From IMG/VR virus record IMGVR_UViG_3300049061_000067, positions 9 through 64,008 of that record: 64,000 nt of DNA. One strand, written 5' to 3'. Source of the DNA: a virus. Shown piece by piece: positions 1 to 64,000 of this stretch. The notes under the pieces were generated by a model. The model saw only the letters and a program-made list of their open reading frames with translations. It was not told the DNA's origin and ran no database searches. How positions within the stretch are numbered: position 1 is the stretch's first letter; the number at the start of each line of letters is the position of its first letter. Both the position numbers and the translations under genes were made by a program.

Positions 1-2016
1 TAGCGCCTGAATGCGGTTGCTCAAGTCACGCTGTTCCTCTAAGGTCAGGAAGCCAATGCGCTTCTGTTCTTCCAGTCCTTCGCGGCGTGCGTCAATCTTG
101 GCCCGCTCCAGTGCTTCGATAACCGTCAGTCCCTCAGACTCGACTAGCCCTTGCCGATCAATTGCTGCTTCAATCTCCTTGATTTGTCGGTCAAACTCAC
201 CGATCAACAGGTCGGTTTCGTTAGCTCGCTGGTTACGTATTGCATCGGCACGCTCCTTGGCAGCCTTGGCGCGAATAGCTGCCGCTGTAACTTCAAACTG
301 GTTCTCCTTGTCAAGCCGATCCTGCTGGAGTTTTTGTACTTCCTCGGTGGCCTTGCGCAGGTTGTCTTCGTATTGAGTATCGGCTTGGTTGAGTCCTTTA
401 ATCTCCGTCTCTCGCTGTTTTAGCCGCGCATCGATTTGAGCCAACTCGGCGTCAAGGATGCGCTTGTTATCCGCAATAACCTGTTGTGCTTGTTTCTCGC
501 GGTTGATGCGGCCCTGCTGAAACAGGGAATCAAGTGCCTGATTGCTACGAGTCGCGGCACGCTTAGCTGCCGCCACTGCCGCGTCCGCCAGTTGCGTCGC
601 CTCAGCCTCTACCTGCTCGGTGGTCTTTGCCCCCGGTAACGGCACCCTCAAGTCAGGCACCGTCAAGGCAGGAATGTTCTTGCGTTCCTCTAGTTCCTTG
701 AGTTGATCATTAAGTCCCTTGAAGTCGCCTGTAAGCGCTTGAACTGTGATTGAGAGTCCAAGGAAAAAGCTTTCCAACGAGCGGCCCGTAGCGCCCGCAA
801 TAGTGGTCGCAATGTTGATGAATGGCCTAGCTGCCGTGACGACTCTGCCAAAACTGCGAATGACCTCAGTGAGCGATGGAATTAATTCACGCACCAGCGC
901 AGCGCTGGCGGCACGTAGCTGAAAGTCAAGAATCGCTAGCTCGTCATTAAACCTGTCCGCTGCTCGCGCATCTTCTTCGCTGATAAGAATGCCGAGTCCA
1001 CGAAAGCGCTTAATTGCTCCGTCCAGATCGCCGTTAGTCTCTTTCAGGATGGCGAGGATTTGCTTGCCGCCACGAGCACCAAACAATTCAGCCGCTGCGT
1101 TGGTTTGCGTAAACCCTTCCGGCATGGCAGCCAGCGCGGTGAATGCTTGGCGCAGCGCTGATTCAGTGTCGTTGGTTTCAATGCGATATTTGCGCAACAA
1201 GTCAGCCGACTTACTGGTGAGGTCGCGCCCGTCTTCCAGTTTGCGCTGAAACAGGACCAGCGCCTGCGTCATGGTGCCAAGACTGCCGCCCGTAGTCTTA
1301 GCAAGGATCTCGAAGGCCGAAAGCGTCTTAACCCCAACGCCTGTTTGCTGCGACAGGTCCACCATCGCGCCCTGAAATTCAGCCGTGCGCTTAGAAAGGC
1401 CGAAAAGCTCGCGTGCTGCCAGCGCTGCTCCCGTAGCCAGTGCGGTGATAGCCACAACGGCAACGCCAACGGGTAACGCAATGCCACCAGCCGCTACGCC
1501 CGCGCCTTCCGTTGCCACCGCCAGTGACGCCATCTCAGTAGCGGCCTTTTCCGTAGCAGGAATAATCTTGGCGTTATTAGCCAGTACTTCAGCGCCAAAG
1601 AACTTGATTGCGGCAGCGTCCCGATTAGCCTGCCCCTCAATCTTGACAAACTGAGTAAGGAAGGAGGTCAGTTGCGGAATTGATTTACCTGTCGTAGACG
1701 CCAGTCCTGAGATTGAGTCAGCAACCTTCCTAAGCGTCGCTTCCTGCTTGTTGGTTTCTCTATTTAACCCGCTGATATTCTCAGTAACACGCAGGAACGC
1801 ACCACCAACTAAGGGAAGCCGCTGACTTACAAACACATTAAGATTGTCACCTAACTGGCTAAAAACTTTGTTGCTAGCCGAAACTGTTTGGGTGAGTTCA
1901 GGACCAAAGGAGTGGCGCAGTTGCGCTACCGCCGCACGGGTCTCCGCAACCGCCGCTTTACCACCGGAAGAATCACCGCGAATTCGTAGTAGCAGTGAGT
2001 TTTCGTTAGCCGCCAT
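1..2016 (-). CDS. Tail tape measure protein, 5' part; the ORF continues past the window start
   Basis: Minus-strand ORF from ATG at 2016 with no stop before position 1. Long alanine- and coiled-coil-rich protein immediately downstream of the tail chaperone pair. The ORF track misses it because it is incomplete. Confidence 0.6.
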   Translation of the reverse strand, partial: MAANENSLLLRIRGDSSGGKAAVAETRAAVAQLRHSFGPELTQTVSASNKVFSQLGDNLNVFVSQRLPLVGGAFLRVTENISGLNRETNKQEATLRKVADSISGLASTTGKSIPQLTSFLTQFVKIEGQANRDAAAIKFFGAEVLANNAKIIPATEKAATEMASLAVATEGAGVAAGGIALPVGVAVVAITALATGAALAARELFGLSKRTAEFQGAMVDLSQQTGVGVKTLSAFEILAKTTGGSLGTMTQALVLFQRKLEDGRDLTSKSADLLRKYRIETNDTESALRQAFTALAAMPEGFTQTNAAAELFGARGGKQILAILKETNGDLDGAIKRFRGLGILISEEDARAADRFNDELAILDFQLRAASAALVRELIPSLTEVIRSFGRVVTAARPFINIATTIAGATGRSLESFFLGLSITVQALTGDFKGLNDQLKELEERKNIPALTVPDLRVPLPGAKTTEQVEAEATQLADAAVAAAKRAATRSNQALDSLFQQGRINREKQAQQVIADNKRILDAELAQIDARLKQRETEIKGLNQADTQYEDNLRKATEEVQKLQQDRLDKENQFEVTAAAIRAKAAKERADAIRNQRANETDLLIGEFDRQIKEIEAAIDRQGLVESEGLTVIEALERAKIDARREGLEEQKRIGFLTLEEQRDLSNRIQAL

Positions 2017-2066
2017 AAACTACAAAAGCCCGACTCAATTAAGAATCGGGCCTGCGTGAAGCCGCT

Positions 2067-2288
2067 TTAGAACGTCCAGCCGTCAGTAGGTGGGCGGGAC
2101 TGTCGATACATTTCAAAGGCGATCATTCGCAGATGATCGATGGTTAATGCGTTATGGTGAATCTTACTGCCATGCTTATTTTGAAACCTCGCCTGCCCTT
2201 CAACGATTTCCAGGAATGGTTTCTGACAATGGTTGCAAATCAATACTGAGCACGTTTCGCGTTGTTCAATAATCAGCCGATGGGCCAT
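2067..2288 (-). CDS. Small hypothetical protein with a CxxC...CxxC motif (73 aa)
   Basis: ORF track. Lies between the chaperone pair and the tape measure gene. Confidence 0.3.
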   Translation of the reverse strand: MAHRLIIEQRETCSVLICNHCQKPFLEIVEGQARFQNKHGSKIHHNALTIDHLRMIAFEMYRQSRPPTDGWTF

Positions 2289-2542
2289 TAAAAACTTTGC
2301 TCGCTGAATTTCTTTGTTTCAGGTTTAGGCGCAGTCCCTGAAATTCCGCCCGTTGCTAATGCGAGTAGTTGGGTTGCCAACCTGTCGTTTTCACGCTCCT
2401 GCTGGAATTTATCCCAGGCAATTGCGCATTCCATGTTGAGAGCCTGTGCTATTGCCTCATCAGCTATTCCCAGTTCATCCGCCGGGCTCCTATTGGACAG
2501 TTTCGCTGTCGCCACGAGTATCAACGTCTGATTCTCGTCCAT
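2288..2542 (-). CDS. Putative tail assembly chaperone, second ORF (gpT-like)
   Basis: Overlaps the 3' end of the upstream chaperone ORF in another frame. The position between major tail and tape measure genes is typical of the G/GT chaperone pair. Confidence 0.35.
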   Translation of the reverse strand: MDENQTLILVATAKLSNRSPADELGIADEAIAQALNMECAIAWDKFQQERENDRLATQLLALATGGISGTAPKPETKKFSEQSF

Positions 2543-2960
2543 CAGGAAAGTTACTGACGGCCTCCACGGTCGTCTCGCCCTCCTTCAACTTAACAGGCAG
2601 CGTTGGGCCGCCATTCATGGCCCAAGTGTGGATATACCAGAAGTCATTAAGCGGCACATCATCAGGGCTAAGCTGGCCCTCTCTAGGGTTGAGATACAGC
2701 GGCGGATTAACTACCACGTCTGCCAGCACCACACGCGCAAAGGCCATGAGTTGCTCAAGTTCCTTGTCAGGCAATTGCTCAATCGCGGCTAACTGCTCAT
2801 CGGGCGTGGCCTTGCCATTCTTGCCGCTTACTTTTTGCAGCACCCGAGCAAACTTTCCCGCCTTAACAGCAAGGTCCGGACCAGTGCGTCGCACTATAAC
2901 CTCGTTGCCTGACGGGCAGGATAGCAACGTGGTCTGTCGCTTTTGCCATTGGTTGTTCAT
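2490..2960 (-). CDS. Putative tail assembly chaperone (gpG-like)
   Basis: Position between major tail protein and tape measure gene. Acidic 156-aa protein. Confidence 0.4.
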   Translation of the reverse strand: MNNQWQKRQTTLLSCPSGNEVIVRRTGPDLAVKAGKFARVLQKVSGKNGKATPDEQLAAIEQLPDKELEQLMAFARVVLADVVVNPPLYLNPREGQLSPDDVPLNDFWYIHTWAMNGGPTLPVKLKEGETTVEAVSNFPDGRESDVDTRGDSETVQ

Positions 2961-3620
2961 TTACGACTGTGCTCCGGCGTTCTGAGTAAAGAAACGTCCG
3001 ACCCGATCAGCCGCCGCACGCGTAGACACTGCCAATCCACGAAACGCCACCGGCGACTTGCTGATGTCTTTGCTGGTGATATTGCCTGCCAGTCCTGCAT
3101 CGTTGAATGCCTTGTACAGATGCACGACGCCAAAGCGTGTGGGATCATCCTCAAACGGCCAGATCAGAGCAATCGACGTGTACTGTGGCTCAGCGTTGCC
3201 AATAGTGACACCTTGCGAGCCCATGACGTCGCTGCGGGTCAGTGTGGGATTCAGCACTTCCGCCAAGTCCATGTCCATGACTTGAAGCAGCGAGCCTGAG
3301 ACTAGCGCCTCCTGCGCTGTGACGCGTGAGATAATTGGATCAGGAGATTCATCGGCGCTGAAGTTGGTGAAGGTAGGCTTGACTGAAAAGGTCCAGCCTG
3401 CATCGGTCCAGCCGACATGGCGAGCGTTGGGGTTCTGTGCGGAGTCCGGTGAGCCGTCAGTGTAAAGAATTAGACGGACGTCGGCAGCGCCGTCCCAAGC
3501 ACCTGAGCCACCACCAAGGTCAATGTACAACTTGCCCGGTCCAATGCCTACGTCTAACGTGTTGAAATTGTCAGCTGTGCCTGCCAAGGTATCACCTCCT
3601 AAAAAGCAAAAAGCCGCCAC
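2961..3620 (-). CDS. Putative major tail protein
   Basis: 219-aa ORF immediately upstream of the chaperone/tape-measure block. Synteny only. Confidence 0.45.
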   Translation of the reverse strand: MAAFCFLGGDTLAGTADNFNTLDVGIGPGKLYIDLGGGSGAWDGAADVRLILYTDGSPDSAQNPNARHVGWTDAGWTFSVKPTFTNFSADESPDPIISRVTAQEALVSGSLLQVMDMDLAEVLNPTLTRSDVMGSQGVTIGNAEPQYTSIALIWPFEDDPTRFGVVHLYKAFNDAGLAGNITSKDISKSPVAFRGLAVSTRAAADRVGRFFTQNAGAQS

Positions 3621-3693
3621 TTCCCAGTTAAAGGAAGGGCAGCCAGGTAAACGTCAAATTGCGTTTCTTAGACCGCTAGATAGTTGTCAACGC

Positions 3694-4215
3694 TCACTGT
3701 TCGCTGAACGTCAGCGTAACTTGCATCAGGGCGTCGCGGTAGTAAATAGACTCCCGCTCCCTGATTGAACCGTAAACGTGCTCCGACTCCAAAACAATGC
3801 CGAAGATTATAGCAGACATGTTGCGTTTCCAATCGGCTTTTTTTGCCGAGCGTAATACGGCGTCCAGTGTGCCCATATAACGCATGATCTTGGTGGTGAC
3901 GTTTGCGGCTGAGTCGGCGGTTACGCCAACGTAAATATCGAACCTCACTGCCTGTTTAAGACGATCGCGGGCGTCGGACTCGGACGCAGCGTTGCGGTTC
4001 GGGCCAATTGCCAGCGTCGGAAACACTAACTTCTGAATCTGCCCTAGCGAATGCTCCTGAAAGTCTTCAAGGTACTGCGGGTCATCAGGCGAGAGTGCTG
4101 CCTCAATCGTGTAGAACGTATCCAGCGCCTCTTTGAAGTCGCGAGTGATGATGAAGAGGGCATTGTCGATAATCCCCTCTTCCTGTACCGCGAAGTAGCG
4201 AGGCGTCCATGCCAT
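3694..4215 (-). CDS. Putative tail terminator or neck protein
   Basis: Synteny between the virion morphogenesis gene and the major tail gene. Confidence 0.3.
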   Translation of the reverse strand: MAWTPRYFAVQEEGIIDNALFIITRDFKEALDTFYTIEAALSPDDPQYLEDFQEHSLGQIQKLVFPTLAIGPNRNAASESDARDRLKQAVRFDIYVGVTADSAANVTTKIMRYMGTLDAVLRSAKKADWKRNMSAIIFGIVLESEHVYGSIRERESIYYRDALMQVTLTFSEQ

Positions 4216-4731
4216 TTACGCCGCCTTCTCCTCCGTCGCAAACCCACTAGCGCGAGTAAACTCAACCAGCCGTTGCTGAATACTCTTGACCAATCGCCGC
4301 TTGCTTTCTTCATTCAGCGAGATGATCGGACGTGTCTTCTGGTGAATTGGCGCGTAAGGTAGTGCTGAGCCAATTGCCAGTTCATCGCGTTCAGGGCGCA
4401 CAATGGAATCCAGTGCGTCAGGCCCGGTCATTGATTCGTATAGCGCATCCTCGCGTCGCAGTATGGTCTTGCCGGGAAACTCGCGCTCCTTGAATAGCTT
4501 GTACGCCGGACTCAGCGGCGTCCACTTGCCTGACGCGCCGCTTGCTCCCTCAGTGTGAAACTGCTGCGTCTCAATGTCATAAAAGGTAGCAATCACTCCC
4601 GGCCAAAAGTTGCGGAAGTCGCTGATTTCCTGATCCACGCGATTGAGGGCGCGGTCAAGCACCTCTACGCCCTGAATGCTGGCAGTGAAGCGAATCATGT
4701 AAACGCTGGTCCTGCCACTTTCGCCCGCCAC
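4216..4731 (-). CDS. Phage virion morphogenesis / tail completion protein (Mu G / P2 S-like)
   Basis: Motif ...GKWTPLSPAYKLFKEREFPGKTILRREDALYESMTG... resembles the conserved core of the Phage_tail_S family. Confidence 0.45.
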   Translation of the reverse strand: MAGESGRTSVYMIRFTASIQGVEVLDRALNRVDQEISDFRNFWPGVIATFYDIETQQFHTEGASGASGKWTPLSPAYKLFKEREFPGKTILRREDALYESMTGPDALDSIVRPERDELAIGSALPYAPIHQKTRPIISLNEESKRRLVKSIQQRLVEFTRASGFATEEKAA

Positions 4732-5591
4732 TTGCGTGCGACGGCTTTGACGCGTGGTGGAATGGCTTCACGTAATGGTTGACCTTCCAGACCTACCAGT
4801 TTAACCGATGCGGGGTCAGTTTCACGCCACAGGTTCAGCACCCACTCGATTACCGCTGCTTTGACGTCTGCCGGAGTCTCACACCAGCCCCAAATTGCCG
4901 AAATAGTGATCGGCACGCCTATCCACCAGCCCGGCCATGACGAGTAGTTGTAGAAATTGCTGAATGGAGCCAGCATGCCATTGCTGGACGTCAGCACCAG
5001 ATAGCCATCCTGCTCGGCAAAGGTGGGCACCGTGTAGCCCTCTGGCAATGTAAGCGCTGTGTCAAGTGAGCCTGCAACATACGGCGGCAAGTGTAAGTAG
5101 TTTGTGCCGTCGCTATAGAAGGTGCGTGTTGTAGCAATAGGTATCGGCGCGGGGTTAAAGTAACCTTCGGGCACTCCGCACTCAAGGTCAAACATGCGAC
5201 TGGCTTGCTCGATGAGTGCGTCCAACTCGGCAGGCGTAAATACTGTGACGGTTGCTGAGCCACCTGAGCCCGCTCCGCCCTGCGCTCGGCGTCGCACTTC
5301 AGTTGATGAGCAATAGGCAACGGAACGCTGAATACGAATCAGGATTGAGCGATTTTCCGTCTGCGTGTTGCTGGCGTCATCAACCGCGACAATCGTGTTG
5401 ACTAACTCATAAACTTCGCCCCACGTTCCGCCACTCAGCTTTACCTGCGTCGCGGTATCCGTGAACGCATCCGCTACAATGGTGATTCCCGCTGGACCGA
5501 CCCACGAAGACGATTGAATGGTGAGACCACCTAACCAGTCGACCCAGCCGATTTCAAAATCAAGTGTTTCAGTCGGTTCTTTAGTGAACAC
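4695..5591 (-). CDS. Head-tail connector (gp6-like C-terminal half) with an extra N-terminal domain
   Basis: C-terminal half (FTPAELDALIEQASRMFDLECG...IEWVLNLWRE) resembles gp6-type head-tail connectors. About 100 extra N-terminal residues. Confidence 0.4.
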   Translation of the reverse strand: MFTKEPTETLDFEIGWVDWLGGLTIQSSSWVGPAGITIVADAFTDTATQVKLSGGTWGEVYELVNTIVAVDDASNTQTENRSILIRIQRSVAYCSSTEVRRRAQGGAGSGGSATVTVFTPAELDALIEQASRMFDLECGVPEGYFNPAPIPIATTRTFYSDGTNYLHLPPYVAGSLDTALTLPEGYTVPTFAEQDGYLVLTSSNGMLAPFSNFYNYSSWPGWWIGVPITISAIWGWCETPADVKAAVIEWVLNLWRETDPASVKLVGLEGQPLREAIPPRVKAVARKWRAKVAGPAFT

Positions 5592-7211
5592 TTAGAGAAC
5601 CTCCGATTGAATTTCAGAGTCTATTTCTCTGATACGTATTTCGCTACCAGCTTTTGACCTACGCGATTCGGCGCCTATGACCAATGTTTGCCTCGGTGTA
5701 AAAGTGGCTGTCTGAATTATAGTACCAGAAGTTGCTATCACTACAGTGCAATTCGTTAGAGATAAGCGTTCGTGTGGCGGTGCTAAAGCCAGACCAGACA
5801 ATTCAATAGATCCCTCGGCAATGAATAAACCGCCCGCTTCGGAGATTGAAAGGAAGTCACTGGATGAAGCGATATCGCAACCCGCGCTCAGCGATGCTGC
5901 TCGTAGCAGTTCTTGATGTCCAGCCGAGTCAATGCTGGTGGTAACGGAGACAGTGATCGACATTTCAACCGTAGTAAAGAAGACGGCTGAAACCGCAATA
6001 CCAGAAGTCGAATCAATTCCCGTAGCGCGTTCAAGAATAGCCAGTCCGCCAGAGGCAATCTCGCCTGTTGTAGTAATAGACGCCGAACGCTCGATATCCC
6101 CTGCGCCTGCCTGAACTTGACCGGCACTTTCGATCACCGCATTGATGCTAGTCGTTGATGTACTTTGTATGATTGAGAAGAAGATTCCGACTGCCCCGAT
6201 ACTCCCGATGACCTCTGTGAGGGACCCACGTTCAAGAACAGATACGAATTCGCTTGATACAGTGAGATCACTGACTCCGTCAATAAGTACGCTTGCTGTA
6301 AATAAAGAGAACGACTCACCAGCCGCAGCAATGGTCATATTAGCGGTAATCCCCGCAGCCCCATTGAGCACGGAGAAAAAGGTTGACGTGCCAGTAATGC
6401 CGACAGACGCATTAAATTCCGCTGATCTTTGGAGTGCCCGCTGGCCCGAAGTTGATACAACGCCAGCACCGTCTACCAACGCCGTTCTCTCGAACACGGA
6501 AAGGAATGTAGCCGCAGAAGCGATTGCTCCCGCCCCGCCGATCAATGCTGACCCGGCAAGTAGGGCACTCCCATCCAACTCCATTGCGTGAGAGCAAAAG
6601 ACAGTGCTTGAAGCTGCGCCAAAAGTGATTGTCGTTCCGGTGAATCCTGAAGCCCGAGAAGCGGACTCCAATGCCACCGTGTCGTTAGATTGGCTGGTAT
6701 CTAAAACCTCCGTCCAGTTCGTCGGTGCGGTCGTTGTGGTGTCGGCGCTGCCTTGGACAACGAGTGTACCGTTACCAGTAAGGGCTGATTGATTAAGAGC
6801 GGGAGCCGCAGTGGCTGCTGCTTGGTTATTTTGGGAGCCCTTGCTGCGAACCGCATTAGCACCTGTTCTGCTAATTCCAGTGATCGGAATCACGTGAATC
6901 GTGCCGCTGCTGTTACTGCCTGTTGCAACGGTTATGACTGTCGATGTTGTATTAACCATCAACGCAGTTCGGATAAACACCGACATGCGATAGTTCACCG
7001 ACGAGATGGTGAAGTTCATCACATCAATGAGATCGTAAGTTCCGCTACCGTTGTTATCTGAACAAGTTGGGGTATCGTTGGTATTCGCCGCGACGCAGCA
7101 ATAGACAACCACTAAGTCACCCACTGCGGGGGTGAAAGTAGCCGTGCGGTTTCCAGTTCCCGAAGAAGCACCGCCCGACGCTACGCCTGCCGTACGAACC
7201 GCGAAGGCCAT
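5592..7211 (-). CDS. Large virion-associated repeat protein B (539 aa): N-terminal globular domain plus ~22-aa tandem repeats
   Basis: ORF track. Periodic F(F/L)SVxER...G...S repeats through the C-terminal two thirds. Paralogue of 7212-9362. Confidence 0.6.
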   Translation of the reverse strand: MAFAVRTAGVASGGASSGTGNRTATFTPAVGDLVVVYCCVAANTNDTPTCSDNNGSGTYDLIDVMNFTISSVNYRMSVFIRTALMVNTTSTVITVATGSNSSGTIHVIPITGISRTGANAVRSKGSQNNQAAATAAPALNQSALTGNGTLVVQGSADTTTTAPTNWTEVLDTSQSNDTVALESASRASGFTGTTITFGAASSTVFCSHAMELDGSALLAGSALIGGAGAIASAATFLSVFERTALVDGAGVVSTSGQRALQRSAEFNASVGITGTSTFFSVLNGAAGITANMTIAAAGESFSLFTASVLIDGVSDLTVSSEFVSVLERGSLTEVIGSIGAVGIFFSIIQSTSTTSINAVIESAGQVQAGAGDIERSASITTTGEIASGGLAILERATGIDSTSGIAVSAVFFTTVEMSITVSVTTSIDSAGHQELLRAASLSAGCDIASSSDFLSISEAGGLFIAEGSIELSGLALAPPHERLSLTNCTVVIATSGTIIQTATFTPRQTLVIGAESRRSKAGSEIRIREIDSEIQSEVL

Positions 7212-9362
7212 CTAAAGCGTTCTGTTCTCCTTTCCAATGGGTTGAACACGATATTCCGCATTAACTGTTGCGCGTCGCGTTGGGTGAAAGCCAACTGTCG
7301 GAACACCACCTGAACTCGTTATGGTCGCCGTGCAGTTGAATGACACCAGCCGGATATTATCCCTTTGCCCAATAGTTGAGACATCAGATTGCGCGGCAAC
7401 GGTTCCTGCGCCTTCAAGAACTGAGAAGAATGACGATGAGGCGGAAATGGCCCCGCTTGTAACAACCAATACAGCCCGTTCATGGGTTGCGCTCCCTGGC
7501 TGAATTTCGCCAGTACTTGTGATCAACGCAGAGACGTTAAAATCAGCAATGGATTGAACTTGTGAAAAGAATATGGACGAGGTGTCGATCCTGCCCGCGC
7601 AATCAAGCACCACCGAACGCTCAAATACGGAAAAGAACTGCGTGGAAACGCCTACACTAGCTGTAGCATCGATCTGAACCGTAGATTCAGAAACGGAAAA
7701 GAACAGGGCCGATGACTCAATCTCGGCTGTCGCGTTGATCAATGCAGTAGATTGAAGAATTGAGAAAAACGAAGCCGCGCTCTCTACGCTTCCGGCAACG
7801 CCTAAATCTGAGGTTCGCTCCAGTACCGAGAAGGAGAGCGCGGAGGTCCCAATTACACCTGAACAATCAACCGACGCCGACCGCTCAAATGTTGCTGCGG
7901 GGCTTGAAATGGTTCCCGCAGTCGTGATGCTACCGATGGCCGAGAGAACAGTAGCGCGGGAGAGTTGTCGCACGCCTGAAGCCGTGATGGCTGCGACCGT
8001 ATCAAACGAACCAGCTAGGTTGAAGACCGAAAAGAAAACCGCAGAAGCCGTGACCGCGCCAATCCCGTCGAGTAACACTGATCGGGCATGCTCGGTAACA
8101 CTCGAGAGCCCGATAATTTCCACTAAACCCACCGCGGTGGGGCTTGCTGTCGATAGAGTAAACGAGGCTGAAGCCGTAGAGCCGGCAGCATTAAAGACCT
8201 GATCGGCGCTGGAAATACCTAATCCGTCTATACGCTCAATCCAGCCTGACGCTACGGTAAATGTGGGAACCGCATCCGCAATACAGGTTGCCTGAAAGAT
8301 ACATTTCGTAGCAGTGCGCGTGAGCGCGTCCCATGTGCTGGTGGTTGAGGACGCATTCTGGCGTACGTTAACCGCGCCGATTGGACTTGTCTGATTGCAG
8401 TTGTAGTAAGTGCAAAGTTGTACGGAGATTTCGCCTGAGCCTGTACGGTTGAACCGCACATCTAACGACCCATCATAGACCGCCATGTACTTCCTGATCG
8501 TTGTAGCTCCGCCCGAGGTCGTAGTGGACCACGTGGCTATTTCAACCCAATCTGCCGGTGTGTTCGGGCTAGGTGCGGTACCCGCCGCTTCTACCGTGGC
8601 GATTACCAGATCTTTATTGCCATTCACGTCAGTGGCGGTTGTTCCCGCTGGCAAGGTTGGGGTGACGCTAGTTCCGGTCGCTGTGGCCTGTGAGGCTGAG
8701 CGGTAGTATGGATAATCGGCTGATGGCACTGCGATGATTCCGGCAAACCACCTAACGCCACTTGTAGGCGAAGCGTCTTGATTGCTGAGCGTGGTGTTCT
8801 GATCGGCAATTACACGCTCTGCCAAGTTTCCTGCCAACGTTCCACTGATTACCACTTCTTCGTCTTGAACGTAACCGGATGGGTCAGGCGCACTTGTTGC
8901 AGAGCGGCTAAAGTAGAAATGCAGTACATGCATTTCAGGCGCTAATGTAGTAATAGTCGACGGTCGGACGGGGTTGGCCGTACCGGTAGTGAAAGCATTA
9001 GCTGACCACGCAGGAAGGGAGAATACACCCTCTTCGCTGGCACCATCTTCGGACCAAGCAAAAGCAATCCTGCTTACAGTCGCACCAAGTGTGAAGGTAG
9101 GATTAGCAAGAGGAAGAGTGTCGGTTGAGAGTACGCGGCGATAGAAAAGCGAGCCGACAACACCATTAGCTGCCGTACCGACTATGTTCTGCGTTCGCCG
9201 GGACCAGCCAGCAGGGTTGCCTAACCATGCGACGTTACCAGTGTTCCCAATGGCAATCTTAATGATGTCGCCTGCGGCGTGTGTGGGTAAGGTGACAGCA
9301 ATAGTTGTTCCAGTGCCGCCGGGGTTAGAGGGTGTTGAGTCTCGAATCGTTGCGTTAGACAC
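7212..9362 (-). CDS. Large virion-associated repeat protein A (716 aa): N-terminal ~430-aa domain plus ~22-aa FFSVxER tandem repeats
   Basis: ORF track. Repeats FFSVLERTSDLGVAGSVESAAS / FFSILQSTALINATAEIESSAL / FFSVSESTVQIDATASVGVSTQ and so on. Confidence 0.6.
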   Translation of the reverse strand: MSNATIRDSTPSNPGGTGTTIAVTLPTHAAGDIIKIAIGNTGNVAWLGNPAGWSRRTQNIVGTAANGVVGSLFYRRVLSTDTLPLANPTFTLGATVSRIAFAWSEDGASEEGVFSLPAWSANAFTTGTANPVRPSTITTLAPEMHVLHFYFSRSATSAPDPSGYVQDEEVVISGTLAGNLAERVIADQNTTLSNQDASPTSGVRWFAGIIAVPSADYPYYRSASQATATGTSVTPTLPAGTTATDVNGNKDLVIATVEAAGTAPSPNTPADWVEIATWSTTTSGGATTIRKYMAVYDGSLDVRFNRTGSGEISVQLCTYYNCNQTSPIGAVNVRQNASSTTSTWDALTRTATKCIFQATCIADAVPTFTVASGWIERIDGLGISSADQVFNAAGSTASASFTLSTASPTAVGLVEIIGLSSVTEHARSVLLDGIGAVTASAVFFSVFNLAGSFDTVAAITASGVRQLSRATVLSAIGSITTAGTISSPAATFERSASVDCSGVIGTSALSFSVLERTSDLGVAGSVESAASFFSILQSTALINATAEIESSALFFSVSESTVQIDATASVGVSTQFFSVFERSVVLDCAGRIDTSSIFFSQVQSIADFNVSALITSTGEIQPGSATHERAVLVVTSGAISASSSFFSVLEGAGTVAAQSDVSTIGQRDNIRLVSFNCTATITSSGGVPTVGFHPTRRATVNAEYRVQPIGKENRTL

Positions 9363-9368
9363 ATGCGT

Positions 9369-9734
9369 TTAGTCGCCAAGTCGCCCAACAATAGAGAAGA
9401 GCTGTCCGTCGAAGACCGTGACTCGCACAGTGATGAAGCGTGCTGTCGGGACTACTGCCTGAGCATAAATCGCGTCTCCCTGCGTGAACTGCAATTGCGG
9501 TATTTCCCCTTCATTGTTATGGGTAAAAATCCTGGTTTCCATAAAAGGGTCGCCTGTCAGTCCCTCGCTGGCCTGTCTGATAAAGACACTATAAAAACTT
9601 TCATCAGTCGATAACTCCAGTTGAGCTTCGTATTCTCCACCAGTACGCAACTGAAACGGAAAGAAGGTGTGCAAGTTGTTGGTGAGGGTTCCGCCAAAAG
9701 GAAAGACGGCATATGCTGCTGTACCGTAACTCAT
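9369..9734 (-). CDS. Hypothetical structural protein
   Basis: ORF track. Sits in the structural operon. Confidence 0.4.
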   Translation of the reverse strand: MSYGTAAYAVFPFGGTLTNNLHTFFPFQLRTGGEYEAQLELSTDESFYSVFIRQASEGLTGDPFMETRIFTHNNEGEIPQLQFTQGDAIYAQAVVPTARFITVRVTVFDGQLFSIVGRLGD

Positions 9735-10372
9735 CCCGCGCTCCTCTTCACGATTCCAGTGATCGAATCATAATAAAGCGCATTTGCAATAGACGGGTCG
9801 GCATTTGGTATGTTATCCAGCACCACTTGCCCCGCTAAGTGGACTTGCCCAGTGCTGTCATCAGCCCGGACCGCCACGCCAGTGTTATTACCATCCAAGT
9901 CGCCGATCCCAGCCACGTTGCTATCAAGTCTCAGTAATAATCCGCCTGATAACTGCACCATAACGGCGAACATTTGCAGGACATCATCGACACTGAGGGT
10001 GAAATCACTTGCTGCTACAAAGTACTCAGTGCCAACCTTGGATACGTCAAGTAAATGGTTGTTAACCAGATCCGCGGTTAGACCAGCGACGATCTGGTAA
10101 GTCTTTCCGTCAATATGATGATCTACGGCTGCTGTGCCTTCCTGACCCCGTTCAATGGTATCGAATGTATCATCAGTAATCGCGGTGACGCGGATAACCT
10201 CGACATCAGGATCGTCCGAGGGATCTGGGAAATCAGTGGAGTTCCAGATCGTTGCGTTAAAAGGAGGGGATGGGAATCGCGCGCCATTATTGGCGCTGAG
10301 ATCCAAAGAGGTATCGGTGTCAAGAATGCCTACTGCCAGTGTTCCTTTAGCAAAGTTCTTAGCTAAATCCAT
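9731..10372 (-). CDS. Hypothetical structural protein (213 aa)
   Basis: ORF track. Start overlaps the stop of the upstream ORF by 4 nt. Confidence 0.45.
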   Translation of the reverse strand: MDLAKNFAKGTLAVGILDTDTSLDLSANNGARFPSPPFNATIWNSTDFPDPSDDPDVEVIRVTAITDDTFDTIERGQEGTAAVDHHIDGKTYQIVAGLTADLVNNHLLDVSKVGTEYFVAASDFTLSVDDVLQMFAVMVQLSGGLLLRLDSNVAGIGDLDGNNTGVAVRADDSTGQVHLAGQVVLDNIPNADPSIANALYYDSITGIVKRSAG

Positions 10373-10381
10373 TTATTACTC

Positions 10382-10828
10382 CTAGTCTGCGGCAGATACA
10401 CTGAGCGAAAGAAAACCAATCTCGTGATTGCCGCTCATGTTGACGCTTCCGCCCGCTTCTGTGCAGGTATCAAGCTCGCTAGCAGCAAACAGTGCTGCCC
10501 TAGAGGTCTGCCCGGTGAGTGACAGGCTTCGTAGATGCGCGGCTAAACTTCCCGGAGAAAGACGTGGTGGCAGGTTGGTCTTGTTTAAGTGCCATGAGCT
10601 TTCAGATCGTTTCATACCCATAACAATTGAAAGATAGTTATCAGTTCCCACGCGGCTCCCGCTCATATTGATGGCACACTGGTCCTGATTACCCGCTTCC
10701 AGTTCGGCCACAACAAATGCAACTGCTCTCTGCCGCTGTTCGTTATCAGAAGCATTACTCAGCGGTTTGAGACGGCTTAACTCATCGATCATAGTCTCGC
10801 GATCACTTTGTTTGATAATTGACCACAC
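10382..10828 (-). CDS. Hypothetical structural protein (148 aa)
   Basis: ORF track. Confidence 0.4.
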   Translation of the reverse strand: MWSIIKQSDRETMIDELSRLKPLSNASDNEQRQRAVAFVVAELEAGNQDQCAINMSGSRVGTDNYLSIVMGMKRSESSWHLNKTNLPPRLSPGSLAAHLRSLSLTGQTSRAALFAASELDTCTEAGGSVNMSGNHEIGFLSLSVSAAD

Positions 10829-10851
10829 TGGTTTGCGCTCACCTTTCTAAA

Positions 10852-11229
10852 TTATGTAAACGTCAGATCGAGATCACCAGTCGGAATCCGAAATGTATCC
10901 CCCGCTGTTACTGGTGCCGATGAAGAAAGATCGTCACGCCCAAGGAAGTTTCCGCCAGATGAGGCATCCCACAAACTGATCCATGTGTAAGTCTCAGTTG
11001 TGCTGACATTCAGCCACTCCAAAGCAGCGGTATTCGCGATGGCCCTGCTGGCGGCGCCCGCCCCAAAGGTACCTTGCTGGCGGGTTGTTTCTGTTGCCGC
11101 ATTCGATGTACCCGCCGATCCCGGATCACCCAAATGAAGTTTTGCGAATAACCCAGCCTCACTATAGGCAACCGCGCGCGCAACCGCATCAAGAAAACTG
11201 TTGGCTACCAGATCGCTCCATGTTCCCAT
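10852..11229 (-). CDS. Hypothetical structural protein (125 aa)
   Basis: ORF track. Confidence 0.4.
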   Translation of the reverse strand: MGTWSDLVANSFLDAVARAVAYSEAGLFAKLHLGDPGSAGTSNAATETTRQQGTFGAGAASRAIANTAALEWLNVSTTETYTWISLWDASSGGNFLGRDDLSSSAPVTAGDTFRIPTGDLDLTFT

Positions 11230-11242
11230 TGATTAAACTCCT

Positions 11243-12553
11243 TTACGCAGCTTTCGTGCGGCCTCGTTTCTTGTTTTCATCTGGTGCGGCAATCATCTTG
11301 TTCTCAGATGGGGCTTCAATTGCCTTGGTCTCACTGTCAGCCCCAATCCATCCGTGTTGCAGTGCTACGGCCGCGGGGATTGATGTGCCCCTACCCGCAT
11401 ACAATGTTACTGCGTCGCTTGGTATGCGCTGATCATTCGTCGCCTTAAAGTTCCCGTCCCGCAATTTCCAGATCCACTTGTCGCAGGTCCACACCTTCAT
11501 ATTGAAATCCTTCCCTCGATAGCGCTCGACTGTTTCAGTAAACGCCTGCCCCAGTCGCTCAAACTCACGCTCCGGTTCAATGGACCGCGCCAGTTCAAGT
11601 ACAATCTGCGAGCGCTCGTGATAGTAGAAGTCGTCAGTTATCAGGCGCACAACTTCATTGAACCATGCTGCTACGTCGTTGCGGTTGATGAAGATACCTG
11701 CTGTGGGGCCAAATGCTTCCTGTAGTCCCAGCGTCGGATGCGCGACTGTTGGAATGCCCGCGCAAGCAGCTTCAATGCCTACACGCCCGTAGGACTCATA
11801 CTCTGACGGCATCAGCAGCACCTTAGTCTTGCGAAAGACATGGCGAATATCAGGTGTGTGTGCCATCCACTCAATGTTACCACTGGCAGGTATTGCGCCG
11901 CCTTTACGCAAGGCGTCAGGCGCAAGAATCATCTGCTCGCCATAGCCGCCCTCAACTGCAAGGAATTCCCTGTCAGGCATCAATCTCGCCAGCGCCTTGA
12001 ATGTTTCAACTCCTTTGCCCGGTGTCGGGTTTACTAGCGTGATCTTCGTGCCGCGCTCGCATTCATAGTGCTCGCGTTCAACCACAGGATGGACTACCAC
12101 TGACGGCGCAAGCCACTCGGCAGGCATGGTCAACCCATTGTACGAGCTTGGGCTTGCCGCCAGCCAGTGCGAGTTGTACACCGTCAACGCGTTCTTGTAT
12201 GGCACACGCGCATCCACGCGCCAGCACATCATCTGCGCGTCGTTGTGGACAAAGTGGACTAGGGGAATCTTGGTTGACATTGCCAGCATCATTGCCTGAT
12301 TGGTGAGATCAAGGTGCGTGACGAGTAAATCCGAACCCGCAACGTAATACTCCAGCCATGACTGCTGACCACGACGAGGCGGGCGAACTACGCTAATGCC
12401 GTCGATTTCGTAAGGGGCGGTCCTGCTGTTCGCGCAGATCACGCGCACCTGATGGCCGCGCTTGACCATTGCGCGCAGGGCTGCGTGCAACGTGGTTTCA
12501 GAACCGGCGCAGTGCTCAGGCGGGAAAAGGTGGATTAGGGCTGTTAGCTTCAT
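11243..12553 (-). CDS. GT4-family glycosyltransferase (retaining, GT-B fold)
   Basis: C-terminal EYESYGRVGIEAACAGIPTVA matches the GT4 E-x7-E/GxP motif. N-terminus MKLTALIHLFPPEHCAGSET matches the GT4 N-terminal pattern. Start chosen at the second Met; the ORF track start is 12592. Confidence 0.65.
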   Translation of the reverse strand: MKLTALIHLFPPEHCAGSETTLHAALRAMVKRGHQVRVICANSRTAPYEIDGISVVRPPRRGQQSWLEYYVAGSDLLVTHLDLTNQAMMLAMSTKIPLVHFVHNDAQMMCWRVDARVPYKNALTVYNSHWLAASPSSYNGLTMPAEWLAPSVVVHPVVEREHYECERGTKITLVNPTPGKGVETFKALARLMPDREFLAVEGGYGEQMILAPDALRKGGAIPASGNIEWMAHTPDIRHVFRKTKVLLMPSEYESYGRVGIEAACAGIPTVAHPTLGLQEAFGPTAGIFINRNDVAAWFNEVVRLITDDFYYHERSQIVLELARSIEPEREFERLGQAFTETVERYRGKDFNMKVWTCDKWIWKLRDGNFKATNDQRIPSDAVTLYAGRGTSIPAAVALQHGWIGADSETKAIEAPSENKMIAAPDENKKRGRTKAA

Positions 12554-12611
12554 TAGCAAGATGGCGGGCGGCTGGCCTTCCGAGGAAAGCAATTAACCGC
12601 CCCTTGCGCCG

Positions 12612-13946
12612 TTACGAATTCGTGCCCGCAAAAAGGTCTATTTTAACTACGGCGGGGGGTCTTAAAACCCCGAACGCCCATCGGCCTTCATACAGGATGT
12701 CAATAATGTTGCGCTCGAAGTGATCGCGGTTTGAGTCGGTGATGTACACCGTTGGATCTTGTCGGTCCCAGACCACCAACTGTTTCAGGTCGCCGGAGTA
12801 GCCGGTGCCTTGCGGAATGACTTCAGACTCGATTACGGGCAGGCCCCAGAGCATCTTTGTGCCCATCTGCATGGGACCGCCAAAGTAGAACTGGCCCTGA
12901 GCGCCACGCGCAAGGTCAATGGTTTCCCAGTCGTAGGGGTTGAGCAGAAAGCCGGTTGAGCGCGCGCGGCCCTGGACCATTGCGGCAGTGCGTGCTTTGC
13001 GGGTCGTTGTTAGCAAGCCGCCGGTAGTGTCCTCGCTGTCGGCAACAAACGGCTGCGGGGTCAGGTTTGGCGTGTTCTCAAGTCCTGTGAAATGGTTCGC
13101 GCCCCCGGGACCGGCAATGATCTCTTCTTCCAGTTCAAGGTCAATGTCTAGCCGCATAAAGTTCGTCATCATCGATTGCAGTTGCGGCGCGTCACTGAGG
13201 ATCGTGCGCGTGGCCTGCATAATGACGGCAATGGTCTTGACACCTGTTTGCACTACTTCCAGCGCCATGCTTGCCTTGGGCTTGAGTGCCAGATCGTCGG
13301 TTGCCGATGTCGCCTCTGGAACAATCTTCGCAGCACGTGTCAGGGAATTAACCCTCACGTACTCGATCAGGTTCGAGCCTGTTTGCAGGATGGTGATCAC
13401 ATCGCGAATTGAAGGCTGACGCAACGGCAGTTCAACAGGCCATGGGCCATAATCGCGGCGCACTAAGCCGCCGCCTGCGGTCACGGGTACCGACATTACC
13501 AGATCCTTGAACGACAGGTCGCCCAGACCAACATCTTTCAGCGCGATGGTAGGCGAGCGACCAAACCTGACCGACGCGTTCATCTCCTTGCCTTCGGGGG
13601 CAATTGACTCGCGCCACGTCTTGAACTCAGGCGCGTTGATAATCGCCTCGCCCATCGTCTTGATTTCAGGCTGCCCGTTGCCGTTGCCATTGCCGTTGCC
13701 AAAGTCAGGGCGGTCCACAGGCTGCGCGAGAAAGGTTTCAATTGCTTTCAGGCGTTTGCTGCGGTCGGCAAACTTGTTCTCTTCGTCAACCTTGGCGCTC
13801 AGTTCCTCAATCGACTTCCAGCGCGTGTCAAGCTCGGCTTGCTGCTCAGTAGTAGGCGTCTCTGCACCCTGCTTGTCCCAGAACGCTTTCTCGGCCTCTA
13901 CCAGCGCCTTAAGCTCCCGTGCTGCTGTTTTCTTCTCTTCCGGCAT
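12612..13946 (-). CDS. Major capsid protein, HK97 fold, with an N-terminal delta/scaffold-like coiled coil
   Basis: 444 aa. The N-terminal ~100 aa are coiled coil and end in a GNGNGNGNG linker, followed by a capsid-like domain. Lies directly downstream of the prohead protease gene with no separate scaffold gene. Confidence 0.65.
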   Translation of the reverse strand: MPEEKKTAARELKALVEAEKAFWDKQGAETPTTEQQAELDTRWKSIEELSAKVDEENKFADRSKRLKAIETFLAQPVDRPDFGNGNGNGNGQPEIKTMGEAIINAPEFKTWRESIAPEGKEMNASVRFGRSPTIALKDVGLGDLSFKDLVMSVPVTAGGGLVRRDYGPWPVELPLRQPSIRDVITILQTGSNLIEYVRVNSLTRAAKIVPEATSATDDLALKPKASMALEVVQTGVKTIAVIMQATRTILSDAPQLQSMMTNFMRLDIDLELEEEIIAGPGGANHFTGLENTPNLTPQPFVADSEDTTGGLLTTTRKARTAAMVQGRARSTGFLLNPYDWETIDLARGAQGQFYFGGPMQMGTKMLWGLPVIESEVIPQGTGYSGDLKQLVVWDRQDPTVYITDSNRDHFERNIIDILYEGRWAFGVLRPPAVVKIDLFAGTNS

Positions 13947-13971
13947 CGTTGTTGCTCCTCGCGTGTTAAGG

Positions 13972-15132
13972 CTACGCCAGCGCTCGAATGGCGAGGCTTT
14001 GCATGCGTAGCGATTGAGTCCTTAGCGCAGCCACGTCGATTGACTTCTCTTTCGGCTTGGGTTCGGAAGCGGCAAGTAACTCGTCAAGTGCGTCTCTTGC
14101 CGCCAGCACCTTTTTCCGATTTGAAGCAGAGAGCATCCGGCCTTCCTTGACCCGGTTCTCATGGTTGCGCTGCATATTGCTGGTGTGCTTCGCCAATGCG
14201 GATACCACATCGTCAAAGGACTCAAAGGAGTCGGATACCGGCTGACCTTTGAGGTAAAACTCGTCGTCAGAACTGTTCAAAAACTCTTCAATCTGCGCCG
14301 TGACCAGCGGAATCATTGTCGGCGGGTACTCGTTAAAGGCTTCGGCTACCTTCGCCTTCCAGTCCATGACTACGCCGGTTACATCGGAGTCTTTAGCTGT
14401 CTCGGCAATCTTGCGAACTACGCGGCGCAATGCAGACTCAACCTCCCATGTAGAGGGAGTCGTTTGGGCCATCTCCTCAGCGAGCATGCCTTTTAGTTCA
14501 CCGTCGACAATTGACATCTTCACGCCAGTCGCCATAGCCAGCTTCTGCATAGGTGAAGTCACCAGTGAATCCTCAATCGTTTCGCCTTTAAGCAAGATTC
14601 GGATACGAGAGAACTCCTGAGCCTTTAACAGGTTCGCGGCAAGTCGCTCGGGTTTGACAAACTGTGGCAACTGCTCTTTGTAGTCCTTAGCCTCGATATA
14701 CTGTTTCTGCTTGACGGAGTAACCAAAGGAGAAGCCCATCGTCTTGCCTGCTTCCATACGCTCGCGAGCCTTAGTGCGAATGTTTTGGGAGTCTGGCGTG
14801 GAGTGGAATTGAGACTTTACAAAGAAGCCGTAGTCGTCTTCTTTGGCGTCGACGGGGAACCCTACCGCCTCGGAGAACGACCAATCATGTGAGTGCGCGG
14901 TGAACCCGCTTTGAAGGTAATCTGAGATTCCATCCGCAAAGAAGCCCTTGACAACAATGTCGCCGCCTTCGTCAATCTCGCCAAAGACGCTACGGTATCC
15001 CTCAATCGTTCCTGACCCTTCGTCAGAAACTTTTAATGCTTTCAAGTCGATGAATTTGCGCTCTATCGGCATAAGCAAAAAGCCCGTCGCGGCCTCCATT
15101 GCTGGAAACCACGGCGGGCAGGTCGTCATCAC
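13972..15132 (-). CDS. Prohead protease (HK97/U35-like) with a C-terminal coiled-coil extension
   Basis: N-terminal ~170 aa resemble a Caudovirus prohead protease. Position immediately upstream of the capsid gene. Confidence 0.6.
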   Translation of the reverse strand: MMTTCPPWFPAMEAATGFLLMPIERKFIDLKALKVSDEGSGTIEGYRSVFGEIDEGGDIVVKGFFADGISDYLQSGFTAHSHDWSFSEAVGFPVDAKEDDYGFFVKSQFHSTPDSQNIRTKARERMEAGKTMGFSFGYSVKQKQYIEAKDYKEQLPQFVKPERLAANLLKAQEFSRIRILLKGETIEDSLVTSPMQKLAMATGVKMSIVDGELKGMLAEEMAQTTPSTWEVESALRRVVRKIAETAKDSDVTGVVMDWKAKVAEAFNEYPPTMIPLVTAQIEEFLNSSDDEFYLKGQPVSDSFESFDDVVSALAKHTSNMQRNHENRVKEGRMLSASNRKKVLAARDALDELLAASEPKPKEKSIDVAALRTQSLRMQSLAIRALA

Positions 15133-15161
15133 GGGCTGACGCTTAACTCGCTAGGTTGTTG

Positions 15162-15332
15162 TCAAGTCGCAGTCTTCTGTCGCAAGCCTTTCACGCGGTC
15201 GATCAGACTGTACAGCTGCCGCTCAATCTTTTGTAGCTCTTGCTTCGTGTCCTGGCGCACATCTGGTTTGACTAAAGGAGCACTCTGCGAATTCAGCAGT
15301 GTTGGTTCGGGCTTAGGGGATTGCTGGCTCAT
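15162..15332 (-). CDS. Small coiled-coil protein (56 aa), translationally coupled
   Basis: ATGA overlap with the stop of 15329-15619. Below the ORF-track size cutoff. MSQQSPKPEPTLL...ELQKIERQLYSLIDRVKGLRQ. Confidence 0.3.
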   Translation of the reverse strand: MSQQSPKPEPTLLNSQSAPLVKPDVRQDTKQELQKIERQLYSLIDRVKGLRQKTAT

Positions 15333-15619
15333 TGAATAGTGTCAGGCCAAACCTCAGCAACCGTAACAGGGCTAAACCCGTCTGGTACTTCCGCTGAAAG
15401 TCTTAGAGGCTGTAACGGCCGATTGAACGTCAAGACTTCAAGGTAAATATAGCCCTGTTTAAGAATCTGCCGCTTCTCTTCCTCACTTAAAACCCAACGC
15501 GTCAGTACCGTGCCGTCCTCAAGCTTTACAGCCGGAAGAGGCAGATACTCAGGCTGGTCTTTGGCATAAGTAACCTCAGATACATCAGCGTTAGGAATAA
15601 CCGGACTTACAGGCTGCAT
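15329..15619 (-). CDS. Hypothetical protein
   Basis: ORF track. Confidence 0.4.
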   Translation of the reverse strand: MQPVSPVIPNADVSEVTYAKDQPEYLPLPAVKLEDGTVLTRWVLSEEEKRQILKQGYIYLEVLTFNRPLQPLRLSAEVPDGFSPVTVAEVWPDTIQ

Positions 15620-15709
15620 TTCATTCTCCTAAGTCGCGGGCCTTTCAGCCATCACGCCACACTTTAACACAACCATACGGTCAGAATGCAACAAAAGTTA
15701 TTTCGCTAG

Positions 15710-15988
15710 TCAGTAAATCGGCTTAATTTCGTTCAGAGGTAACTTCTCGTTAAAGACTATTTCAACACCCCACAACGTAGAGCAGGGCTCCGTGCGTGGC
15801 AGTAAAGCGAACCTACTTTCAATCTCCCAGAGGGTCACGTGACTCATCTCAAATCGATTGGGAGTGACTTCCTCCTTGCGCTTCGTATCTTGAAGCAAAG
15901 CGAATAGTTTCCGCAAGTCTGGCAAGCCGTTATCAGGATCGTCGGGATTACTTGATGTGTACGTTACGTCCAATTGATAACCTTCCAT
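15710..15988 (-). CDS. Hypothetical protein
   Basis: ORF track. Confidence 0.4.
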   Translation of the reverse strand: MEGYQLDVTYTSSNPDDPDNGLPDLRKLFALLQDTKRKEEVTPNRFEMSHVTLWEIESRFALLPRTEPCSTLWGVEIVFNEKLPLNEIKPIY

Positions 15989-15989
15989 C

Positions 15990-16400
15990 CTATTCCTTTG
16001 GTATTTCCGGCGATGGCATCCAGTAGCGCACGTCTACCCCTCTGCGCATCCCCTCTCGGGCGTCAACGTACACAAATCCCGCGTCGTCAAAGTACTCTCC
16101 GCTGATAGCCGCATCGGAGTAATTGAGATCATATTCAGCAAGCAATACACGTTGCGCATTCTCTGGCAACTTTTCCTTAACGCTAATAAAGTCAGACGCT
16201 AGCCATGCAGCCTCAATGCTCTGCTTGTCAAACTGACACTGATAACAGCCTTCTTCTTTCCAGCGGAGCTGAAACTGGCAAGGACACAACATCACACGTT
16301 GATACAGCCGGCGTAGCGCTTGGGCAACGGGATCAACACGGTCTCCCGCAGACCCACTAAAGTTTTCGATCTGCCGCTCAATTTCAGGCCTCATAATCAA
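15990..16400 (-). CDS. Hypothetical Cys-containing protein
   Basis: ORF track. Adjacent to the fucosyltransferase gene. Confidence 0.4.
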   Translation of the reverse strand: MIMRPEIERQIENFSGSAGDRVDPVAQALRRLYQRVMLCPCQFQLRWKEEGCYQCQFDKQSIEAAWLASDFISVKEKLPENAQRVLLAEYDLNYSDAAISGEYFDDAGFVYVDAREGMRRGVDVRYWMPSPEIPKE

Positions 16401-17169
16401 TTATCTGCCAGCCTTCGCTGTAGATATCCTCGCCAGTGATCGGCGTATATCGCGGTCCAAACCACGGGCGTGGTGCAATCACGCGCTTGTTTGATGCCTC
16501 ACCCAGAATCGCTGCCATTGCGCTGTAGGCTGAGTTGGCTATGATGAACGATGCGCATCTTTTAAGTAACCGGAAATCATCAAGGTAGTTGCGTCCCTCG
16601 CTGTAATCAACGTCACTACCAAACATTCGCTTGCACTCGGCAATATCGTCGCTGAAGACAAGAAACCGAGGCTTAGGTCTTCCAAACATGGTTGCGTCGT
16701 AATAGAACCGTTGCATTGCTGCCCGGTAGTAACTCTCAGGCACACGCGGGTGATAGCCGCCAGTGTAATCGCCGCGCCTGACATGAATGCCGACGTAATC
16801 GCTTTGTGCAGGCTCGTCAGTCATGCGCAGCCACCAGCAAACCTCGTCAAGACAGTGGACGAAATAGCGCACACTTTGCAGGTGCCCGCTGAGGCTGACA
16901 CTCTCCGTTAGGCGTACGTCGTGATAGCCCCAGTCAATGAAACGGTCAGGCAGTGTTGGACCATCGTAGACAGGCAGTGGGTTAACAAAGTGACGATATA
17001 CGTCGCAGTCCTCAGTTGAGCCAAAGCGTTGTTGATGGTCATGATTGATCCAGCGCGGAAAGGCGAAGTCAAAGCCGTTGCGACGAGCAATCCCTATCGT
17101 CGACGCCACCTGAAACAGACCGTTCGCGAATCGGCCGTAGCTGCCTAGGGCAGAAAATGTCACTATCAC
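16384..17169 (-). CDS. GT11-like alpha-1,2-fucosyltransferase
   Basis: N-terminal GRFANGLFQVAS resembles the GxGNQmFQyA motif. HVRRGDY matches the HxRRxD motif of fucosyltransferases. Also VFSDD and ANSAYSAMAA motifs. Confidence 0.6.
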   Translation of the reverse strand: MIVTFSALGSYGRFANGLFQVASTIGIARRNGFDFAFPRWINHDHQQRFGSTEDCDVYRHFVNPLPVYDGPTLPDRFIDWGYHDVRLTESVSLSGHLQSVRYFVHCLDEVCWWLRMTDEPAQSDYVGIHVRRGDYTGGYHPRVPESYYRAAMQRFYYDATMFGRPKPRFLVFSDDIAECKRMFGSDVDYSEGRNYLDDFRLLKRCASFIIANSAYSAMAAILGEASNKRVIAPRPWFGPRYTPITGEDIYSEGWQIIDYEA

Positions 17170-18119
17170 GACTGCTCACCCCACACTTGATGCACCATGC
17201 CTCCCCCTGATCCAGCATCTCCCACTCGTGCGCGATACCAGTCGAAGGTTGAGCAGAGTCCGTCATACAGGCTGATTTTAGCATGCCAGCCAAGCGCAGC
17301 GAGGCGCGTGCTGTCCAGTAGCTTGCGTGGCGGACCATCGGGCTTGCTGGCATCAAACTTTATCTCGCCACGATAGCCGACAACCTCAGCAATCATGTGG
17401 GCCAGTTCACTGATGGTGACTTCCTGCCCGGAACCTACGTTGATTGGCTCGCTGTCATTGTATTCAGCCATCAGGATTATCAGTGCATCAGCAAGATCGT
17501 CAACGTGAAGGAATTCGCGCAGCGCCTTACCAGTGCCCCAAAGCGTGATTGAGCGATCCTCGTTGCATGCTGCCCGGTACAGCCGCGACATTAGCGACGG
17601 GATCACATGCGCGTCGATGGAGTCAAAGTGATCGTTAGGGCCGTAGAGGTTGGTAGGCATGGCGCAGATGGCGTTAAAGCCGTATTGCTTGCGGTAAGCC
17701 TGGCACATCTTCAGTCCCGCAATCTTGGCAATTGCGTACCACTGGTTTGTCGGCTCAAGTGGGCCGGTGAGTAGTGCGTCTTCACTGATTGGCTGTTGTG
17801 CGGCACGCGGGTAGATGCAGGATGAGCCGAGGAACAGAAGTTTCCCGCAATCGTTTAGCCGGGCAGCGTTAATAACATTGCACTGGATTAGAAGATTGTC
17901 GCGGATGAAGTCAGCGGGACAGGTGGAGTTCGCGTGAATGCCGCCGACCTTGGCCGCCGCGAGATAGACATGCTGGATCTTATTACCCCAAAAGAAACCG
18001 TAGGTGTCTGCCTGGCTTCTTAGGTCAAGTTGCGCGTGGGTATGTGTAACAGCATCAGGTATACGCCGCAGCAATGCACTACCAACAAGTCCAGTGTGAC
18101 CTGCAATGTAAACGCTCAC
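17166..18119 (-). CDS. fcl: GDP-L-fucose synthase (GDP-4-keto-6-deoxy-D-mannose 3,5-epimerase/4-reductase)
   Basis: MSVYIAGHTGLVGSALLRRI (Rossmann GxxGxxG) resembles the E. coli Fcl N-terminus. Size and pattern of a short-chain NAD(P)-dependent epimerase/reductase (YxxxK region present). Confidence 0.75.
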   Translation of the reverse strand: MSVYIAGHTGLVGSALLRRIPDAVTHTHAQLDLRSQADTYGFFWGNKIQHVYLAAAKVGGIHANSTCPADFIRDNLLIQCNVINAARLNDCGKLLFLGSSCIYPRAAQQPISEDALLTGPLEPTNQWYAIAKIAGLKMCQAYRKQYGFNAICAMPTNLYGPNDHFDSIDAHVIPSLMSRLYRAACNEDRSITLWGTGKALREFLHVDDLADALIILMAEYNDSEPINVGSGQEVTISELAHMIAEVVGYRGEIKFDASKPDGPPRKLLDSTRLAALGWHAKISLYDGLCSTFDWYRARVGDAGSGGGMVHQVWGEQS

Positions 18120-18575
18120 TTATAGTGCTCCGTACTCATGCAGATGAATTACCGCCGGTCGATGGCCGTGTGGCCGCTGGCCTGCTTGAAACGCACGCCA
18201 CTCGAATTGCTGGTCCAACTTGCTCCAGTGCTTGTCCATGCCCTGCCAGATGTCGGGTAGCAGGTTCATTAGTTCGCCGGAGAACCTGACGCATCCAAAG
18301 CTATGAAAGATGCCAATGCCATGTTGATCGTACGAGTACGCACACCACGACGCAGGGCAAGCGGCTAACTCTTCCAATGCGCCCGGCCACGGCAGGATGT
18401 CGTGCTCGACTAGGACAACTGCTTCGCGTTGCCGCCATAGCTCCGTGAGTAGGGTCCAGTAAGCATCATCACTGGCACTGACGTCCACATAGCACGGATT
18501 GTAACGCCTGAGTAGCCATTGTTGCTCCAGCCGCAACCTCGTGTAGGGAACAACAACCTTCATGCCCGTAGCCAA
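18120..18575 (-). CDS. Hypothetical protein (151 aa)
   Basis: ORF track. Start abuts the stop of the upstream gene. Confidence 0.4.
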   Translation of the reverse strand: MATGMKVVVPYTRLRLEQQWLLRRYNPCYVDVSASDDAYWTLLTELWRQREAVVLVEHDILPWPGALEELAACPASWCAYSYDQHGIGIFHSFGCVRFSGELMNLLPDIWQGMDKHWSKLDQQFEWRAFQAGQRPHGHRPAVIHLHEYGAL

Positions 18576-18584
18576 GCCAGTCCG

Positions 18585-18815
18585 CTAATCATCATTACAC
18601 TGTTTCAGCGCTGGGGTATCACGAGAACACTGGTCCACGGCCTTGCGAGCTACGGCGTCACCGGCACGTTCCAGTGACTTGCCAGCGCTGCGGGCTACGG
18701 GACAGGGGGCTTGGCGCAGTGCAGCACCGGCTAATCCTGCCGCGTGGCCAGCGGTTACGGCCCCTGTGCGCATTGTGTTGGTGTAGTGGTCGGTTAGTGT
18801 TTTCTTCTTGCTCAT
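18585..18815 (-). CDS. Hypothetical small protein
   Basis: ORF track. Confidence 0.3.
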   Translation of the reverse strand: MSKKKTLTDHYTNTMRTGAVTAGHAAGLAGAALRQAPCPVARSAGKSLERAGDAVARKAVDQCSRDTPALKQCNDD

Positions 18816-18833
18816 ATGGCTTGCTTCCTTTGT

Positions 18834-19466
18834 CTATTTGCTCAACCAGGATCGATTAAAGTACAGCTCCCACTCCAGCAACGGATGCGGCTCACACTCG
18901 GGGAAAAGATGCCCGTAATCCTGCCTGACGAGGATCAGGTTACCTGTGTGACACAAGACGAAGTAGCCATGCTCCAGCGCTGCCACCGTCATGGTCCAAT
19001 AACCCACGCCGCCGTCGCTGTTGATTCGCTCGTCAGGCGGTTCGATGCTGGAGTCAATTTCGACTATCACGATCTTGGGGCGGGCTTGCATGCCGCAGAA
19101 GATTGCATAGTCGCCGCCATCAGTGTCCAAACTAAGCAGGTCGCAGCGATCACCAACAAAGGCGTTGACGTTGCAGGCGTCTACGCGGGAGCACTGGCAA
19201 CGGACAAGCGGATTATCTCGCCAGTTCTCCTTGCACTTGAGGTAGAGATTGTAGTCGGATTCAACGAACAGGCCGGACCGGCCAGCGTTTTCCAATAGCA
19301 GCGCCGTGTTTGAGCAGAACAACCCGTCTGAGCCGCCAATCTCGACACAGTAGCCCTGGTTCTGGTTTAGACGCACAAGCGCTTCCAGTAGCACGCCTTC
19401 TTCGCCGTTCTGCGAAAACTTATAGTTGCGGGCATATTGGCGTAGGAAGCTAAGCATGGCCCACAC
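18834..19466 (-). CDS. FkbM-family methyltransferase (putative sugar O-methyltransferase)
   Basis: CVEIGGSDGLFCSNT...LFVESD pattern resembles the SAM-binding core of the Methyltransf_21/FkbM family. Confidence 0.5.
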   Translation of the reverse strand: MWAMLSFLRQYARNYKFSQNGEEGVLLEALVRLNQNQGYCVEIGGSDGLFCSNTALLLENAGRSGLFVESDYNLYLKCKENWRDNPLVRCQCSRVDACNVNAFVGDRCDLLSLDTDGGDYAIFCGMQARPKIVIVEIDSSIEPPDERINSDGGVGYWTMTVAALEHGYFVLCHTGNLILVRQDYGHLFPECEPHPLLEWELYFNRSWLSK

Positions 19467-19908
19467 TCAGATTCCATCCCAACTTACGTCCGTTCAAAAC
19501 AAAGCCCCTGATATTTAGGTTTTTAGAAATCTCAAGATGTAGTAAAAGCTCCGCCTGTCTTCCGTACTCGTCATGGAAACTCGCATGCTCGTTATTAGTT
19601 AGATTCCTGCGAACATAATTCCAATCCGGATGTTCAGCACCTTTGGGTAGGGAGACTTCGCAGCCGCAGCAACCGTAAAACGTAAACACCAGTGGACAGG
19701 TACGAGTACGGATTAAATCCTGTTTCCACTCCCCCGTCTCATCCATAAGTTGACGGGCAGTCGCATCAAGGAACAATTGACAGAATTCTCTTGCGCAAAG
19801 TGGCTCCCGTGTAAAGGGATTTCCAGCGATTGCCCTTCCCTCTACACAGGCTATTGCTATCAGACCCGCGCTCTTCGCTATTAGATCTCGCCTAGTTATA
19901 TCAGCCAT
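19450..19908 (-). CDS. Hypothetical Cys-rich protein with a Tat-like N-terminus (TRRDLIAKSAGLIAIA)
   Basis: Twin-arginine-like motif followed by a hydrophobic stretch. CCGC cluster. Confidence 0.35.
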   Translation of the reverse strand: MADITRRDLIAKSAGLIAIACVEGRAIAGNPFTREPLCAREFCQLFLDATARQLMDETGEWKQDLIRTRTCPLVFTFYGCCGCEVSLPKGAEHPDWNYVRRNLTNNEHASFHDEYGRQAELLLHLEISKNLNIRGFVLNGRKLGWNLSVGHA

Positions 19909-20188
19909 TGAGCTTTAACCTTTCTTTCAACACCGCCGCCTTTGCCGGACAAACCCGCCGTGGCATCAGATTACCACAGTACTCGCAGAGCATCAGGCTG
20001 TAACTGATATTGAATCCCCTGCCGCTCTGGAATCCGCGCCCATCGTCAGGATGTCTGCCACGCCCGCTTGCACGCTGGCGAGTCATGTAGCATTCCAGTT
20101 GCGAGGCGTCTAACCCGTTGGCGCGAACCAGATCAAGTAGCGCGCGCTCTTCAGATGCAAGCAGAGGTTGCAGGGCTTGGTTCGTCAA
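19901..20188 (-). CDS. Hypothetical protein
   Basis: ORF track. Overlapping, coupled start. Confidence 0.35.
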   Translation of the reverse strand: MTNQALQPLLASEERALLDLVRANGLDASQLECYMTRQRASGRGRHPDDGRGFQSGRGFNISYSLMLCEYCGNLMPRRVCPAKAAVLKERLKLNG

Positions 20189-20502
20189 AGGTTCCGATCT
20201 TCTCTAAAGTTTTTCAGCACACCCGTACGGTATCTCTCCTGATTTCGCTGCTCGGTAATTACCGGACATATTGCTTCACCTACGGCGGGACTCTTAACCA
20301 CTTCTTCACCAAACTCTGTAACTTCGTAGAGATGCTCACGGAAAAGGTGAATACCGGGAACATCGTAGTCCGTGTTTAACTCTGCCCGCATTAATTCAGG
20401 TGACGGGTAGTAAAGCAGCGTGTTATCCGACTTGCGTAACCATACGTTACATTGCGCACAGTATCCGCCGTAATACCTTAGCTTCACGCTATTTCCTTCC
20501 AT
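20185..20502 (-). CDS. Hypothetical protein
   Basis: ORF track. Confidence 0.35.
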   Translation of the reverse strand: MEGNSVKLRYYGGYCAQCNVWLRKSDNTLLYYPSPELMRAELNTDYDVPGIHLFREHLYEVTEFGEEVVKSPAVGEAICPVITEQRNQERYRTGVLKNFREDRNL

Positions 20503-21260
20503 TCATGATTGCGGCGTCGATGGTGGCTGAACAGGATTGGATAACTGTCAGACGCATACTCCGGCAGCTTCTCGTAAACAAACGCACCATTGTTGTACGA
20601 AGCGGGCCAATAATGCAAAGTTAGACCATTGCGATACGCCATTGTTGTCAGGATTGCCTGATCATGCCGATGCTCGCGGAACTCAGGATGGTTAGGCGCA
20701 CGGCTTGGCGAGTCGTCTATCAGTCTACCACCCTCAAACAGGCACCACTTGAGCCATTCCTTTACAAACGCACGAGAGTAGTCAGAGACACGGAAGAAGA
20801 TCACGCTGGCTTGGCATTGCTTGCCGAAGCGCTCCCAGCTTAATTCATTGCCGTCGACGTCGCGCGCGTTGGTCCACGGCCAGATCGCGTCAATAACATC
20901 CCGCTTGCACCAGTGTGCGTGCTTCCAGTTGTTACCGAACAGGAAGATGTCCTGGTCCATGCGGTTGATGATGTGAGAGACAGGAGCGATGAACTCGATA
21001 CCAGCGTCGGCGTAGACAACAACGTCGTTAGATTTGGCGTATTGAAGTGTGTAGCCTATCAACTCAGCCTTCCACGCCCAATAGCCAAATCCTCTCGGCT
21101 TGTCGAACAGAACCTTGTTTTCGTAGTAGCACTTCAGCCTTTTGAATGATTCCCACGTCCACACGGCACGACGGTCAATCCCCTGAGCGACTGCGCTTAA
21201 GGCGCACACCTCCCGTGCGCGACTCATGCCGTCGTCTGACATGGTAACGATCCATTTCAT
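20484..21260 (-). CDS. Putative glycosyltransferase (GT32 / Caps_synth-like, DxD type)
   Basis: VVVYADAGIEF motif and overall resemblance to sugar-binding glycosyltransferases of capsule-synthesis type. Confidence 0.45.
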   Translation of the reverse strand: MKWIVTMSDDGMSRAREVCALSAVAQGIDRRAVWTWESFKRLKCYYENKVLFDKPRGFGYWAWKAELIGYTLQYAKSNDVVVYADAGIEFIAPVSHIINRMDQDIFLFGNNWKHAHWCKRDVIDAIWPWTNARDVDGNELSWERFGKQCQASVIFFRVSDYSRAFVKEWLKWCLFEGGRLIDDSPSRAPNHPEFREHRHDQAILTTMAYRNGLTLHYWPASYNNGAFVYEKLPEYASDSYPILFSHHRRRNHEWKEIA

Positions 21261-21418
21261 CTCAATCTCCCATCACGTCCGCGTAGCGGCGGTGCGCACT
21301 TAGTACACAATGGGCAATGCCGCTGATCGCATTTAGAATTGTGGCAACTCATACAGCCGTGCGGTCTAACTATTTCTCGTCTAACTCTTTCTCGCTTCTC
21401 ATGTTTTGGCTGTCTCAT
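21257..21418 (-). CDS. Micro-ORF, 53 aa, 6-Cys peptide (C-x2-C-x4-C ... C-x2-C-x2-C)
   Basis: ATGA overlap at both ends: the upstream TM ORF stop and the downstream GT start. Below the ORF-track cutoff. Confidence 0.35.
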   Translation of the reverse strand: MRQPKHEKRERVRREIVRPHGCMSCHNSKCDQRHCPLCTKCAPPLRGRDGRLR

Positions 21419-21597
21419 GATCTCAGCCTCGCGTCTGACGCCTCAATCTCTGCGTACCATCGCCTGTATTCCTCGCGTGCAATCAGTGTCGCGTCAACCT
21501 CGCGCTGCTCTTTGCGACGAAGAACTGGTCCCACGACTAGGGCAATCAGGCCATAACAAGCCATTACGAATAGCGCTATCTGTGTTCCCGCTGTCAT
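21415..21597 (-). CDS. Small single-TM membrane protein (60 aa)
   Basis: ORF track. ATGA overlap with the GT25 gene stop. Confidence 0.4.
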   Translation of the reverse strand: MTAGTQIALFVMACYGLIALVVGPVLRRKEQREVDATLIAREEYRRWYAEIEASDARLRS

Positions 21598-22208
21598 CTC
21601 AGCCTTGCCTCCGACAACTCGAATATTTCCGTGTAATCATCAACCTCGTTACGTTGCCAGAGACTACTAACACGCGGCCTCTGCCACGCTACCATTGGTG
21701 CTACCACGAAAGCATTCAACTCAGGCAGCAGGTCACTCAGCGCGTTATCAAACATCTGTGCGCTAAATTCCGGCTGGTGCTCCAGTATACGTCTGACACA
21801 TGACTTGTGATAAGCAATTGCATGCGTGGTCCATGCGGCGCGTACTCGCCACAGGTGGTTGCTGAAACGCTCCGGGGCGGGCTCGCCATTGTTCCAGCAG
21901 ACCAGGTTTGCACCCAAGTAGAGGATATCCCAGTCGGCAGGGAGTTCGCTGATTGCTTGCGGCAGGTGGTTTAAGTCACGAAATACAACATCATCTTCAA
22001 GATGCAGCAGGCGATTATCGTCGGAGAACAGGAAGTCAAGCAGAATGTTGCGCTCGCTGTGGTTGAATGATTGATGTGGACCGATCTCTTTCACGGCATT
22101 GTACTTTTCCACGGTTAGGCCCACACGCTGGAATTCGGCGCATGCCTTGAGCCACTCGCCAGGGTTGGCAGTGAGACAGACACGGCGCTGGAAGAATGAC
22201 CAGTTCAC
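21594..22208 (-). CDS. GT25-family glycosyltransferase (LPS/LOS beta-1,4-galactosyltransferase-like)
   Basis: Resemblance to the GT25 (Lic2B-like) N-terminal region ...HLEDDVVF...DILYLG. Confidence 0.5.
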   Translation of the reverse strand: MNWSFFQRRVCLTANPGEWLKACAEFQRVGLTVEKYNAVKEIGPHQSFNHSERNILLDFLFSDDNRLLHLEDDVVFRDLNHLPQAISELPADWDILYLGANLVCWNNGEPAPERFSNHLWRVRAAWTTHAIAYHKSCVRRILEHQPEFSAQMFDNALSDLLPELNAFVVAPMVAWQRPRVSSLWQRNEVDDYTEIFELSEARLR

Positions 22209-22338
22209 TTACCACCTGCTTGTTCCTTGGACCACCCGCTGCTTCACGCTCAGCCACGGGTATTGCTGAGACGCAAAGCTGTAATGGTCCAAGGTGGCCA
22301 AAAGTTAGACCGCTAGTCCCACGCCTCCCCTGACGCAA

Positions 22339-22563
22339 TCATGCGCAAGGTTCGCTATTTCCCTTCATCGCTTCATTAATAACGTTAGTAGTTAATTTAT
22401 CAAGCAGAAATTGAAACCGACCGGAGCTACCCGTAGTTAACAGCACAACAGCCTCACAGGTTTTAAGTTCATCACCGGCCTCAATACACATAATTAATTC
22501 AGGGATCTCCGCTTCTAACCTTCGTAGATCACGTATTAAGGCTTGGCGTCTCTCCAGTCGCAT
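22339..22563 (-). CDS. Hypothetical protein
   Basis: ORF track. Confidence 0.35.
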   Translation of the reverse strand: MRLERRQALIRDLRRLEAEIPELIMCIEAGDELKTCEAVVLLTTGSSGRFQFLLDKLTTNVINEAMKGNSEPCA

Positions 22564-22832
22564 CCATACTCTCCGATCTTACGTTCTAGCAGGATTATTT
22601 GTCGCAGCCATGTCCGACTAGCTACAGGCCCGGGTCCACAAAAATCATCTCTGGGCCTGCGTGCTACGACGCTTTTCAGCGTCGGCTGCGAGCTTGGGCA
22701 ACTACTGAGTCATGTACTTGGCGTCCCTTTCCATGCTTGTTCGCGGCCCAAGCCCCTCAACGCAGCACCCTAGTTCAAGAGGGCCTTCACTACCCCTGCC
22801 GCCGAATGCGGCGAGCGCTGCGCTGATCCACA

Positions 22833-23066
22833 CTACTTGTTACAACTGCCGCCGTGACACATGATCAGGCAGCATTCATACTCGGACTGACAGATAGACA
22901 AGCATTCAGCGTTGCCGTTGCACGCTGCCTGACAGGCGTTGCGGTCCGTGATGCAGTGGGCACAGCCTGCCGGAGCGGCTTCCGTGTTGCTGGTGGTCCA
23001 TGCTTGGGTTGGAGTCAGTAACATGACTACAGCAAGCAGCATTAAAGCAAGGGTTCGTTTCATCAT
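22833..23066 (-). CDS. Secreted cysteine-rich peptide (signal peptide plus ~55-aa mature part with 10 Cys)
   Basis: MMKRTLALMLLAVVMLLTPTQAWT signal peptide. Strong RBS AAGGAAAC upstream. Start set at MMKR rather than the ORF-track start. Confidence 0.5.
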   Translation of the reverse strand: MMKRTLALMLLAVVMLLTPTQAWTTSNTEAAPAGCAHCITDRNACQAACNGNAECLSICQSEYECCLIMCHGGSCNK

Positions 23067-23388
23067 TTGAGTTTCCTTTTGGTTTGAGGTTGCGTAACTG
23101 TTACCACTTTTATCAAAGATTAAAGTTGCGGAGCAGGCGTGTGCCAACGCCTCGTTCTTAAGTCCCCACTCCGGCGTTATTTCGCGACCTTGGCTAATGT
23201 CCGTCGCACCTTTCGGAACGGGTTTTCCCCAGCGGCAACCTGTGGAGACCTCCGCAAACTTGTCAAAGATTGAATTGCGCGGGCGCGGTAGTCGAGTGGC
23301 ACTAAGAGGCTAGCATCACGGGAGCCTGCCTACCGTTCCTATCCCGCTGTTTAGTCGCATTGCTGCCGCCCGCGCAAACTTAAAATTG

Positions 23389-23811
23389 TCAATCGCTGCC
23401 AAGACTCTCAACAGCAGCTAACGCAGCGCGACAGATTGCTTCGGGTAGCAACTCGCTTGAATGGCTACCCTCGCATACGTCCAAGTCCACTTGCCAAAAC
23501 TCGACATTCCATAATTGAGCAGCCCAAAGACGCGGCATGAGATCTCGCTCACGCATCCTCTCAACCACCTGCATTGCGGCCGCAATGGATTCACTGTATT
23601 CAGGCACGCATCGCGTTTCTACGGGCTCAATGCCACCTTGCTGACGATAACGCATCTGCTTCCATTCCAGCATCTCTTCGCCGCAGTTCTCGCAAAACCC
23701 TTCACCGTTGTCTGCATGGGCCATATGAGCCATTGCCCGTTCAGCAACAGCCACATCAAGTTCGCGTCCACTCAGTTTTTTCACTGGTTCAATAGTCTTT
23801 TGTCTGTTCAT
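23389..23811 (-). CDS. Hypothetical protein (140 aa)
   Basis: ORF track. Confidence 0.4.
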   Translation of the reverse strand: MNRQKTIEPVKKLSGRELDVAVAERAMAHMAHADNGEGFCENCGEEMLEWKQMRYRQQGGIEPVETRCVPEYSESIAAAMQVVERMRERDLMPRLWAAQLWNVEFWQVDLDVCEGSHSSELLPEAICRAALAAVESLGSD

Positions 23812-23960
23812 TACTGCCTGCCCTCAAGCACCGCAACACGGCGCTGGAGGTCGCGGATTTCTGAATCTTTTATGGAAAACAATATGCTAGTCACTATTGC
23901 TATCATAAAAAGTAGTACCAGCAAAAACCTGATGTCGCCACCATATCCTCGCTCGCTCAT
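23811..23960 (-). CDS. Micro-membrane protein, 49 aa (single TM plus coiled tail)
   Basis: TAATG overlap with the downstream gene. Below the ORF-track cutoff. Confidence 0.3.
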   Translation of the reverse strand: MSERGYGGDIRFLLVLLFMIAIVTSILFSIKDSEIRDLQRRVAVLEGRQ

Positions 23961-24105
23961 TGCTCAAGTTTCCCTTCGCGGACAGTCCGTTTCTTCCGAC
24001 GATGCCTTTCCTGTGTAGCAATCCAGTAACCGAATGCGCCAGCCGCGAAGAAAAGTATAAAGTCAAAGTATGAGGTCAGTAACAATGTCCGTCACTTGTC
24101 GCCTT

Positions 24106-24270
24106 TCAACCGCGCCGAAGGTTTTTCCGCACTCGCTCTCGTTGCTCATCAAAATCGCGCTCCATACGGCGAAATCTTCGATAGGCAAGTACGCCGCCAA
24201 CGAGATTCGCGGCTACGAGCAAGATAACTACGCCCGCTATTAGATACCAGATCCATGTTGGCACGCTCAT
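24106..24270 (-). CDS. Micro-membrane protein, 54 aa (single TM plus basic tail)
   Basis: MSVPTWIWYLIAGVVILLVAANLVGGVLAYRRFRRMERDFDEQRERVRKNLRRG. Below the ORF-track cutoff. Confidence 0.3.
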   Translation of the reverse strand: MSVPTWIWYLIAGVVILLVAANLVGGVLAYRRFRRMERDFDEQRERVRKNLRRG

Positions 24271-24497
24271 CACCCGCCCTTTCCCTGCACGCCCGGCCTA
24301 CCTATTATTAACAATATGAACATGGGCCAAGTTACAAATTTCTGTCTTAAGCGGCGTCGGTGGATCGCTATGGGGAAAATCTTTACAGATCTTACAGCGC
24401 TCGCATTCCCACTTGTCCCATGCGTAAGTCGGGTAATGCTCAATCAGCACTCGCCAACGATGGTTACAGGTCTTTACTGTGCCACCTAATTTTCTGA

Positions 24498-24794
24498 TTA
24501 ACCACTGCTTAAATGCCGCCACCTTTCTGGCCCCTTCCCCTGCGTGCTGTTGAGGTACGATGATTCCAATTCCGCCATTGTCCGCTTGTGGTCCAAGTCC
24601 ATTTGTAAGCGCCACGCTTTCATAACCGCAGATCGACCTGCGTAATTACCAAAGTAAGCACCAACTGCCATGCCTGCGAGGATTCCTATGGCACTGTGCC
24701 AGACTATTGTAAGGGCGAATAGTAACAGGATAGCTATAGACCATTTCAGCGGATGCGGGACTACGTTCAAGCAGAGCTCGGACCTTTTCATCAA
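24498..24794 (-). CDS. Membrane protein (98 aa, 2 TM)
   Basis: ORF track. Hydrophobic segments WSIAILLLFALTIVW and AIGILAGMAVGAYFG. Confidence 0.4.
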   Translation of the reverse strand: MMKRSELCLNVVPHPLKWSIAILLLFALTIVWHSAIGILAGMAVGAYFGNYAGRSAVMKAWRLQMDLDHKRTMAELESSYLNSTQGKGPERWRHLSSG

Positions 24795-24853
24795 ATCCCA
24801 CGTGGCTGTTTACGGTAAAAGCGCTCATTTTTGCCCTCGCGTGCTGTTGGTGG

Positions 24854-25045
24854 TCACATCAATTCTTCATCAGACGCCGATATAGCACAAGAAACAGATC
24901 TGGCTCGCTCCTGTTTAACGTACCGTTCTACCGCAATTACTATCTCCGCGCTCACTGTACGCCGATTTGTTTCCGCCAGTTTCTTAATGCCGTTGAGCAC
25001 CTTGACGGGGAAATAGATGTGCATGTCCTTGATCTCTCGCTTCAT
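24854..25045 (-). CDS. Ribbon-helix-helix (Arc/MetJ/CopG-like) DNA-binding protein
   Basis: MKREIKDMHIYFPVKVLNGIKKLAETNRRTVSAEIVIAVERYV is a typical RHH beta-strand plus two helices. Confidence 0.55.
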   Translation of the reverse strand: MKREIKDMHIYFPVKVLNGIKKLAETNRRTVSAEIVIAVERYVKQERARSVSCAISASDEELM

Positions 25046-25109
25046 GGGATGAGAATGTAGTACAGAGGGATTGACATGTCAAGTAGTTGTCAAGTAGGAT
25101 TTATAACCA
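25046..25109. promoter_or_regulatory. Divergent promoter/operator region. Contains the 12-bp perfect palindrome TTGACATGTCAA, a tandem TGTCAAGTAG repeat and an 18-bp spacer to TAGGAT.
   Basis: Seen directly. Both -35 hexamers are halves of the palindrome. Confidence 0.45.
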
Positions 25110-25423
25110 TGAGAGCATTACACGCTATTGAAGAGTGCGCTTTTGAGCCTGAGTCGGCGGAAATCCGCTGCGTGGACTGTGGTAAACCAACAGGCGAGAT
25201 GGGCACCTGTCAGGATGTCGGGTTCTGCGCCAAGTGTCGAACTGTTTACGTGTCGGAGCCAAGCATTGGGGAAGCTGGGTTCAGCGAGATGTTGATCGCT
25301 ATGATTGAAGGTCGTAGATATAACAGCAGATACAAGCCCCGTCGTGTGCTTCATCTTTCTGTTAACGGTAGTCCAGTGTGCAGTGTTAAGGGTGGACCCA
25401 CATCCAATGACGACAAACAATAG
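25109..25423 (+). CDS. Hypothetical Zn-binding-like protein (C-x2-C ... C-x2-C)
   Basis: ORF track frame. Start set at the ATG after the TAGGAT -10 element. Confidence 0.4.
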   Translation: MRALHAIEECAFEPESAEIRCVDCGKPTGEMGTCQDVGFCAKCRTVYVSEPSIGEAGFSEMLIAMIEGRRYNSRYKPRRVLHLSVNGSPVCSVKGGPTSNDDKQ

Positions 25424-25432
25424 CGAGGCCAA

Positions 25433-25750
25433 TTGCAAACGATGCTTAACCAGAGGAGCCGCACACCAATGAAATACGTATTACGCAAGGGCACCAAAAG
25501 TAGATACATTGAAGCACCGTTTAATATCGTAGGCGGGCGATATGAGCTTAGAGAGTTAGCGCAACAAATTCTCACACAGACCGAATCTGAGAACTTTTGT
25601 TATGGCACTCTCTATATCGTTAACCTTGAACTACAAGGCTCACCAAACACTAAACCCACAGAATGGGAAGAATGGGAGGCACGCACCAATGAACACCACT
25701 GCCGCGTTTTACTATTCACTGCGCAAGTCATGGTATCGCAGGATTATTGA
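25433..25750 (+). CDS. Hypothetical protein
   Basis: ORF track. Confidence 0.4.
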   Translation: MQTMLNQRSRTPMKYVLRKGTKSRYIEAPFNIVGGRYELRELAQQILTQTESENFCYGTLYIVNLELQGSPNTKPTEWEEWEARTNEHHCRVLLFTAQVMVSQDY

Positions 25751-25954
25751 TTGGCTGGTGAGATGACGCACAGGGTTACATTCATCGCCAAGCGAGGACC
25801 AGATCACAGCAGAGATGGTCAGTACGGCTGGACTGTTACAGTAGATGGCACAGTCGTTTGCGAAGTCGATAGCGACGAAATGGACATGGCGGACAATGCG
25901 CTTAACCCACTTTGGCAAGCGTTAGGCGTTAGTGTTGAGTTTGATTACGACTAG
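25751..25954 (+). CDS. Hypothetical acidic protein
   Basis: ORF track. Confidence 0.35.
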   Translation: MAGEMTHRVTFIAKRGPDHSRDGQYGWTVTVDGTVVCEVDSDEMDMADNALNPLWQALGVSVEFDYD

Positions 25955-26190
25955 CGACTACCACTCACTGCGCAACAATCATTGGTTGATGTAGACGTGG
26001 GATTAGATTCTTTACCTCTGTTGTCAATCAGCGCCAACGTTCTGATAAACTCCTGCTTTTCTTTTTCGCTAAACCGAGCAGGGAATCCACCGCCCGCAAA
26101 TCGATGGGCGTTTACCGCGTCAACGTGGGCGTACCACGCCCGCTCATACTCAGCGTACTTCCTTACATAGTTCGGCTGTTGTTGGCTCAT
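25951..26190 (-). CDS. Hypothetical protein
   Basis: ORF track. Confidence 0.35.
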   Translation of the reverse strand: MSQQQPNYVRKYAEYERAWYAHVDAVNAHRFAGGGFPARFSEKEKQEFIRTLALIDNRGKESNPTSTSTNDCCAVSGSR

Positions 26191-26225
26191 TTCACAACCT
26201 CACTTCTAAACTTCTAAGATCATCT

Positions 26226-27113
26226 CTATTGATTTATCCAAACGTGAAAGCACCTGCACCAGTCGCCCCCGGCGCACTCGGGATTTGGCGCAGGTTGTAG
26301 ATCGTCTTCGTTAGTCGCCGTCTTGCCATCTTCATCTGCGCATGGCTGACAAACGTTCTGGTCTAACAGCGCACTGTACTCCACGCGCTCCCACTCATCA
26401 CGGCGGTTTTCGGCTTCGTCGCTGCGACCAATGCTGATAACACGATTAGCCAGCCCTGTAGCCGCACGGTCGATATAGCCGACTGAGCCGGTAGCAATCT
26501 CGCTGGTGACAGCAGCAATCAGCGCTGCGCCTGTCAGACCCAACAGCGAGTGACGCGCGGCGGCGGCGATAATGCGTGATTGCACGTCGTTGGTAACGCG
26601 GCTGGTGGTGAGATCGGTGAGCAGGTCAAGCTCGTCAAAGTCGTCTGCGTCAGGCGCGTCAGCCTTCTGGCCCAACTCGGCAGCCACCAGCATGCGTCCC
26701 TGTCGATGCACCGCCACAAGCTGCTTGCTTAGGTCCGTGCGCATCGCGTCAGGCACCTGCAACACCAACTCGTGATAGTCAGCAGGCTTCACTTTCCTGA
26801 TGCGTTTCAACCCGTTCGTGACTAGCTCGCTGCGCAGGTCCAGCAGCACTTTGCCAATGGACTCTTTGGCTGACTCCTGTGCCTGAGCAACGCCCTTGAC
26901 GGCAATCTTCTCGTGCTCTTTAGGCTCACGGCTAAGCGTTAGACCGTCGTAGTCGAAGGACTTGCGCTCGAGGTGGTTCAAGCCAAGGTGAGTGTAGAAG
27001 GCGGTGGCTTTAGCTTCGCCGTGTGTGTCGATAGCCTGCTGCCAGCCATGTGCCAAGCGCAAGGCAGTTGCCGCTTCAAGTTTGAGTTGTAGTACTTTAG
27101 CTTGCAGGCTCAC
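26226..27113 (-). CDS. Head morphogenesis protein (Mu gpF / SPP1 gp7 family)
   Basis: Position downstream of the portal gene. ~295 aa with a conserved C-terminal Cys cluster (CQPCADEDG...CAGGDWCRC), typical of the family. Confidence 0.6.
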   Translation of the reverse strand: MSLQAKVLQLKLEAATALRLAHGWQQAIDTHGEAKATAFYTHLGLNHLERKSFDYDGLTLSREPKEHEKIAVKGVAQAQESAKESIGKVLLDLRSELVTNGLKRIRKVKPADYHELVLQVPDAMRTDLSKQLVAVHRQGRMLVAAELGQKADAPDADDFDELDLLTDLTTSRVTNDVQSRIIAAAARHSLLGLTGAALIAAVTSEIATGSVGYIDRAATGLANRVISIGRSDEAENRRDEWERVEYSALLDQNVCQPCADEDGKTATNEDDLQPAPNPECAGGDWCRCFHVWINQ

Positions 27114-28654
27114 GATTTCATAAACTCTCGCATCTGCTCTTCCATCGACTGCATCATTCGATCCACGTCAGCAAACTTTGCCAGCGAGGCAGGGTCAGTG
27201 GGCGTCACTGGTTTTGGCTCCTGTGAACCGTCACCCATTGCAATAACCTGCTCGGGGCTGGTAGGAGTGCTAAGCGATGGAATAATTCTGTACTCGCCAA
27301 GTGGTTTGCCTACCGGCTTAAGCCCGCATGCTGATAGCGCTTGGTCGTAGGTAATTAATCCGGCATTGAATTGCTGCACGGTACGCTTAACCACCGCATC
27401 CTTGTCCTCTTCCAACACGCGCACGTTGGACGTGTCAAACCAGAATTCAGCATCGTCAAGGTCGTCAAACTCAGGCTTCAATTGCCAGTTGATCTCCTCG
27501 GCCCAAGTGGTTTGCAGTGGGATGATTACTTCCTCGTAGCCTTGCTGGCGGGCCTGCTCACTGGAAGCGTAGCTGGTGCCGTTCTGCAAACCGACCAACA
27601 GGCCCAGCGTCGTAGCCGGGATCTGGAGGACCGCCGCCACACGTGATTCAGGGATTAAGCGCAGTGCTGACAGGTCCAACTCCTGCGGACTAAACCCCAC
27701 CTTCTCGAAGTCAATTGGCTCACTGAACACAACAGGCTCGCCAGCGTGATCGCCGGTGGTTTTGCGCAGCCAGCCTTCCTTCATGGCGGCAGCCTTAGTG
27801 GCGTCAACCCTGACTTCCTTGTCCTTGGGCGAGATCACCGGCACCTGAATGCCCATATTGCGCATGATGGCGGCAGTGAACTGGGCCATCTTATCGTCGC
27901 CGTAGAGTTCCTTAACAAGGGGCTCAAGCGGACTGCGCGTGCGCCGGTTTTCCATCAGTGGCCCACGTTTCAGGTGCAGCACGTCGGCGGCAGGCCATAG
28001 CTCAGGTGCCTTGCCGGGCACGTCAAACTGGTAGTGGCTGATGAAGGGGTCAAGGTTGGCTTCCTGGGGCACGGGAGGCGAACCATTGTCGCCGGGCCAG
28101 CGTGGACGTATCAGGTAGTGGGGAATGTGCCAGAGTTCGACTACCTGACTGGTCACACTGCGCACCTTTTTGAAGCGCACGCCACCGTCAACCCACCAGT
28201 CGACTGATGCAGCATGCGAGTAGTTGGCCCAGACGTGATGCTTGTTGGGGCGACGGATGAGTTGAGCGAGAGGATGCAGCGGGTCGATTGCAACGTCACC
28301 GGCTTTGTTGGTGCGGCGGATTACGGGCTGGGCTTCAGGCAGCCGCGTGCCGGTGTAGTTGAACACGCAGGCAACCAGCGAGTGGCCGTCGAGTGCGCCT
28401 ACTTCGCGGCGATAGTCAATAGCCGACGTTGGGCCTCGATGCCGAAAGCGATAGTCAATGAAGTTGTCGTACGTGGCGGCTGCGGATGAGAAGTCAGGTG
28501 GTGCGGTAGCAGCGGCTTTCTGCTCGCGAGGCAACAGTGCGCGATAGGCGGTTGTGACACGCTTGATTAGACTGAATTCAGCCATTGAGGCCTCACTTCT
28601 TTCTGTCCAGATGGCGGTCAAACCAATAATAGAAGGCAACCAGACTTCCGACAA
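27110..28654 (-). CDS. Portal protein
   Basis: 514 aa, immediately downstream of TerL. Composition is typical of a portal protein. Confidence 0.65.
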   Translation of the reverse strand: MSEVWLPSIIGLTAIWTERSEASMAEFSLIKRVTTAYRALLPREQKAAATAPPDFSSAAATYDNFIDYRFRHRGPTSAIDYRREVGALDGHSLVACVFNYTGTRLPEAQPVIRRTNKAGDVAIDPLHPLAQLIRRPNKHHVWANYSHAASVDWWVDGGVRFKKVRSVTSQVVELWHIPHYLIRPRWPGDNGSPPVPQEANLDPFISHYQFDVPGKAPELWPAADVLHLKRGPLMENRRTRSPLEPLVKELYGDDKMAQFTAAIMRNMGIQVPVISPKDKEVRVDATKAAAMKEGWLRKTTGDHAGEPVVFSEPIDFEKVGFSPQELDLSALRLIPESRVAAVLQIPATTLGLLVGLQNGTSYASSEQARQQGYEEVIIPLQTTWAEEINWQLKPEFDDLDDAEFWFDTSNVRVLEEDKDAVVKRTVQQFNAGLITYDQALSACGLKPVGKPLGEYRIIPSLSTPTSPEQVIAMGDGSQEPKPVTPTDPASLAKFADVDRMMQSMEEQMREFMKS

Positions 28655-28706
28655 TTATAGCGAGTCCAATAGCAGTGAGAACGATGTTCCCGACAATCAT
28701 AGCCAC

Positions 28707-30044
28707 TTAGTACATCTCCAGTTCACGTGATGCTTGCGCCAGTCCCAGTTCTGTCATGGCCCACACCATTGCATCCATGCGGTTTGGGCTGGCATCTCCC
28801 GGCGTCCACAGGCACATCTCGTCTTCCAGTTGCGCAAAGTTCCTGCCTACATGATGTGCGCGTCCATGCTCGTACACGCTGGCAATAGGTTCTGCTCGCG
28901 TTTGCTTGCCGCGCGAGGCGTGCACTAATTTAACACGAATGCTTGGGTCAACCGTAGAAATTGTCAGGGAAACCATTTCACCGCCATTGTTCGCTTCGGC
29001 AACAATGCAATTGGCTTGGTGGTGGTGATAAGCCTTGACTGCTGCTGTAGCCCAGGTCTTGGGCGAACCTTGCACGGAGTTGTCAGCAATAACGTAGCCA
29101 ATATTCGCCGTCTTGCCTGCGGTGATAATGCCTGCTTCGTCGCCGGTTGAACTGGCGCTTGGATCGATAGCAACCACAATGCGATCCAGGTCCGGCGCTT
29201 CGTCAACTCGCAGGGACTCGATCAACTCACGCTTCCACAGTGCTCCCGGCGCTTCGTCAACGTCTTCGGCCTCAATCTCCATGCGATAAGCCAGCGCCGT
29301 CATATCGTCGCTGATTTCACTAAGCGCTTCCTTGCTGAGATACGGGTTGTCGTGCGAGGTGAAGTGAAAAGCTGCGTAGCGCACGCTGGTTAACGCCTCA
29401 CGCTGATATTTCTTGAATAGCTTGCCTGCATGTTGCGGGTCATTGGCTTTGCTAACGGAGCGTGAATGCAAGCTCGGCGGCGTGTAGATGAACACTGCAT
29501 CACCGTCGTTATCAAGCAGCATTGGAGCGCCGACCAGACCCCATGCATCCTCATTCATCAACTGCCATTCGTCAAGGTACAAGTCGTCAGCATAGTCGCC
29601 GCGCAATGAGTCGGCGTTCCATGCGGTCTTAGCGCGAATGCGCTGCTCGGTGCCGGGAATCTCCAGCGTGTGGTAGGTTTCGTTTTTAACCACCTGACCC
29701 GCGTCGATGGCCGGTTGCAGTGCGCGCACCACCGTCACCCAATAGCGATGGATCTGTTCTTGTGTTGGTGCTGCGTAAAGCTGCCTGCGCCCTTTGAGGA
29801 AGCGCTTGACCGAGCGAATTGCAACGCCAACTGTCTTGCCGCCACGACGTCCGGCACGGACCACAATGCGCTTGGCGGTGGAGTCGACGAAGGCTTGTTG
29901 TTTAGGGTGATCGGCGGTAGCGGGAAGGTTGACAAGGAGTTCAGTTGATCGCTTTGCTCTCAGCACTCGGAGAAATATCGGCTTCTCTTCCGGCGTCAAG
30001 GTTTGCCATCTCTGCCTCAAATTGTCGGTCAAGTTCTGAGACAT
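28707..30044 (-). CDS. Terminase large subunit
   Basis: Walker A VRAGRRGGKT. ATPase plus C-terminal nuclease-like half. 445 aa. Confidence 0.8.
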   Translation of the reverse strand: MSQNLTDNLRQRWQTLTPEEKPIFLRVLRAKRSTELLVNLPATADHPKQQAFVDSTAKRIVVRAGRRGGKTVGVAIRSVKRFLKGRRQLYAAPTQEQIHRYWVTVVRALQPAIDAGQVVKNETYHTLEIPGTEQRIRAKTAWNADSLRGDYADDLYLDEWQLMNEDAWGLVGAPMLLDNDGDAVFIYTPPSLHSRSVSKANDPQHAGKLFKKYQREALTSVRYAAFHFTSHDNPYLSKEALSEISDDMTALAYRMEIEAEDVDEAPGALWKRELIESLRVDEAPDLDRIVVAIDPSASSTGDEAGIITAGKTANIGYVIADNSVQGSPKTWATAAVKAYHHHQANCIVAEANNGGEMVSLTISTVDPSIRVKLVHASRGKQTRAEPIASVYEHGRAHHVGRNFAQLEDEMCLWTPGDASPNRMDAMVWAMTELGLAQASRELEMY

Positions 30045-30348
30045 CTATTGGCAGTCTATCACGACGAGCAAAGTCCTGTGGAAAACGACGTTCCAGTTTC
30101 CATGCAGCGGCTTGCCAGTTGCCATTGTTGGCGGCTGTCTCAATAACCGTAAGCCAGTTTTGTACACCTTGACCTTCAGCTTCTTTTACGGCTTCGGCAA
30201 ATTCGGAATAGCGCTTACGCCACTCAATGAAGGTGTCAACATGGATTCCTGCTGCATTGCAAGCCTGATTAAACGGCGCACCGAGACGAATGGCGTCAAG
30301 GATCTTCTGCGTGATTTCAGGTGTGTACTTGGTCGGTCTGCCGCTCAT
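29941..30348 (-). CDS. Terminase small subunit
   Basis: N-terminal HTH (KYTPEITQKILDAIRLGAPFNQACNAAGIHVDTFIEWRKRY) is typical of TerS. Overlaps the TerL start. Confidence 0.55.
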   Translation of the reverse strand: MSGRPTKYTPEITQKILDAIRLGAPFNQACNAAGIHVDTFIEWRKRYSEFAEAVKEAEGQGVQNWLTVIETAANNGNWQAAAWKLERRFPQDFARRDRLPIDVSELDRQFEAEMANLDAGREADISPSAESKAIN

Positions 30349-30353
30349 CTCTG

Positions 30354-30560
30354 CTATCCTACTGACTTACGCGGCTTCCGGCCCGCTCGCTGCATGTTGG
30401 GATTAGGCTCGAACTTCGCCAGATCACCCAACCGAATGCGTACCGCACTGACTCGCGTGTTGACTGTCTTTAACTTACCCGCGTCAATTGCCGCGTAGAT
30501 CGCCTGCCGTGAGACGCCCTTGAGCTCCGCTGCCTCGGTGATTGTAACCAACTCGCCCAT
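30354..30560 (-). CDS. HTH_17 / excisionase-AlpA-like DNA-binding protein
   Basis: ITEAAELKGVSRQAIYAAIDAGKL is an HTH. Paralogue at 33321-33557. Confidence 0.5.
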   Translation of the reverse strand: MGELVTITEAAELKGVSRQAIYAAIDAGKLKTVNTRVSAVRIRLGDLAKFEPNPNMQRAGRKPRKSVG

Positions 30561-30662
30561 TGATGAACCATGCTAGCGCCTGAGAAGAAAATAGTCAAGG
30601 GTAAATTATTTGCTGAATAAACGCTTGACACGCGTAAATAATTAGCGTAGGATGGCTTCACT
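30561..30662. promoter_or_regulatory. Divergent sigma70-type promoters: rightward TTGACA-17-TAGGAT (30625-30653) and leftward TTGACT-17-TAGCAT (30598-30570), with an AT-rich near-palindrome between them
   Basis: Seen directly. Consensus hexamers with ideal 17-bp spacers. Confidence 0.45.
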
Positions 30663-30851
30663 ATGACGCATGTGAATATAACAACTGATGTAGCTTCTGA
30701 GCGCTTACCAGAGTGCCCACCTGATTGCTTAAACACAAAGACAGGCAACTGTCCACGTTGTTACGAGTTTACAGGTGACGGTTGTGCGCATGGTCCAGTT
30801 TGCGAGAACTGTCAAGACGATTTGAAGGGTCGAGATGATGGCAAAGGTTGA
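30663..30851 (+). CDS. Cys-rich small protein (62 aa)
   Basis: ORF track. Immediately downstream of the rightward promoter. Confidence 0.4.
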   Translation: MTHVNITTDVASERLPECPPDCLNTKTGNCPRCYEFTGDGCAHGPVCENCQDDLKGRDDGKG

Positions 30852-31050
30852 AATCACTTATGAATTAGCAATGGCTGCCGGACGCGATGCAGGCAATCGT
30901 TCCATGCGCGAGGGACGGCGAACCAAGTGGGCGGTCAAGGACTGGAATACGGCCTGTGAGACGTTTGAGCGGCTGTATGGCAAGCCTAAGCCGCGTCAGC
31001 GCCGTAAAAACGCCACTGAGCGCGATTCTGCGAGCGTGGCGGGTATCTGA
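30835..31050 (+). CDS. Hypothetical basic protein
   Basis: ORF track. Confidence 0.35.
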   Translation: MMAKVEITYELAMAAGRDAGNRSMREGRRTKWAVKDWNTACETFERLYGKPKPRQRRKNATERDSASVAGI

Positions 31051-31072
31051 GGACTGGAGTCAGGGAGGCAAA

Positions 31073-31297
31073 ATGACAACAAGCGATATAGTTAGCAGTA
31101 TCATCAACCTGCTCCGTGAAGGCTCAGACGGCATTGGCGGCGACTGGGGATGCGATGAAGCCGTGGAAGCGGTGCAAAAGCTGGTAGCAGCATCAGAACG
31201 TCGCCGCTACTGCCCCCGCTGCGGCTGCTCGCTTACCAGCACGGATTATGAGGCTGGGAGATGTACGCAGTGCGGGCACAAGTTGGCGCGGTCATAG
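31073..31297 (+). CDS. Zn-ribbon protein (C-P-R-C-G-C ... C-T-Q-C-G-H)
   Basis: RBS CAGGGAGGCAAAATG. Start refined from the ORF track. Confidence 0.4.
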   Translation: MTTSDIVSSIINLLREGSDGIGGDWGCDEAVEAVQKLVAASERRRYCPRCGCSLTSTDYEAGRCTQCGHKLARS

Positions 31298-31741
31298 GTG
31301 AAAGCCTTTGCGCGTAAAAGTTAGACTTAAAACCGCGCTTGGAAAGTAAAACGACGGATAAGTGTCAATTGATACCTGCAAATCGTGCGTATTACAAAAC
31401 TCCAACGTCTCACCTAAACCATCAAGGCTCAGTCCATATGGTTGCGACAGAATAGCAACGGTCTTCCCGCCCAACTTCCATTCGCTCAAGTGATCGCCAT
31501 ATGGAATACTCGGGCAATCCATGCCGTAACCAGAACATCGTTTACCCTTGAGACGGTTGACGCAAACATGACCGCCTACAGATCGCTGTTGCAAATTGCG
31601 GGTCTTTTTGAAGCTTTCCAAGAGACGTGTACAAGTGGCTTCCGCATAGGCCGGTTCGGTTTCATTGAGCGGAAGGGCCTGTAATGCTCTCACTGCTGCC
31701 CGATATTCCACCGATTGAGTGCTATTAAACCGTGAAATCAT
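31292..31741 (-). CDS. Hypothetical protein (149 aa)
   Basis: ORF track. Confidence 0.4.
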   Translation of the reverse strand: MISRFNSTQSVEYRAAVRALQALPLNETEPAYAEATCTRLLESFKKTRNLQQRSVGGHVCVNRLKGKRCSGYGMDCPSIPYGDHLSEWKLGGKTVAILSQPYGLSLDGLGETLEFCNTHDLQVSIDTYPSFYFPSAVLSLTFTRKGFHL

Positions 31742-32003
31742 AGGCCAAAACCCTCTCTCGGACAGTTTTCACTAAAATACTGTCCGCCGTAAACCTAATA
31801 GTCACATGCAAATACCTTGGGTCGGACAGAATAGGGGTAGGGTCAAATCGCTCCTCCATGCGCATGCGCGCGCGTATGAGAACTTTCATATTACCTGTCC
31901 AATCTGTCCGAGAAGTGTATTAACCAATGAAAACGGGCCTTTGAACCGGACACTTTGCCAAAAACAACTGTCCGGCAACTGTCCGAACTGTCCGTTGAAC
32001 ACG
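31742..32003. repeat. Iteron-like cluster: at least 8 copies of ACTGTCCG/CGGACAGT, including a perfect 8-bp inverted repeat CGGACAGT-N12-ACTGTCCG, plus the alternating-GC tract CATGCGCATGCGCGCGCGTATG
   Basis: Seen directly in the intergenic region next to the primase gene. Confidence 0.5.
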
Positions 32004-33308
32004 TTAAAGAGGTTTGAATCCTTCATACCATGAGCCGTCTGAGCGGCGATAGCGGAAGCCAAGGCGCTCAAGTTCATCCTTAAGCTTCCTTGTGGTTAGC
32101 GTGTAACGGTAGCCGTTTGCCGAGCACCAGCTAAAGTAGGCGCCGTGGACTTCGGCGGTTTGTTCACGGTGCTCGACGGCTTTTTGGTAACGATCCTCAA
32201 GGAACAACGCAACATGGTCGTTATCTTTGTGAAACTCCTGCGATGCGATGCGTACGGAGAGTGGCACGTCAAAATGACCGCGCTCGCGTAAACGTCGCAG
32301 CCCTGTCAAAAATACGTTAACCATTGCTTGCCCGTTGGCAATTATTTCCTGTTTGATTTGCGGCTGAATCTCCACGTCCAAGGGCGGCAGTTTTACGATG
32401 TCAGTGCGGCGGAATATCCCATTGTCGGCATCGTGGATGTAGGGTAGGTGATTCATTGCGCACAGCAACTTGCAACGTGGCGTCAGGTCATATCCGGGTT
32501 GCCCTTTTTGCTCAACCCGTACTGCTTCGCCGCTAATGATACGATTGATAACTGTGGTACAATAGGCATTCTTGACAGGCGGGGCTTCTGAGGCGATAGC
32601 AAGCGTTTTGCCTGCCAGATTCACTAGACCAAAGCGATTGCTGATGTCTGCCGGCGACAGCGTTACCCATCGCTGCGGACCTAGGGCTGCCTGTACTGCT
32701 TCGATAAACGTGCCCTTGCCACAGTTCGGAGGCCCAACCAGCCAGACGGACTTTTCAAACCTTGTGTCCGTGGTCAGGCATAAACCGCCAAACTCTTCGG
32801 TAAACATGCGCACTTCGGCGTCAATGCGTTCGCCCCATTTAGCCCATGCGTCTGACTTAGCCGCAGGGTCGTAATTGAACGGGAGCTTGCTGGTTGCGTA
32901 ATACTTTGGCGAATGCGGCAGGCGTTGAAACGTGTTCAGGTCCAATACACAGTCGTTAAACAGCAGCACGTCCGGGTTGTTGTCAAACTGTTCGTCAGGC
33001 ACCGCACGATAGTCACGCACGAGATCTGAAACACTGGCAATGGCTGCCGACGTCACCTGAAAGTGCTTGTCATCTTCCGCCAGCGATGCTATCTCTTTGC
33101 GGATTCGCAACCCCGGCACCTCGAGGAACACGCCGTCTTTATAGCGAAAGAAACGACCCTGCCCGTAAATTACCGTCTTATGTGCCTGTAGATAGCGGTT
33201 GCGCATCCACAAGTGCGGTGAGAACGCCTTGATCTCCGAGGACGCATCAGCGGCAGGCGGGGTGTTGCCAGCCTTGCCCTTACCGGGTTTAGGGGATTTT
33301 CCTGCCAT
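32004..33308 (-). CDS. DNA primase/helicase, P4/D5 family (SF3 NTPase)
   Basis: Walker A LVGPPNCGKGTF. ~430 aa. An N-terminal D5_N-like region precedes the NTPase. Confidence 0.65.
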   Translation of the reverse strand: MAGKSPKPGKGKAGNTPPAADASSEIKAFSPHLWMRNRYLQAHKTVIYGQGRFFRYKDGVFLEVPGLRIRKEIASLAEDDKHFQVTSAAIASVSDLVRDYRAVPDEQFDNNPDVLLFNDCVLDLNTFQRLPHSPKYYATSKLPFNYDPAAKSDAWAKWGERIDAEVRMFTEEFGGLCLTTDTRFEKSVWLVGPPNCGKGTFIEAVQAALGPQRWVTLSPADISNRFGLVNLAGKTLAIASEAPPVKNAYCTTVINRIISGEAVRVEQKGQPGYDLTPRCKLLCAMNHLPYIHDADNGIFRRTDIVKLPPLDVEIQPQIKQEIIANGQAMVNVFLTGLRRLRERGHFDVPLSVRIASQEFHKDNDHVALFLEDRYQKAVEHREQTAEVHGAYFSWCSANGYRYTLTTRKLKDELERLGFRYRRSDGSWYEGFKPL

Positions 33309-33320
33309 GTGTGGCGAGTG

Positions 33321-33557
33321 TTACTTGTGACCGTTGCCGTTGGACTGCGCTGGTTTAGGTGAAAGCCTTTGTCTGCGACGTGGCGGGTAAAGCTCCCTGC
33401 GCCGCAAAACCTCAGACTCCGGGATAATAAGGGTTGGGCCGATTTTCTTCCAGTTCTTGAGCAGATCCCCGCCGGTAAGCTGGCGCACACGCTGATGCGA
33501 CACGCCAAGCACTTTAGCGGCCTCTTTTACAGTCAGGTATCCCGGAATGATGTTCAC
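33321..33557 (-). CDS. HTH_17 / excisionase-AlpA-like DNA-binding protein
   Basis: LTVKEAAKVLGVSHQRVRQLTGGDLL is an HTH. Directly upstream of the primase gene. Confidence 0.5.
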   Translation of the reverse strand: MNIIPGYLTVKEAAKVLGVSHQRVRQLTGGDLLKNWKKIGPTLIIPESEVLRRRELYPPRRRQRLSPKPAQSNGNGHK

Positions 33558-33622
33558 GGCTTGGCAGTTTACTCTTGTTTATAGCAAAACCGCAAGAGCT
33601 AAAATTTATTTCATCAAACCCC

Positions 33623-33651
33623 TTGACAGACTCTTGCAGACGCGCTAGACT
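33623..33651 (+). promoter_or_regulatory. Consensus sigma70 promoter TTGACA-17-TAGACT, early rightward
   Basis: Seen directly, about 30 bp upstream of 33684. The inverted repeat ACTCTTG...CAAGAG lies in the same intergenic region. Confidence 0.5.
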
Positions 33652-33683
33652 GCGCTCAACTTGAAACGAGGGAGAGAGACGCG

Positions 33684-33914
33684 ATGGCAACGATAACTTT
33701 CAACGAAGTCGCGATTCACGGTATGAAGTTGGTTAAGTGCGTTGGCGGTTGCGGTCGGACGCTGAAGCGTTCGCGCAAGTTCTGGCAGACGCTTAGTCCC
33801 TTCAATAAGAAAGCGTCCGGCGAACTGAAAAGCAGGGACGAGATTTACGAGGAACTGACGGCAGAGCGTAAGGCGTGGATCGCGGAGTCTGAAACGTGTA
33901 AACATTGCGGCTGA
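33684..33914 (+). CDS. Zn-ribbon protein (76 aa)
   Basis: CVGGCGRT...CKHCG. Confidence 0.45.
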   Translation: MATITFNEVAIHGMKLVKCVGGCGRTLKRSRKFWQTLSPFNKKASGELKSRDEIYEELTAERKAWIAESETCKHCG

Positions 33915-34415
33915 GGGAGAGAGAACAATCGGTCGCATGTATCTGACCATCACATAACCTTGAAACGGGAGGGATGGGAGCGATGAATCGTAACGCAACA
34001 ATTCGACTTACAGCAAAAGATAAGGCGGCTGCAAGGGCAGCAACGTTAGGCACTCACGGCACGATTCAGCGTGACGGCACTCTTTGAATCATTATGACCG
34101 TGGTGCGGTCGCACTACAATGGAAAACCGGCAACGCGAGAGAGGATTTATGCCACTGGAAACGCTATCGCAGAGTGGGTCGGACTGGACAGTTGGATCGA
34201 CATCCCGCTGATGCAATACCCAGAGCGTGTAGCCGAGTTTCACCAAATGATTCAGAGCGCTGATTAATTCTTGTGCTCACAAGGAAAAAAACAATGGCTG
34301 ACAACGACAACAAAGTTCAATGCGCCGACTGCTGGCAATGGATTAAGCGCGACGAGAACCATACGTGCAAGCAGCAGATGCGGCGCAATCAGAGGCAGGC
34401 AAAGGAGCAGAAACA

Positions 34416-34793
34416 ATGTTGACTGATAATGAGAAAATCGTGCTGCTCAACGCCGTAATTGACCGCGCTCGCGCCGACCTGAACGACGGCAAGCCGTTGA
34501 CGGAGATGGCGCACGATGCTGGCGTTGAGCAGCGTATCCTGACTGCTATCAAACAGGACCAGCGTCTTGCATCGTTGACGGTGGTACGAGCAGCGATTGC
34601 CGACGTGCTGGATGTGGGGCCTCCCTCTATTTATGGTCGCAAGTGCTATTGGTTATTTGACCATGAAGATGAAGGAGAATGTGAGTCAAAGACCCGTGCT
34701 CAGTTTATTGACGCCATCTGCCAACGCATCACCCAACTCCAGCAGCCACCACACAACATGGATGGCGAGCGATCGACAAAGGAGCGGTTGTGA
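34416..34793 (+). CDS. Hypothetical protein
   Basis: Start refined to ATG 34416, which overlaps the stop of a 42-aa Cys/Trp micro-ORF (34294-34422). Confidence 0.4.
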   Translation: MLTDNEKIVLLNAVIDRARADLNDGKPLTEMAHDAGVEQRILTAIKQDQRLASLTVVRAAIADVLDVGPPSIYGRKCYWLFDHEDEGECESKTRAQFIDAICQRITQLQQPPHNMDGERSTKERL

Positions 34794-35032
34794 TGAGCGA
34801 CAACGATAGACCTGACCCGCTTTGCGTCGGCTGCGGCAAGACGCCAAGCGAATTGAGAGAGTACGTCGATGCTGCCAGCGAAGAGGCAAGCGGCGTGGTT
34901 GATATGACACCTGACGACTATGTTTGGCAGGAGGAAGGTACGTTGAATCGCGAGAACGGCCACTTCCTTTGCACGCCCTGTTACATCAAGGCAGGCATGC
35001 CGTCGTCACCGAGAGGGTGGGTTGCGCCGTGA
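34790..35032 (+). CDS. Zn-binding small protein
   Basis: CVGCGK...CTPC. Confidence 0.4.
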   Translation: MMSDNDRPDPLCVGCGKTPSELREYVDAASEEASGVVDMTPDDYVWQEEGTLNRENGHFLCTPCYIKAGMPSSPRGWVAP

Positions 35033-35412
35033 CAACTAAGATGGACCAAGAATGGAAAGAGAAGTGGGTTGCCGCGCTGCGGTCCGGCGAATTCACGCAG
35101 GAATTTGGCGTACTAAAAGCAGGGGATTCATGCGGTTGCTGCTTATACGTGCTAACAGAACTTGTAAGACAGGAACATCCTGACGTTGGCAGGTGGGGCG
35201 AAGGCTCCTACGAGGACACGGGAGACTTCTTGTACGAACGCGAAGACGGGCATGAAAAAGCGGCAGACGGCGAACTGGCCCCGGCTATTCAAACCGTAGT
35301 TGGTCTCTGTGACGGTGATCCGCTAATCGGAGACATGACTGCTATCACTTTGAACGACACGTACAAAGCATCCTTCGCGGAGATTGCTGACAGAATTGAG
35401 AGGTATCTATGA
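35029..35412 (+). CDS. Hypothetical protein
   Basis: GTG start overlaps the upstream stop. SD sequence GAGAGGGTGGG. Confidence 0.4.
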   Translation: MTTKMDQEWKEKWVAALRSGEFTQEFGVLKAGDSCGCCLYVLTELVRQEHPDVGRWGEGSYEDTGDFLYEREDGHEKAADGELAPAIQTVVGLCDGDPLIGDMTAITLNDTYKASFAEIADRIERYL

Positions 35413-35571
35413 CCATCACCCGCAACACCGTTGCGTATGATTCAATTGACTACGAAGCAGAAGCTGAGCGCCTGTATCGTGATCTTACCAAGCTGGTGAC
35501 TGACGAATACGAACTGGCTGACATTGAGGCTGCACTACTGTATGAGACGGAGGCCAGCGGTGATAACTGAA
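35410..35571 (+). CDS. Small acidic protein (53 aa)
   Basis: ATGA overlap and GAGAGG Shine-Dalgarno sequence. Confidence 0.3.
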
Positions 35572-35961
35572 ACTGTTGCGCATGATTCAGCGACTTGCAC
35601 GTTAGGCGCTGATGGCGGGCACTGTGAGATGTGCGTGTGGGCTACCTCTCTGATTACTAACGCGATTAACGAACACGACGCTGAGCGAAGGCTTGTCGAG
35701 CAATCCGCCACCGCCATTCACGCTCGCCGCCGCGCACTGCTGGAACGCGCTGCACCTAACGCTCCCACTGACGGCGCTGTGGCCTTGGCCCATGCTTACC
35801 TTGCTGACGAAGCTTGGTTTCAGCGGTTGCCGGACAACGCGGCGGAGGATCGGTTCGTAGAGTTACTGGCCCGACAAGTCGATACCACAATTGAGTACTG
35901 GCTACAAGTGGTTCGCTGTGCTGACGAGCGCGAGCAACGCAGACTGCGGGAGGATGGATGA
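35542..35961 (+). CDS. Hypothetical protein
   Basis: ORF track frame. Exact start uncertain. Confidence 0.35.
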   Translation: MRRRPAVITETVAHDSATCTLGADGGHCEMCVWATSLITNAINEHDAERRLVEQSATAIHARRRALLERAAPNAPTDGAVALAHAYLADEAWFQRLPDNAAEDRFVELLARQVDTTIEYWLQVVRCADEREQRRLREDG

Positions 35962-36182
35962 TGGGCTTCAAGAGTGTGATTCTGACACTGACCGATGAAC
36001 AGCTTGCAACTATTGAGACAGCGGTAGACGACGATGTTCCCTTTGCCTTGATTGCACAACCGCAGATTCGCGGACTGTTTAGTGGTCAGCTTAGTGTCTA
36101 TGTTTGTACCAAAGAACAGTACGGCGTGCTAGATCCAGCAATCAAAATAGCGCGAGAGTATCCATCTTACGGAGGCGGTTAA
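35958..36182 (+). CDS. Hypothetical protein
   Basis: ORF track. Confidence 0.35.
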   Translation: MMGFKSVILTLTDEQLATIETAVDDDVPFALIAQPQIRGLFSGQLSVYVCTKEQYGVLDPAIKIAREYPSYGGG

Positions 36183-36308
36183 TGCGCCACTTCCCCGACT
36201 GGATTACCTACTGCCCGCGTCCCAGGCGTCGTCCATTATGGCGACGGGTATGGCGTGCGATTCAACGACGATTATGGTGGTAGGTGCAGCGACTGAGAAG
36301 CAAGAGAG

Positions 36309-36587
36309 TTGAGGCTGGCAATGGTGAAAGATAAGCAGTTCACGTTGTTCTGGAAGACAGGCGAGCGGCAAATCGTGAATGGCCGCAATGTAGCAGAGGC
36401 TATGACGCTTGCAGGTTATAGCGCGGGCGCACTTGGCGCTCTCGACTTCCACGCCGAAGGCGATTGCGATCGCTACGCATGGGATGCCGGTAAGCATTCG
36501 TGGGAGATTACGCCAGCGCATCCTGACTACGCCGCGTTTCAACTTGCCCGTGTTCAAATGGAAGCGCACAACCAGCATCACGAATGA
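36309..36587 (+). CDS. Hypothetical protein
   Basis: ORF track. Confidence 0.4.
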   Translation: MRLAMVKDKQFTLFWKTGERQIVNGRNVAEAMTLAGYSAGALGALDFHAEGDCDRYAWDAGKHSWEITPAHPDYAAFQLARVQMEAHNQHHE

Positions 36588-36847
36588 AATGGAGGCTACC
36601 AATGGCTGAGCAGGTGAAGATAACCACAGGCTACGTGGTCAAGGTCGAACCTGTCGAGAACGATTATAACTACCGCAATCGATTGATTATCACGGACAGC
36701 TCAGGCGAGCGTGATTACTGGGACGGCGGTGAACCGGAAGATAATAGTTTCATCCGTGACTGGTCATGGGTTGCTGACGAATTACGAAACGCCTACCTAC
36801 AGGGACGCGCAGACGCCGCAATTGCCGCCAGAGAAGGGACGGAATAG
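36584..36847 (+). CDS. Hypothetical protein
   Basis: ORF track. Confidence 0.4.
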   Translation: MKWRLPMAEQVKITTGYVVKVEPVENDYNYRNRLIITDSSGERDYWDGGEPEDNSFIRDWSWVADELRNAYLQGRADAAIAAREGTE

Positions 36848-37117
36848 GTGGCGATTCTGATTTGGTTCGTAGCGGCTGCGATTTGGATGGCCGCAACCGT
36901 AGCGCTCTATCGCGCCTGTCGGCCAACTAACGACAGTTCGGCACTCACGGATGCAGTGTGTAGTTTTATTTTCTGGCCGCTGATTCTTCCCTTCTGGTCA
37001 GTCAGTACCGCGTGGAAGGCTGGCCAAATCTACGGAGCGCGGATCGTGGCGTGGAACGATCATCGAAGACAACCTAAAGCTCTTCGCGCCGGTTCGGACA
37101 ACGGATTATATGACTAA
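36848..37117 (+). CDS. Small membrane protein (2 TM)
   Basis: ILIWFVAAAIWMAATVALY and FIFWPLILPFW. Confidence 0.4.
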   Translation: MAILIWFVAAAIWMAATVALYRACRPTNDSSALTDAVCSFIFWPLILPFWSVSTAWKAGQIYGARIVAWNDHRRQPKALRAGSDNGLYD

Positions 37118-37460
37118 AAGAGCAACCGCAATGACCCGGACGAAGGCGACAGTCTGGACGCAAGCGGACGCGAACGGATTCTACTGGTGGCGCTACGACA
37201 AAGACGCCACGCCGGAACCGGTCGAAGTGCGAGACGGAGTGTTTTACTGCATCGCGGATACCGATCCAACAAGCATGTCGCTTGGAGAGTTTCTTGGTCC
37301 TATCACGCCAGAGTTATGCAGCGAGCGCAATGCGCTACTTCGTGAAGTAGCCCAACTGCGAGAGGCGCTTGACAACGTACTGCAATGCTTCCGCAACGGC
37401 GCAATGCCTGATCGCTCAATAGTTGGCGCGGCGGAGGCGGTGCTAGCAAAGGAAAGGTAA
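37110..37460 (+). CDS. Hypothetical protein
   Basis: ORF track. Confidence 0.4.
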   Translation: MTKRATAMTRTKATVWTQADANGFYWWRYDKDATPEPVEVRDGVFYCIADTDPTSMSLGEFLGPITPELCSERNALLREVAQLREALDNVLQCFRNGAMPDRSIVGAAEAVLAKER

Positions 37461-37545
37461 CGAGTGATGGCAAGTGAATTAGCGCTACAGGTTGCTAAGC
37501 GACATCTCGAAACGACAAGAACCGTTGGGGCAAAGGAGAGAACTG

Positions 37546-37800
37546 ATGCCGAAGTTTAGAAAGAAACCCGTAGTAATTGAAGCGGTTCGCAACACGCGGA
37601 CCTTACAACCCGCAGACTTGCATGCGTTTCTTGGTTCATTTGATGGTGTTCGAATCGAAGGTGAGGAATTGGTAATCTCAACACTTGAAGGCGAAATGCG
37701 GGCTAATCGCGGCGACTGGATCATTAAGGGAGTGAAAGGTGAATTTTATCCGTGTAAGCCCGACATCTTTGAAGCGACCTACGAAGCAGTGGAAGGTTAG
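37546..37800 (+). CDS. Hypothetical protein
   Basis: Start refined to the ATG after AAGGAGAG. Confidence 0.4.
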   Translation: MPKFRKKPVVIEAVRNTRTLQPADLHAFLGSFDGVRIEGEELVISTLEGEMRANRGDWIIKGVKGEFYPCKPDIFEATYEAVEG

Positions 37801-37803
37801 ACC

Positions 37804-37989
37804 GTGAGCACAACTAGAGAAGCAGAGATAGCATTCGAGAAGTGGTGGGCGCGTAACCATCCGTTTGACTGGTGGGCCAAGGAACGAAAAGGCCAACCAC
37901 TTGATCACGGCGACCGCCTACGAGTCTGGGATGTATGCCGCCGTGCGTATATCGCCGCCGCTATCAGAGAAGGGAAGCCACAGGAATGA
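37804..37989 (+). CDS. Hypothetical protein
   Basis: ORF track. Confidence 0.35.
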   Translation: MSTTREAEIAFEKWWARNHPFDWWAKERKGQPLDHGDRLRVWDVCRRAYIAAAIREGKPQE

Positions 37990-38117
37990 GTGAGAAGGAG
38001 CAGGAGTCAATCGCTATCTACCTCAGTCGCGCTGATGCTAACCGCGTTGCCGATCTGTTGGCAGATTCCGGCGACAGGAAGACGAAAGCATTGCTGAAAA
38101 TATCCGTTATCAAGTGA
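37986..38117 (+). CDS. Small protein
   Basis: ATGA overlap. Confidence 0.3.
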   Translation: MSEKEQESIAIYLSRADANRVADLLADSGDRKTKALLKISVIK

Positions 38118-38142
38118 AGACGGAAAGTGAGAATGAACAATT

Positions 38143-38436
38143 ATGATTCGATGTATTCAGACCGAAGACACGCCAGCGTTTGAGCACGGGTTTGACAACC
38201 GAGAGCTTCACCGTGGACGCGTCTTTAGAACACAGCAAAACGGCATACCCATTGAGGCAACGATCTATCTAGGTAATCACGGGAAGCGTAAGAACGCCGA
38301 ACTGCTTCTAAGTGTCGGTAACCTTCACTTCCGTTTTATACAGGCAGACGTTGCGGAGGTCTTCGATGGCGAGCCAGATGAGAACTTTGGGGACAACCCC
38401 CAATACACATTGCGCTCGCATGGAGGCCCGCGATGA
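38143..38436 (+). CDS. Hypothetical protein
   Basis: ORF track. Confidence 0.4.
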   Translation: MIRCIQTEDTPAFEHGFDNRELHRGRVFRTQQNGIPIEATIYLGNHGKRKNAELLLSVGNLHFRFIQADVAEVFDGEPDENFGDNPQYTLRSHGGPR

Positions 38437-39008
38437 ATGGACCACCAGAGAGAATCTGGCTCTACGGCGGTCTTAAATACGGCAGGATGATTGCGTACAC
38501 GAATCCGGCGCGGTGGGTAGGCTCGTTACGGTCGACATCAAGCTACACGGAGTACGTGCGCGCTGACCTTCCCCGCGCTACAGCAGCTGACATTGAGCGC
38601 AAGCGAATCATCGCTATGGCAGATGCACTGGAATACGAGCTGCCCAACTATGAGCAGATGAAGGGCGTCGAGGCCTTACGAAAGAAGCTACAAGCAGAAC
38701 CTCCCCGCGCTACCGGAGAAACAACAGTTGAAGGATGTCTGGCTGAGTTGCGGGAGATATTTCCACGTCATTACTGTTCAGTCTCGCACGAGGGGCGACT
38801 GGTACTAGGTATGGGTTGGAAACTAGAGAAGATTGAAACAGTAGCAAGAATTCGTATTACGTCCGCGACCGTTAAGGACACAATGTTACCAATTGAGGCT
38901 GACGCGGACTCGCTCAACGAGGCAATGGCTCAGGTCCGCGAGTGGGCCAGCAAACAAGTTCGCGCCACCCGCACGCGAGAGCCAGAAGGAGCAAGCAGTG
39001 AAGATTGA
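38433..39008 (+). CDS. Hypothetical protein (191 aa)
   Basis: ORF track. Confidence 0.4.
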   Translation: MNGPPERIWLYGGLKYGRMIAYTNPARWVGSLRSTSSYTEYVRADLPRATAADIERKRIIAMADALEYELPNYEQMKGVEALRKKLQAEPPRATGETTVEGCLAELREIFPRHYCSVSHEGRLVLGMGWKLEKIETVARIRITSATVKDTMLPIEADADSLNEAMAQVREWASKQVRATRTREPEGASSED

Positions 39009-39336
39009 AATCAGCAGCGGGCAATTCCGCCGTACTTACACCGCACCGTCAGGTCACGATGCCGTGCGGAAATTCTTTGATGAGATTAGGGCAGGGAAGA
39101 TTGATCTAGGCGATCTTGGTCTTATCGGTGAGTGGGCCGACGCGAAAGAAGCCTATCCATTTCGGATCGTACCCGCACTTTGCAAAGCGGGATTTATTAC
39201 GTGGAGCCAAATGGAGAATCTTCACAAACTTGCGGGCGCGAATTTTACACAAGCCGAACTAACGGAAATGGTCAACACGGACTCGTGGATGGTGCGCACC
39301 AGTGCGGACGTGGAAGAAATAACAACGGTGCAGTAA
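38998..39336 (+). CDS. Hypothetical protein
   Basis: GTG start after the conserved leader ACCCGCACGCGAG...GAAGGAG. Confidence 0.4.
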   Translation: MKIEISSGQFRRTYTAPSGHDAVRKFFDEIRAGKIDLGDLGLIGEWADAKEAYPFRIVPALCKAGFITWSQMENLHKLAGANFTQAELTEMVNTDSWMVRTSADVEEITTVQ

Positions 39337-39388
39337 GTCCCGCGCCGCCACCCGCACGGAAGTGAAACAGTAGAAGGAGAAAACACCA

Positions 39389-39721
39389 ATGGAGGAAAAA
39401 CCGATCACTGGGCTTTGGAGAAACGACCCAGCAACACCGGAAGGAAAGTATCTGGTAAAACGTCGCGACGGAAGCGTGGTCGAGTGGCCTAACTTCGTCA
39501 TTGGAGCTAAAGACCCTGCGGCCCCGGCAGCATTGCGGGCCTATGCGAAAGAAGCGGAGAGATTGGGCTTCTATAGCGGCTATGTCGCGGATTTGTACGA
39601 ACTGGCCGGTAAGTTTGAGCAATATCGAATCGTTCATGGCTCCGGCGATCCGGATCGTGGGAGACACAGGAAAGACGATGTAGCAACCATTGCCGAGATG
39701 CGCAGCGGTCAAGGAAGCTAA
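39389..39721 (+). CDS. Hypothetical protein
   Basis: Preceded by the same leader motif. Confidence 0.45.
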   Translation: MEEKPITGLWRNDPATPEGKYLVKRRDGSVVEWPNFVIGAKDPAAPAALRAYAKEAERLGFYSGYVADLYELAGKFEQYRIVHGSGDPDRGRHRKDDVATIAEMRSGQGS

Positions 39722-39751
39722 GACCCGCACGGAAGGGGAAGGAGAGAAACT

Positions 39752-39937
39752 GTGAAAGAGTTAGTCTGGTTCAACGTCTCAGTTCTGTATTCGGCGATCT
39801 GCGCGGCGTTCGCCGTTGAGTCTGCGGCTGGTACTAAACGACTCGTGTTGGTGTTTCTTGCGGTTCACGGTGCGTTGTGGGCGGTTTACCGCGCGGGCGA
39901 TCTCCTGAGAAAGCGAGCGCGAAGTGAAAGGCGGTAG
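39752..39937 (+). CDS. Small membrane protein
   Basis: Preceded by the same leader motif. Confidence 0.4.
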   Translation: MKELVWFNVSVLYSAICAAFAVESAAGTKRLVLVFLAVHGALWAVYRAGDLLRKRARSERR

Positions 39938-40135
39938 CTGAAGCGATGGGTGAGTCGTATCGAATGAGTCAGAAGCTCCGCGAGGAACTGGAATACATTG
40001 CTGGACTCTGCAATAATGGCGAGTCGCACGTAGCGGGCGATCGGCGACACGCTTGGCTACTCGTGCCCGAACTGTAAAGATTGTCCCGCAAGCACTATCA
40101 CTCCCAATAAGGCAGGGCCAGCCAGGGTAATTCGC

Positions 40136-40474
40136 ATGTCAATGGAAGAGCTACACGACTCAATTGGAATGGAAGATGGTGATGGTCCGCTAACCCAACG
40201 CGAATTAGACTTTCTCTGGGAGCAACTGGAAACCGCTGGACCAGTGTTCAGGAAACGGGTTATAGACGCTCTCACGGTCCCATCCGCTAAGGCGCTTATA
40301 CAAGGTATCGCTAGAGAGGTTCGAGCGACGGCCCGCACCAACACCATCAGCGAGTGCATTGAGAAGCTGAATGCTCTATCTATCCTGCCGTTCGACGCCG
40401 TACCCTATATACGCCGGGATGACGCGGTGGCGGCACTGGAAGCGCTGGTTGAAAGTAAGCAAGAAAGTTGTTGA
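40136..40474 (+). CDS. Hypothetical protein
   Basis: ORF track. Confidence 0.4.
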   Translation: MSMEELHDSIGMEDGDGPLTQRELDFLWEQLETAGPVFRKRVIDALTVPSAKALIQGIAREVRATARTNTISECIEKLNALSILPFDAVPYIRRDDAVAALEALVESKQESC

Positions 40475-40507
40475 CAGTGATAGCGGACAATGCTACTTTA
40501 GCCGCCG

Positions 40508-40744
40508 ATGCGAACACGAAAAGGCTACAGAGCGTGTCCAACGTGTGGCGGCAATGGTCAGGTGATTGATCAAGTCGAGCAAGGTCGACGGTTGCGTGCG
40601 CTGCGCAAGGCTGCAAATAAGGGGCTACGTGAAGTAGCGGCAATTATCGGTTACTCGCCTGCGTATCTCAGTGACCTTGAACTTGGACGCCGTCAGTGGA
40701 ATGAATACCTCATTGAGCGATTTAAGCAAGCGGTACGTGCGTGA
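40508..40744 (+). CDS. XRE-type HTH regulator with an N-terminal CxxCxGxG zinc knuckle
   Basis: CPTCGGNGQV, then LRALRKAANKGLREVAAIIGYSPAYLSDLELGRR (HTH_XRE-like). Confidence 0.5.
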   Translation: MRTRKGYRACPTCGGNGQVIDQVEQGRRLRALRKAANKGLREVAAIIGYSPAYLSDLELGRRQWNEYLIERFKQAVRA

Positions 40745-41778
40745 CCAACTACTCTAACAGCTATCTGCAACGCTTTCGTGAGTGCCCGCTGGCTTGCTAC
40801 TACCACAACGAGCTTTGCCTGCGAAGGCGTGAGGATGGCGGCGAGTCGCATCACATGGTTTACTCTCGGGCCTTCCATGAGGGACTGCGCTTAATTCACC
40901 TTGGTGAACCACTGCGAACGGCACAAGAGGCGTTTCTTGCTAGTTACCCGCGCCAATTAGATGAAAGCGATCTCGCTAAAACGCGGCAAAACGGCGTCAC
41001 GGCATTGGCGCAATATGTGAGCCGCTGGCGTGAGGAAGACAAGCGATACAAGGTGCTCAGCGTTGAGACGCTGGACAAGCAAGAGGACGGCTTTGTGGTC
41101 AAGCTGGACCTCGTGATTGAAGATATTGCTACGGGCCAGATCTACGGCATGGACCACAAAACCACAAAGAAATACTTGAACTACGATTACTGGGCAGGCT
41201 TTGAACCAAACTCTCAGATCGTTGAATACGTGCGCTACATCAAGGAGCGATGGGGCTTTTGTGACGGTTTCATCATTGACGCCATTAGCTTTCGCTGGCT
41301 TGCAGAGAAAGACAAGCGTGGAGGCTTCAACGGGCAATGGTTAGACATCGACAACGCCGAGCAGTACGGCTACTCACACGGTGAGCGCCGCTTCTCGAAG
41401 TACCATAAGCGCGAGATGCTTGCGTGTTGGGGACTGCGTACCTCGTTTGAGCGCCAGACGTTCAACGTCAATGGGCGGCAGATGGAAGCGGACCTTGATT
41501 CGCGTCACTACTGGGTGGACCGAGTTGAGCACGCGAAAGCAACAGGTGTCTGGGGCATGAATACCTCGCAGTGTAAGTTCTGCGAATACCGTGATCTTTG
41601 CAAGGCTGGCTGGTTCTATCCTGATGATGCGGAGTTGATTGAGCTTAACTATCGACGCATTTGCGGGCGTTGGTTTGGTGAACCACTTGCGCCGTGTCAA
41701 CTTGACCGCGAACATGAGGGCGAGCATGCGCTACAATCGCCGGAGTTTGCGCCCACTGAGATCACTATAGAGGTTTAA
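40741..41778 (+). CDS. PD-(D/E)XK nuclease of the Cas4/RecB family with a C-terminal Fe-S Cys cluster
   Basis: DLVIEDIATGQIYGMDHKTTKK (motifs II/III). N-terminal C-P-L-A-C plus C-terminal CKFCEYRDLC, the 4-Cys pattern of Cas4-like exonucleases. Confidence 0.55.
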   Translation: MTNYSNSYLQRFRECPLACYYHNELCLRRREDGGESHHMVYSRAFHEGLRLIHLGEPLRTAQEAFLASYPRQLDESDLAKTRQNGVTALAQYVSRWREEDKRYKVLSVETLDKQEDGFVVKLDLVIEDIATGQIYGMDHKTTKKYLNYDYWAGFEPNSQIVEYVRYIKERWGFCDGFIIDAISFRWLAEKDKRGGFNGQWLDIDNAEQYGYSHGERRFSKYHKREMLACWGLRTSFERQTFNVNGRQMEADLDSRHYWVDRVEHAKATGVWGMNTSQCKFCEYRDLCKAGWFYPDDAELIELNYRRICGRWFGEPLAPCQLDREHEGEHALQSPEFAPTEITIEV

Positions 41779-41834
41779 CCCTCTAAACGCTACAAACGCC
41801 GATAGCATGTCGCTGCGGCCCTTTGAAAGGATGA

Positions 41835-42746
41835 TTGACAATGCCAGATCGCGCAACATTCCTTGAGCGCAAGCCCGCGCTCACGCTTAACATTTCAGGC
41901 TACTTCGGAAGTGGGAAGACGCTGCAATCGTTATCGTTCCCTAAGTGCTACGTTATTAGTTGCGACCCTGCCGGTCTTGAGACGGTGCGCCAACCCGCCA
42001 ACAAGCGTTTCCTTGACAACTTAGTGTGGTACGAGGAATTGCACATTGAGACAAAGGGTGAGTTAGTTGGCACCTTCAAGGAGAACGCTACCAGTGAGCA
42101 GCGTGAAAGCGTCTATGGATGCTTGACCCACGCAAGACAACTGGCAGCAGACGCCGCCATCGAGACGCTAGTAATTGACGGCTTCACCTACTTCGTGGAC
42201 ATGAAGTGGCGACAGATCAACGAATACGAGGTCGCCAAGTCAGCCACTACGGGCAACGTCGACTCACAAACAATGTATCGCAACCTCGGTCTGTACCTGC
42301 ATCGCTTTGTGGCTGCTGACTTGATGACAATGGCAACGCGCCACAAGCTAAACGTCGTGCTCACAACGCACCTCAAACGTGAGAGTGAAGAGGCAGTGCA
42401 AGGGAATGCGAACATTAAGAATCGCGCCAAGAAGGTGATGACCAACAGCGACATTGCGCCCATGATTGAGGGCGGCTTTCGTAACAAGCTCAGCGGACTT
42501 GTTGGCGCAGATCTTTATCTTGAGAAGTCATTGAAGGATGGCAAGGTACAGTATGAAGCAATCTGCGACATTGCACGAGGCTTGGGAACAATCGTCAACG
42601 CTAAAAACCGTTTCGGCTTGCCTGCACGCTTAGACCTGACGAACAAATCATTGTATGACGCAATCATGAATTCACTGCAAGTCAAAGCCGATGTGGCTAA
42701 GGCTACTGCGGCACCAACTACGATGCCCACAAAAACGGGCGCGTAA
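41835..42746 (+). CDS. RecA-like/AAA ATPase, Sak4-like recombination protein
   Basis: Walker A GYFGSGKT. Size and genomic context (nuclease-ATPase-SSB-RusA). Confidence 0.5.
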   Translation: MTMPDRATFLERKPALTLNISGYFGSGKTLQSLSFPKCYVISCDPAGLETVRQPANKRFLDNLVWYEELHIETKGELVGTFKENATSEQRESVYGCLTHARQLAADAAIETLVIDGFTYFVDMKWRQINEYEVAKSATTGNVDSQTMYRNLGLYLHRFVAADLMTMATRHKLNVVLTTHLKRESEEAVQGNANIKNRAKKVMTNSDIAPMIEGGFRNKLSGLVGADLYLEKSLKDGKVQYEAICDIARGLGTIVNAKNRFGLPARLDLTNKSLYDAIMNSLQVKADVAKATAAPTTMPTKTGA

Positions 42747-42781
42747 ATATCAACAATCAAACTTGAAGGAGCTAAATAACC

Positions 42782-43375
42782 ATGTCAGCCACAGAGGAAG
42801 CATTGAACTACGGCGACGAAACGGATGATACGCCCGATTGGGTCACGGAAGGCGACGAGGACATCAGCGTTGGCGATCTATCGCACGTACCAGACGACGA
42901 TACGACGCCTACCGCACGAAACGTAGTGTTTGAAATCCGCAAGGCCACACTTGATACGCAGGAGTACAAAACCGAAGGCGGTCCGAAAGTGTGGGCCAAG
43001 AAGAACCTACACCTAGAATTGAAAGTTGGTCCCGAGGGAGCAGGCGAACCCGGTGAGGACGGCAAGCCGCGTTATGTTGGCAAGGTATTCTTCGTCAACC
43101 TATTGCTGGCGCTCAATCGCGAAGACTTTCCCGATGCGTTCAAGTATGACAAGTACGCTCCTGACGGCAAGGCATGGCGTCCCACGAAACAGTTCTACAA
43201 AGCCATGGGCGGCGACGTCGCCAACATTCAGATTACGCGCCAGTTTCGTGAAGAACTTGTTGGCAAACTGGTCAAGGCTGACATTATCAAGCGCGCAAAG
43301 CGAGCGCAAGTTGAAGGCGTCTGGACGGATCAGGGCAGCGAGAATGTGATTGAAAACTATCGGAAAGTAGAGTAG
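42782..43375 (+). CDS. Putative ssDNA-binding protein (DUF669-like)
   Basis: Acidic N-terminus. Position directly after the Sak4-like gene, as in many Sak4 modules. Confidence 0.35.
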   Translation: MSATEEALNYGDETDDTPDWVTEGDEDISVGDLSHVPDDDTTPTARNVVFEIRKATLDTQEYKTEGGPKVWAKKNLHLELKVGPEGAGEPGEDGKPRYVGKVFFVNLLLALNREDFPDAFKYDKYAPDGKAWRPTKQFYKAMGGDVANIQITRQFREELVGKLVKADIIKRAKRAQVEGVWTDQGSENVIENYRKVE

Positions 43376-43380
43376 ACGCG

Positions 43381-43770
43381 ATGGGGGCCACAGAGGGCGG
43401 TGAGTACAGGTTTACGATTCCAGTCTTGCCGCCTTCTGTGAATGCTTTGCACAACATCATTTACTCGCAGCGCAAGGTAGAACTAAAACCAGAGGTTCGC
43501 AAGTGGAAGAACGACGCCACGGTGTTTGTGCCAAGGATTGTATTGCAATCGGAGAAGTCGATCATTCGCGTCGATACTGTCTTTTACTATCGCTTCTATT
43601 ATGCCAATGGCAACCTACGAGAGTTTGACACGCACAACGCGGTCAAGCCGTTGCTAGACCTGATTGCAGCAAAGGCAGGATTCAATGATAAGCGGGTCAA
43701 GTGCGGTTCATGGGATAGCATTGACGGCATTGATGAAAAAGTTGAAGTAACGCTAAGAGAACTCCACTGA
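43381..43770 (+). CDS. rusA: RusA-family Holliday junction resolvase
   Basis: LPPSVNALH near the N-terminus. ~130 aa with conserved acidic residues. Confidence 0.6.
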   Translation: MGATEGGEYRFTIPVLPPSVNALHNIIYSQRKVELKPEVRKWKNDATVFVPRIVLQSEKSIIRVDTVFYYRFYYANGNLREFDTHNAVKPLLDLIAAKAGFNDKRVKCGSWDSIDGIDEKVEVTLRELH

Positions 43771-43790
43771 CCAGCCAATGCCCATGCTGA

Positions 43791-43988
43791 ATGAAACGAT
43801 TGACGTTGGGGAGGATCGCTGATATGCGCGGTGATACTGGTTATGCTTACCTACCAGCCGGACAGGCTGAGGCTGAATTTGCTAAGTACGAAACGCGTAT
43901 CAAGGCGCTGGAACAGTTGAGCGCGTCACTGGCGGCGCAGGTTGATCGGATGCGCCCGCTGTGCGATGCCGCTGTCGCGTGGGCTTAA
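43791..43988 (+). CDS. Hypothetical coiled-coil protein
   Basis: ORF track. Confidence 0.35.
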   Translation: MKRLTLGRIADMRGDTGYAYLPAGQAEAEFAKYETRIKALEQLSASLAAQVDRMRPLCDAAVAWA

Positions 43989-44077
43989 TGACGATGAAAG
44001 CAAAGGTAACAGCGCAAACAATCTCTTAGATGCGGCTGATATCTACGAGCGGGTAATGGTTCAATTAAAGGTGATAG

Positions 44078-44299
44078 GTGATGGCGCTAAAAATTGTCGC
44101 AACGTATAGCCACGGCACTAATAAATTCTGGGTCTACGAACACAAAAGCGACGAAGGTATCTTCAAGTTCTGGGTGCCGCATAGCAAGCGCATTGAAGGC
44201 ACTAGCCGCTATCAGTCTCAACGACCACCAACAACAATGGACATTCACGTTGAGTTTGAGCGAGGCGAGCAGCAATTGGCCCAACAGGAAAGCGAGTAA
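44078..44299 (+). CDS. Hypothetical protein
   Basis: ORF track. Confidence 0.35.
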   Translation: MMALKIVATYSHGTNKFWVYEHKSDEGIFKFWVPHSKRIEGTSRYQSQRPPTTMDIHVEFERGEQQLAQQESE

Positions 44300-44300
44300 C

Positions 44301-44423
44301 ATGACCTACCACTGCCACTGCTGCGGCAATCAGCTTTGTGAATGTTCGCAATACCAATGCGACAATTGTGGCGCGTGCTCGACGTGTTGTGAGTGTGGGG
44401 AGGGTGAGCGCCCTGGTTCATAG
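44301..44423 (+). CDS. Metallothionein-like micro-protein (40 aa, 13 Cys)
   Basis: MTYHCHCCGNQLCECSQYQCDNCGACSTCCECGEGERPGS. RBS AGGAAAG. Below the ORF-track cutoff. Confidence 0.4.
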   Translation: MTYHCHCCGNQLCECSQYQCDNCGACSTCCECGEGERPGS

Positions 44424-44521
44424 TCGGCTGCTAGCGCCGCTGATTTAAGTTACGACGCGAATGCGCGGGTTTAAGTATCGTCCAAAGGGGCGCTCAGGGT
44501 AAACAGGAGGACAATCAGACA

Positions 44522-44752
44522 ATGGATGCAAACCAACTACGGGAACTGACAGCAAGCGAGGACGCTAGATTGGCGCGAGAAGCAGCGGCTGACATCTACG
44601 GAGAGCACGGCATATCGTACGTGCGAGACGTGTTTACTGATGGCCGGGACGCCGCAATGACGTATATCGGATCATCCCGTCACCGAGCAGTACACAGTGA
44701 AGAGGAAAACGGTTACCCGTCTTTCCGTGATAGCGGAATGCCACTAGGGTAA
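44522..44752 (+). CDS. Hypothetical protein
   Basis: ORF track. Confidence 0.35.
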   Translation: MDANQLRELTASEDARLAREAAADIYGEHGISYVRDVFTDGRDAAMTYIGSSRHRAVHSEEENGYPSFRDSGMPLG

Positions 44753-44771
44753 CACGAAAGGGTTAGACATA

Positions 44772-45029
44772 ATGGACGCCGAACAATTACAAACACTGGT
44801 AACCAACGCACTACTGGACCACTGGCCGCCGCATCTGGGCGTGAAGACTGGGGCGGAGAAAATCGCCTATCTGGCTGAGCGGTTGCGAGAGTCAGTAGAT
44901 GTCCAGGCACGCAACGACGAATTGATAGAAGAGAATCGTGATCTGACCGAAAGGGTTGGCGACTTGGAGTCTGACGTTGAGGACCTTGAAGAAGAGATCG
45001 AGGAGTTGAAAGCTAAGGTCAAGCAATGA
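44772..45029 (+). CDS. Acidic coiled-coil protein
   Basis: ORF track. Confidence 0.35.
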   Translation: MDAEQLQTLVTNALLDHWPPHLGVKTGAEKIAYLAERLRESVDVQARNDELIEENRDLTERVGDLESDVEDLEEEIEELKAKVKQ

Positions 45030-46108
45030 TCACCCTCCCCCGCGCCCAACTTGCCGCTGAGCTTGCATTGCTTACTGTTACAGCTGAGCGCAAAACTACG
45101 ATCCCTATACTCAGCACTGTGAGGTTTGAGTTCACCGGCAACACGCTTACGTTTACCAGCACCGACATTGACACTACTATCATCACTGAGATTGAGGCGT
45201 CAGGTGAGCTGTGGTCAGGATGTGTACCGTCAAAGCAGTTACAGGAGTTGGTGCGGCTGTTCAATGGCGACACAGTTGAGTTCACGCCTAAGCCAAACGA
45301 ACGCATTCAGGTCAAGTGTGGTAAGTCAAGTCACAAGTTGCCTGCGTTCCCAGTGGCAAGCTTCCCTGAAACGCAGCAGGCACAAGTGGAGATGGCGGCC
45401 TTGGACGGCGCTCAACTTAAGACGGCAATCGTCCGCGCGCTGAGATGTACCTCCCCTGACGCCGTTGAGGCATGGATGCATGGTATATCGTTGCGGTCGC
45501 GCGATGGAGTACTCACTGTGGCAGGCACCAACAGCCGTCACTTTGCGGTGACAGAGATTGCCACGACGCTGGATGTTGACGTCCTGCTGCATGTTCGTGC
45601 TGCAACTGCGCTAACCAAGTTTCTTGACGGTGAAGTGGAAGTCGGCGCAAACAGTAATCAGGCAGTCTTTCGCCAAGGGTCTAAAGTGTTTGCTACTCGA
45701 CTGCTTGACGCCAAGTTTCCTGACTGGCGACCACTGGTGCCAACTAGCTTCAAACATTCGTTTGTGCTGGACAGTGCGGCCACGGCACTGGCATTCAAGC
45801 TGGCAGCAGTGACCGCCAAAGAGTCGGCGCTGATTCCAGTCCCTTTGCGTCTCAGCCTGTCGCAAACGGAGCTGACCATTGAGACAAAGGAAAGCGAGAT
45901 GGGCCATTCCGTTGAGACTCTGCCGATTGACTGTCCCACGCTAAACGGCGACAAGCTGACTATTGGCGTCAACGGGCAACACTTTATCTCGTTTGTCGAT
46001 CTGGAAAGTAATCCGGTCATGGCTTTCAACGATGACCTGCGATTGTTTCAGTTGGGCGTTGAAGGTGAACCAGGCTATCGCTATATCACCATGACGTTGA
46101 AAGCATAA
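45026..46108 (+). CDS. DNA polymerase III beta sliding clamp homologue
   Basis: 360 aa. TIPILSTVRFEFTGNTLTFTSTDIDTTI resembles E. coli DnaN TLPILGNLLLQVADGTLSLTGTDLEMEM. HKLPAFPVASFPE resembles FSLSTLPAADFPN. Confidence 0.6.
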   Translation: MITLPRAQLAAELALLTVTAERKTTIPILSTVRFEFTGNTLTFTSTDIDTTIITEIEASGELWSGCVPSKQLQELVRLFNGDTVEFTPKPNERIQVKCGKSSHKLPAFPVASFPETQQAQVEMAALDGAQLKTAIVRALRCTSPDAVEAWMHGISLRSRDGVLTVAGTNSRHFAVTEIATTLDVDVLLHVRAATALTKFLDGEVEVGANSNQAVFRQGSKVFATRLLDAKFPDWRPLVPTSFKHSFVLDSAATALAFKLAAVTAKESALIPVPLRLSLSQTELTIETKESEMGHSVETLPIDCPTLNGDKLTIGVNGQHFISFVDLESNPVMAFNDDLRLFQLGVEGEPGYRYITMTLKA

Positions 46109-46383
46109 TGGTAAAACGACTAGAACAGCCTGAATGGGGCTTTATGACACCCGCTGAATTGCAGCGCCGTCTGCTTTTAGAGTGTGACGCAGGCGAGCAT
46201 AAGCATGGCAAACTGCAATCAGCCCATGAGGTTTTCGCGGTTATCCTTGGTGAGCTACAGGGGTTCTGGGACAGCGTGCGCGACCACGACCCTGACCCGC
46301 AGGAGTTGTTGCAAATCGCAGCCGTCGCGCGACGCGGCATACTTGACCTGACTGAGGCGGCACGTAATGGCGTCATACGCTGA
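46108..46383 (+). CDS. Hypothetical protein
   Basis: ORF track. Confidence 0.35.
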   Translation: MVKRLEQPEWGFMTPAELQRRLLLECDAGEHKHGKLQSAHEVFAVILGELQGFWDSVRDHDPDPQELLQIAAVARRGILDLTEAARNGVIR

Positions 46384-46558
46384 GCTAAAGTTCAAGCCTA
46401 CAGGCAAGCGTCGTTACTGCCCGCATTGTCGTGCCACACGGTTGACGAAGATCTCCACAACTACCATTGAGTGGGACTGCTACGTCGAGGCATGTAAGCG
46501 CTGCGGTAACTGGCTCATTAAGTGGCCCAAGAAGACTTATGACGACTACATACGCTGA
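46367..46558 (+). CDS. Zn-ribbon protein
   Basis: CPHCR...CKRCGN. Confidence 0.4.
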   Translation: MASYAELKFKPTGKRRYCPHCRATRLTKISTTTIEWDCYVEACKRCGNWLIKWPKKTYDDYIR

Positions 46559-48869
46559 TTTTCTGGACAGCAAACGCATCACGGTTGCGCCGAGCGGGTT
46601 CACACCTGAGAGTCTGAGTTCGCATTCATTTGACTTTCAGCGTGACATTACCTGTTGGGCGTTAGAACGCGGCAAGGCGGCAATTTTCTCCGATTGTGGA
46701 ACAGGGAAAAGTTTAATGGAGTTAGACTGGGCTGAGCGTATAGTCCAAAAGCTCAATAAGTCAGTGCTAATCCTCGCACCATTGGCGGTGTCTAGGCAAA
46801 CAGTACGGGAAGGTGCAAAGTTTGGGATCGGGGCGCGTCTTGCTGTCCAGCAGTCGGACATAACAAAGCCCGCGATCTATGTCACCAACTATGAAAAGCT
46901 GCATCATTTCGATCCGTCTACGCTCGTCGGCGTGGTGCTGGATGAGTCGTCAATCCTGAAGTCCTACTCTGGCGCTACTCGTAATCTACTGGTTGAGCAA
47001 TTCGCCAACACGCCAATGAAGCTTTGCGCTACGGCTACGCCCGCACCCAACGACTACATGGAACTTGGCAATCACAGTGAATTCCTTGGTGTGCTAACGC
47101 GCACTGAGATGCTATCAACCTTCTTTGTTCATGATGGCGGTGACACAAGCAAGTGGCGGCTTAAGGGCCATGCTGAGGAAGAATACTGGAAGTGGGTATG
47201 CCAGTGGGCCGTGATGCTGCGTCAGCCTGCCGACTTAGGCTACGACAACAATGGCTTTGTGTTGCCGCCACTAAGCTATCACCATCACGTAGTCAAGTCA
47301 GCACGCAATCTTGACGGGTTCCTGTTTCCAGTGGAAGCGCAAACACTGCTCGAACGACGCGGGGCACGTAGGAACAGCCTAAGCGAGCGTGTTGAACTAT
47401 GCGCGTCGCTGGTCAACGAGTCAACTGAGCCATGGCTGGTCTGGTGCGACCTGAACGCTGAGGGTGACGCGCTGGCAAGATTGATCCCTGATGCCGTGCA
47501 GGTAGCAGGGCGTGACAGCGACGAAGCCAAGGAAGATCGACTGCTTGGGTTTGCCGAAGGACGCTATCGTGTGCTGGTGAGCAAGCCGAGCATTGCGGGG
47601 CACGGTCTAAACCTGCAAATCTGCTCTAACCTTGCCTTCGTTGGTCTAAGCGACTCATGGGAACAGTGGTATCAGGCAGTGCGACGTTGCTGGCGCTTCG
47701 GGCAAACTCGAGAAGTCAACTGCCACGTTATTACCAGTGAGGCTGAGGGCGCCGTGGTACGCAACATCCAACGCAAGGAAGCTGACGCCGCGCGCATGGC
47801 AAAGGAGATGGTGAAGCATATGTCGGTTTACAACACTGAGGCAGTGCATACGGGCACGGTCAGAACCGCTGACACTTACAAGACTGACGTGAAGCGCGGC
47901 GAGCGTTGGGAGATGCGGTTGGGTGATTGTGTTGAGCTGATCAAAGACGTGGCAAGCGATAGCGTTCACTATTCGATATTTAGCCCGCCGTTTGTATCGC
48001 TTTACACGTACAGTTCGTCTGAGCGCGATATGGGTAACGCGCGGGGCGACATGGAGTTCTATGCGCATTTTCAGTTTCTCGTTAAAGAGCTATACCGCGT
48101 GCTGTTACCCGGCCGCTTGCTGTCGTTTCACTGCATGGACATTCCGGCAATGAAAGAGCGTGACGGCTATATCGGCTTGAAAGATTTCCCTGGCGATCTT
48201 ATCCGCATATTTCAGTCAGCGGGGTTTATCTACCACTCACGAGCGTCGATCTGGAAAGATCCGTTGATTGAGGCAACACGCACCAAGGCGCTTGGACTGA
48301 TGCATAAACAAGTAGTCAAAGACAGCGCGATGTGTCGGCAGGGACTACCGGATTATCTGATTACCATGCGCAAGCCCGAAACGAACAGTGAGCCGATCGC
48401 GCGGCCCAACGGGTTTACGGAATTTATTGGCGAGGATGAACCGAAAGCGCGAAAAGGCGAAGCGGTTATTCGAGCTAGGGACATAGCCAATTATGCGGGC
48501 ATGACCAGCGATGATCCGGTTTACAGCCATCAAGTCTGGCGACGCTATGCCTCCCCTGTCTGGATGGACATCAGCCAGTCTGACACGCTACAACGTGAAT
48601 CTGCGCGAGAAGAGGCCGACGAGCGACATGTGTGCCCTTTACAGCTGCAAGTGATTGAGCGCGGACTGGAACTATGGACCAATGTGGGCGATGTGGTCCT
48701 AGATCCTTTTTCAGGCATTGGCAGCACTGGTTACGTAGCCGTGCAACGTGGGCGACGCTTCATCGGGTTTGAACTTAAGGCCAGCTACCACCAGCAAGCC
48801 TGCGCGAACCTGCGCAACGCAGAATCAGCAATAGAACAGACGACGCTGTTTAGCGAGGCCGCAGGATGA
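46539..48869 (+). CDS. SF2 helicase fused to a beta-class DNA methyltransferase (N4C/N6A; the SPPF motif suggests N4-cytosine)
   Basis: Walker A DCGTGKS, DExx VLDESS, motif III ATATPAPN. C-terminal half has IFSPPF (motif IV) before DPFSGIGSTG (motif I), the beta-class circular permutation. Confidence 0.6.
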   Translation: MTTTYADFLDSKRITVAPSGFTPESLSSHSFDFQRDITCWALERGKAAIFSDCGTGKSLMELDWAERIVQKLNKSVLILAPLAVSRQTVREGAKFGIGARLAVQQSDITKPAIYVTNYEKLHHFDPSTLVGVVLDESSILKSYSGATRNLLVEQFANTPMKLCATATPAPNDYMELGNHSEFLGVLTRTEMLSTFFVHDGGDTSKWRLKGHAEEEYWKWVCQWAVMLRQPADLGYDNNGFVLPPLSYHHHVVKSARNLDGFLFPVEAQTLLERRGARRNSLSERVELCASLVNESTEPWLVWCDLNAEGDALARLIPDAVQVAGRDSDEAKEDRLLGFAEGRYRVLVSKPSIAGHGLNLQICSNLAFVGLSDSWEQWYQAVRRCWRFGQTREVNCHVITSEAEGAVVRNIQRKEADAARMAKEMVKHMSVYNTEAVHTGTVRTADTYKTDVKRGERWEMRLGDCVELIKDVASDSVHYSIFSPPFVSLYTYSSSERDMGNARGDMEFYAHFQFLVKELYRVLLPGRLLSFHCMDIPAMKERDGYIGLKDFPGDLIRIFQSAGFIYHSRASIWKDPLIEATRTKALGLMHKQVVKDSAMCRQGLPDYLITMRKPETNSEPIARPNGFTEFIGEDEPKARKGEAVIRARDIANYAGMTSDDPVYSHQVWRRYASPVWMDISQSDTLQRESAREEADERHVCPLQLQVIERGLELWTNVGDVVLDPFSGIGSTGYVAVQRGRRFIGFELKASYHQQACANLRNAESAIEQTTLFSEAAG

Positions 48870-49177
48870 GCGACGTTCATGGCTCACGCGCCGCCGAGGC
48901 TGGTTGCTGTGCGTTGTTGCTGCTGGCAGGCATGGTGCTTGGCGTGGGGCTGAGCGTACTGATGGTTTGGTGGATTGCGGTGAGAGGTTAGCTATGAACA
49001 CAAAAGCAGACAACGACATCCTTATGGTAGCAATGATGAACATGCTCTTGCTGCTAATGGACATTTATATCACGGAAGAGATACCAAAGCGGGAACAGTT
49101 GACGGAGAGATTGCGCTAAAACAAGTTCCTCTTCTGGTTGCGTAAACGACACTTGCAGATGACGAAAGGTAAGACTA

Positions 49178-49621
49178 ATGAGAAGCCCAGTCACACAACT
49201 AATCGAACTGTTTCACGGTCTAACAGTGGACCAACAGGCATTGTTCCTCGATCAGGTTGACCCGCAGCCTGATGAGGTGGGGAAACCTGCTAAGAAGGCA
49301 CGTAAGGCGACGATAGTTCGTAAAGGATGCGCTGCCTGTGACTACTTTAAGTCAGCACCAATTCATCACGATCCTAACTTGGCAGAGTACCATGTCTATC
49401 AGCTTGCTAAGTCGAAGCGGGCGTCAGGGATGGCGGCAGCGATCAACAAGAGTCTGCAACGGCAGCATCAGTCGGCGGAACTTTGTACCCGTGTCAGCGA
49501 AGACGGCGACGATCCTGCTACCTGCGGGGAACCTGAGGGTAGCGGTATTCACGATCCGGCAATGGGTTATCGCAATTACCATCCATTCGCCGCATCTGCT
49601 CAGCGCGCGGCGGGAGATTGA
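49178..49621 (+). CDS. Hypothetical protein
   Basis: ORF track. Confidence 0.4.
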   Translation: MRSPVTQLIELFHGLTVDQQALFLDQVDPQPDEVGKPAKKARKATIVRKGCAACDYFKSAPIHHDPNLAEYHVYQLAKSKRASGMAAAINKSLQRQHQSAELCTRVSEDGDDPATCGEPEGSGIHDPAMGYRNYHPFAASAQRAAGD

Positions 49622-49622
49622 G

Positions 49623-49820
49623 ATGGCGTCTAACATCAATGCGACCGACCCCTACGCCAATCCCTTCGAGTGGTCCAACGCCTATCCGTATGAAGCACCG
49701 GAGGATCGGCTATTCGGCTTGCTGCCATGCCCGTGGCAATGTGAGCAGGGACTGCTCCCGCTTGTCAGTGGTGGCTACATTGCCTGTCCGTCGTGTGGCA
49801 GCGAGGAACGAGCAGGCTAA
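49623..49820 (+). CDS. Zn-binding small protein
   Basis: CPWQC...CPSCG. Start refined. Confidence 0.35.
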   Translation: MASNINATDPYANPFEWSNAYPYEAPEDRLFGLLPCPWQCEQGLLPLVSGGYIACPSCGSEERAG

Positions 49821-50020
49821 TGACCCAATGCCTCTCCTGCGGCTACGTCACGCTTGAAGACGCCCCTGCCTGCTGGCATTGCGAGGACGCACATCAGCGG
49901 TTGCTGGAGCGCCTGACTGATGGCGACGATGGCGCGTTGACGTGGCCCGAGCTGGCAGCATGGGCGCAGAGTGATGTGGCGCCAAGGGGGCAGGTGGCAC
50001 GAGTCTGGAAGATTGGCTAA
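49820..50020 (+). CDS. Zn-binding small protein
   Basis: CLSCG...CWHC. TAATG overlap. Confidence 0.35.
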   Translation: MTQCLSCGYVTLEDAPACWHCEDAHQRLLERLTDGDDGALTWPELAAWAQSDVAPRGQVARVWKIG

Positions 50021-50027
50021 ACCCGCA

Positions 50028-50252
50028 ATGGAATGCTCAAACTGCAATGGCAGGACTTACGTAGTCGACTCGCGCCAGGACGAGAACACGCGACGGCGGC
50101 GTTACTGCTGTCGCTCATGTAAGGTCAGGTTCACTACCTGCGAGATCACTGTCGCCGAGTACGAGAGATTGCAGTCCGTGCGTATCAACATGGCAGCAAT
50201 CAACGCGGCTATTGATACATTGAACGCGGTTAAGAAAGCGGTGCGTGGCTGA
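50028..50252 (+). CDS. Zn-ribbon protein
   Basis: CSNCNG...CCRSC. Start refined. Confidence 0.35.
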   Translation: MECSNCNGRTYVVDSRQDENTRRRRYCCRSCKVRFTTCEITVAEYERLQSVRINMAAINAAIDTLNAVKKAVRG

Positions 50253-50348
50253 TGGACTTACCATTACAAGGCGTCAGGGCTCAGCGGCGTCTCGTTTGCC
50301 GTGTAAATAATCATTGACATCTAACCCGCTCGGATTATGATTCAGATT

Positions 50349-50462
50349 ATGAGGAAATGCCAACGCTGCAAGTACGAATGGAAGCCGAAAACGGCTAATC
50401 CAAAGGAATGCCCAAACTGTAAATCAAGAAAGTGGGAGAAAGATGCTAAACGTACACGTTAA
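50349..50462 (+). CDS. Mini zinc-ribbon protein (37 aa), paralogue of 57518-57658
   Basis: MRKCQRCKYEWKPKTANPKECPNCKSRKWEK. Promoter TTGACA-16-TATGAT at 50296-50323. Confidence 0.35.
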   Translation: MRKCQRCKYEWKPKTANPKECPNCKSRKWEKDAKRTR

Positions 50463-51108
50463 GATAACAGGATTAACACCGCTATTGATGCACGCGGACA
50501 ACATTGAATGGTCTGACGCGATGGATGAGTGGCGCAAAGATCCGAGTAATAAGGCGATGTCTAAAGCTGGCGATGATCGTACCCCGCCTTGGCGCTGGAT
50601 TGGCTCATTGAACACTGACGGAAAGATTATCACGATTCCCAGCGAGTACATCATGGGTTGTATGATGGCGGGCGGTGCCCAAGTGCCAACAGGATCGGGC
50701 AAGAAGACGTTCAAAGCACAATCGCAAAGCGGTCTACTGTGCCCTGAGTTTCACTGGCCGCTACACGTCAACGGCTCAGGTGCCACGGTATCAATGGCTG
50801 ATATCAACGCGCTAAAAGATGGCAAGCTCAAGTTCTCTCAACACTCAGATAGGACGCGAGAGTTGGGATTCGCGTTGTTCGTAAAGCGTGCAAAGGTTGG
50901 GCAGTCTAAGCATGTTCGTGTACGTCCGCGATTTGACCAGTGGTCCACAGAGGGGCGTGTGGCTATTATTGATGAAGCTATCACCCCAAAGGTACTACAG
51001 CAAATCCTTGATATTGCCGGACGATACAAGGGGCTGGGCGACTGGCGACCGGGCGGGAAGACGCCGGGACAGTTTGGGATGTTTGAGGCGGTGGTTACAG
51101 AGGATTGA
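50443..51108 (+). CDS. Hypothetical protein (221 aa)
   Basis: ORF track. Confidence 0.45.
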   Translation: MLNVHVKITGLTPLLMHADNIEWSDAMDEWRKDPSNKAMSKAGDDRTPPWRWIGSLNTDGKIITIPSEYIMGCMMAGGAQVPTGSGKKTFKAQSQSGLLCPEFHWPLHVNGSGATVSMADINALKDGKLKFSQHSDRTRELGFALFVKRAKVGQSKHVRVRPRFDQWSTEGRVAIIDEAITPKVLQQILDIAGRYKGLGDWRPGGKTPGQFGMFEAVVTED

Positions 51109-51539
51109 GATTGGTGTGGTTCGGTGGGGTTCGGTATTGGTGCGGTACGGTCAGGTGTGGCCAGGCACGGTTCGGTCCGGCAAGGTAGGGGCGTCAATGG
51201 CGCAGCAATCATCATTTTGGTTCGGTCTGGCTTGGCTAGGCAAGGCTCGGTACGGCGTGGACCGGCATGGTAAGGCGAGGCTAGGGCATCAATGGTGCAA
51301 TTTGCTGTTTTATGGTTTTTGGTGTGGCGAGGTATCGGCGAGGCGAGGCACGGCTAGGTATGGTGGGGCGGGGTCTGGTCCGGTCGGGTTAGGCAAGGGA
51401 GCCAATGGCTCACGCAATGCTAAACCTATCTATCTGTGGCTGGGCGCGGTATGGCTTGGCTAGGTCTGGTGGGGTCAGGTTCGGCTGGGTGTAGGTTAGG
51501 CGTGGTTTGGTGAGGACGCCAATGGCGTGAAAGGGAAAC
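51109..51539. repeat. Non-coding G+T-rich degenerate tandem repeat array (about 4 units of ~93-117 bp, each ending in (G)CCAATGG(C/T)G; internal GGTTCGGT sub-repeats)
   Basis: Seen directly. The CAATGG anchors at 51185, 51280, 51393 and 51510 fall in different reading frames, so the repeat is at the DNA level. Confidence 0.5.
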
Positions 51540-51749
51540 GTGGCCGAAATAATCCAATGTCCCGATTGTAACGGATCGGGTCGCGTTACAGACTGGACGG
51601 CAATGATTATGCCGCCGACATTTATAATACTTTGGGTTTTTGACAAGTTAGATAGAGATTGTCCTGTTAAGTATACGAGTCAACGCTGCAAGCGATGTAA
51701 GGGCAAGGGGCAACTCAGGGTTGAGCCTGACTCACTATCTGAGGCGTAA
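51540..51749 (+). CDS. DnaJ-type zinc-finger protein (two CxxCxGxG repeats)
   Basis: CPDCNGSGRV and CKRCKGKGQL. Confidence 0.45.
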   Translation: MAEIIQCPDCNGSGRVTDWTAMIMPPTFIILWVFDKLDRDCPVKYTSQRCKRCKGKGQLRVEPDSLSEA

Positions 51750-51759
51750 AGATAAATCC

Positions 51760-52251
51760 ATGAAACCTCCACAATTAGTCAACGGTATCCCCTACGGTCC
51801 TGACGTGCGTAAGTTAGAAGAGGCATTTCCATTGCCTGATGAAGATCAAGTCATCCGACATACGGAGTTTGAGGCACTACTAAAAATCCCAGCTAAAACG
51901 CAACGCTATTATGGCGTTATCAATACTTGGCGCAAACGATTGCGCAATGAGCGAAACATTGACAGTGAGTGGATTCATGGCGTCGGGTTGAAGATCCTTA
52001 ACCCGGCTGATCGGCTAAAGGAATCGGAGCGCAATGTTAAGCAGGGCATCCGACATACCGGACGTGCATTTAGACGGCTTGCGATTGTACCGCGAGATCG
52101 TCTTGATGCTATCGGTCAAGCTCGATATGATCATGCAATAGGTATAGCAGCAAAGTTGACACAGGCCGGGCGGGACGCAAAACGGGAGTTAGCAATTGAC
52201 CTTGCTCCAATAAAGTCGCTGCCTAAGCCAAAGCTTGTTAGTAACGGATAG
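51760..52251 (+). CDS. Hypothetical protein
   Basis: ORF track frame. Start refined to MKPPQL. Confidence 0.4.
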   Translation: MKPPQLVNGIPYGPDVRKLEEAFPLPDEDQVIRHTEFEALLKIPAKTQRYYGVINTWRKRLRNERNIDSEWIHGVGLKILNPADRLKESERNVKQGIRHTGRAFRRLAIVPRDRLDAIGQARYDHAIGIAAKLTQAGRDAKRELAIDLAPIKSLPKPKLVSNG

Positions 52252-52409
52252 GCACGTTTGAACCTGTAAAGCTAGTAGTGCGGGGCGGGAGGCTATGAAA
52301 GCTCAGGGCTGCGGGTAGGCATTGGGCTTATGTCCGTTGAAAACGATGAATTGAGCTGAGCCGTTTAACCGTAGTAGCGCGTAAATTAGCAACCTTCAAG
52401 GGAGTGCCG

Positions 52410-52820
52410 CTAATCAGACGAACGCGGCTTATCAATCTCGCTATAGCTTATCCCATGTGCGTCCAGCAAGCCTTTGAGCCGTTTCATCTGATACTCATGC
52501 AGCGTCAGGCGGGTAGCTTGCTGAGCACTTAGTCTGCGTTCGTCTTCAAGGTCCAACATCGCATCCGTGGCTTTGCGCTCCCAATGCTCACGCTCACTGC
52601 GTAGCCTCTCAGCTCCGGCAATTGCTTGTGTAGCGGCTTGGATGAGTGACACGTCGGTGCTTACGCTAACCTGTCTTGTTTCAGCATTGAGTTTGGCGAT
52701 TTCAGCAGGTTCTCGGCGTCGCCGTGTGAGCCAGCCACCTATCCATCCAAGGGATGATGCAAGCACAAGCCACAACACTTGTAGCAGGCTGTGAGGAATG
52801 GCAGGGGATTCGAGTTGCAT
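52410..52820 (-). CDS. N-terminal TM plus coiled-coil protein (i-spanin/holin-like)
   Basis: LLQVLWLVLASSLGWIGGWL is a TM segment followed by a long charged coiled coil. Start chosen at the internal Met after the upstream stop. Confidence 0.35.
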   Translation of the reverse strand: MQLESPAIPHSLLQVLWLVLASSLGWIGGWLTRRRREPAEIAKLNAETRQVSVSTDVSLIQAATQAIAGAERLRSEREHWERKATDAMLDLEDERRLSAQQATRLTLHEYQMKRLKGLLDAHGISYSEIDKPRSSD

Positions 52821-52827
52821 GGGCGGA

Positions 52828-53304
52828 TCATCGAAGTACCTGGTTGAGTTGCTGTAGCGCCTGGGCCAGCGTCTGGTCCTTCTGCTCGTCTTGCTTGCGG
52901 TCCTTGATGACGAGATTAAACGTAGGAGTCTTGCGGTGCTGGCGCGGGTTCTTCTGGCGTGGGAACACAAGCGAACTATACTGCGCCGACTCAAGTGGGA
53001 AGGCTCGATCCAGCGGCACATCTTTGTAACCCATCCAGTCACTCACGCAGGCAATGTCTGCTTGATCTTCTGACGAGAAGAAGCCGCCGTTTTCAAACCA
53101 GAACACTGTTACCTTTTTGCCGTTGACCTCTACGCCCTTGGGACACGGGACCTTCATCACATTCCATGAGAAGTGAATAAACGGGCGAAAGATATACCTG
53201 AAGAACGCCTTGCGATACCACGGGGTAGCAGGGTCAAGCTCCCACTTCCAGTGAGCCACCATCCAGATCCTGTCCGAAGATTCTGTGACTCGCTCTGGAA
53301 CCAC
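52828..53304 (-). CDS. Hypothetical protein (158 aa; possibly lysis-associated)
   Basis: ORF track. Confidence 0.35.
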   Translation of the reverse strand: MVPERVTESSDRIWMVAHWKWELDPATPWYRKAFFRYIFRPFIHFSWNVMKVPCPKGVEVNGKKVTVFWFENGGFFSSEDQADIACVSDWMGYKDVPLDRAFPLESAQYSSLVFPRQKNPRQHRKTPTFNLVIKDRKQDEQKDQTLAQALQQLNQVLR

Positions 53305-53306
53305 TG

Positions 53307-53477
53307 CTAGCCGCCCCCCTGTCCCTTGCCGGGGTTATCAATGTCGCCTTGCGGCTCCGGCTTCGGTGTCGGTGCGGGAGCGGGCTGCGGCTGCTTAGGC
53401 TGCGTCGGCTTAGTTGGCTGCGTCGGCTGATTCCGTTGTCTCTCCCTGTCCTTGTCCATCTCGTCTTCTGTGTGCAT
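53307..53477 (-). CDS. Pro/Gln-rich small protein (56 aa)
   Basis: MHTEDEMDKDRERQRNQPTQPTKPTQPKQPQPAPAPTPKPEPQGDIDNPGKGQGGG. Below the ORF-track cutoff. Confidence 0.3.
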   Translation of the reverse strand: MHTEDEMDKDRERQRNQPTQPTKPTQPKQPQPAPAPTPKPEPQGDIDNPGKGQGGG

Positions 53478-53521
53478 GGTTGCTTGTCACCTTTCTCGGG
53501 TTATGAAACTGTAAACTAACT

Positions 53522-53956
53522 CTACGCCTCTTTGCTGAGGCGTACCACATTTGCCAGACACAGTTTGCGCTTGCGAAACACGCGCGGGAACAGTCCGATC
53601 TCCACTGGAAACGTCTGGCCGCTGCGCTCTCTCCCGTAGAGCACCGTATCGCGTCGGCCCATGCTGCGAGTCTGCATTGCCTGTCCGAAGCTTTGAACGT
53701 AGCCTACGTGCCCGTGACGATAGTTTTCCGGCACCAGCTCGATCAGATCCAGCCCAGCCATCTCGTCAGTCACGTAGCCAAAGATCGCTTCGGCACCCGG
53801 CGTAGCGTAGATTACCTTCTGCGTCTCGATGTCCACCAGCACGAAGCCTGCTTTGTCTGCGCCCCAGATCTTGATAGCGTCAATGTCGCTTTGAGTGAGC
53901 ACGGACGGATCGATGTCGTCTACCACGGCTACCAGTTTGTCTAGTTCTGAGCTCAT
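53522..53956 (-). CDS. Standalone FixL-like heme-PAS domain protein
   Basis: AEAIFGYVTDEMAGLDLIELVPENYRHGHVGYVQSF...GRRDTVLYGRERSGQTFPVEIGLF aligns with the Bradyrhizobium FixL heme-PAS [36 protein letters not shown]...GRIVTGKRRDGTTFPMHLSIGEM, including the proximal His. Confidence 0.55.
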   Translation of the reverse strand: MSSELDKLVAVVDDIDPSVLTQSDIDAIKIWGADKAGFVLVDIETQKVIYATPGAEAIFGYVTDEMAGLDLIELVPENYRHGHVGYVQSFGQAMQTRSMGRRDTVLYGRERSGQTFPVEIGLFPRVFRKRKLCLANVVRLSKEA

Positions 53957-54300
53957 TGTTTCAGGCTAATTCGCAGAAAGTTGAACACGAAGCCAAGCAG
54001 CAGCATTATTACACTGGCAACCAACCCTTTGATCCACTTGCCGTTTTCAATTGCTTTGGCCTTGGTTTCCTTGGCCGCTTCTTCCAGCATGTGGATGCGC
54101 TGGTTGATAACACTGATTTGCGCCGTCGCCATGTCCGACTCAAGCTTACCAAGCGTCTTGTTTAGCTGGACCAGTTGAAACTCGACGCCAACCATCTTCT
54201 CGGATAGTTGCGAGACTCGCCCCTCGCGCTCGCGTAACTGCTCCTGTATGCCAGCCAGTCCGCGCGTAACAAGTTCGACAAGCTTCTGTTCATCGGTCAT
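53953..54300 (-). CDS. Coiled-coil protein with a C-terminal TM anchor (holin/spanin-like)
   Basis: C-terminal GLVASVIMLLLGFVFNFL. Confidence 0.35.
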   Translation of the reverse strand: MTDEQKLVELVTRGLAGIQEQLREREGRVSQLSEKMVGVEFQLVQLNKTLGKLESDMATAQISVINQRIHMLEEAAKETKAKAIENGKWIKGLVASVIMLLLGFVFNFLRISLKQ

Positions 54301-54498
54301 TTAGTCGGGGGAGGTAGCGTTCATTGACATTGGGCTATAACAGCGCCTCGGCTCCCCGCAGAGTCTGGAGCATGTCCCTTCACGCCGTAAACCCTCGCAT
54401 TACCGAGACGCTGCCACTCATTGCCGCCCCTCAGTAGCCCCTCCAACACGTGCGACGAATGTACGCGTTGCATTTCACCAAAAGGCGGCAATCTTGCG

Positions 54499-54744
54499 TT
54501 AGACTGGTGGCTCAGCGGGCGCTGGCGTCGCTGGCGTGTTCTCGCTTACTGCGCCAGCAAGATTGTCGCTTGAGGCGTCCAATTCTGTCACCAGCGCGTT
54601 GATGTTTGTCGCGTCTGCGATATCGTCTGCTGCGATGGCATCCTTGATGCGCTGCGAGATGCCGCGAATCAGCACTACTGCCGAGGTATCAACCGAGGTA
54701 TTGCGGGCTACTGCCGCCTGAAGTCCACTTAGATCAACTGCCAT
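54499..54744 (-). CDS. Hypothetical protein
   Basis: ORF track. Confidence 0.35.
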   Translation of the reverse strand: MAVDLSGLQAAVARNTSVDTSAVVLIRGISQRIKDAIAADDIADATNINALVTELDASSDNLAGAVSENTPATPAPAEPPV

Positions 54745-54746
54745 TG

Positions 54747-55085
54747 TTAGTCTCCTTTTGACTGTTCATTAATTGCGGCTTCCTCCGCGTCGGACGAAGC
54801 GTTAAGCTCCTTAACTGCTGCGTCAATTTTAGCTTGGATGCCACCTTCCAGCAGTTCCAGAATCAGGTCCAACTTTGCATTGATAAACCCAACATCAGGC
54901 AACTGCACGCCTCGCACTGCTTCAAGGATCTCGTCAAGCTTGGTGCTAACGTCGCCACCTGTTCCCTTTGCCAGCACATCAGTCCGACGATTGTAAGCAC
55001 CGATAAACGCATTAAGCAGGAAGTAGACATTGCCCTGCTTCTCAATTTCCTGCACCAACTTGTCTGTACGTCGAAATGGGAACAT
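54747..55085 (-). CDS. Hypothetical protein
   Basis: ORF track. Confidence 0.35.
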   Translation of the reverse strand: MFPFRRTDKLVQEIEKQGNVYFLLNAFIGAYNRRTDVLAKGTGGDVSTKLDEILEAVRGVQLPDVGFINAKLDLILELLEGGIQAKIDAAVKELNASSDAEEAAINEQSKGD

Positions 55086-55499
55086 TCACTCCTGCTTTCC
55101 ATACCAAGGTTGACAATCGTCAGGCAAGGTATAGAGCGTGTTCGGTACGATCTCACCTGCTTTGAACATTCGCCAAGCTTTTATGTTGCGCCACACGCGA
55201 ACCTCGCACGACGTGACTGCTTTGAACCAGCGATCCGTGATGATTGCTTTTACCTTGTCGCCTGATTGGATGTCGCTGGTTGAGAGTGAAGCATCGGGGT
55301 TGACTCTTCCGTCTCGCATGGGAGCAACCAGTCGCCACTGCGCAAAGATTTCCCTAGCTTCTGTGGGATCGGTGAAGGTGAACAGGACCATCTTGCCGTC
55401 TTCGAGGCAGGCAACTGACTTATCAGGTTCCTTGACTGTGCAAGTGACAACCTTGGGCTCTTGGACCATGAACGCGAGCAGGAGTAACAGGCTGATCAT
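55086..55499 (-). CDS. Secreted or periplasmic protein (signal peptide MISLLLLLAFMV)
   Basis: Start refined to the Met with the ATGA overlap. Confidence 0.4.
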   Translation of the reverse strand: MISLLLLLAFMVQEPKVVTCTVKEPDKSVACLEDGKMVLFTFTDPTEAREIFAQWRLVAPMRDGRVNPDASLSTSDIQSGDKVKAIITDRWFKAVTSCEVRVWRNIKAWRMFKAGEIVPNTLYTLPDDCQPWYGKQE

Positions 55500-55690
55500 T
55501 CCATCTCTCCAACGAGCGATGTTTCGCCAATCCTTACCGCAACCGTCTTCCAATAGACCAGCCGCTTGCGAAGGACTGGAGCGCAATACGTTACCTTCCC
55601 ACGCTCAACTACAAACCCGGCACAGAGGTACGCCGTTGTCACTCTGTACAGTCCGTCTCTCAATTGCAATCTCCCTGCTTCAGCCGCCAA
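55496..55690 (-). CDS. Hypothetical small protein
   Basis: ORF track. ATGA coupling to the downstream gene. Confidence 0.3.
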   Translation of the reverse strand: MAAEAGRLQLRDGLYRVTTAYLCAGFVVERGKVTYCAPVLRKRLVYWKTVAVRIGETSLVGEME

Positions 55691-55781
55691 TCAAGCCACT
55701 CCTCAAACGAGTGGTCTTTGGCAAAGTTGCGCGCTGGTAATTGGCGTTCAAGTTCGTAGATGTAGTGGGCTTCGGTGTAGG

Positions 55782-56315
55782 TCACGGTTGCAACGCTGCC
55801 TCCAGTCGGTTGACTTGAACCTTGAGCTTGCGCTCGAGTTCTTTTTCATCACGCGCAATCACCGTAGCGCTGCGCGCCTCGGCGCTGGTCCCAGTGCCGG
55901 AATAGAACACCACCAGCGATGCAAGTATTCCCTCGGCAATGTTCGCGGCTTGCTGAATACGCGGATGGGCAGCAAAGTTCTGACGGTTGATGATGACCCT
56001 GAAACATTGTAACGCGCTAAGGGATGCCTGAAACTTCCGCGCCCTCTTCTCAGCGGCTGAAAGTTCCGAGGGAATGGCGTTGAATGCATCCTGCAAGGTT
56101 AGCGCGCATCCGGCACCATCGTTAAAGTCGGTGATAATTGCGGTAGCCTTGGCTTGCGGAATAGCACCAGCACTGACAAGTGAGTTAACCAGCGGGCCGG
56201 ACGCCGCAAGTGCTAGTCGAAACGATTTGATTGCAGTGCTGCCGCCGCAGCCGTATTCAAGGACCACGGTTAATAGCAGTGCAGCAATAAGCTTGCTTCG
56301 TGAGAATAGCTTCAT
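55782..56315 (-). CDS. Putative lipoprotein (177 aa)
   Basis: MKLFSRSKLIAALLLTVVLEYGC is a signal peptide plus Cys. Strong RBS AAAGGAGAT. Confidence 0.45.
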   Translation of the reverse strand: MKLFSRSKLIAALLLTVVLEYGCGGSTAIKSFRLALAASGPLVNSLVSAGAIPQAKATAIITDFNDGAGCALTLQDAFNAIPSELSAAEKRARKFQASLSALQCFRVIINRQNFAAHPRIQQAANIAEGILASLVVFYSGTGTSAEARSATVIARDEKELERKLKVQVNRLEAALQP

Positions 56316-56477
56316 AAAGGGATCTCCTTTAGGGATCGTCCAAGATGCGCCAGCAGTGTACCATTTTCAAGTAGTCTACGGCGAAAAAGTTACGGAGCTA
56401 AGTTGAGCTTGACTTGTAATACTGATTTATAGTAAGTTGCCGTCGCTTGAAAGTTTAGTGAGTTGAAAGGTAAATAA

Positions 56478-57284
56478 ATGAGATACTTGTCAATGTTAAT
56501 TCTCGTGGTGCTAGCCGCTCTAACAAGTGGCTGTAACTACGCCGAGGAACAAGGAACCGTCGCGGTGGAGACTAGTTACGGCAAGATTGTAAAAGTTCAC
56601 GAACCGGGAGAATCGTTTAGCTGCTTCTCGTACGGTTGCGACTCTTACGAAGTTGACTTGCGCGATCACATGGACGGGGTAGACTGTGCGGGTGTAACCA
56701 GCGACAATATTCCTTTCTACATGAAGGTAGACGTGGTTCACAAGCCTATCAAAGATCGCGTTGCGGAGTATATTTCGTTATTCGGGGCGGAACCTGATGG
56801 GCGTAGTCAAAAGCGTTGGGCCGTATTAAAGCAGCATGTGGGAAACGCCTGCCGCAATGCTACGTCGGGTCGCTATAACGCTTATGATTTGCGTTCTAAG
56901 CAAGCCGAAGTATTAGCAGCAATTCAAGCTGAGCTTGCTCCAAAACTGAGCGCGGAAATGGCCTTGAGCCTTTCAAGTGTTGGCATGGAGATTCAGCCAC
57001 AGTTTTCAGACCCACGTATTGACGAAGCAGCAAACGCTGTCGTGGCAGCACAGAAGCAAAAGGAAGCTGAGGGCGCGTTAAAGGCCGCTGCTGATATTCG
57101 CGCAGAACGTCAACAGGTAGAAGCGCGGATTTACGCAAACCCGCTGGCTTATAAAATTGAAGAACTGAAACTCCTTAAGGAAATTGAGCAAGTACGCGCC
57201 GAAGGGATTGCACGACACCAAGGAACGCTCATTCTTGGTCAAACGGGCATCACGCCACAACTGCAAATAGGAGGGCAAAAGTGA
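56478..57284 (+). CDS. SPFH/Band-7 (prohibitin/HflKC-like) domain lipoprotein
   Basis: Lipoprotein signal MRYLSMLILVVLAALTSGC. C-terminal coiled-coil region ...RIYANPLAYKIEELKLLKEIEQVRAEGIARH is typical of the SPFH family. Confidence 0.55.
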   Translation: MRYLSMLILVVLAALTSGCNYAEEQGTVAVETSYGKIVKVHEPGESFSCFSYGCDSYEVDLRDHMDGVDCAGVTSDNIPFYMKVDVVHKPIKDRVAEYISLFGAEPDGRSQKRWAVLKQHVGNACRNATSGRYNAYDLRSKQAEVLAAIQAELAPKLSAEMALSLSSVGMEIQPQFSDPRIDEAANAVVAAQKQKEAEGALKAAADIRAERQQVEARIYANPLAYKIEELKLLKEIEQVRAEGIARHQGTLILGQTGITPQLQIGGQK

Positions 57285-57511
57285 AGCTCATAGGAATAGT
57301 TGTTGGCATCCTTTTAGCAATTAGTTTTCTGACAGCGCTATACTTAATCGTGCGTAGTTTCCATCATCAGTGGAAATGGCAAAATAAAGTAAATGAAAAC
57401 CGGATGCGTAGAGCTGTGATGGAAGAGTTTGATATTCAGTACGAGGTTGACGAGAAAGGTTTTGTTGCTCCCGTTAAGCGTAGCGGCAGAGGACATAGAT
57501 CGCCAATGTAG
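57281..57511 (+). CDS. Small single-TM protein (76 aa), co-operonic with the SPFH gene
   Basis: LIGIVVGILLAISFLTALYLIV. ATGA overlap. Confidence 0.45.
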   Translation: MKLIGIVVGILLAISFLTALYLIVRSFHHQWKWQNKVNENRMRRAVMEEFDIQYEVDEKGFVAPVKRSGRGHRSPM

Positions 57512-57517
57512 ACCTTA

Positions 57518-57658
57518 ATGAAAAAGAAAATCACTAAGGAGCAGTACCATTGTAAATGTGAGCGTTGCGGACATGAGTGGGTCAGTCGTAAAGGCGTTCC
57601 AATGGTCTGCCCGAGTAAACGCTGTCATAACCCACGCTGGAATGAAAAGGTCAGTTAG
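57518..57658 (+). CDS. Mini zinc-ribbon protein (46 aa)
   Basis: CKCERCGHEW...CPSKRCHNPRW. Paralogue of 50349-50462. Confidence 0.35.
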   Translation: MKKKITKEQYHCKCERCGHEWVSRKGVPMVCPSKRCHNPRWNEKVS

Positions 57659-57665
57659 AACGCCA

Positions 57666-59555
57666 CTAGACCACATTCACCCGCACTGCCACCACGCCAC
57701 ACGTCGACTGAAACGTGATTGTGCGACTTTGCCGCTTGACCTTGACGCTAAACTGTTTAACCGTGCTGGTTGGACCGGCGCTCCAGACCAGCGGCGACAC
57801 TGTTACCTGCCCGTCGCTGCCGGTGACTCGCACTTCTGTTGGACCGCTTAAATCTTGCAGCGTCACAGCAATTGTTCCAGTGCTGTTTCTGCGGATCGAC
57901 ACTGATGCTGGTGCTGAGATGGTGCAGGGAACTGTTGGCGGTGGTTGCGGCTCAGGCTCCGGTGCTGGCGCAGGCGCTGTGCCGGGCTCAGTCTGCGTCT
58001 GCTGCACCCACGCGCTACCTGTCCACTTGTACCAGAAGTTATCAGTACCCAACACGTAGACGGTCTGTGCCAGATACTTGTACACCGAACCCTCGCCGCC
58101 GCCTGCCTGTACGCCGTCACGAAGCGTCTGTCGCGCGCTGCCAATGGTCCATGTTGCATGGGCAGCGTCAACGATGGTCGTTGCCTTGGTACCATCAGGG
58201 CTAGGCTCAGGCAGCGGACTGGGTGAAGGCATTGGCGTTGGTGCCGGAATCGGCGTGCCACCTGTCCACGCCAGATACGACGGCACTCGCCGTGCATGCT
58301 GGTTGTAGTTCTTCGGCGTGCCGTCCATCATGGCGCGCACTCCATCGCTGCCACCGTAAGCCGCGTCCCACAGCTCGTCACCTGCTGTCTTGAAGAATGG
58401 ATCGCCTGATAGTTGAAACGCCTTGCCGAACGCAGGCAGGATGGTGGAGATCGCCTGTCGCGTGCTTGGCAGCCACCATGCTTCCAACGCTGTCCACGGG
58501 AATGCAATGTCACCCTTCTCGTAGCGTGTCGGATTGACTGACGTACCACCGTGGTAAAAGTAGTGGAAGCCGCGTATGCGCTTGCCTGAGACTTGCTCGA
58601 TCTGGTCCTTGATGTACGGACCGTTGCTGTACAGGTGCCGACAACCGCGCGTGATCTGGCTCTTGACGTTCTCTTTAACTGTCGCATTGCCGGTTAACTC
58701 ATACACGTCACACAACGCAGCCAGCAGCAGCCCCACCATAAACGGCTGCATCACGCCGACCAGCGAACCGCCATCATCGTCAAGCCAATCGTCATTCCAA
58801 ACCCATGCGCCGTCTGCACGTTGCGTACGCCCGAAGTATTGGACTGCGGCTGACTCGACGTCTGCAAGGTACTGCGCTCGCAATTGTGCGCCATTGGTTG
58901 CCGTGCCGCCTGCTGTTAGCGGAAACGAGTCAGGCAACACCTTCGCCAGCCATGTTGCATAGTGCAGCGTGAATGCACCCTCACGCAGGTCGTACAGTGC
59001 CGAGTTCAAGCGTCGCAGCACGTAAATGTCAAAGAAGTAGCGGGTGTAGGAGTTGATCCAGTCCCATAGCTCGGGCCTGCCGTCTTCCGCCCGAAGGGTT
59101 AGTCCGGCTATGCCTGCATGGCGTGGTGGAGGGGCCGCGTTGTCTTCACCTTGTGGCGGCGGTAGCCATGCGCGAATCCTGCCTTCGCCAATCCACGCGC
59201 CGTTTTTCCACCACTCGTCTGCGGCCGTGCGATGCAATTGCATCATGTAGTCGTTTCCCGATCTTGCGTAAGCAATACGCAGACTTTGAGGCAGGTCATA
59301 GTAATGATGGTTTACGTAAACATCGAATGGACCGTTAGCCCAATTGCTAACAGCCTGTTTCCATGCATCCTCAGACTCAAACTGCTCACGCAGCGGTTTA
59401 GGCGGGGATAATACATGCGGTGACTCCCCATGCTCCCGCGCCTTGGCAACCTGCGTCTGGTCGAACCAGCTGTTGCCGATTGGGGTAAGTGGGCCAGTGA
59501 TGAATTCTGCTGCTGACATGGCTGAGTGCTCCTTGAATGGATATAAGAAAGACAC
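57666..59555 (-). CDS. Large multi-domain enzyme: putative (alpha/alpha)-barrel polysaccharide hydrolase/lyase, Pro-rich linkers, small Trp-rich domain and C-terminal Ig-like domain. Tail-associated depolymerase or lysin.
   Basis: 629 aa. Linkers PIPAPTPMPSPSPLPEPSP and PAPAPEPEPQPPP. Position at the end of the tail-fibre operon. Confidence 0.4.
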   Translation of the reverse strand: MSFLYPFKEHSAMSAAEFITGPLTPIGNSWFDQTQVAKAREHGESPHVLSPPKPLREQFESEDAWKQAVSNWANGPFDVYVNHHYYDLPQSLRIAYARSGNDYMMQLHRTAADEWWKNGAWIGEGRIRAWLPPPQGEDNAAPPPRHAGIAGLTLRAEDGRPELWDWINSYTRYFFDIYVLRRLNSALYDLREGAFTLHYATWLAKVLPDSFPLTAGGTATNGAQLRAQYLADVESAAVQYFGRTQRADGAWVWNDDWLDDDGGSLVGVMQPFMVGLLLAALCDVYELTGNATVKENVKSQITRGCRHLYSNGPYIKDQIEQVSGKRIRGFHYFYHGGTSVNPTRYEKGDIAFPWTALEAWWLPSTRQAISTILPAFGKAFQLSGDPFFKTAGDELWDAAYGGSDGVRAMMDGTPKNYNQHARRVPSYLAWTGGTPIPAPTPMPSPSPLPEPSPDGTKATTIVDAAHATWTIGSARQTLRDGVQAGGGEGSVYKYLAQTVYVLGTDNFWYKWTGSAWVQQTQTEPGTAPAPAPEPEPQPPPTVPCTISAPASVSIRRNSTGTIAVTLQDLSGPTEVRVTGSDGQVTVSPLVWSAGPTSTVKQFSVKVKRQSRTITFQSTCGVVAVRVNVV

Positions 59556-59624
59556 GGTTAGATCCGCCGCCTGTGGTCGTTGCGCTCCTGATGTGTAGCT
59601 CGTGCCTGGAAGTTCTTTTTCTCG

Positions 59625-60362
59625 CTAAACTCCCCACTTACCTCTTAGATAAGATGTCCATGCGTCCCTTGCCGTTGATCCAAGTGCGGATTTGAATAAA
59701 ACAATTTCGTGAAGCGTGGCTTTTAGTACATTTTGTGACCCATTACCAAAAGCACCAATCATTAGATCTTTGGTCGTTGCCGTACCCGTCACAAGCGACT
59801 GGACTCCGTCAGATGCTCCGTTGCGATAATACGAGACTGTGCTACCAGAGATAATCGCTGCAATTAGACTCGTTCCCGCGGTATTATTAGCCTTAGTCCC
59901 TGCCGCGATAAATGGTCTGTCTATATTGGGAAATCCACCTGCGATCGTCGTCAGATAGTAAAGATACGCCCCCGCGCTCGCATTGTTATCCTTCGATATA
60001 ATCGACATCACATTCGAATCCATAAAGGCTCCTTGTATGACGACGAAAATAGAACTATCCGCGTTCAAGGCTAGATCCGCATTATTGGCGACAGTCATAA
60101 ACTTTGAATCAAAGGCAATGCCTGGCAGGCCGTTTAGGCTGCCGGTATTGAAGGCGGGGCGGCTGCCAGAAGTGGCTTGTGAGGCATGGTATGAATTGCC
60201 GCTAAAGTCATTCCATTGCTGTACCGTTTGTCCGTTAGTCGCGAGAGTTGTTCCGGCATCGTTATAGACACCCTCATCAGCTTTAAGCCACAAAACGAGA
60301 TCAGTCGTTGGGGGTGCGCCGCCCGCTGCTCTTGATGCTGGAAATCCTACTATATGGCCCAT
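59625..60362 (-). CDS. Tail fibre / receptor-binding protein with a ConA-like lectin (LamG) fold
   Basis: 245 aa. Sequence pattern compatible with the Laminin_G_3 family. Position in the tail-fibre operon. Confidence 0.4.
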   Translation of the reverse strand: MGHIVGFPASRAAGGAPPTTDLVLWLKADEGVYNDAGTTLATNGQTVQQWNDFSGNSYHASQATSGSRPAFNTGSLNGLPGIAFDSKFMTVANNADLALNADSSIFVVIQGAFMDSNVMSIISKDNNASAGAYLYYLTTIAGGFPNIDRPFIAAGTKANNTAGTSLIAAIISGSTVSYYRNGASDGVQSLVTGTATTKDLMIGAFGNGSQNVLKATLHEIVLFKSALGSTARDAWTSYLRGKWGV

Positions 60363-61267
60363 TACGTTAATGTCACTTTCAGGCTGATAGTAAGCCGTTG
60401 AATTGAAGTCACAGAATCGACGTTAAAGCGAACAATGTCACCCGCCGATATTGAGGTAGTCCATCCTGTCAAGGTGGCATCTTGTGACTTAGCGGCAGAC
60501 GAGATTGCTGGCACGGCGGCCGCTGTTATTGAATCCGCGTCCGTTGGGGGAAAGTTTGCGTAAGTGTCCTTCCAAATGTCGACAACGATTGAGCCGGATT
60601 GATCTGCAAGCATCGTTATAGCGTTGACGGCACAGGCGAAATCTATTGGCCCAAGGTCGCCTTTTATTCCTGTTGTGATTGTTGAGCCGCCGCCATCGAT
60701 AACAAAGGTCAGCGTTGTTGTTTTTAGGTTTGTCTTAACTGTTGGATTTGGGTAAGTGCCAGCAAGATCCCCGCCCGCTGATCCGCTGGGAGCCGCACTG
60801 GAAACGGTATTTCCCAGCAGGCTCTGCATCTGCATGTTGGTCCCGTCATAGACCAGATCAACCCACTGGCCTGCGCGAATGTCGTTGTCAGCAAGGTCGG
60901 TAGTAATCCCACCAGCAGCTTTCTTGATTGTCTTGGCACCCAGACCGTTGAAGTTGACCGTGCAGGCGCCTGTGTTTGCGGTATTGGCCTTGAATCGATA
61001 GTGCTGACCTGTCTCGTAGGCAACTGGTGCGGGAAACAATGTGGCAACATAGGTATCAGTCGATCCCGCATCGGCGGCAAAACGCGAGCTAAACAGATGC
61101 TTGATGATATTCAGCCAACTTATGCGTTTGGTTGTTCCTGTGGTCGCGTCAGTTAGATCGTCCTTATCGACAATTGCGCTAAAGTCGTCACCTGCTGGTG
61201 CCGTTGTAAGCTCCGTAAACTGACTCCATTGTTCATTAGGCATGTTCTTTCTCCATGAGTACGCCAC
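60362..61267 (-). CDS. Tail fibre protein
   Basis: 301 aa, Gly/Thr/Ser-rich. Position. Confidence 0.45.
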   Translation of the reverse strand: MAYSWRKNMPNEQWSQFTELTTAPAGDDFSAIVDKDDLTDATTGTTKRISWLNIIKHLFSSRFAADAGSTDTYVATLFPAPVAYETGQHYRFKANTANTGACTVNFNGLGAKTIKKAAGGITTDLADNDIRAGQWVDLVYDGTNMQMQSLLGNTVSSAAPSGSAGGDLAGTYPNPTVKTNLKTTTLTFVIDGGGSTITTGIKGDLGPIDFACAVNAITMLADQSGSIVVDIWKDTYANFPPTDADSITAAAVPAISSAAKSQDATLTGWTTSISAGDIVRFNVDSVTSIQRLTISLKVTLT

Positions 61268-63989
61268 CTTCCTTTGCCATCAATATGCCGCCTTCCTTCG
61301 CCATTGCAAACAATGACCCAAAGCCGATGACTATTGAAGCCGTCACCGCCGTCGAGCAGCCCCATTGGTTACACGCAACAGCCTCCACCGTGTACAACCC
61401 GTCAACGCTTGCCAGCAACTCAAACACGCCCTTGTTGTCTTCGTTGGGCGGCAATGCAGAGTTGATTGATTCATCGACTGCTACACCGCCACGCAGGATC
61501 AGCCTGATCTTCGCATACATTCCCGCTCGATAGATTGTTTCTCCGAAAATGACGCCGCCACGGATTGAAGTAATTCCTGCCGCCCCATCAGTGGCTTGCG
61601 TCAGTCCATCAGGTGGAAATCCAGCCTCGTCAAACGCGATGTTTGGCGGCGGGGATTCAAAGTTGGTTAGCCCGGACGGAATCAGCAAACCCGCAGGCTC
61701 AGCCACCAGATCGCTGAGTTGCAGCCGTGAGTACTTACGCGCCACAAACGACACTGTAAATTCGCCGGTAATCTCAATGTCTTCCAGCCGGACCAACTGG
61801 TTTCTGAATGGCCCTGAATCATCCGAGACACAGCATACGTCGCCTTCGTCAAGCAAGAGCGCGTCGCCTGCCGAGCCCCACTCGAAGAAGTGATCGCCGT
61901 CACGCAGCTTGTTTAGCAGGCCGTTGGACAGGCGTGCCGATTGATTGTAGTTGTCTACTGACGCATGGTCGACCTCAAACGTGTTCACCTTGCGCGTCTT
62001 GCGCTGATGGTTGAAGTCATTGACCGTGATTGGCTGCTTGCCAAAGTCCCTGACCGACTCGCGATACTCTGCCTTGATCTGGTTAACCAGCGATTGCCGC
62101 GAAGCATCCGGCCAGCCAAAGGTACCGTCAAGAATGTTAGCGCGCGTGGTATCAGCATAAGCCAGCGCCTTCCCGGCAAACGACTTCATGACCCGCGTGA
62201 TTTCAGTCTCCGCGTCGTGGGCCTCGTCAAGCGCTGAAGCAAGAGTCAGCACGCCAAGCTTGGCCTTAACTGTAACCACGTTGGTTACAGCATGCGCTTC
62301 CACGTAGGTGCTGATTTCGGGTGTCGCGTTAATCACGCAGGCCATGCGGTGCCCGATAGTTGCGCTGGTTTCATTGTCAAGCAGGGTCAGGACGCAATCA
62401 ACGCTGTCGATGGTTACAGTAATCGTTGCACCCTCGCTCAACGAGCCTGTGATTGTCACTGTAGCTGACGATTGAACCGTGGGTGAGCCCCCGACAAGCG
62501 TCGCGCTGGAAGCTACGGCCGTAGGCCCGCCTGACGCAGAAGCGGCTAGCGTGATACTGTCTCCCAAGTCGGAATAAGCTGCCGCCGTTACCGCGCGCAC
62601 TTCGGAGATCTCGCTGGCAATCTGCGTCCACGTTACAGGATCATCGTCAGTGAGTTGCCAAACAGTGTCGCTGTCACGTTGCAGGGCGTACTTGCCGACG
62701 TCTGCGGCAACCAAGTCCGTTGCGCCCTCACGCGTGATAGCAGTGTCATAGATGAAGGTAATGTGCCGGTCAAGATGCACCTTGCCTTCCAGCAAGTACG
62801 GCGAACCAAGCGTGTTCTTCCACGGCAACACGTCGTTGACTGTGAGTGTTGTTGTCCCGACAAGCGCTTCCACGCGCAGCTTTGTCCAGTCAGCCGGGCG
62901 CTCGCTGTCAATGATTGTCTGCCCCTTGATGTTCCAGCGGAGAAACCCGCGAAAGGTAGGGAAGATGCGGTCATACAGCGCGTCAACGGCCTTCTGCACT
63001 TCGGAGAACTCAATGTTACACGTGAAACGCTTGCGATAGACGGTGAGCGCGTCGAGTGACGTCGGCGGGGTCGCGGGATCAAAGAACTCGTAGTCGCACT
63101 CACGCGCGGGCACGCCTGCGGGTATCTGTGTGCGAGTAGATTCAAACGATGCAGGAGTCAGGAGTCCAGTAGAGTTGTAGCGCTTGTAATCAACGCCTGC
63201 TTTAGCCGTCTCGGTGTTAGGCAACAGGCAACGCTCAGCGTTGGATTCGTCTCGTATAGCACCGCAGTTGTACGCTGCTGCATAAGCGCTCAGATAATCG
63301 TCAATTGAATCAGGGTCATTGTTCATTAGCGCTGGCTCAGTGAGAATAAACCGCGCATGGTCAACGGGGTTGTCGGTCCAGTCCTGACCGGGGCAACCTG
63401 TTGGCGTGACGCGCATTGAGGCCCACAGGCGTGATACCTGCTCTGCCGTAGCGGCGACGCCGTTAAACAGCGCCAGTCGCGAGGCTCCCTGACTTTGCCA
63501 GACTGGCCCAAAGGCAAAGTTGGGTGTATAGCCAAATCGCCACGGTGAATTATTGAAGTCGGGAAAAACTATCTCGCCAGTGAAGGCTTGCGAGTCTCTG
63601 AGACAGCCCTGCACGTACAGGTAGATCGCGTTCCCATCGTAGACGAACACGATCAGGTAAGGCGTACCGTCTTCCACGATTGGTCCATACGACAACTGCC
63701 CTGTTCCGCCACCTATGGCGCCATTACCAAAGGACACGAAGATGGTGTCAGAGCCCAGCCCCAGTCCAAACGACAGCCCAAACGGCACACCGCCCGCCGT
63801 GTCCGTGCCCCGATTCAGGATGTATGACTGAGCCACATGTGAGGTCATACGGCCAATTGCAACCCAGGTTTGAACGCCACGCAGGTCTAACGAACCGCCA
63901 GATGGGGCAGGGAGAAACCCTATTGGACCACTAACGAAGCGAGATGCAGAATCGGTTTCAATTGGAACCTCAGGCGTGCTGATATCCAA
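61236..63989 (-). CDS. Host-specificity / central tail fibre protein (J-like) with an N-terminal LamG-like domain. The N-terminus may extend beyond the window.
   Basis: 917 aa, the largest tail ORF. C-terminal tandem MAKEGG(I/V)LM repeat. Confidence 0.5.
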   Translation of the reverse strand: MDISTPEVPIETDSASRFVSGPIGFLPAPSGGSLDLRGVQTWVAIGRMTSHVAQSYILNRGTDTAGGVPFGLSFGLGLGSDTIFVSFGNGAIGGGTGQLSYGPIVEDGTPYLIVFVYDGNAIYLYVQGCLRDSQAFTGEIVFPDFNNSPWRFGYTPNFAFGPVWQSQGASRLALFNGVAATAEQVSRLWASMRVTPTGCPGQDWTDNPVDHARFILTEPALMNNDPDSIDDYLSAYAAAYNCGAIRDESNAERCLLPNTETAKAGVDYKRYNSTGLLTPASFESTRTQIPAGVPARECDYEFFDPATPPTSLDALTVYRKRFTCNIEFSEVQKAVDALYDRIFPTFRGFLRWNIKGQTIIDSERPADWTKLRVEALVGTTTLTVNDVLPWKNTLGSPYLLEGKVHLDRHITFIYDTAITREGATDLVAADVGKYALQRDSDTVWQLTDDDPVTWTQIASEISEVRAVTAAAYSDLGDSITLAASASGGPTAVASSATLVGGSPTVQSSATVTITGSLSEGATITVTIDSVDCVLTLLDNETSATIGHRMACVINATPEISTYVEAHAVTNVVTVKAKLGVLTLASALDEAHDAETEITRVMKSFAGKALAYADTTRANILDGTFGWPDASRQSLVNQIKAEYRESVRDFGKQPITVNDFNHQRKTRKVNTFEVDHASVDNYNQSARLSNGLLNKLRDGDHFFEWGSAGDALLLDEGDVCCVSDDSGPFRNQLVRLEDIEITGEFTVSFVARKYSRLQLSDLVAEPAGLLIPSGLTNFESPPPNIAFDEAGFPPDGLTQATDGAAGITSIRGGVIFGETIYRAGMYAKIRLILRGGVAVDESINSALPPNEDNKGVFELLASVDGLYTVEAVACNQWGCSTAVTASIVIGFGSLFAMAKEGGILMAKEGGVLMEKEHA

Positions 63990-64000
63990 TACCGCAAAGC

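Follow-up and report, generated by a model that had tools for sequence, protein, structure and literature searches.

A candidate RHH-controlled divergent promoter switch in a variable slot following the MuF head gene in an uncultured bacteriophage

The genome of an uncultured bacteriophage of ~64 kb has a recombination hot-spot immediately past its MuF head gene. The module found there we read, with moderate confidence, as a compact switch in which a CopG/Arc-type RHH autorepressor would govern two overlapping, divergent sigma70-type promoters. The sequence anatomy, the assignment to the RHH family, the conservation and swapping of parts among relatives and the coding status of the ORFs were read directly from the window, i.e., the whole stretch of 64,000 nucleotides that was analyzed, and from its relatives.

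In the proposed mechanism, host RNA polymerase would fire both the plus-strand promoter P(+) and the minus-strand promoter P(-), and these two would compete for polymerase because their -35 hexamers together make up a single palindrome, with either hexamer inside the spacer of the opposite promoter. The transcript from P(-) would be a leaderless mRNA for the RHH protein and small downstream genes. The one from P(+), leaderless as well, would run against the late operon and carry shuffled small cargo genes together with a conserved 25-residue protein. Accumulating RHH dimers would then bind the dyad and the conserved spacer, thereby covering the two -35 boxes and silencing P(+) and P(-) alike, so that the output is a short, self-limiting burst. 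As neither first gene has a Shine-Dalgarno sequence, both would be translated well only from RNAs begun at P(+) or P(-) and not from late read-through. We infer the DNA binding, the repression, the leaderless transcription starts and the timing of the switch from sequence, while sigma70-type promoter use and efficient leaderless translation in the host enter the model as assumptions.

Setting in the late operon

A first-pass annotation of this DNA had placed the module between head genes in the late operon. This position is confirmed, the flanks being the MuF head gene and the prohead protease, and all elements described at that time are present in the sequence where they had been mapped. The divergent region, given as 64 bp, is slightly shorter, since the start codons at 25045 and 25109 are 63 bp apart. 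Two minus-strand genes border the module:

24646–24828, minus strand: p60, first gene downstream of the RHH gene (gene calls)
25951–26190, minus strand: p79, small variable gene between MuF and the plus-strand unit, convergent with orfC

The start of p60 lies 25 nt past the RHH stop codon and is preceded by a Shine-Dalgarno sequence (GAGGG). No terminator was found between both genes, and p60 is probably co-transcribed with RHH from P(-). At the other end, the plus-strand unit converges with the late genes in a stop-to-stop overlap, again with no terminator predicted between them. A weak terminator-like hairpin at 25667–25655 (minus strand) was taken as chance because 6 such hairpins were found where 10 are expected. 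One relative, L009, lacks p79; its MuF stop and the end of its micro-ORF pep25 (see below) are ~10 nt apart.

The genome encodes a D5 primase-helicase, a nuclease, a DnaN clamp and a methylase-helicase, and its separate main divergent control region lies at 30560–30663. HTH proteins occur elsewhere in the window, one of 68 aa at 30354–30560 and one of 78 aa at 40508–40744. Integrase, CI-type repressor and partition genes were not found among the 26 larger ORFs scanned. The region 22000–30000 had no megablast match in cultured phages, and an Rfam search of the whole window with a permissive scan of 24500–26300 returned nothing. The best TerL match is Methanosarcina virus MetMV (64%). This virus was dropped as an informative relative for the module, since none of 16 queried window proteins (portal, MuF, RHH, cargo and neighboring genes) had a match in the 19-kb stretch around its terminase gene. 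The epimerase gene, considered as a host clue, shares 55–61% identity with many bacterial phyla and indicates no specific host.

An Arc/CopG-type RHH regulator

24854–25045, minus strand: RHH (Arc/CopG-type) regulator gene, 63 aa (ORF call, profile matches)

The Arc/CopG-like RHH gene reported in the first pass on the minus strand is supported by both family-profile and Pfam matches. A profile built from 11 homologues matches single-chain Arc (1u9p, E 2.7e-7), P22 Arc (E 0.004–0.01; 1baz 0.004) and the CopG structures 1b01 and 2cpg (E ~0.06). All 11 family members match Pfam Arc (best 2.1e-5) and RHH_5 (best 3.2e-5), and a weak match to FitA-like RHH proteins is seen in four of them (best E 0.0037). 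The window protein taken alone gives 9.5e-5 for RHH_5 and 1.1e-3 for Arc, with scores under the Pfam gathering cut-offs (22.5 vs 26 bits and 19.1 vs 20.4). By sequence membership, the minus-strand protein is an Arc/CopG-type RHH protein.

Compared to its homologue in L042, the gene shows 3/6/15 substitutions by codon position, with enrichment at the third. Family members measure 48–63 aa, have variable ends and carry no toxin-binding tail. In the alignment with Arc, residues D7/H9/Y11 stand opposite Q9/N11/R13, the DNA-reading strand positions of Arc; H9 and Y11 are invariant within the family. Tblastn against cultured phages gave no match, and the RHH profile found no relative in 185,579 species genomes, therefore no prophage copies were seen.

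Plus-strand genes and the variable slot

25109–25423, plus strand: orfA', 104 aa, truncated member of a family of small Cys-rich phage proteins
25469–25750, plus strand: orfB, 93 aa, family core (residues 1–68, 25469–25672) plus a read-through extension
25689–25766, plus strand: pep25, micro-ORF of 25 codons (MNTTAAFYYSLRKSWYRRIIDWLVR) with its own Shine-Dalgarno sequence GGGAGG
25763–25954, plus strand: orfC, 63 aa, an orphan with the best codon score of the cluster
25454–25473, plus strand: junction/RBS motif AGGAGCCGCACACCAATGAA, present again at 25674–25693

The plus strand had been credited with three genes, but holds four ORFs: one is frameshifted, one has lost its stop and the 25-codon ORF had been missed. 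They score above the overlapping minus-strand ORFs on codon usage, and the minus-strand alternatives across 25118–25918 were rejected on codon usage, substitution pattern and homology. The family of orfA (20 homologues) ends in an invariant GGPHP...NCKRC in the alignments. Here, a 1-nt insertion, an extra C near 25397 as placed against L042 and within a run of C at 25395–25397, shifts the frame relative to 18 homologues, and the ancestral C-terminus (PHPMTTNNSEANCKRCLTRGAAHQ) runs on in the +1 frame to a TGA at 25470–72. Three further assemblies have this same sequence. Substitutions relative to homologues again favor the third codon position (18/9/37), and the AF2 model of the family (pLDDT 58) is too poor for a fold search. 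In orfB, a TAG-to-TGG change at 25673–75 has removed the stop, which L043 keeps, and the frame extends through the next gene. Its 10 representatives (65–75 aa) match residues 1–68/70 only, and its AF2 model (pLDDT 78) has no fold match in PDB or BFVD. With two cargo genes damaged in this phage, part of the plus unit may thus be decaying.

For orfC, whose stop overlaps the stop of the convergent p79, only identical copies were found. A search of IMG/VR with orfA, orfB and orfC returned nothing but a 20-residue fragment, which is the pep25 region read in another frame. The cargo was said to have no recognizable function, and we indeed found no match in Pfam, PHROGs, NCBIfam or PADLOC; the cluster proteins and their neighbors have no meaningful match in PHROGs, PADLOC or NCBIfam either. 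The motif AGGAGCCGCACACCAATGAA is found twice against 0.01 expected and also occurs at gene joints in L042 and L043.

The micro-ORF pep25, with a stop that overlaps the orfC start (ATGA), is undamaged in the window and in L009, L042 and L043, with varying genes coupled to it downstream, and the orfB frame across its region contains a stop in L043. Of the 26 MuF-family loci, 12 contain pep25, in every case antisense to MuF, and its variable sites are distributed 9/2/17 by codon position. The predicted proteins are basic and aromatic, 24–25 residues long, with the consensus MTNAELYYhLRKsWvRRLLDWIVG. Among the plus-strand products, pep25 alone shows conservation across this family of phages, and it has never been gene-called.

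Relatives carry 0–4 kb between the conserved genes MuF and p204. In L019, which has no switch, these conserved genes are ~5 nt apart. Sister phages often possess the same divergent, apparently leaderless layout with an Xre/Cro HTH protein replacing RHH, and these regulators match HTH_3/HTH_31 above the Pfam cut-offs. The cargo differs among the window, L042, L009, L043, L031 and L002, whereas pep25 is conserved. Judged by these sequence comparisons, the module represents one allele at a switch slot found family-wide, where an RHH regulator in some phages alternates with an HTH regulator in others.

The same position raises a rather unlikely alternative, namely that antisense transcription itself is the main function and the cargo proteins are passengers. 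Transcription from P(+) would arrive head-on at the MuF/p79 end and, for as long as the regulator has not shut P(+), would prevent or hold up read-through into the structural and glycan genes that lie downstream. Such a gate is compatible with the switch proposed here and differs only in which output matters. It is in line with the convergence of the plus unit and the late genes without a predicted terminator, with a position and anti-late orientation that are kept in the 12 of 26 loci while the cargo is not, and with the tolerance of damaged cargo genes. However, the protein-level constraint on pep25 is clear from its codon pattern, so at least one product matters, and several family members such as L019 lack any switch, so the gate is not essential.

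Overlapping promoters and the candidate operator

25071–25082, no strand assigned: perfect 12-bp palindrome TTGACATGTCAA, forming both -35 hexamers; candidate operator core
25054–25082, minus strand: P(-), -35 TTGACA at 25082–25077, 17-bp spacer, -10 TACATT at 25059–25054
25071–25100, plus strand: P(+), -35 TTGACA at 25071–76, 18-bp spacer, -10 TAGGAT at 25095–25100
25060–25076, minus strand: P(-) spacer, 17 nt, TGTCAATCCCTCTGTAC, unusually conserved
25077–25097, plus strand: direct repeat TGTCAAGTAG, two copies (25077–25086 and 25088–25097) at 11-bp spacing

The two halves of the palindrome had been described as the -35 hexamers of the divergent promoters, and this is confirmed at 25071–25082; likewise, the TAGGAT noted as a -10 is present at 25095–25100 and belongs to P(+). 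Both promoters are sigma70-like and score 10/12, and each -35 hexamer falls within the spacer of the opposite promoter. TTGACATGTCAA is single-copy in the 64 kb, also when one mismatch is tolerated, compared to 0.12 copies expected from shuffled sequence, and this uniqueness in the genome fits local autoregulation. The form TTGAC-NN-GTCAA occurs once each in four more independent contigs (L009, L042, L031 and L005), equally far from the start codon of RHH and always as part of the RHH promoter. The full 12 bp are identical in L009 and L042, and read TTGACACGTCAA in L005 and TTGACAGGTCAA in L031.

From the -10 box to the start codon there are 8 nt for P(-) (CTCATCCC, ATG at 25045) and 8 nt for P(+) (ATG at 25109). 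Shine-Dalgarno sequences are absent from both, and the sequence upstream of each ATG is pyrimidine-rich. With starts this close to the -10 box and no Shine-Dalgarno sequence, both first genes are probably leaderless. The pattern TTGACA-N17-TAnnnT-N8-ATG is observed twice in the window, where 0.01 matches are expected. Among the eight strongest promoter-like sites of the window, six are followed by an ATG 7–9 nt past the -10 box, and each of these opens an ORF of 37–104 aa. Most of the 20 aligned loci with RHH homologues can be read with the same layout, in which 17 bp separate -35 and -10 and a further 6–8 nt lead to an ATG or GTG. In a few of them a weaker -10 has to be accepted for the fit, and L059, the most distant homologue, carries a conventional leader with a Shine-Dalgarno sequence.

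A dyad over the -35 box is present in 12 of these 20 loci, including loci without a divergent gene, where it cannot be merely a second -35 box. Between L004 (CAGTTGACAACTG) and L046 (TAGTTGACAACTA) the outer pair shows a compensatory change. In the P(-) spacer, 11 of 17 positions are invariant among five independent class-I loci with RHH proteins that are only 44–63% identical, and TGTCAATCCCTCTGTAC may therefore form part of the operator. A point against this reading is that the operators fall into three distinct classes, while the predicted DNA-reading residues do not change between them. These comparisons point to a dyad-symmetric candidate operator that overlaps the RHH gene's own promoter as a feature of the family.

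Unlikely, in our view, is that the palindrome merely consists of two -35 hexamers, with RHH binding elsewhere or limited to regulating the small membrane-protein genes downstream of it, and with a plus unit that is constitutive or under other control. TTGACA is the consensus -35 box, thus two abutting boxes give this palindrome automatically, and promoter function alone could explain it in loci that have a divergent gene. In addition, the RHH family also occurs without a divergent partner (L004, L006, L007 and L016), where it heads operons of small membrane proteins and glycosyltransferases, and the P(+) proximal block is independent of the regulator type. Yet, the dyads over the -35 box in the loci without a divergent promoter, one with a compensatory change, and a spacer conservation in excess of promoter needs speak against this view. 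Moreover, as the two -35 boxes abut, any protein that binds close to that of RHH has to cover that of P(+) as well.

The tandem repeat of the first-pass annotation is present in two copies, but is probably not an operator repeat, as HTH-regulated relatives carry the second copy too. The first copy is degenerate (TGTCAACTGG in L042, TGTCAAGCAG in L009) and the second invariant. The latter is included in the P(+) proximal block TTGTCAAGTAGGAT (25087–25100), common to L009, L042 and L043 and to the HTH-type loci L008, L010 and L025, so that P(+) proximal blocks are shared by both regulator types. Being part of a block carried by HTH-regulated relatives, the second copy is probably not an RHH half-site, and the repeat probably represents the junction of a regulator cassette and a cargo-side promoter block. 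Where an HTH protein with its own operator replaces RHH in sister phages, the P(+) -10 block and pep25 are unchanged. Regulator, candidate operator and both -35 boxes travel as one cassette, with breakpoints likely inside the P(+) spacer and at the shared RBS/tail junction.

Comparison with known systems

In phage P22, the divergent overlapping promoters of immI are controlled by operators that overlap promoter elements, as established in Sauer/Susskind-era work. The immI region (mnt / Pmnt-Pant / arc-ant) unites RHH repressors, divergent overlapping promoters and a variable region inside the late operon (PMC8022706). The module shares these three features, and the closest solved structures to its regulator are those of Arc, with an identity to P22 Arc at profile level only. 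It differs by a single RHH gene instead of two, by apparently leaderless first genes, by a regulator that is co-directional with the late operon and cargo that is anti-directional, by the replacement of the regulator with an HTH protein in sister phages, and by the lack of an antirepressor and of lysogeny genes (26 larger ORFs scanned).

We consider it quite improbable that the module provides a secondary immunity of the immI type, in which RHH would act like Mnt or Arc and silence antirepressor-like cargo in a lysogen or carrier state. The Arc-type regulator, the overlapping divergent promoters and the variable stretch inside the late operon would suit this function, and the resemblance to a "mini immunity region" noted in the first pass is an analogy of position and logic only. 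Against the function, ANT, KilAC or Bro-type domains are absent from orfA, orfB, orfC and the relatives' cargo in Pfam, PHROGs, NCBIfam and PADLOC, and the 26 ORFs scanned include no integrase, CI-type repressor or partition gene. The lack of RHH relatives in the 185,579 species genomes and the variation of the cargo between close relatives also speak against it.

The preferred reading, an autoregulated divergent switch, also has a precedent in CopG (RepA) of plasmid pMV158, which autoregulates via a dyad element overlapping the -35 box of its own promoter, Pcr. Both regulators are minimal RHH proteins of ~45–60 aa without an extra domain, and in both cases a dyad lies over the -35 box of the regulator's promoter. 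CopG, however, serves plasmid copy-number control rather than a phage, acts on a single promoter with a leadered mRNA instead of a divergent pair, and shares no demonstrated homology past the fold.

With the lambdoid cI/cro regions the module has in common divergent promoters around a common operator region and a small repressor predicted to be made from a leaderless mRNA, as the cI mRNA from lambda PRM is. Heterologous repressor/operator alleles at one position are a further likeness, the sister phages having Cro-like HTH_3/HTH_31 proteins. In contrast, there is one regulator here and no antagonistic pair, the regulator has no CI-like C-terminal domain, and the slot lies in the structural operon rather than in the early region, this phage having its separate main divergent control region at 30560–30663. 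Like morons, the module varies in presence and content between syntenic genomes (0–4 kb between MuF and p204), has its own promoter and is unrelated in function to its structural neighbors. Unlike morons, it carries its own repressor and has no flanking terminator that we could find, and part of the insertion behaves as core, given the family-wide conservation of pep25 and the promoter block.

RHH antitoxins are common, and those of the ParD, CcdA, FitA and RelB-like types likewise have an N-terminal RHH DNA-binding domain and autoregulation at a palindromic operator (predicted here), but also a C-terminal toxin-binding region and a cognate toxin downstream, both lacking here, where the partner genes are divergent and variable. 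A type II toxin-antitoxin or abortive-infection-like module with RHH as the antitoxin is hardly credible in spite of the weak FitA-like match and the small proteins without known function next to RHH, given putative toxins that are divergent from RHH rather than co-transcribed and vary between close relatives, a first cargo gene that is frameshifted while RHH is retained, a regulator reduced to a bare RHH domain with a variable tail, no PADLOC or NCBIfam match for any neighbor, and small membrane-type ORFs downstream of RHH that match no toxin model; the antitoxin-operator logic suggested in the first pass is not supported for the same reasons, and no TA or defense model gave a match.

Significance

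To our knowledge, small repressor/operator cassettes in late operons are known from P22 immI, with few examples outside cultured enterobacterial phages. The sequences described here retain one promoter architecture while the fold of the regulator (RHH or HTH) and the cargo are exchanged, and they bring to light a conserved micro-protein that gene callers had left unrecorded. The annotation gains a corrected gene map with four plus-strand ORFs, two of which have lesions. If confirmed, the module would offer compact orthogonal repressor, operator and promoter parts, as well as a viral operon in which promoter competition and head-on transcription could readily be studied.

A more far-reaching and distinctly tentative possibility is that the MuF slot constitutes a family-wide, hot-swappable timer, which would accept any small RHH or HTH repressor with its operator and in which the micro-protein and/or convergent transcription would set the timing of the late genes. 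In that case, the conserved output would be a micro-protein translated from an RNA antisense to the late operon, leaderless initiation would restrict translation to locally initiated RNAs, and micro-protein and/or convergent transcription would time the passage from the packaging genes to the capsid, glycan and tail genes.

Genomic Context

The window amounts to an essentially complete genome, ~64 kb long, of an uncultured tailed phage. A 68-aa HTH_17 protein, TerS, TerL, the portal and a MuF-like head protein follow each other on the minus strand, with sugar-modifying genes (16384-22208), the prohead protease and tail genes further on in the same structural gene string.

28707-30044, minus strand: TerL
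27110-28654, minus strand: portal
26226-27113, minus strand: MuF-like head protein
24854-25045, minus strand: ribbon-helix-helix (RHH) gene
21594-22208: p204, the next conserved gene after MuF
17166-18119, minus strand: NAD-dependent epimerase/dehydratase, glycan-related
16384-17169, minus strand: family-11 glycosyltransferase, glycan-related
13972-15132, minus strand: prohead protease, followed by tail genes

Replication genes (D5 primase-helicase, PD-(D/E)XK nuclease, AAA_24, DnaN clamp, helicase-methylase) occupy the plus strand at ~32-49 kb. Sigma70-type promoters, Shine-Dalgarno sites, the DnaN clamp and the similarity of the epimerase to proteins from many bacterial phyla (55-61% identity) point to a bacterial host. 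The top TerL match among deposited phages (64% identity) is 'Methanosarcina virus MetMV' (MK170447.1, locus L045), for which an archaeal host was predicted in silico only (PMC7164591); 16 window proteins queried against the 19-kb MetMV stretch around its terminase gene gave no matches.

Two Overlapping Predicted Promoters Share a Palindrome

All elements that the first-pass annotation had described around the RHH gene were recovered: the palindrome TTGACATGTCAA (25071-82), the tandem repeat TGTCAAGTAG (25077-86 and 25088-97), a TAGGAT -10 hexamer, and palindrome halves that read as the -35 hexamers of two promoters, one for the plus-strand unit, P(+), and one for the RHH gene, P(-).

P(+), plus strand: -35 in a palindrome half, 18-bp spacer, -10 TAGGAT at 25095-25100, score 10 of 12
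P(-), minus strand: -35 in a palindrome half, 17-bp spacer, -10 TACATT at 25059-54, score 10 of 12

The spacer of each promoter contains the -35 box of the other, and polymerase therefore cannot occupy both simultaneously. The arrangement of RHH gene, palindrome and promoters is real and non-random: the palindrome is single in the window (0.12 expected, one mismatch allowed), and 0.01 matches are expected for the composite TTGACA-N17-TAnnnT-N8-ATG. The genes on either side start 8 nt past their respective -10 hexamers, at 25045 and 25109, and the RHH start lacks a Shine-Dalgarno sequence, which is the geometry of putative leaderless mRNAs.

Throughout its genome, this phage appears to favor leaderless starts. 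When -35/-10 matches in the window are ranked by strength, six of the top eight, at 25071 (+), 25082 (-), 30625 (+), 30598 (-), 40471 (+) and 50314 (+), have an ATG 7-9 nt past the -10 that opens an ORF of 37-104 aa. Two of them form a second divergent pair (promoters at 30560-30663), and this region (30354-30851) is probably the main control region of the phage.

30598, minus strand: TTGACT-17-TAGCAT, ATG 9 nt past the -10, heading the HTH_17 gene, then TerS and TerL
30625, plus strand: TTGACA-17-TAGGAT, ATG 9 nt past the -10, heading a 62-aa Cys-rich protein and early genes

Of the other two, the promoter at 40471 (40471-40744) opens a 78-aa protein that combines a zinc ribbon with an HTH, and the one at 50314 (50314-50462) a zinc-ribbon protein of 37 aa, each with an ATG 7-8 nt past the -10.

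The RHH Regulator and Its Neighbors

Taken alone, the 63-aa window protein falls slightly short of the Pfam RHH_5 and Arc cut-offs. A scan of IMG/VR gave ten homologues, which were aligned with the window copy as a set of 11 sequences, and a scan of JGI metagenome contigs added more. All 11 members match Pfam Arc and RHH_5, and their profile matches P22 Arc (single-chain structure, 2.7e-7; Arc itself, 0.004-0.01) as well as CopG structures (0.06); the assignment is sound at family level. Arc residues Q9/N11/R13, which we take to be its DNA-reading strand positions, align with D7/H9/Y11 of the window protein, of which H9 and Y11 are invariant in the alignment. With a length of 48-63 aa and short, variable tails, the family members are predicted to be bare, Arc- or CopG-like RHH domains. 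This argues against an antitoxin with a toxin-binding extension, and the antitoxin logic suggested in the first-pass annotation is unsupported, as the locus lacks the defining features of a toxin-antitoxin system.

Downstream of the RHH gene (24498-24828), two minus-strand ORFs overlap and codon scores do not separate them; a frameshift or mis-call is possible.

24646-24828, minus strand: p60, gene-called, with a good Shine-Dalgarno sequence
24498-24794, minus strand: p98, with a TTG start and clear transmembrane segments

A membrane protein of ~49 aa, with a single pass and the conserved motif RDLQRRVAVLE at its C-terminus, recurs downstream of an RHH or HTH regulator (window 23811-23960; relatives' loci L005, L008, L009, L024, L032, L046, L047 and L053), frequently in a stop-start overlap, and has the same placement after the regulator outside the MuF family phages. 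In four unrelated phages (L003, L004, L006, L007), the same RHH family leads an operon of small membrane proteins that also has, judged by eye only, a large family-2-type glycosyltransferase-like gene. The regulator may be linked to glycan-modification cassettes.

Comparative Evidence for a Candidate Operator

Most of 20 aligned RHH loci can be read with the -35/17/-10 layout and a start codon (ATG or GTG) 6-8 nt further on; L059, the most distant of the homologues, carries a conventional Shine-Dalgarno leader. Twelve of these 20 loci have their best inverted repeat in a position that overlaps the -35 box, and three classes of repeat can be told apart.

Class I: TTGAC-NN-GTCAA (window, L009, L042, L031, L005)
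Class II: CTTG-ACG-CAAG
Class III: (C/T)AGTTG-A-CAACT(G/A)

The class-III dyad is not a second -35 box, since class-III loci lack a divergent gene, their upstream neighbor being a 1,400-aa gene that runs in the same direction and has its 3' end there. Between L004 (CAGTTGACAACTG) and L046 (TAGTTGACAACTA) the outer pair differs by a compensatory change, and 11 of 17 class-I spacer positions are invariant in loci whose RHH proteins are only 44-63% identical. Together, layout, dyads, compensatory change and spacer conservation support a putative site of protein binding that spans the -35 box and the spacer. A site of this kind would imply autoregulation. The predicted base-reading residues are the same across the three dyad classes, so the dyad is a candidate recognition element.

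Exchange of Regulators in a Variable Slot

The MuF gene is common to 26 IMG/VR loci (58-87% identity), and its distance to p204 ranges from ~5 nt (L019) to ~4 kb (window), so that the RHH switch occupies a hypervariable slot within the structural gene string. Scanning this interval for the same promoter geometry revealed divergent leaderless-type pairs in nine further loci (L008, L010, L012-L015, L025, L030, L032). Of each such pair, the gene pointing the same way as the late operon codes for an HTH regulator of the Xre/Cro type (66-70 aa), with HTH_3/HTH_31 scores exceeding the Pfam cut-offs.

The second copy of the tandem repeat belongs to the block TTGTCAAGTAGGAT, comprising the 3' part of the spacer and the -10 of P(+), which is identical in L009, L042 and L043. 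Three loci with an HTH regulator, L008, L010 and L025, have this block too. Another flavor of this block, GATTTGCTAGGAT, is common to RHH locus L031 and HTH loci L013 and L015. As the second copy is kept in HTH loci and the first is degenerate in L009 and L042, we read the repeat as a probable junction of the regulator cassette with the cargo-side promoter block rather than a pair of RHH half-sites. The C-terminal tails of HTH and RHH regulators alike, often ...TNGxRKERxK, code for the AAGGAG Shine-Dalgarno sequence of the following gene and would mark a second cassette boundary. Given this alternation of RHH and HTH between conserved joints, regulator, operator and both -35 boxes behave as an exchangeable cassette.

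In L018 (8935-9300), the slot is occupied by another leaderless protein of 121 aa, with an N-terminus (RTIRVDDEVWAAIQAL) resembling another RHH and weak double zinc-ribbon matches, below cut-off, in its C-terminal half. It may be a third regulator type.

The Plus-Strand Unit and a Conserved Micro-Protein

Three small plus-strand genes had been proposed, and codon usage favors all three over the overlapping minus-strand ORFs. The gene map nevertheless needs correction, as orfA is frameshifted, orfB is read through and an additional ORF, pep25, lies within the orfB extension.

The orfA family comprises 20 Cys-rich proteins of 113-135 aa. In other phages their genes belong to extended runs of small early genes, close to an HTH switch or to replication genes, and have no RHH partner. 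The ending GGPHP...NCKRC is invariant in 18/18 full-length homologues. Relative to all of these, the window has an extra C near 25397 in GGTGGACCCACATCC, so that this ending is encoded in the +1 frame (25388-25472); the restored frame would stop at TGA 25470-72, in an ATGA overlap with the orfB start. A one-off assembly error is rejected because three other assemblies carry the identical sequence; the insertion could mark a pseudogene, reflect a systematic homopolymer error, or point to +1 slippage at CCC-A.

The ten orfB representatives (65-75 aa) match residues 1-68/70 only, and the TAG of L043 is TGG in the window (25673-75), inside the near-tandem AGAATGGGA/AGAATRGGA (25660-25693). The 93-aa window product is thus a predicted read-through, adding 25 residues that overlap pep25 in another frame. 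A fold search with its AF2 model (pLDDT 78) gave no match. Codon usage is also good in orfC, an orphan whose stop codon overlaps the one that ends p79, a small convergent gene on the minus strand. A junction motif, AGGAGCCRCACACCAATGAA, is repeated at cassette joints.

25689-25766, plus strand: pep25, a separate 25-codon ORF inside the orfB extension

pep25 has its own GGAGG-type Shine-Dalgarno sequence and an unbroken frame in the window, L009, L042 and L043, and an ATGA overlap couples it to a different downstream sequence in each of these four. The orfB frame is broken in L043. A 24-25-codon version is present in 12/26 MuF-family loci, always antisense to MuF; in L013 it is the first gene, in leaderless layout, at a TAGGAT promoter. 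The micro-ORF was located in the window, L008, L010, L012-L015, L022, L024, L025, L030, L031, L042 and L043, with the consensus MTNAELYYhLRKsWvRRLLDWIVG. Variable sites are distributed 9/2/17 over the codon positions, consistent with an unannotated micro-protein whose amino-acid sequence is conserved throughout the phage family. A 15-billion-protein collection has no record of the three variants checked, that of the window and two from relatives. In L022, an HNH-type homing endonuclease-like ORF judged by eye (6287-6793, 168 aa) adjoins the switch, and the insertion cuts the pep ORF short (...RRLLD*).

Discussion

The best-supported reading of the locus is a CopG/Arc-like, autoregulated negative-feedback switch, for which we infer binding, timing and transcription starts. 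Polymerase would fire P(-) and P(+) in competition, accumulating RHH protein would bind across the shared -35 region, and both promoters would then be shut. The anti-late unit (cargo and pep25) and the RHH-led small membrane-protein genes would be expressed in a brief pulse. Leaderless starts would limit translation of both first genes to locally initiated RNA. In a rival reading that partly overlaps with this one, shutting P(+) would also lift interference with the late operon, since the plus-strand unit runs head-on into late transcription and no terminator is predicted.

In position and logic, the closest analogue is P22 immI. However, the antirepressor cargo that defines immI is absent from this locus and lysogeny functions were not found in the window (neither an integrase nor a CI-type repressor is among the 26 larger window ORFs scanned), so the locus is not an immI member and its earlier likening to a mini immunity region is unsupported. 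CopG, a minimal RHH protein, autoregulates at Pcr through a dyad that covers the -35 box of its promoter, and would in this respect be the closest analogue to the window regulator. Lambdoid immunity regions offer the nearest precedent for one position being occupied by heterologous repressor/operator alleles.

In summary, three results add value: a corrected gene map, the family-wide exchange of RHH and HTH cassettes on a fixed, putatively leaderless promoter scaffold, and a conserved, predicted micro-protein.

Follow-up and report, generated by a model that had tools for sequence, protein, structure and literature searches.

The 262-bp non-coding spacer at positions 31742-32003 of the window, by which the whole analysed stretch of 64 kb is meant, is probably the replication origin of a tailed phage, with an organisation resembling that of SaPI/PICI origins: an array of short repeats (iterons) bound by Rep, the initiator encoded immediately beside it. 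That Rep binds the iterons is held with greater confidence than that the spacer functions as an origin, and both statements have good computational support. A sequence-only reading of the same DNA had proposed a candidate replication origin consisting of iterons bound by the adjoining P4/D5-type protein. Computationally, this proposal is supported by the confinement of the motif to the spacer, by the conserved layout of the array among relatives, by concerted switches of the repeat word and by the likeness of Rep to the PriRep protein of a staphylococcal pathogenicity island.

The spacer separates two genes of the minus strand, rep (32004..33308, minus strand), coding for 434 amino acids, and a downstream ORF of 149 amino acids (31292..31741, minus strand); the proposed origin comprises all of it, bounded by the stop codon of rep and the start codon of the following gene. 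Eight exact copies of the hexamer CTGTCC/GGACAG and a GTGTCC variant at 31948-31953 add up to nine sites in the spacer, compared with 28 copies of the hexamer in the remaining 63.7 kb of the window. At an expectation of 0.115 hexamers per 262 bp, the Poisson probability of the count in the spacer is 7e-13, and ~2e-10 once corrected for 244 windows. A motif scan across the whole window had been suggested as a check, and it places the concentration of the hexamer in this spacer, with eight copies versus a maximum of three in any other 262-bp window; the motif is by no means equally frequent elsewhere. The repeat had initially been described as an 8-mer, ACTGTCCG/CGGACAGT, in at least eight copies. 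The cluster is present and far above chance, but the exact 8-mer occurs only five times in the spacer (31759-, 31779+, 31967+, 31978+ and 31987+, the sign giving its orientation) and once elsewhere (23979), and the count of eight is reached when one mismatch is allowed, with extra sites at 31823-, 31903+ and 31947-. The real repeat unit is the hexamer rather than the 8-mer, and the hexamer at 31895 was overlooked in the initial list of copies. A perfect inverted pair, CGGACAGT-N12-ACTGTCCG, at 31759-31786 and three tandem copies at 31964-31994 are found as described. Four same-strand copies of CTGTCC at 53270-53686 were considered as a second, crr-like cluster; they have no common flanks or phasing, lie largely in ORFs and were judged to be a product of chance. 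In the hexamer scan of the 64-kb window no second iteron cluster was found, the three copies of the runner-up 262-bp window being scattered.

Read in the direction of rep, the array begins 10 bp past the stop codon with three direct copies of GGACAG, I1, I2 and I3 (31988-93, 31979-84 and 31968-73, together 31968..31993, minus strand), with start-to-start distances of 9 and 11 bp. I4 (31948..31953, plus strand) follows 20 bp after I3 in inverted orientation; it is degenerate here, GTGTCC on the rep strand, whereas most relatives have an exact CTGTCC at this position. The AT-rich interval between I4 and I5 (31910..31947), a candidate DNA-unwinding element according to the stability profile, contains a motif, GATGTTTATTGA, that is kept across iteron classes. 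It is followed by two further direct copies of GGACAG at a spacing of 9 bp, I5 and I6 (31904-09 and 31895-900, together 31895..31909, minus strand), by a GC-rich, alternating purine-pyrimidine tract of the TATACGCGCG... type (22 nt, 31857..31878), and by a conserved block, GCGA(A/T)TTGA(A) (31843..31852, minus strand; consensus GGGGCGAATTGAAA in alignment A4). I7 (31824..31829, plus strand) is inverted and reads CTGTCC on the rep strand. The array closes with the direct I8 and the inverted I9 (31780-85 and 31760-65, together 31760..31785), which are 20 bp apart from start to start and constitute the perfect inverted pair mentioned above; the pair ends ~18 bp ahead of the following gene's start codon.

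This arrangement is conserved in a set of 13 further distinct metagenomic loci, the Reps of which are 39-98% identical to that of the window (L003 duplicates L002); three of the loci stem from a metagenome scan and most of the others from exact-protein look-up. All 13 have a spacer of ~190-380 bp after the rep stop codon, in which the first of 7-11 iterons begins 2-23 bp past that codon. Twelve of these spacers, those belonging to Reps of 54-69% identity, align with the spacer of the window and have their repeats at the same nine positions. In rep direction, the common layout of this 54-69% family consists of the direct I1-I3, the inverted I4, the AT-rich interval with its GATGTTTATTGA-like motif, the direct I5-I6, an A-rich stretch, an alternating tract of the TATACGCGCG... 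type, the block GCGAATTGAAA, I7 as one or two inverted copies, a poorly conserved interval, the direct I8 and, just ahead of the next gene, the inverted I9. The start-to-start spacings hardly vary (9, 11, 20, 44, 9, a variable 58-76, 44 and 20 bp), so that variation in length is largely confined to the distance from I6 to I7, whereas I7 and I8 stay 43-45 bp apart. The 9/11 spacing of I1-I3 recurs in 11 of the 13 tabulated related loci (L001 included), the exceptions being L020 (9/10) and L016 (11/11/11); L018 has a GGACAC variant as its first copy, with unchanged spacing, and in L026 the layout differs from that of the other loci. Between the repeats, conservation of sequence is much lower. 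In the I7-I8 interval, for example, the sequence diverges with the length being held, as would fit a nucleoprotein complex that forms along a single face of the DNA duplex. The genes flanking rep and its spacer are swapped among the relatives, and the array stays beside the helicase gene.

In three loci of this set, L021, L005 and L026, the repeat word has been replaced at all positions at once. L021 has GGACGG at all nine positions, and L005 has GAACCGC(A) throughout. In L026, with a Rep of 39% identity, seven copies with a CGGGAG core, of which five are complete 9-mers (CGGGAGGAT/ATCCTCCCG), start 2 bp past the stop codon and flank an AT-rich stretch; a CGCGCGC is again present. The set thus includes four iteron words. 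Such all-or-none replacement at fixed positions points to a single sequence-specific reader with changed specificity. Within the 54-69% family it is Rep, rather than either neighbouring gene product, that appears to track the repeat word. The product of the upstream gene (33321..33557, minus strand; same operon as rep) is a small DNA-binding protein assigned to the HTH_17/excisionase family, its match to TIGR01764 (excisionase family; E 2.6e-5, 24.5 bits) being under the curated cutoff of 28.8, and its homologs in the related loci are called HTH_17. It was considered as the iteron binder and discarded, since near-identical copies go with different iterons: the protein is ~95% identical between L002 (GGACAG) and L005 (GAACCGC). 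Among several GGACAG loci, its copies are only 20-38% identical. The downstream ORFs of the relatives, considered as either binder or regulated target, were likewise rejected because they belong to at least five unrelated families that cross the iteron classes, family C being common to L005 and L019 and family D to L018 and L021. The 149-aa ORF of the window is a mosaic neighbour without a Pfam, PHROG or NCBIfam match and is outside the mechanism.

Which part of Rep may read the repeats is suggested by comparing the classes. The 11 Reps of the GGACAG class have 140 invariant alignment columns, of which no more than six are changed in one or other of the switched Reps and only two in both, namely R422, which is replaced by N or H, and S426, which is replaced by K in both. 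These residues lie to either side of the tip of the hairpin that forms the wing (R-S-[DN]-G-S-W) in the C-terminal domain. From its RSNGSW, P0003, the nearest overall relative of the switched P0002, was predicted to use GGACAG, and its contig, L024, has ten copies of this word. R422 and S426 are therewith candidate specificity determinants, the comparison comprising two switched Reps that share K426, possibly by descent. Since the putative recognition helix (residues 406-415) varies inside the GGACAG class, the determinants are not established.

The domain composition of Rep is that of a helicase-initiator. Pfam searches assign it D5_N (1e-13), DUF5906, an SF3 helicase ATPase (3e-16), and, C-terminally, Pox_D5 (7e-9); its score against TIGR01613 ("phage/plasmid primase, P4 family, C-terminal domain") is 164 bits at a cutoff of 108.7. 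The PHROG families that it matches are annotated as DNA primase, one as helicase, and the matches extend across their helicase-containing C-terminal parts. A primase domain was not found in the 434 residues by domain searches, D5_N starting after a disordered N-terminus of 30 residues. The initial description of the protein as a P4/D5-like primase-helicase consequently holds for D5_N/SF3 and for membership in the P4 family, and for the helicase/initiator part only. In the same way, the array had been said to flank a P4-type primase gene; it does adjoin the gene, but on one side only, immediately 3', and the gene is without a primase domain. When a profile of Rep and 17 homologs was compared with the PDB, the sole significant structure was PriRep5 of SaPI5 (7OLA/7OM0; E 4.6e-28). 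The AF2 model of Rep has a mean pLDDT of 80.8, and its top Foldseek hits are all SaPI5 PriRep chains (7OLA; E 6e-19, ~410 aligned columns), followed by poxvirus D5/E5 and ASFV helicases. Residues 365-433 are modelled with a pLDDT of ~90 in the order helix-strand-helix-helix-strand-wing-strand, i.e. as a winged helix. The structure of the P4 alpha origin-binding domain was not retrieved when the C-terminal domain by itself was used as a sequence query.

These features could support initiation in the following manner. Rep would act as a self-loading SF3 helicase-initiator, the C-terminal winged helix of which recognises GGACAG, extended in this phage to CGGACAGT. Rep monomers may occupy I1-I9, nine sites with fixed helical phasing, and assemble into one or more hexamers. 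The complex would then distort the AT-rich DNA of low stability that separates the repeat sets and would melt it, and on the melted origin the helicase may load itself by encircling single strands. Priming and synthesis would be performed by the host primase and polymerase, aided by the beta sliding clamp of the phage; they are left to host enzymes because the window yielded neither a primase nor a polymerase gene. As a site of melting, the interval between I4 and I5 is suggested by nearest-neighbour stability profiles, in which the spacer's 25-mer of lowest stability falls within it for 10 of 13 relatives. The interval is only moderately AT-rich (~36% GC) in the window, where the segments 31875-31899, 31790-31814 and 31910-31934 rank among the top 0.7% of least stable 25-mers. 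By analogy with the characterised systems, we infer the binding itself, the melting site, the firing of the origin and its bidirectionality.

The window represents a complete tailed phage (~65 kb) rather than a satellite. Its genes include those for an HK97-type major capsid protein, a prohead protease, the portal, the large and small terminase subunits (terL and terS) and tail-fibre-like proteins; a PD-(D/E)XK nuclease, an AAA_24 ATPase, the beta sliding clamp and an SNF2-helicase/methyltransferase fusion are also encoded, and among the window ORFs tested neither a primase nor a DNA polymerase was found. A Rep of 98% identity sits on an IMG/VR contig of 65.8 kb, the close relatives are on viral contigs of 65-69 kb and more distant ones on contigs of 69-73 kb. 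A nucleotide search with the rep-ori region among 50,697 GenBank phage records returned no match, and the Rep profile, run against 185,579 GTDB genomes, returned no relatives and hence no host or prophage context. Neither an integrase nor a PICI repressor was seen near the rep-ori module.

Several other functions could be ascribed to an array in this position. The repeats could be operators at the junction of rep and the downstream gene, bound by Rep or another regulator in autoregulation, a late-gene switch or copy-number handcuffing, instead of a start site of replication. The spacer does lie between co-oriented genes, the I8/I9 inverted pair is ~18 bp short of the next start codon, packaging genes follow ~1.4 kb downstream in the window, and plasmid iterons commonly double as origin and regulatory sites. 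Yet a promoter scan detected no sigma-70-like promoter in the spacer, and manual inspection for TTGGACA/TTGATA ... TATACG gave inconsistent promoter spacers of 11-21 nt. Furthermore, the array is unchanged even though the downstream genes of the relatives are unrelated and those beyond are usually on the opposite strand, and nine sites over 230 bp with an AT-rich core beside a self-loading helicase correspond to the published layout of an origin. An exclusively regulatory function is for these reasons regarded as improbable. Since I8/I9 are located just upstream of the ribosome-binding site of the next gene, part of the array could nevertheless act as an operator; Rep could have a secondary regulatory role via I8/I9, and the regulatory and the origin roles are mutually compatible. 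Packaging has also to be considered: terS (29941-30348), terL and portal of the window lie downstream and on the same strand, and repeated sites for the small terminase occur in lambda cosB, so that the array might be a cos or pac site. However, terS is 1.4 kb away with other ORFs between, and same-strand terminase genes follow only in the window, a terminase not being a constant neighbour of the array. In the relatives the array is tied to the helicase gene, and the small ORFs that follow are unrelated, lie mostly on the opposite strand and include no terminase. As the repeat sequence moreover co-varies with the C-terminus of the helicase, a packaging site is extremely improbable.

The inverted hexamers might instead form hairpins in RNA or single-stranded DNA, either as a terminator or attenuator or as a stem-loop origin of the pRN1 type, in which case the switches of the repeat word would be compensatory changes that keep the stems. 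RNAalifold indeed pairs I3 with I4, I2 with I9 and I5-I6 with I7, with 13 pairs changed on both sides, a weak terminator-like match extends over I2-I3, and stem-loop origins 3' of the gene are found in pRN1 and for some phage prim-pol/SF3 replicases (PMC4234260). The apparent covariation, however, is that of a single motif pairing with its own inverted copies, and direct copies without a partner, such as I1, switch too. Stems of 6-9 bp would enclose loops of 14 nt to >80 nt, there is no consistent U-tract, an Rfam search of the spacer gave no match, and the 9/11/20/44 bp spacings fit a protein on one face of duplex DNA; the hairpin explanation is consequently very improbable. That the array is a chance cluster or a low-complexity repeat without function has nothing in its favour except the shortness of the motif. 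It is countered by the probability of ~7e-13 in the window, and the conservation of position, number and spacing of the sites with Reps of 39-69% identity already refutes it, leaving it a virtually negligible likelihood.

An origin bound by Rep, by comparison, has close counterparts among the satellites. According to PMC9371898 (citing Ubeda et al. 2007, 2012), SaPI Reps have 6-12 penta- or hexanucleotide iterons immediately 3' of rep with an AT-rich centre; the same paper describes binding by the C-terminal winged-helix domain, melting of the origin without ATP and self-loading. The same rep-ori organisation is functional in PICIs of Gram-negative bacteria, for one of which, EcCICFT073, an ori-cloning assay for autonomous replication was done (PMC6092414). 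The module of the window shares with these elements an SF3 (D5/P4-type) initiator with a C-terminal winged helix, SaPI5 PriRep being its best match in the PDB by both sequence and fold, and the location of the origin immediately 3' of the rep ORF. Likewise in common is the format of the iterons (nine hexamers here, 6-12 iterons of 5-6 nt there). Repeat sets in both orientations on both sides of an AT-rich region are also seen here, but the published rule for their orientation is matched only in part. SaPI/PICI alleles further differ in iteron sequence in a manner matched to the C-terminus of Rep, to which the co-variation described above may correspond, and in Gram-negative PICIs a small HTH gene of the AlpA/excisionase type is also located upstream of rep. 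Differences exist as well. PriRep5 and the Rep of the window are only ~23% identical; a satellite of 10-15 kb there is confronted here with a complete tailed phage of ~65 kb with capsid, protease, portal and terminase genes; and no primase gene adjoins or is fused to rep in this phage. The published sets are opposed, with at least two opposed iterons per side, whereas the order here is I1-3 direct, I4 inverted, AT-rich DNA, I5-6 direct, I7 inverted, I8 direct and I9 inverted. The window is a phage with a PICI-like origin, not a PICI.

An origin of this kind is already known, and its occurrence in a new family of phages of ~65-70 kb is a modest extension; current understanding is not upset, as a P4/D5-type initiator would be expected to have an iteron origin at its side. 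If confirmed, the present reading would provide, for a phage family without cultivated members, a precisely delimited origin of ~260 bp together with its initiator. It would also extend the PICI-type organisation of origins to full-size phages, which bears on the source of satellite replication modules. The four iteron words and the Rep variants matched to them, of which two variants depart from the common type in no more than two class-invariant positions, would further constitute a natural system to study how self-loading SF3 initiators read DNA, and the same set of words and Reps would be suited to addressing the evolution of replicon specificity (incompatibility).

The resemblance to phage P4, to which the array and its gene had originally been compared, is more limited. 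The C-terminal domain of P4 alpha is said, in work by Ziegelin and Lanka, to bind short repeats (type I iterons) at the origin. The iterons of P4 are octamers of the TGTTCACC type and lie in two separated regions, ori and crr. Rep scores above the TIGR01613 cutoff, and to this extent the claim of a match to P4-type origins stands through the P4-family helicase; in architecture, the locus is nearer to SaPI/PICI than to the bipartite ori/crr of P4. Alpha has an N-terminal primase domain, which Rep has not, and a single cluster abuts the gene here, with no second one in the 64-kb window. The locus is therefore not P4-type in the strict sense, being without a primase domain and, within the 64-kb window, without a bipartite ori/crr. 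Replicases of the pRN1 ORF904 type combine a prim-pol and an SF3 helicase with a winged helix; the origin of pRN1 is a stem-loop of ~100 nt without iterons, and no specific origin binding of the pRN1 replicase was detected (PMC4234260). Shared with pRN1 are an origin element directly downstream of the gene and the combination of SF3 helicase and winged helix. The locus differs from it by the iteron array and by having no long conserved stem, only short iteron-iteron pairings being returned by RNAalifold. In the origins of iteron plasmids and of lambda, phased short repeats beside an AT-rich unwinding element are bound by an initiator that the element itself encodes. The lambda origin is located inside the O gene and has a GC-rich or palindromic element beside its AT-rich region. 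RepA, pi, TrfA and lambda O are not helicases and recruit the host DnaB, and their iterons are 17-22 bp long. The locus described here resembles these origins in its short phased repeats next to AT-rich DNA and differs from them by the helicase nature of its initiator and by hexamers in place of iterons of 17-22 bp.

Amid the array, the alternating purine-pyrimidine GC tract, CATGCGCATGCGCGCGCGTATG, is present at 31857-31878 with 22 nt, as the sequence-only reading had noted. In the descriptions of PICI origins examined, an element of the (CG/CA)n type is not mentioned, in contrast to the conserved one of this phage. The region holding the tract is the most stable 25-mer region (bottom 0.3% in the ranking by instability) and is situated between easily melted segments. 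Its ACGCGC core is nearly invariant across relatives of all iteron classes, and the GCGAATTGAAA block that follows is kept in all of these classes as well; the conservation of both across iteron classes indicates that they are independent of the specificity of Rep. The cruciform that had been envisaged at the tract finds no support in the relatives, in which the palindromes are not conserved but only the purine-pyrimidine alternation and the ACGCGC core are. Possible roles of the (CG/CA)n tract are a propensity for Z-DNA, a site for a host factor or a site of priming. A more far-reaching suggestion, which we consider doubtful, is that the rep-ori cassette forms a portable module, its DNA specificity being reset by changes in as few as two wing residues (422 and 426), and that the invariant, Z-DNA-prone tract between easily melted segments is a new functional component of the origin, e.g. 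one that responds to supercoiling or that defines a site of priming. In the 64-kb window, the tract is the only alternating run of at least 14 nt.

The rep-ori unit, comprising the gene for the initiator/helicase Rep and the proposed origin directly 3' of it, behaves like a mosaic cassette. In two related metagenomic loci, L002 (4788-4988) and L005 (1669-1869), the genes for the small DNA-binding protein HTH_17 upstream of rep are nearly identical, yet the Reps encoded downstream differ in iteron specificity. The genes downstream of the rep-ori unit have been swapped independently: one ORF family is common to L005 and L019, another to L018 and L021. The near identity on the upstream side together with the independent exchange on the downstream side implies recombination breakpoints on either side of the unit.

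A fourth iteron word, CGGGAGGAT, is found in L026 (4269-4460), a locus on a 73-kb contig whose Rep is 39% identical. The repeats begin 2 bp past the rep stop codon, and the spacer holds seven copies of the CGGGAG core in both orientations, five of which are the full 9-mer. Since this array follows so divergent a Rep, the arrangement reaches well outside the close family. Independent of the iteron word, all relatives (L002-L026) keep, at homologous positions, a GC-rich, perfectly alternating purine-pyrimidine tract whose core is ACGCGC, and after it GCGAATTGAAA. The tract (31857-31878) is the only alternating run of at least 14 nt in the window.

The second densest CTGTCC spot of the window lies at 53270-53686, where the hexamer occurs four times within ~410 bp, always on the same strand. 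It was considered as a second, distant Rep-binding region comparable to crr of phage P4 and rejected: the hexamers are judged to be chance occurrences because they have neither common flanks nor phasing and fall largely inside ORFs. A 144-aa ORF on the minus strand (53522-53956) matches a PAS domain (E 1e-5), a sensor-type domain that is uncommon for a phage gene.

Past the origin, a 149-aa ORF (31292-31741, minus strand) belongs to a conserved family, with homologs in L004 (6570-7031), L022 (1736-2221) and L023 (1737-2216) that are 50-56% identical to the window copy; the family contains Cys/His, and examples of its motifs are HVCVYRLKG and GDHLSEW. Pfam, PHROG and NCBIfam gave no match to it. 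Between this ORF and the terminase genes sits a 136-aa ORF on the opposite strand (30887-31297, plus) with weak zinc-ribbon/rubredoxin-like matches; the two are convergent and overlap by 6 bp.

Neither a primase nor a polymerase gene turned up among the ORFs tested in the window. The phage encodes a DNA polymerase III beta sliding clamp (45026-46108, plus strand; all three beta-clamp Pfam domains) and an 800-aa fusion of a SNF2-type helicase with an N6/N4 DNA methyltransferase domain (46467-48869, plus strand; Helicase_C, PHROG 16/62). It also encodes a 268-aa SPFH/Band 7 family protein (56478-57284, plus strand). Within the structural module, a family-4 glycosyltransferase gene (11243-12592, minus strand), which also matched 'GT4-conflict', adjoins the major capsid gene (12612-13946).

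Follow-up and report, generated by a model that had tools for sequence, protein, structure and literature searches.

A heme-type PAS gene at the end of a phage late operon

The window analysed here, the whole 64,000-nucleotide stretch spanning positions 9 to 64,008 of IMG/VR record IMGVR_UViG_3300049061_000067, is phage DNA, with genes for a major capsid protein, a portal, a large terminase (TerL), a primase and a helicase. At the 3' end of its late (tail-fibre) transcription unit lie two overlapping genes, one for a holin-type membrane protein resembling XhlA and, directly after it, one for a 144-aa protein with a PAS domain of the heme-binding type (Table 1). The 144-aa sequence quoted in the initial annotation of this DNA, which had been made from the letters alone, is the exact translation of the minus-strand open reading frame. 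Its pN of 0.21–0.28 against a saturated pS of 0.68–0.85 indicates a functional gene under strong purifying selection. An SPFH/Band-7 membrane-scaffold gene pair lies 2.5 kb from the two genes.

Table 1. Positions in the window of the PAS gene, its predicted heme-site codons and neighbouring features
Feature	Position	Strand	Description
XhlA-like gene	53953..54300	-	115-aa holin-type tail-anchored membrane protein; conserved partner directly upstream of the PAS gene
ATGA overlap	53953..53956	-	Stop codon of the XhlA-like gene overlaps the PAS start codon
PAS gene	53522..53956	-	144-aa stand-alone heme-type PAS protein; ATG start; from the ORF listing
His83 codon (CAC)	53708..53710	-	Predicted proximal heme ligand, F-alpha helix
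Met99 codon (ATG)	53660..53662	-	Candidate distal (sixth) heme ligand
Terminator-like hairpin	53523..53544	-	Stem of 8 bp; overlaps the PAS gene at its 3' end; consensus scan
56-aa proline-rich ORF	53307..53477	-	Directly downstream of the PAS gene; possibly coding
158-aa conserved protein gene	52828..53304	-	Downstream of the PAS/XhlA-like pair
Membrane protein gene, ~136 aa	52410..52820	-	Last gene of the late operon

Downstream of the pair, the 56-aa ORF is conserved only in one near-identical locus (L002) and has neither a TM segment nor a Pfam match. The product of the last gene of the operon carries, at the N-terminal side, a TM-like segment, LLQVLWLVLASSLGWIGGWL, whose hydrophobicity falls below the Kyte-Doolittle (KD) threshold of our TM scan and which was read by eye; it continues with RRRR and a coiled coil. 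This gene is conserved in four related loci and has only a weak match to phrog_1397, a PHROG without assigned function, and in L008, another related locus, a similar protein likewise combines an N-terminal TM segment with a coiled coil. The PAS gene thus does sit between coiled-coil/TM proteins, as initially described, one of them immediately upstream and the other further downstream. The accompanying description of a "late, lysis-like cluster" held in part: the position at the end of a late operon and the small membrane and coiled-coil genes are there, but the lysis assignment is incompletely supported, the XhlA similarity being sub-threshold and no endolysin having been found in the cluster. 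Pfam and PHROG scans of the small genes in 52410–56315 returned no endolysin, and PHROG scans of 10 other mid-size ORFs gave tail-fibre, glycosyltransferase and epimerase matches and no lysin. The 158-aa protein, examined as a possible endolysin, could not be identified as such. The terminator-like hairpin is weak evidence of transcript ending because the region holds 10 such matches against a shuffle expectation of 6.6 +/- 2.7; an Rfam scan of the whole window gave no match.

Sequence and predicted fold place the protein among heme-PAS domains

The protein consists of a two-helix N-terminal cap (residues 1–35), specific to the phage family, and a PAS core (residues 36–140). Curated models recognise the domain above threshold, both in the PF00989 profile search that had been proposed at the outset (25.9 bits against a gathering score of 22.6) and with TIGR00229 (31.3 bits against a cut-off of 22.9). 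An AF2 model (pLDDT 89) has PAS topology and matches many PAS structures in Foldseek with a probability of 1.00, so that curated models and predicted fold together assign the protein to the PAS domain superfamily. A domain scan of the 144 residues detected no kinase, HTH, GGDEF, EAL or any second domain, in agreement with the first description of a protein without a kinase: it is a PAS domain alone, with no output domain.

The closest characterised structures are heme proteins. In a phmmer search against all PDB chains, the RmFixL heme domain (1d06) ranked first (E=1.9e-9), followed by FG214 (10jx), EcDosP and BjFixL; all matches with E <= 0.007 were to these four heme-PAS proteins, and the sole non-heme match, ARNT2, was non-significant (E=0.37). 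The family profile gave the same picture (10jx, 9e-11; 1d06, 2.6e-10), and the first 31 Foldseek ranks in the PDB for the AF2 model were all heme-PAS. NCBIfam returned partial matches to the heme regions of DosP and FixL, far below the equivalog cut-offs of either protein (FixL, NF041777, 20.6 bits against 850; DosP, 26.4 bits against 857). The initial annotation had aligned the protein with FixL around the proximal His and along a distal G-x-R-x-G-x-TFP segment; HMMER reproduces both alignments, pairing LVPENYRHGHVGYVQSF with a 17-letter FixL segment. Judged by the proximal-His criterion for the FixL/DosP cluster (cluster 3 of Xing et al. 2023; PMC10468136), the phage protein belongs there, with the ligating-His column occupied and heme-PAS domains as its closest characterised relatives. 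The first reading of a stand-alone heme-PAS of the FixL/DosP class is thereby borne out, and on grounds of homology the protein very probably binds heme.

A predicted His/Met heme site distinct from that of FixL

We found 97 homologues, 97–150 aa long and mostly 142–150 aa, and the homologue contigs examined have phage gene contexts. His83 is invariant in both family alignments (28/28 and 94/94 members), and the heme reading thereby withstands the check on conservation in homologues that had been named initially as a possible refutation; it is kept in 174/174 of the closest cellular domains. HMMER places it in the ligating-His column of RmFixL, BjFixL, DosP and FG214 (His156). Met99 is likewise invariant (94/94 members, with Met in 171/174 of the closest cellular domains) and lies within the motif R97-S-M99-G100-[KR]101-R102, in which G100 is invariant (94/94), position 97 is R or K in 94/94 and position 101 R or K in 93/94. 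Arg97 is kept in 169/174 of the closest cellular domains.

In FixL, a distal FG-loop arginine (Bj Arg220, Rm Arg214) hydrogen-bonds bound O2. By profile alignment this column corresponds to position 104 of the phage family, which is Thr in the window protein and variable across the 94 members (S 26, T 20, K 20, R 16, M 7), with R or K in only 36; basic residues stand at positions 101 and 102 instead. Other features are common to FixL (S. meliloti 1d06/1ew0; B. japonicum 1drm) and the phage protein: the PAS fold, the proximal-His column and, but for one inserted residue, an equal distance between the His and the G-x-[RK]-x-G-x-x-F-P strand. Arg97 falls in the column of an Arg in RmFixL and of His214 in BjFixL. 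Unlike FixL, the phage protein has Met99 where the FixL distal pocket has Ile, a one-residue insertion in the FG loop and the two-helix N-terminal cap; it is encoded by a phage and comes without a kinase (HisKA + HATPase_c), and no response regulator that might serve as a FixJ partner was seen among the part of the window's ORFs that was scanned. The original label "FixL-like" therefore stands for the heme-PAS class and the His column but not for the distal pocket, with its Thr104 and a Met99 that aligns with an iron-ligating Met of another heme-PAS.

That alignment is with FG214 of Fimbriimonas ginsengisoli (10jx/10jy), the best PDB match of the family profile and the best Foldseek match of the phage protein, at about 18–19% identity in the structural alignment and with a common motif, LxPExFRxxH...R-x-M-G. 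In FG214, His156 is the proximal ligand, Met172 coordinates the iron in a dithionite-reduced crystal, and changes in heme ligation drive a monomer-dimer switch in protein-protein contact, not an enzyme (bioRxiv 10.64898/2026.03.15.711900). Met99 falls in the HMMER column of Met172, and His83 and Met99 are 16 residues apart, as are His156 and Met172. The two proteins differ in that FG214 carries an HTH DNA-binding domain, which the phage protein lacks, and in that the distal His175 of FG214 corresponds to Arg102, so that ferric bis-His ligation at that position is impossible in the phage protein. Because the distal-Arg column holds Thr and the invariant Met99 aligns with FG214 Met172, we infer His/Met ligation and consider a six-coordinate redox or gas sensor more likely than a five-coordinate sensor of the FixL type.

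DosP has a distal Met95 with an arginine (Arg97) at M+2, and the counterpart in the phage family is the invariant M99-G-[KR]101. The ungapped HMMER alignment sets M99 two residues off Met95, so the analogy between the two methionines is one of the M-x-R motif only. DosP (EcDOS; 1v9y, 1vb6, 1s66) otherwise gives significant sequence and fold matches and has the proximal-His column in common with the phage protein, but its loop after the Met is ~3 residues shorter and it carries GGDEF and EAL output domains, neither of which the phage protein has.

We considered whether the domain might bind a non-heme ligand or no cofactor at all, with the conserved His serving some other role. The His is missing from about 40% of FixL/DosP-cluster sequences, some of which bind different cofactors (PMC10468136). 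The Pfam scores of the phage protein are modest, and LOV domains (E-values of about 3e-6) come close behind heme-PAS (1e-8 to 1e-6) in Foldseek. Set against this, His83, Met99 and Arg97 are invariant among family members that range from 42 to 99% identity, each significant PDB sequence match is a heme protein, and the flavin-binding motifs, the LOV Cys and the F-alpha FAD Trp, are absent from the alignment. We regard a non-heme PAS domain as quite improbable.

The PAS gene is consistently paired with an XhlA-like gene

XhlA and gp24.1 belong to the holins; each has a C-terminal TM segment and works together with a second holin, and their architecture is an N-terminal coiled coil followed by one C-terminal TM helix (PMC6316719). 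The product of the gene upstream of the PAS gene is built in this way, with a coiled coil of ~90 aa and a single TM segment at residues 93–111 of 115 (TM scan), the latter conserved in the family alignment. Full-length PHROG matches connect the XhlA-like family to phrog_937 "hemolysin" (15/19 members, best 2e-7) and phrog_689 "holin" (12/19 members, best 1e-8). Pfam XhlA (PF10779) is the top family for 11/19 members, the best match (3.6e-5) being below the gathering score; the window protein scores 12.9 bits against a threshold of 34.7.

In all ten related loci (10/10), the PAS gene lies directly 3' of an XhlA-like homologue, down to 42% identity between the PAS proteins and 27% between the partners, and no other neighbour is kept in more than 5 loci. 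The 36 XhlA-like homologues are on contigs that match those of the PAS family, roughly 30 contigs being common to the two families. These synteny counts rest on contigs encoding PAS homologues, as an IMG/VR scan for further loci yielded only 3 family members. The ATGA overlap recurs in 9/11 junctions, with spacers of 1–2 nt in the remaining two (the junction of L005 was counted with a family-consistent ATG 18 nt inside the called gene), and suggests translational coupling of the two genes. Adjacency and overlap show co-expression, not physical interaction of the two proteins.

The likeness to XhlA and SPP1 gp24.1 lies in the cytoplasmic coiled coil, the single C-terminal TM segment and the sub-threshold model matches. 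Unlike in those systems, no XhlB-like holin or endolysin was found adjacent to the partner in the window, and Pfam, PHROG, TM and tblastn searches of the window cluster detected neither an endolysin nor a second multi-TM holin. Four relatives (L003, L004, L005 and L011) have small 2-TM peptides flanking the pair, and in L013 a 3-TM protein takes that place; tblastn of the relatives' small 2-TM peptides against the window, run to look for a second holin, found no homologue.

A possible link between heme sensing and lysis

The reading we favour, tentatively and at somewhat less than even confidence, is that the phage protein is a cytoplasmic stand-alone heme-b PAS sensor that acts on its XhlA-like partner to tune lysis. 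His83 on the F-alpha helix would be the proximal ligand and Met99 in the FG loop would probably take the sixth position of the ferrous iron, following FG214 and, by analogy, DosP, with the basic residues 101 and 102 placed to contact a bound gas or the heme propionates. Oxidation, reduction or binding of O2, CO or NO would then expel the Met ligand or let it return, and the FG loop would shift. Because the PAS protein has no enzymatic or DNA-binding output, the signal must exit by protein-protein contact, probably through the face of the beta-sheet and the conserved helical cap that the 35 N-terminal residues form. The most likely target would be the XhlA-like product of the overlapping upstream gene, whose ~90-residue coiled coil is predicted to face the cytoplasm. 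XhlA-type proteins permeabilise the membrane together with other holins; the pair would therefore tie the time of holin triggering to oxygen or redox conditions in the infected cell, and the PAS protein could be described as a sensor-bearing cytoplasmic antiholin or co-holin. That the PAS gene always directly follows a holin-like gene is the reason for supposing that the phage may sense oxygen or redox state for lysis timing; we infer the physical interaction of the two proteins, and any effect on lysis, from that arrangement.

The pairing and overlap of the genes would also fit a two-protein heme sensor that is anchored in the membrane and has an output other than lysis. It might exclude superinfecting phages, control assembly or late gene expression, or sense how far the membrane is energised, and the coiled coil would be only an anchor or a signalling helix. 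The holin and XhlA similarity lies under curated thresholds, no endolysin was found beside the pair, and the nearby SPFH/Band-7 membrane-scaffold genes would suit such a function. The full-length holin and XhlA PHROG matches in 12–15 of 19 members argue the other way, as do the location of the pair at the operon end among small TM proteins, the usual place for lysis genes, and the 2-TM holin-like peptides beside it in several relatives; we therefore judge a non-lysis output decidedly unlikely. A heme buffer or scavenger, which would sequester free heme to avoid toxicity or to starve host enzymes and would involve no signalling, appears more improbable still. Small size, solubility, a predicted heme pocket and the lack of an output domain would all suit such a role, but the strongly conserved surface residues of the N-cap and beta-sheet and the obligatory pairing with a membrane protein would be unexpected for a simple buffer, and late expression, near lysis, leaves little time for a metabolic gain.

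Sensing by the PAS protein that tunes lysis through the XhlA-like partner, if it operates, would have few parallels. Holin clocks set the time of lysis in phages, and in a few cases sensed signals do so too, T4 lysis inhibition and quorum-sensing receptors such as VqmA-Phi being examples. We know of no phage with a demonstrated heme-based sensor of gas or redox state and, to our knowledge, no known holin system includes a cofactor-binding sensor domain; our full-text literature searches found no paper on a phage heme-PAS or an oxygen-sensing holin regulator. In its fullest and more speculative form, which we put forward as a doubtful proposal, the pair would be a sensor-gated holin: a phage heme protein that reads oxygen, redox state or gas, binds an XhlA-type coiled coil and delays or triggers lysis according to host respiratory state, as a module kept throughout a whole clade of uncultivated phages known from metagenomes of soil and other environments. 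Were this true, it would be the first sensor-gated holin system. If the pairing is functional, it offers a directly testable example of a virus that gauges oxygen or redox conditions in its host at release, which would be relevant to soils and sediments, where oxygen fluctuates. A 144-aa minimal heme-PAS with a purely protein-protein output would also be useful for studies of PAS signalling and for biosensor engineering.

Two known phage systems offer partial comparisons. VqmA-Phi of vibriophage VP882 is a phage-encoded PAS sensor that couples an environmental cue to the lysis decision (PMC8284805); this PAS-HTH transcription factor contains no heme, has the autoinducer DPO as its ligand and works at the lysis-lysogeny switch, and its relation to the phage heme-type PAS is limited to the fold. 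The cytoplasmic antiholin RIII of T4, which regulates the holin T (PMC8385771), is a precedent for a small cytoplasmic holin regulator and has no sequence relationship to the PAS protein.

A viral family related to PAS domains of bacterial kinases

The nearest cellular relatives are PAS repeats of tandem-PAS histidine kinases (PAS x3-6 + HisKA + HATPase), at 42–46% identity over the core and 65–77 bits per domain in uncharacterised examples (P0104, P0102 and P0159). They have in common with the phage proteins the motif LVPERFRxxHPxHRxxFxxxPxxRxMGxGRDLYGxRKDGxEFPVEIGL. These repeats form part of multi-domain kinases, have neither the 35-residue N-terminal cap nor the additional FG-loop residue of the phage proteins, and mostly have Arg or Leu at the FixL R220 column. 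Capture of the phage domain from heme-PAS domains of bacterial tandem-PAS kinases is the best explanation of these similarities.

This kinship bears on what the protein might do in the host. PAS domains commonly dimerise via the N-cap and beta-sheet, and a free PAS protein without an output domain of its own, related to kinase PAS repeats, could heterodimerise with the PAS domains of a host tandem-PAS kinase and so block or mimic a redox- or oxygen-responsive two-component pathway. Such a decoy would be a wider version of the FixL/FixJ titration first suggested for this gene, an idea for which no support was found, the closest cellular relatives being generic tandem-PAS kinases and not FixL, with a score far under the FixL equivalog cut-off. 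Several features speak against a decoy in general: a gene at the 3' end of the late operon comes late for host takeover, the strict pairing with a gene for a phage membrane protein suggests that the partner is the phage's own, and the N-terminal cap and one-residue FG-loop insertion of the phage family are absent from the cellular relatives. We consider a decoy unlikely and continue to prefer an action on the XhlA-like partner.

No family member was met in cultured-phage records or species genomes: neither tblastn of the PAS protein nor megablast of window positions 44000–64000 matched any of 50,697 phage records, and a pattern scan of 185,579 species genomes found no family copy and no prophage copy, only distant kinase PAS domains at 29–41% identity (Alphaproteobacteria, Xanthobacteraceae and Myxococcota MAGs). 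A contig related to the phage loci is present in MAG GCA_040383985.1. Taken conservatively, the result is a well-populated viral family of stand-alone heme-type PAS proteins that is absent from the cultured-phage records searched.

The bacterial-type sliding clamp and the host

The initial hint of a rhizobial or other alphaproteobacterial host found no backing in these searches, which yielded neither a prophage copy among the species genomes nor a cultured-phage relative. The major capsid protein reaches no more than 36% identity with its actinophage counterparts. TerL shares 64% identity with the terminase of "Methanosarcina virus MetMV", and an archaeal host was accordingly considered; no other ORF of at least 60 aa matches the MetMV genome, and GC content differs (53% in the window against 42% in MetMV). 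An archaeal host was dismissed because the window encodes a bacterial-type beta sliding clamp.

A stand-alone heme-type PAS protein in a tailed phage

The window virus is a tailed phage that encodes prohead protease and primase in addition to the structural genes in the table. The PAS open reading frame is real, starting at ATG and encoding exactly the 144 residues quoted in the initial annotation. HMM search bore out its assignment, exceeding the curated thresholds of Pfam PAS PF00989 (25.9 bits, threshold 22.6) and TIGR00229 (31.3 bits, threshold 22.9); PAS is the sole domain and, as annotated, there is no kinase domain. A 99%-identical copy occurs on a JGI/IMG-VR contig of 65,761 bp, probably the source genome.

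Among all PDB chains, phmmer matched the protein at E <= 0.007 only to heme-PAS proteins, namely RmFixL (1d06, 1.9e-9), FG214 of Fimbriimonas ginsengisoli (10jx), EcDosP and BjFixL; a 28-member family profile gave sharper matches (10jx, 9e-11; 1d06, 2.6e-10) than the single sequence. The AlphaFold2 model (pLDDT 89) places helices 2-15 and 22-35 before a canonical PAS core, and Foldseek ranks 1-31 against the PDB were all heme-PAS, ahead of the first LOV domain; because this E-value gap is modest, fold alone would not discriminate between the two. In HMMER alignments His83 occupies the column of the iron-ligating His of RmFixL, BjFixL, DosP and FG214. The proximal His highlighted by the initial annotation is thus kept in its homologues, being invariant in 94/94 full-length family members (identity range 42-99%). 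By sequence, the phage protein is a heme-type PAS domain and is predicted to bind heme; one rival reading is a non-heme PAS.

Predicted distal pocket

The protein had been described as FixL-like, a label that holds for the heme-PAS class and the proximal His column but not for the distal pocket. Using columns mapped to FixL from the family-profile alignment, we found that position 104 takes the place of the distal Arg of FixL (R214 in Rm, R220 in Bj); it is Thr in the window protein and, across the family, S/T in 46/94 and R/K in 36/94 members. Position 97 falls in the column of an RmFixL Arg and of BjFixL His214, and position 99, an invariant Met in the phage family, falls in a FixL Ile column. 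The motif R97-S-M99-G100-[KR]101-R102 is invariant in the phage family, whose FG loop has one residue more than that of FixL and the cellular relatives. Judged by these columns, the phage protein is not a FixL copy.

FG214 is the best profile match. Its proximal ligand is His156; Met172, 16 residues further on, coordinates iron in the dithionite-reduced crystal, and the ferric distal ligand is His175 (bioRxiv 10.64898/2026.03.15.711900). H83 and M99 share the His156/Met172 columns and the 16-residue spacing, whereas the His175 column holds Arg102 in the phage protein. From this match and the column mapping we infer that the ferrous heme is six-coordinate, ligated by His and Met, and that Arg/Lys residues close by could contact bound gas or heme propionates; the protein would be a redox or ligand-displacement sensor in the style of FG214/DosP and not a five-coordinate O2 sensor like FixL. 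The parallel with DosP (M95-S-R97 in DosP, M99-G-R101 in the phage protein) is one of motif only, because an ungapped HMMER alignment sets the two Met residues two positions apart. As an alternative to sensing, the protein might serve as a heme buffer.

Family and probable origin

In a large protein database we found 97 homologues, almost all of them 142-150 aa long and many on 60-82-kb contigs; the family is absent from the 50,697 deposited phage genomes searched, and we found no prophage copy among 185,579 species genomes. Between family members, synonymous sites are saturated (pS 0.68-0.85) while pN is low (0.21-0.28), which shows strong purifying selection on the gene.

An exhaustive search of 1.84 billion representatives returned 48,542 matches to the PAS profile, mostly multi-PAS proteins when ranked per protein; after per-domain re-scoring, the nearest cellular domains reached 65-77 bits. 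They share the motif LVPERFRxxHPxHRxxFxxxPxxRxMGxGRDLYGxRKDGxEFPVEIGL, and among 174 of them the His is present in 174, Arg97 in 169 and Met99 in 171. Five cellular relatives that we scanned are all tandem-PAS proteins, four with HisKA and two of those additionally with HATPase_c; one uncharacterised bacterial histidine kinase of this type, P0104, is 42-46% identical to the phage PAS core. These similarities suggest that the phage protein is a heme-PAS captured from a kinase, which has since gained an FG-loop insertion, a distinctive C-terminal strand and an N-terminal cap (35 residues, conserved in the phage family, with L8 and W31 invariant).

Strict pairing with an XhlA-like protein

We compared ten related loci, of which one is almost the same as the window and nine are more distant, with PAS identity as low as 42%. 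An XhlA-like homologue is the immediate upstream neighbour of the PAS gene in 10/10, every other neighbour being common to at most five. In the window, the XhlA-like stop codon and the PAS start overlap by 4 nt (ATGA), as in 9/11 junctions overall (L005, one related locus, counted from its family-consistent ATG start); the remaining two have 1-2-nt spacers. The partner family has 36 members on contigs sized like those of the PAS family. The window partner weakly matches phrog_937 ('hemolysin', XhlA-type) and phrog_689 ('holin'), the commonest families among 19 partner members (15/19, best 2e-7, and 12/19, best 1e-8, respectively); among Pfam families, XhlA recurs most often (11/19, always under the gathering score). 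PBSX XhlA and SPP1 gp24.1, holins whose TM segment is C-terminal, need a second, 2-TM holin in order to kill (PMC6316719).

Coordinates of features in the window or, where named, in related loci
Feature	Position	Strand	Remarks
Two glycosyltransferase-like genes and nucleotide-sugar epimerase	11243-12592, 16384-17169, 17166-18119	-	
Major capsid protein	12612-13946		
Portal	27110-28654		
Large terminase	28707-30044	-	
Helicase-methylase fusion	46467-48869	+	800 aa
Repeat stretch	51113-51530	+	boxes at about 51190-51202, 51285-51297, 51398-51409, 51515-51526
TM/coiled-coil protein	52410-52820		N-terminal TM segment and coiled coil; operon end
PAS gene	53522-53956	-	144 aa
GC-rich hairpin	53523-53544	-	8 bp
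XhlA-like partner	53953-54300	-	115 aa; long coiled coil, single C-terminal TM segment (residues 93-111)
SPFH/Band-7 lipoprotein	56478-57284	+	
Small TM protein	57281-57511	+	76 aa; N-terminal TM segment
629-aa protein	57666-59555	-	
2-TM peptides flanking the pair (46-55 aa)	L004 6447-6590, L005 6453-6611, L011 7509-7649, L003 6720-6887		
3-TM protein in place of 2-TM peptide	L013 8439-8747		102 aa

A possible link to lysis

Past the tail-fibre genes and shortly before convergent early genes, the pair occupies the 3' end of the late transcription unit, the usual site of lysis genes. In five relatives, small 2-TM peptides or a 3-TM protein directly flank the pair and resemble class-II or pinholin-type holins; the L004 and L011 peptides share 41% identity. 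A homologue of the small 2-TM peptides is absent from the window, which does have a TM/coiled-coil protein at the operon end. The lysis-like cluster of the initial annotation is therefore a plausible, but not proven, lysis cassette.

The best-supported reading, which we put at somewhat below an even chance, is that a cytoplasmic heme sensor acts by contact on the XhlA-like protein: redox state or gas binding would change the conformation of the PAS domain, which would directly contact the cytoplasmic coiled coil of its co-translated partner and so modulate holin triggering. The small cytoplasmic protein RIII of T4, which regulates a holin (PMC8385771), sets a precedent. The two proteins might instead sense as a membrane-anchored pair and act on something other than lysis. 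As a decoy, the PAS protein would heterodimerise with tandem-PAS kinases of the host, the proteins it was derived from; its late gene position, phage-specific N-cap and obligatory phage partner weaken this reading.

The PAS domain adds a new member to an established family; what is new is the phage variant, stand-alone and with an XhlA-like partner, and the function of the pair, if confirmed, would be new as well. In full-text literature searches, we found neither a phage heme-PAS described nor a holin coupled to a sensor domain. Among phage PAS receptors, VqmA-Phi has been characterised (PMC8284805), and PAS domains of other viral proteins (giant-virus kinases, the Atu_ph07 kinase and some uncultured-phage 'PAS domain' proteins) have at most 18% identity to the PAS model.

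Host

The suggested rhizobial host found no support. The sole strong named-virus match is that of the large terminase (64% identity, E=1e-151) to metagenome-assembled 'Methanosarcina virus MetMV' (MK170447). Among the remaining window ORFs of 60 aa or more, none matches the MetMV genome, and GC content is 53% in the window versus 42% in MetMV, pointing either to an exchange of the terminase between very different viruses or to a questionable MetMV host assignment. The window also encodes a PD-(D/E)XK nuclease and a bacterial-type beta clamp, the latter arguing for a bacterial host. One related contig is of soil metagenome origin.

Other features of the window

The 629-aa protein, encoded with tail-fibre genes on one side and the small-gene cluster on the other, has no family match; it contains a Pro-rich linker, and its C-terminal region is Ig-like. 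Homologues occupy the same position in five related loci, and one relative gives a faint beta-helix match. The protein may be a depolymerase, or else the lytic enzyme that is otherwise missing. A hairpin with a weak T-rich tail covers the last codons and stop of the PAS gene and might attenuate transcription into downstream genes, such hits being near shuffle expectation. On the opposite strand within the late tail-fibre/lysis-like region, an SPFH/Band-7 lipoprotein gene (lipobox LTSGC; PF01145 at 7e-10; phrog_200) overlaps by 4 nt a gene for a small TM protein, an arrangement that resembles an SPFH-NfeD pair.

The glycosyltransferase-like and epimerase genes are embedded in the head-morphogenesis module, beside the major capsid and protease genes, and may serve virion glycosylation or host-surface modification. 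The ~420-nt non-coding stretch between genes 50443-51108 and 51540-51749 comprises about four units of 95-117 nt with degenerate 5-nt periodic repeats (GGNNN / CGGTN), and each unit closes with the conserved box ...GG(G)CNNCAATGG(C/T)G; it has no match in Rfam. An iteron-bearing origin is one possibility, a structured/non-coding RNA region another. Finally, the helicase-methylase fusion joins an SNF2/DEAD-type helicase N-terminal half to a C-terminal N6/N4 DNA methyltransferase, as judged from phrog_16/62 and phrog_67, with PF01555 in related loci.
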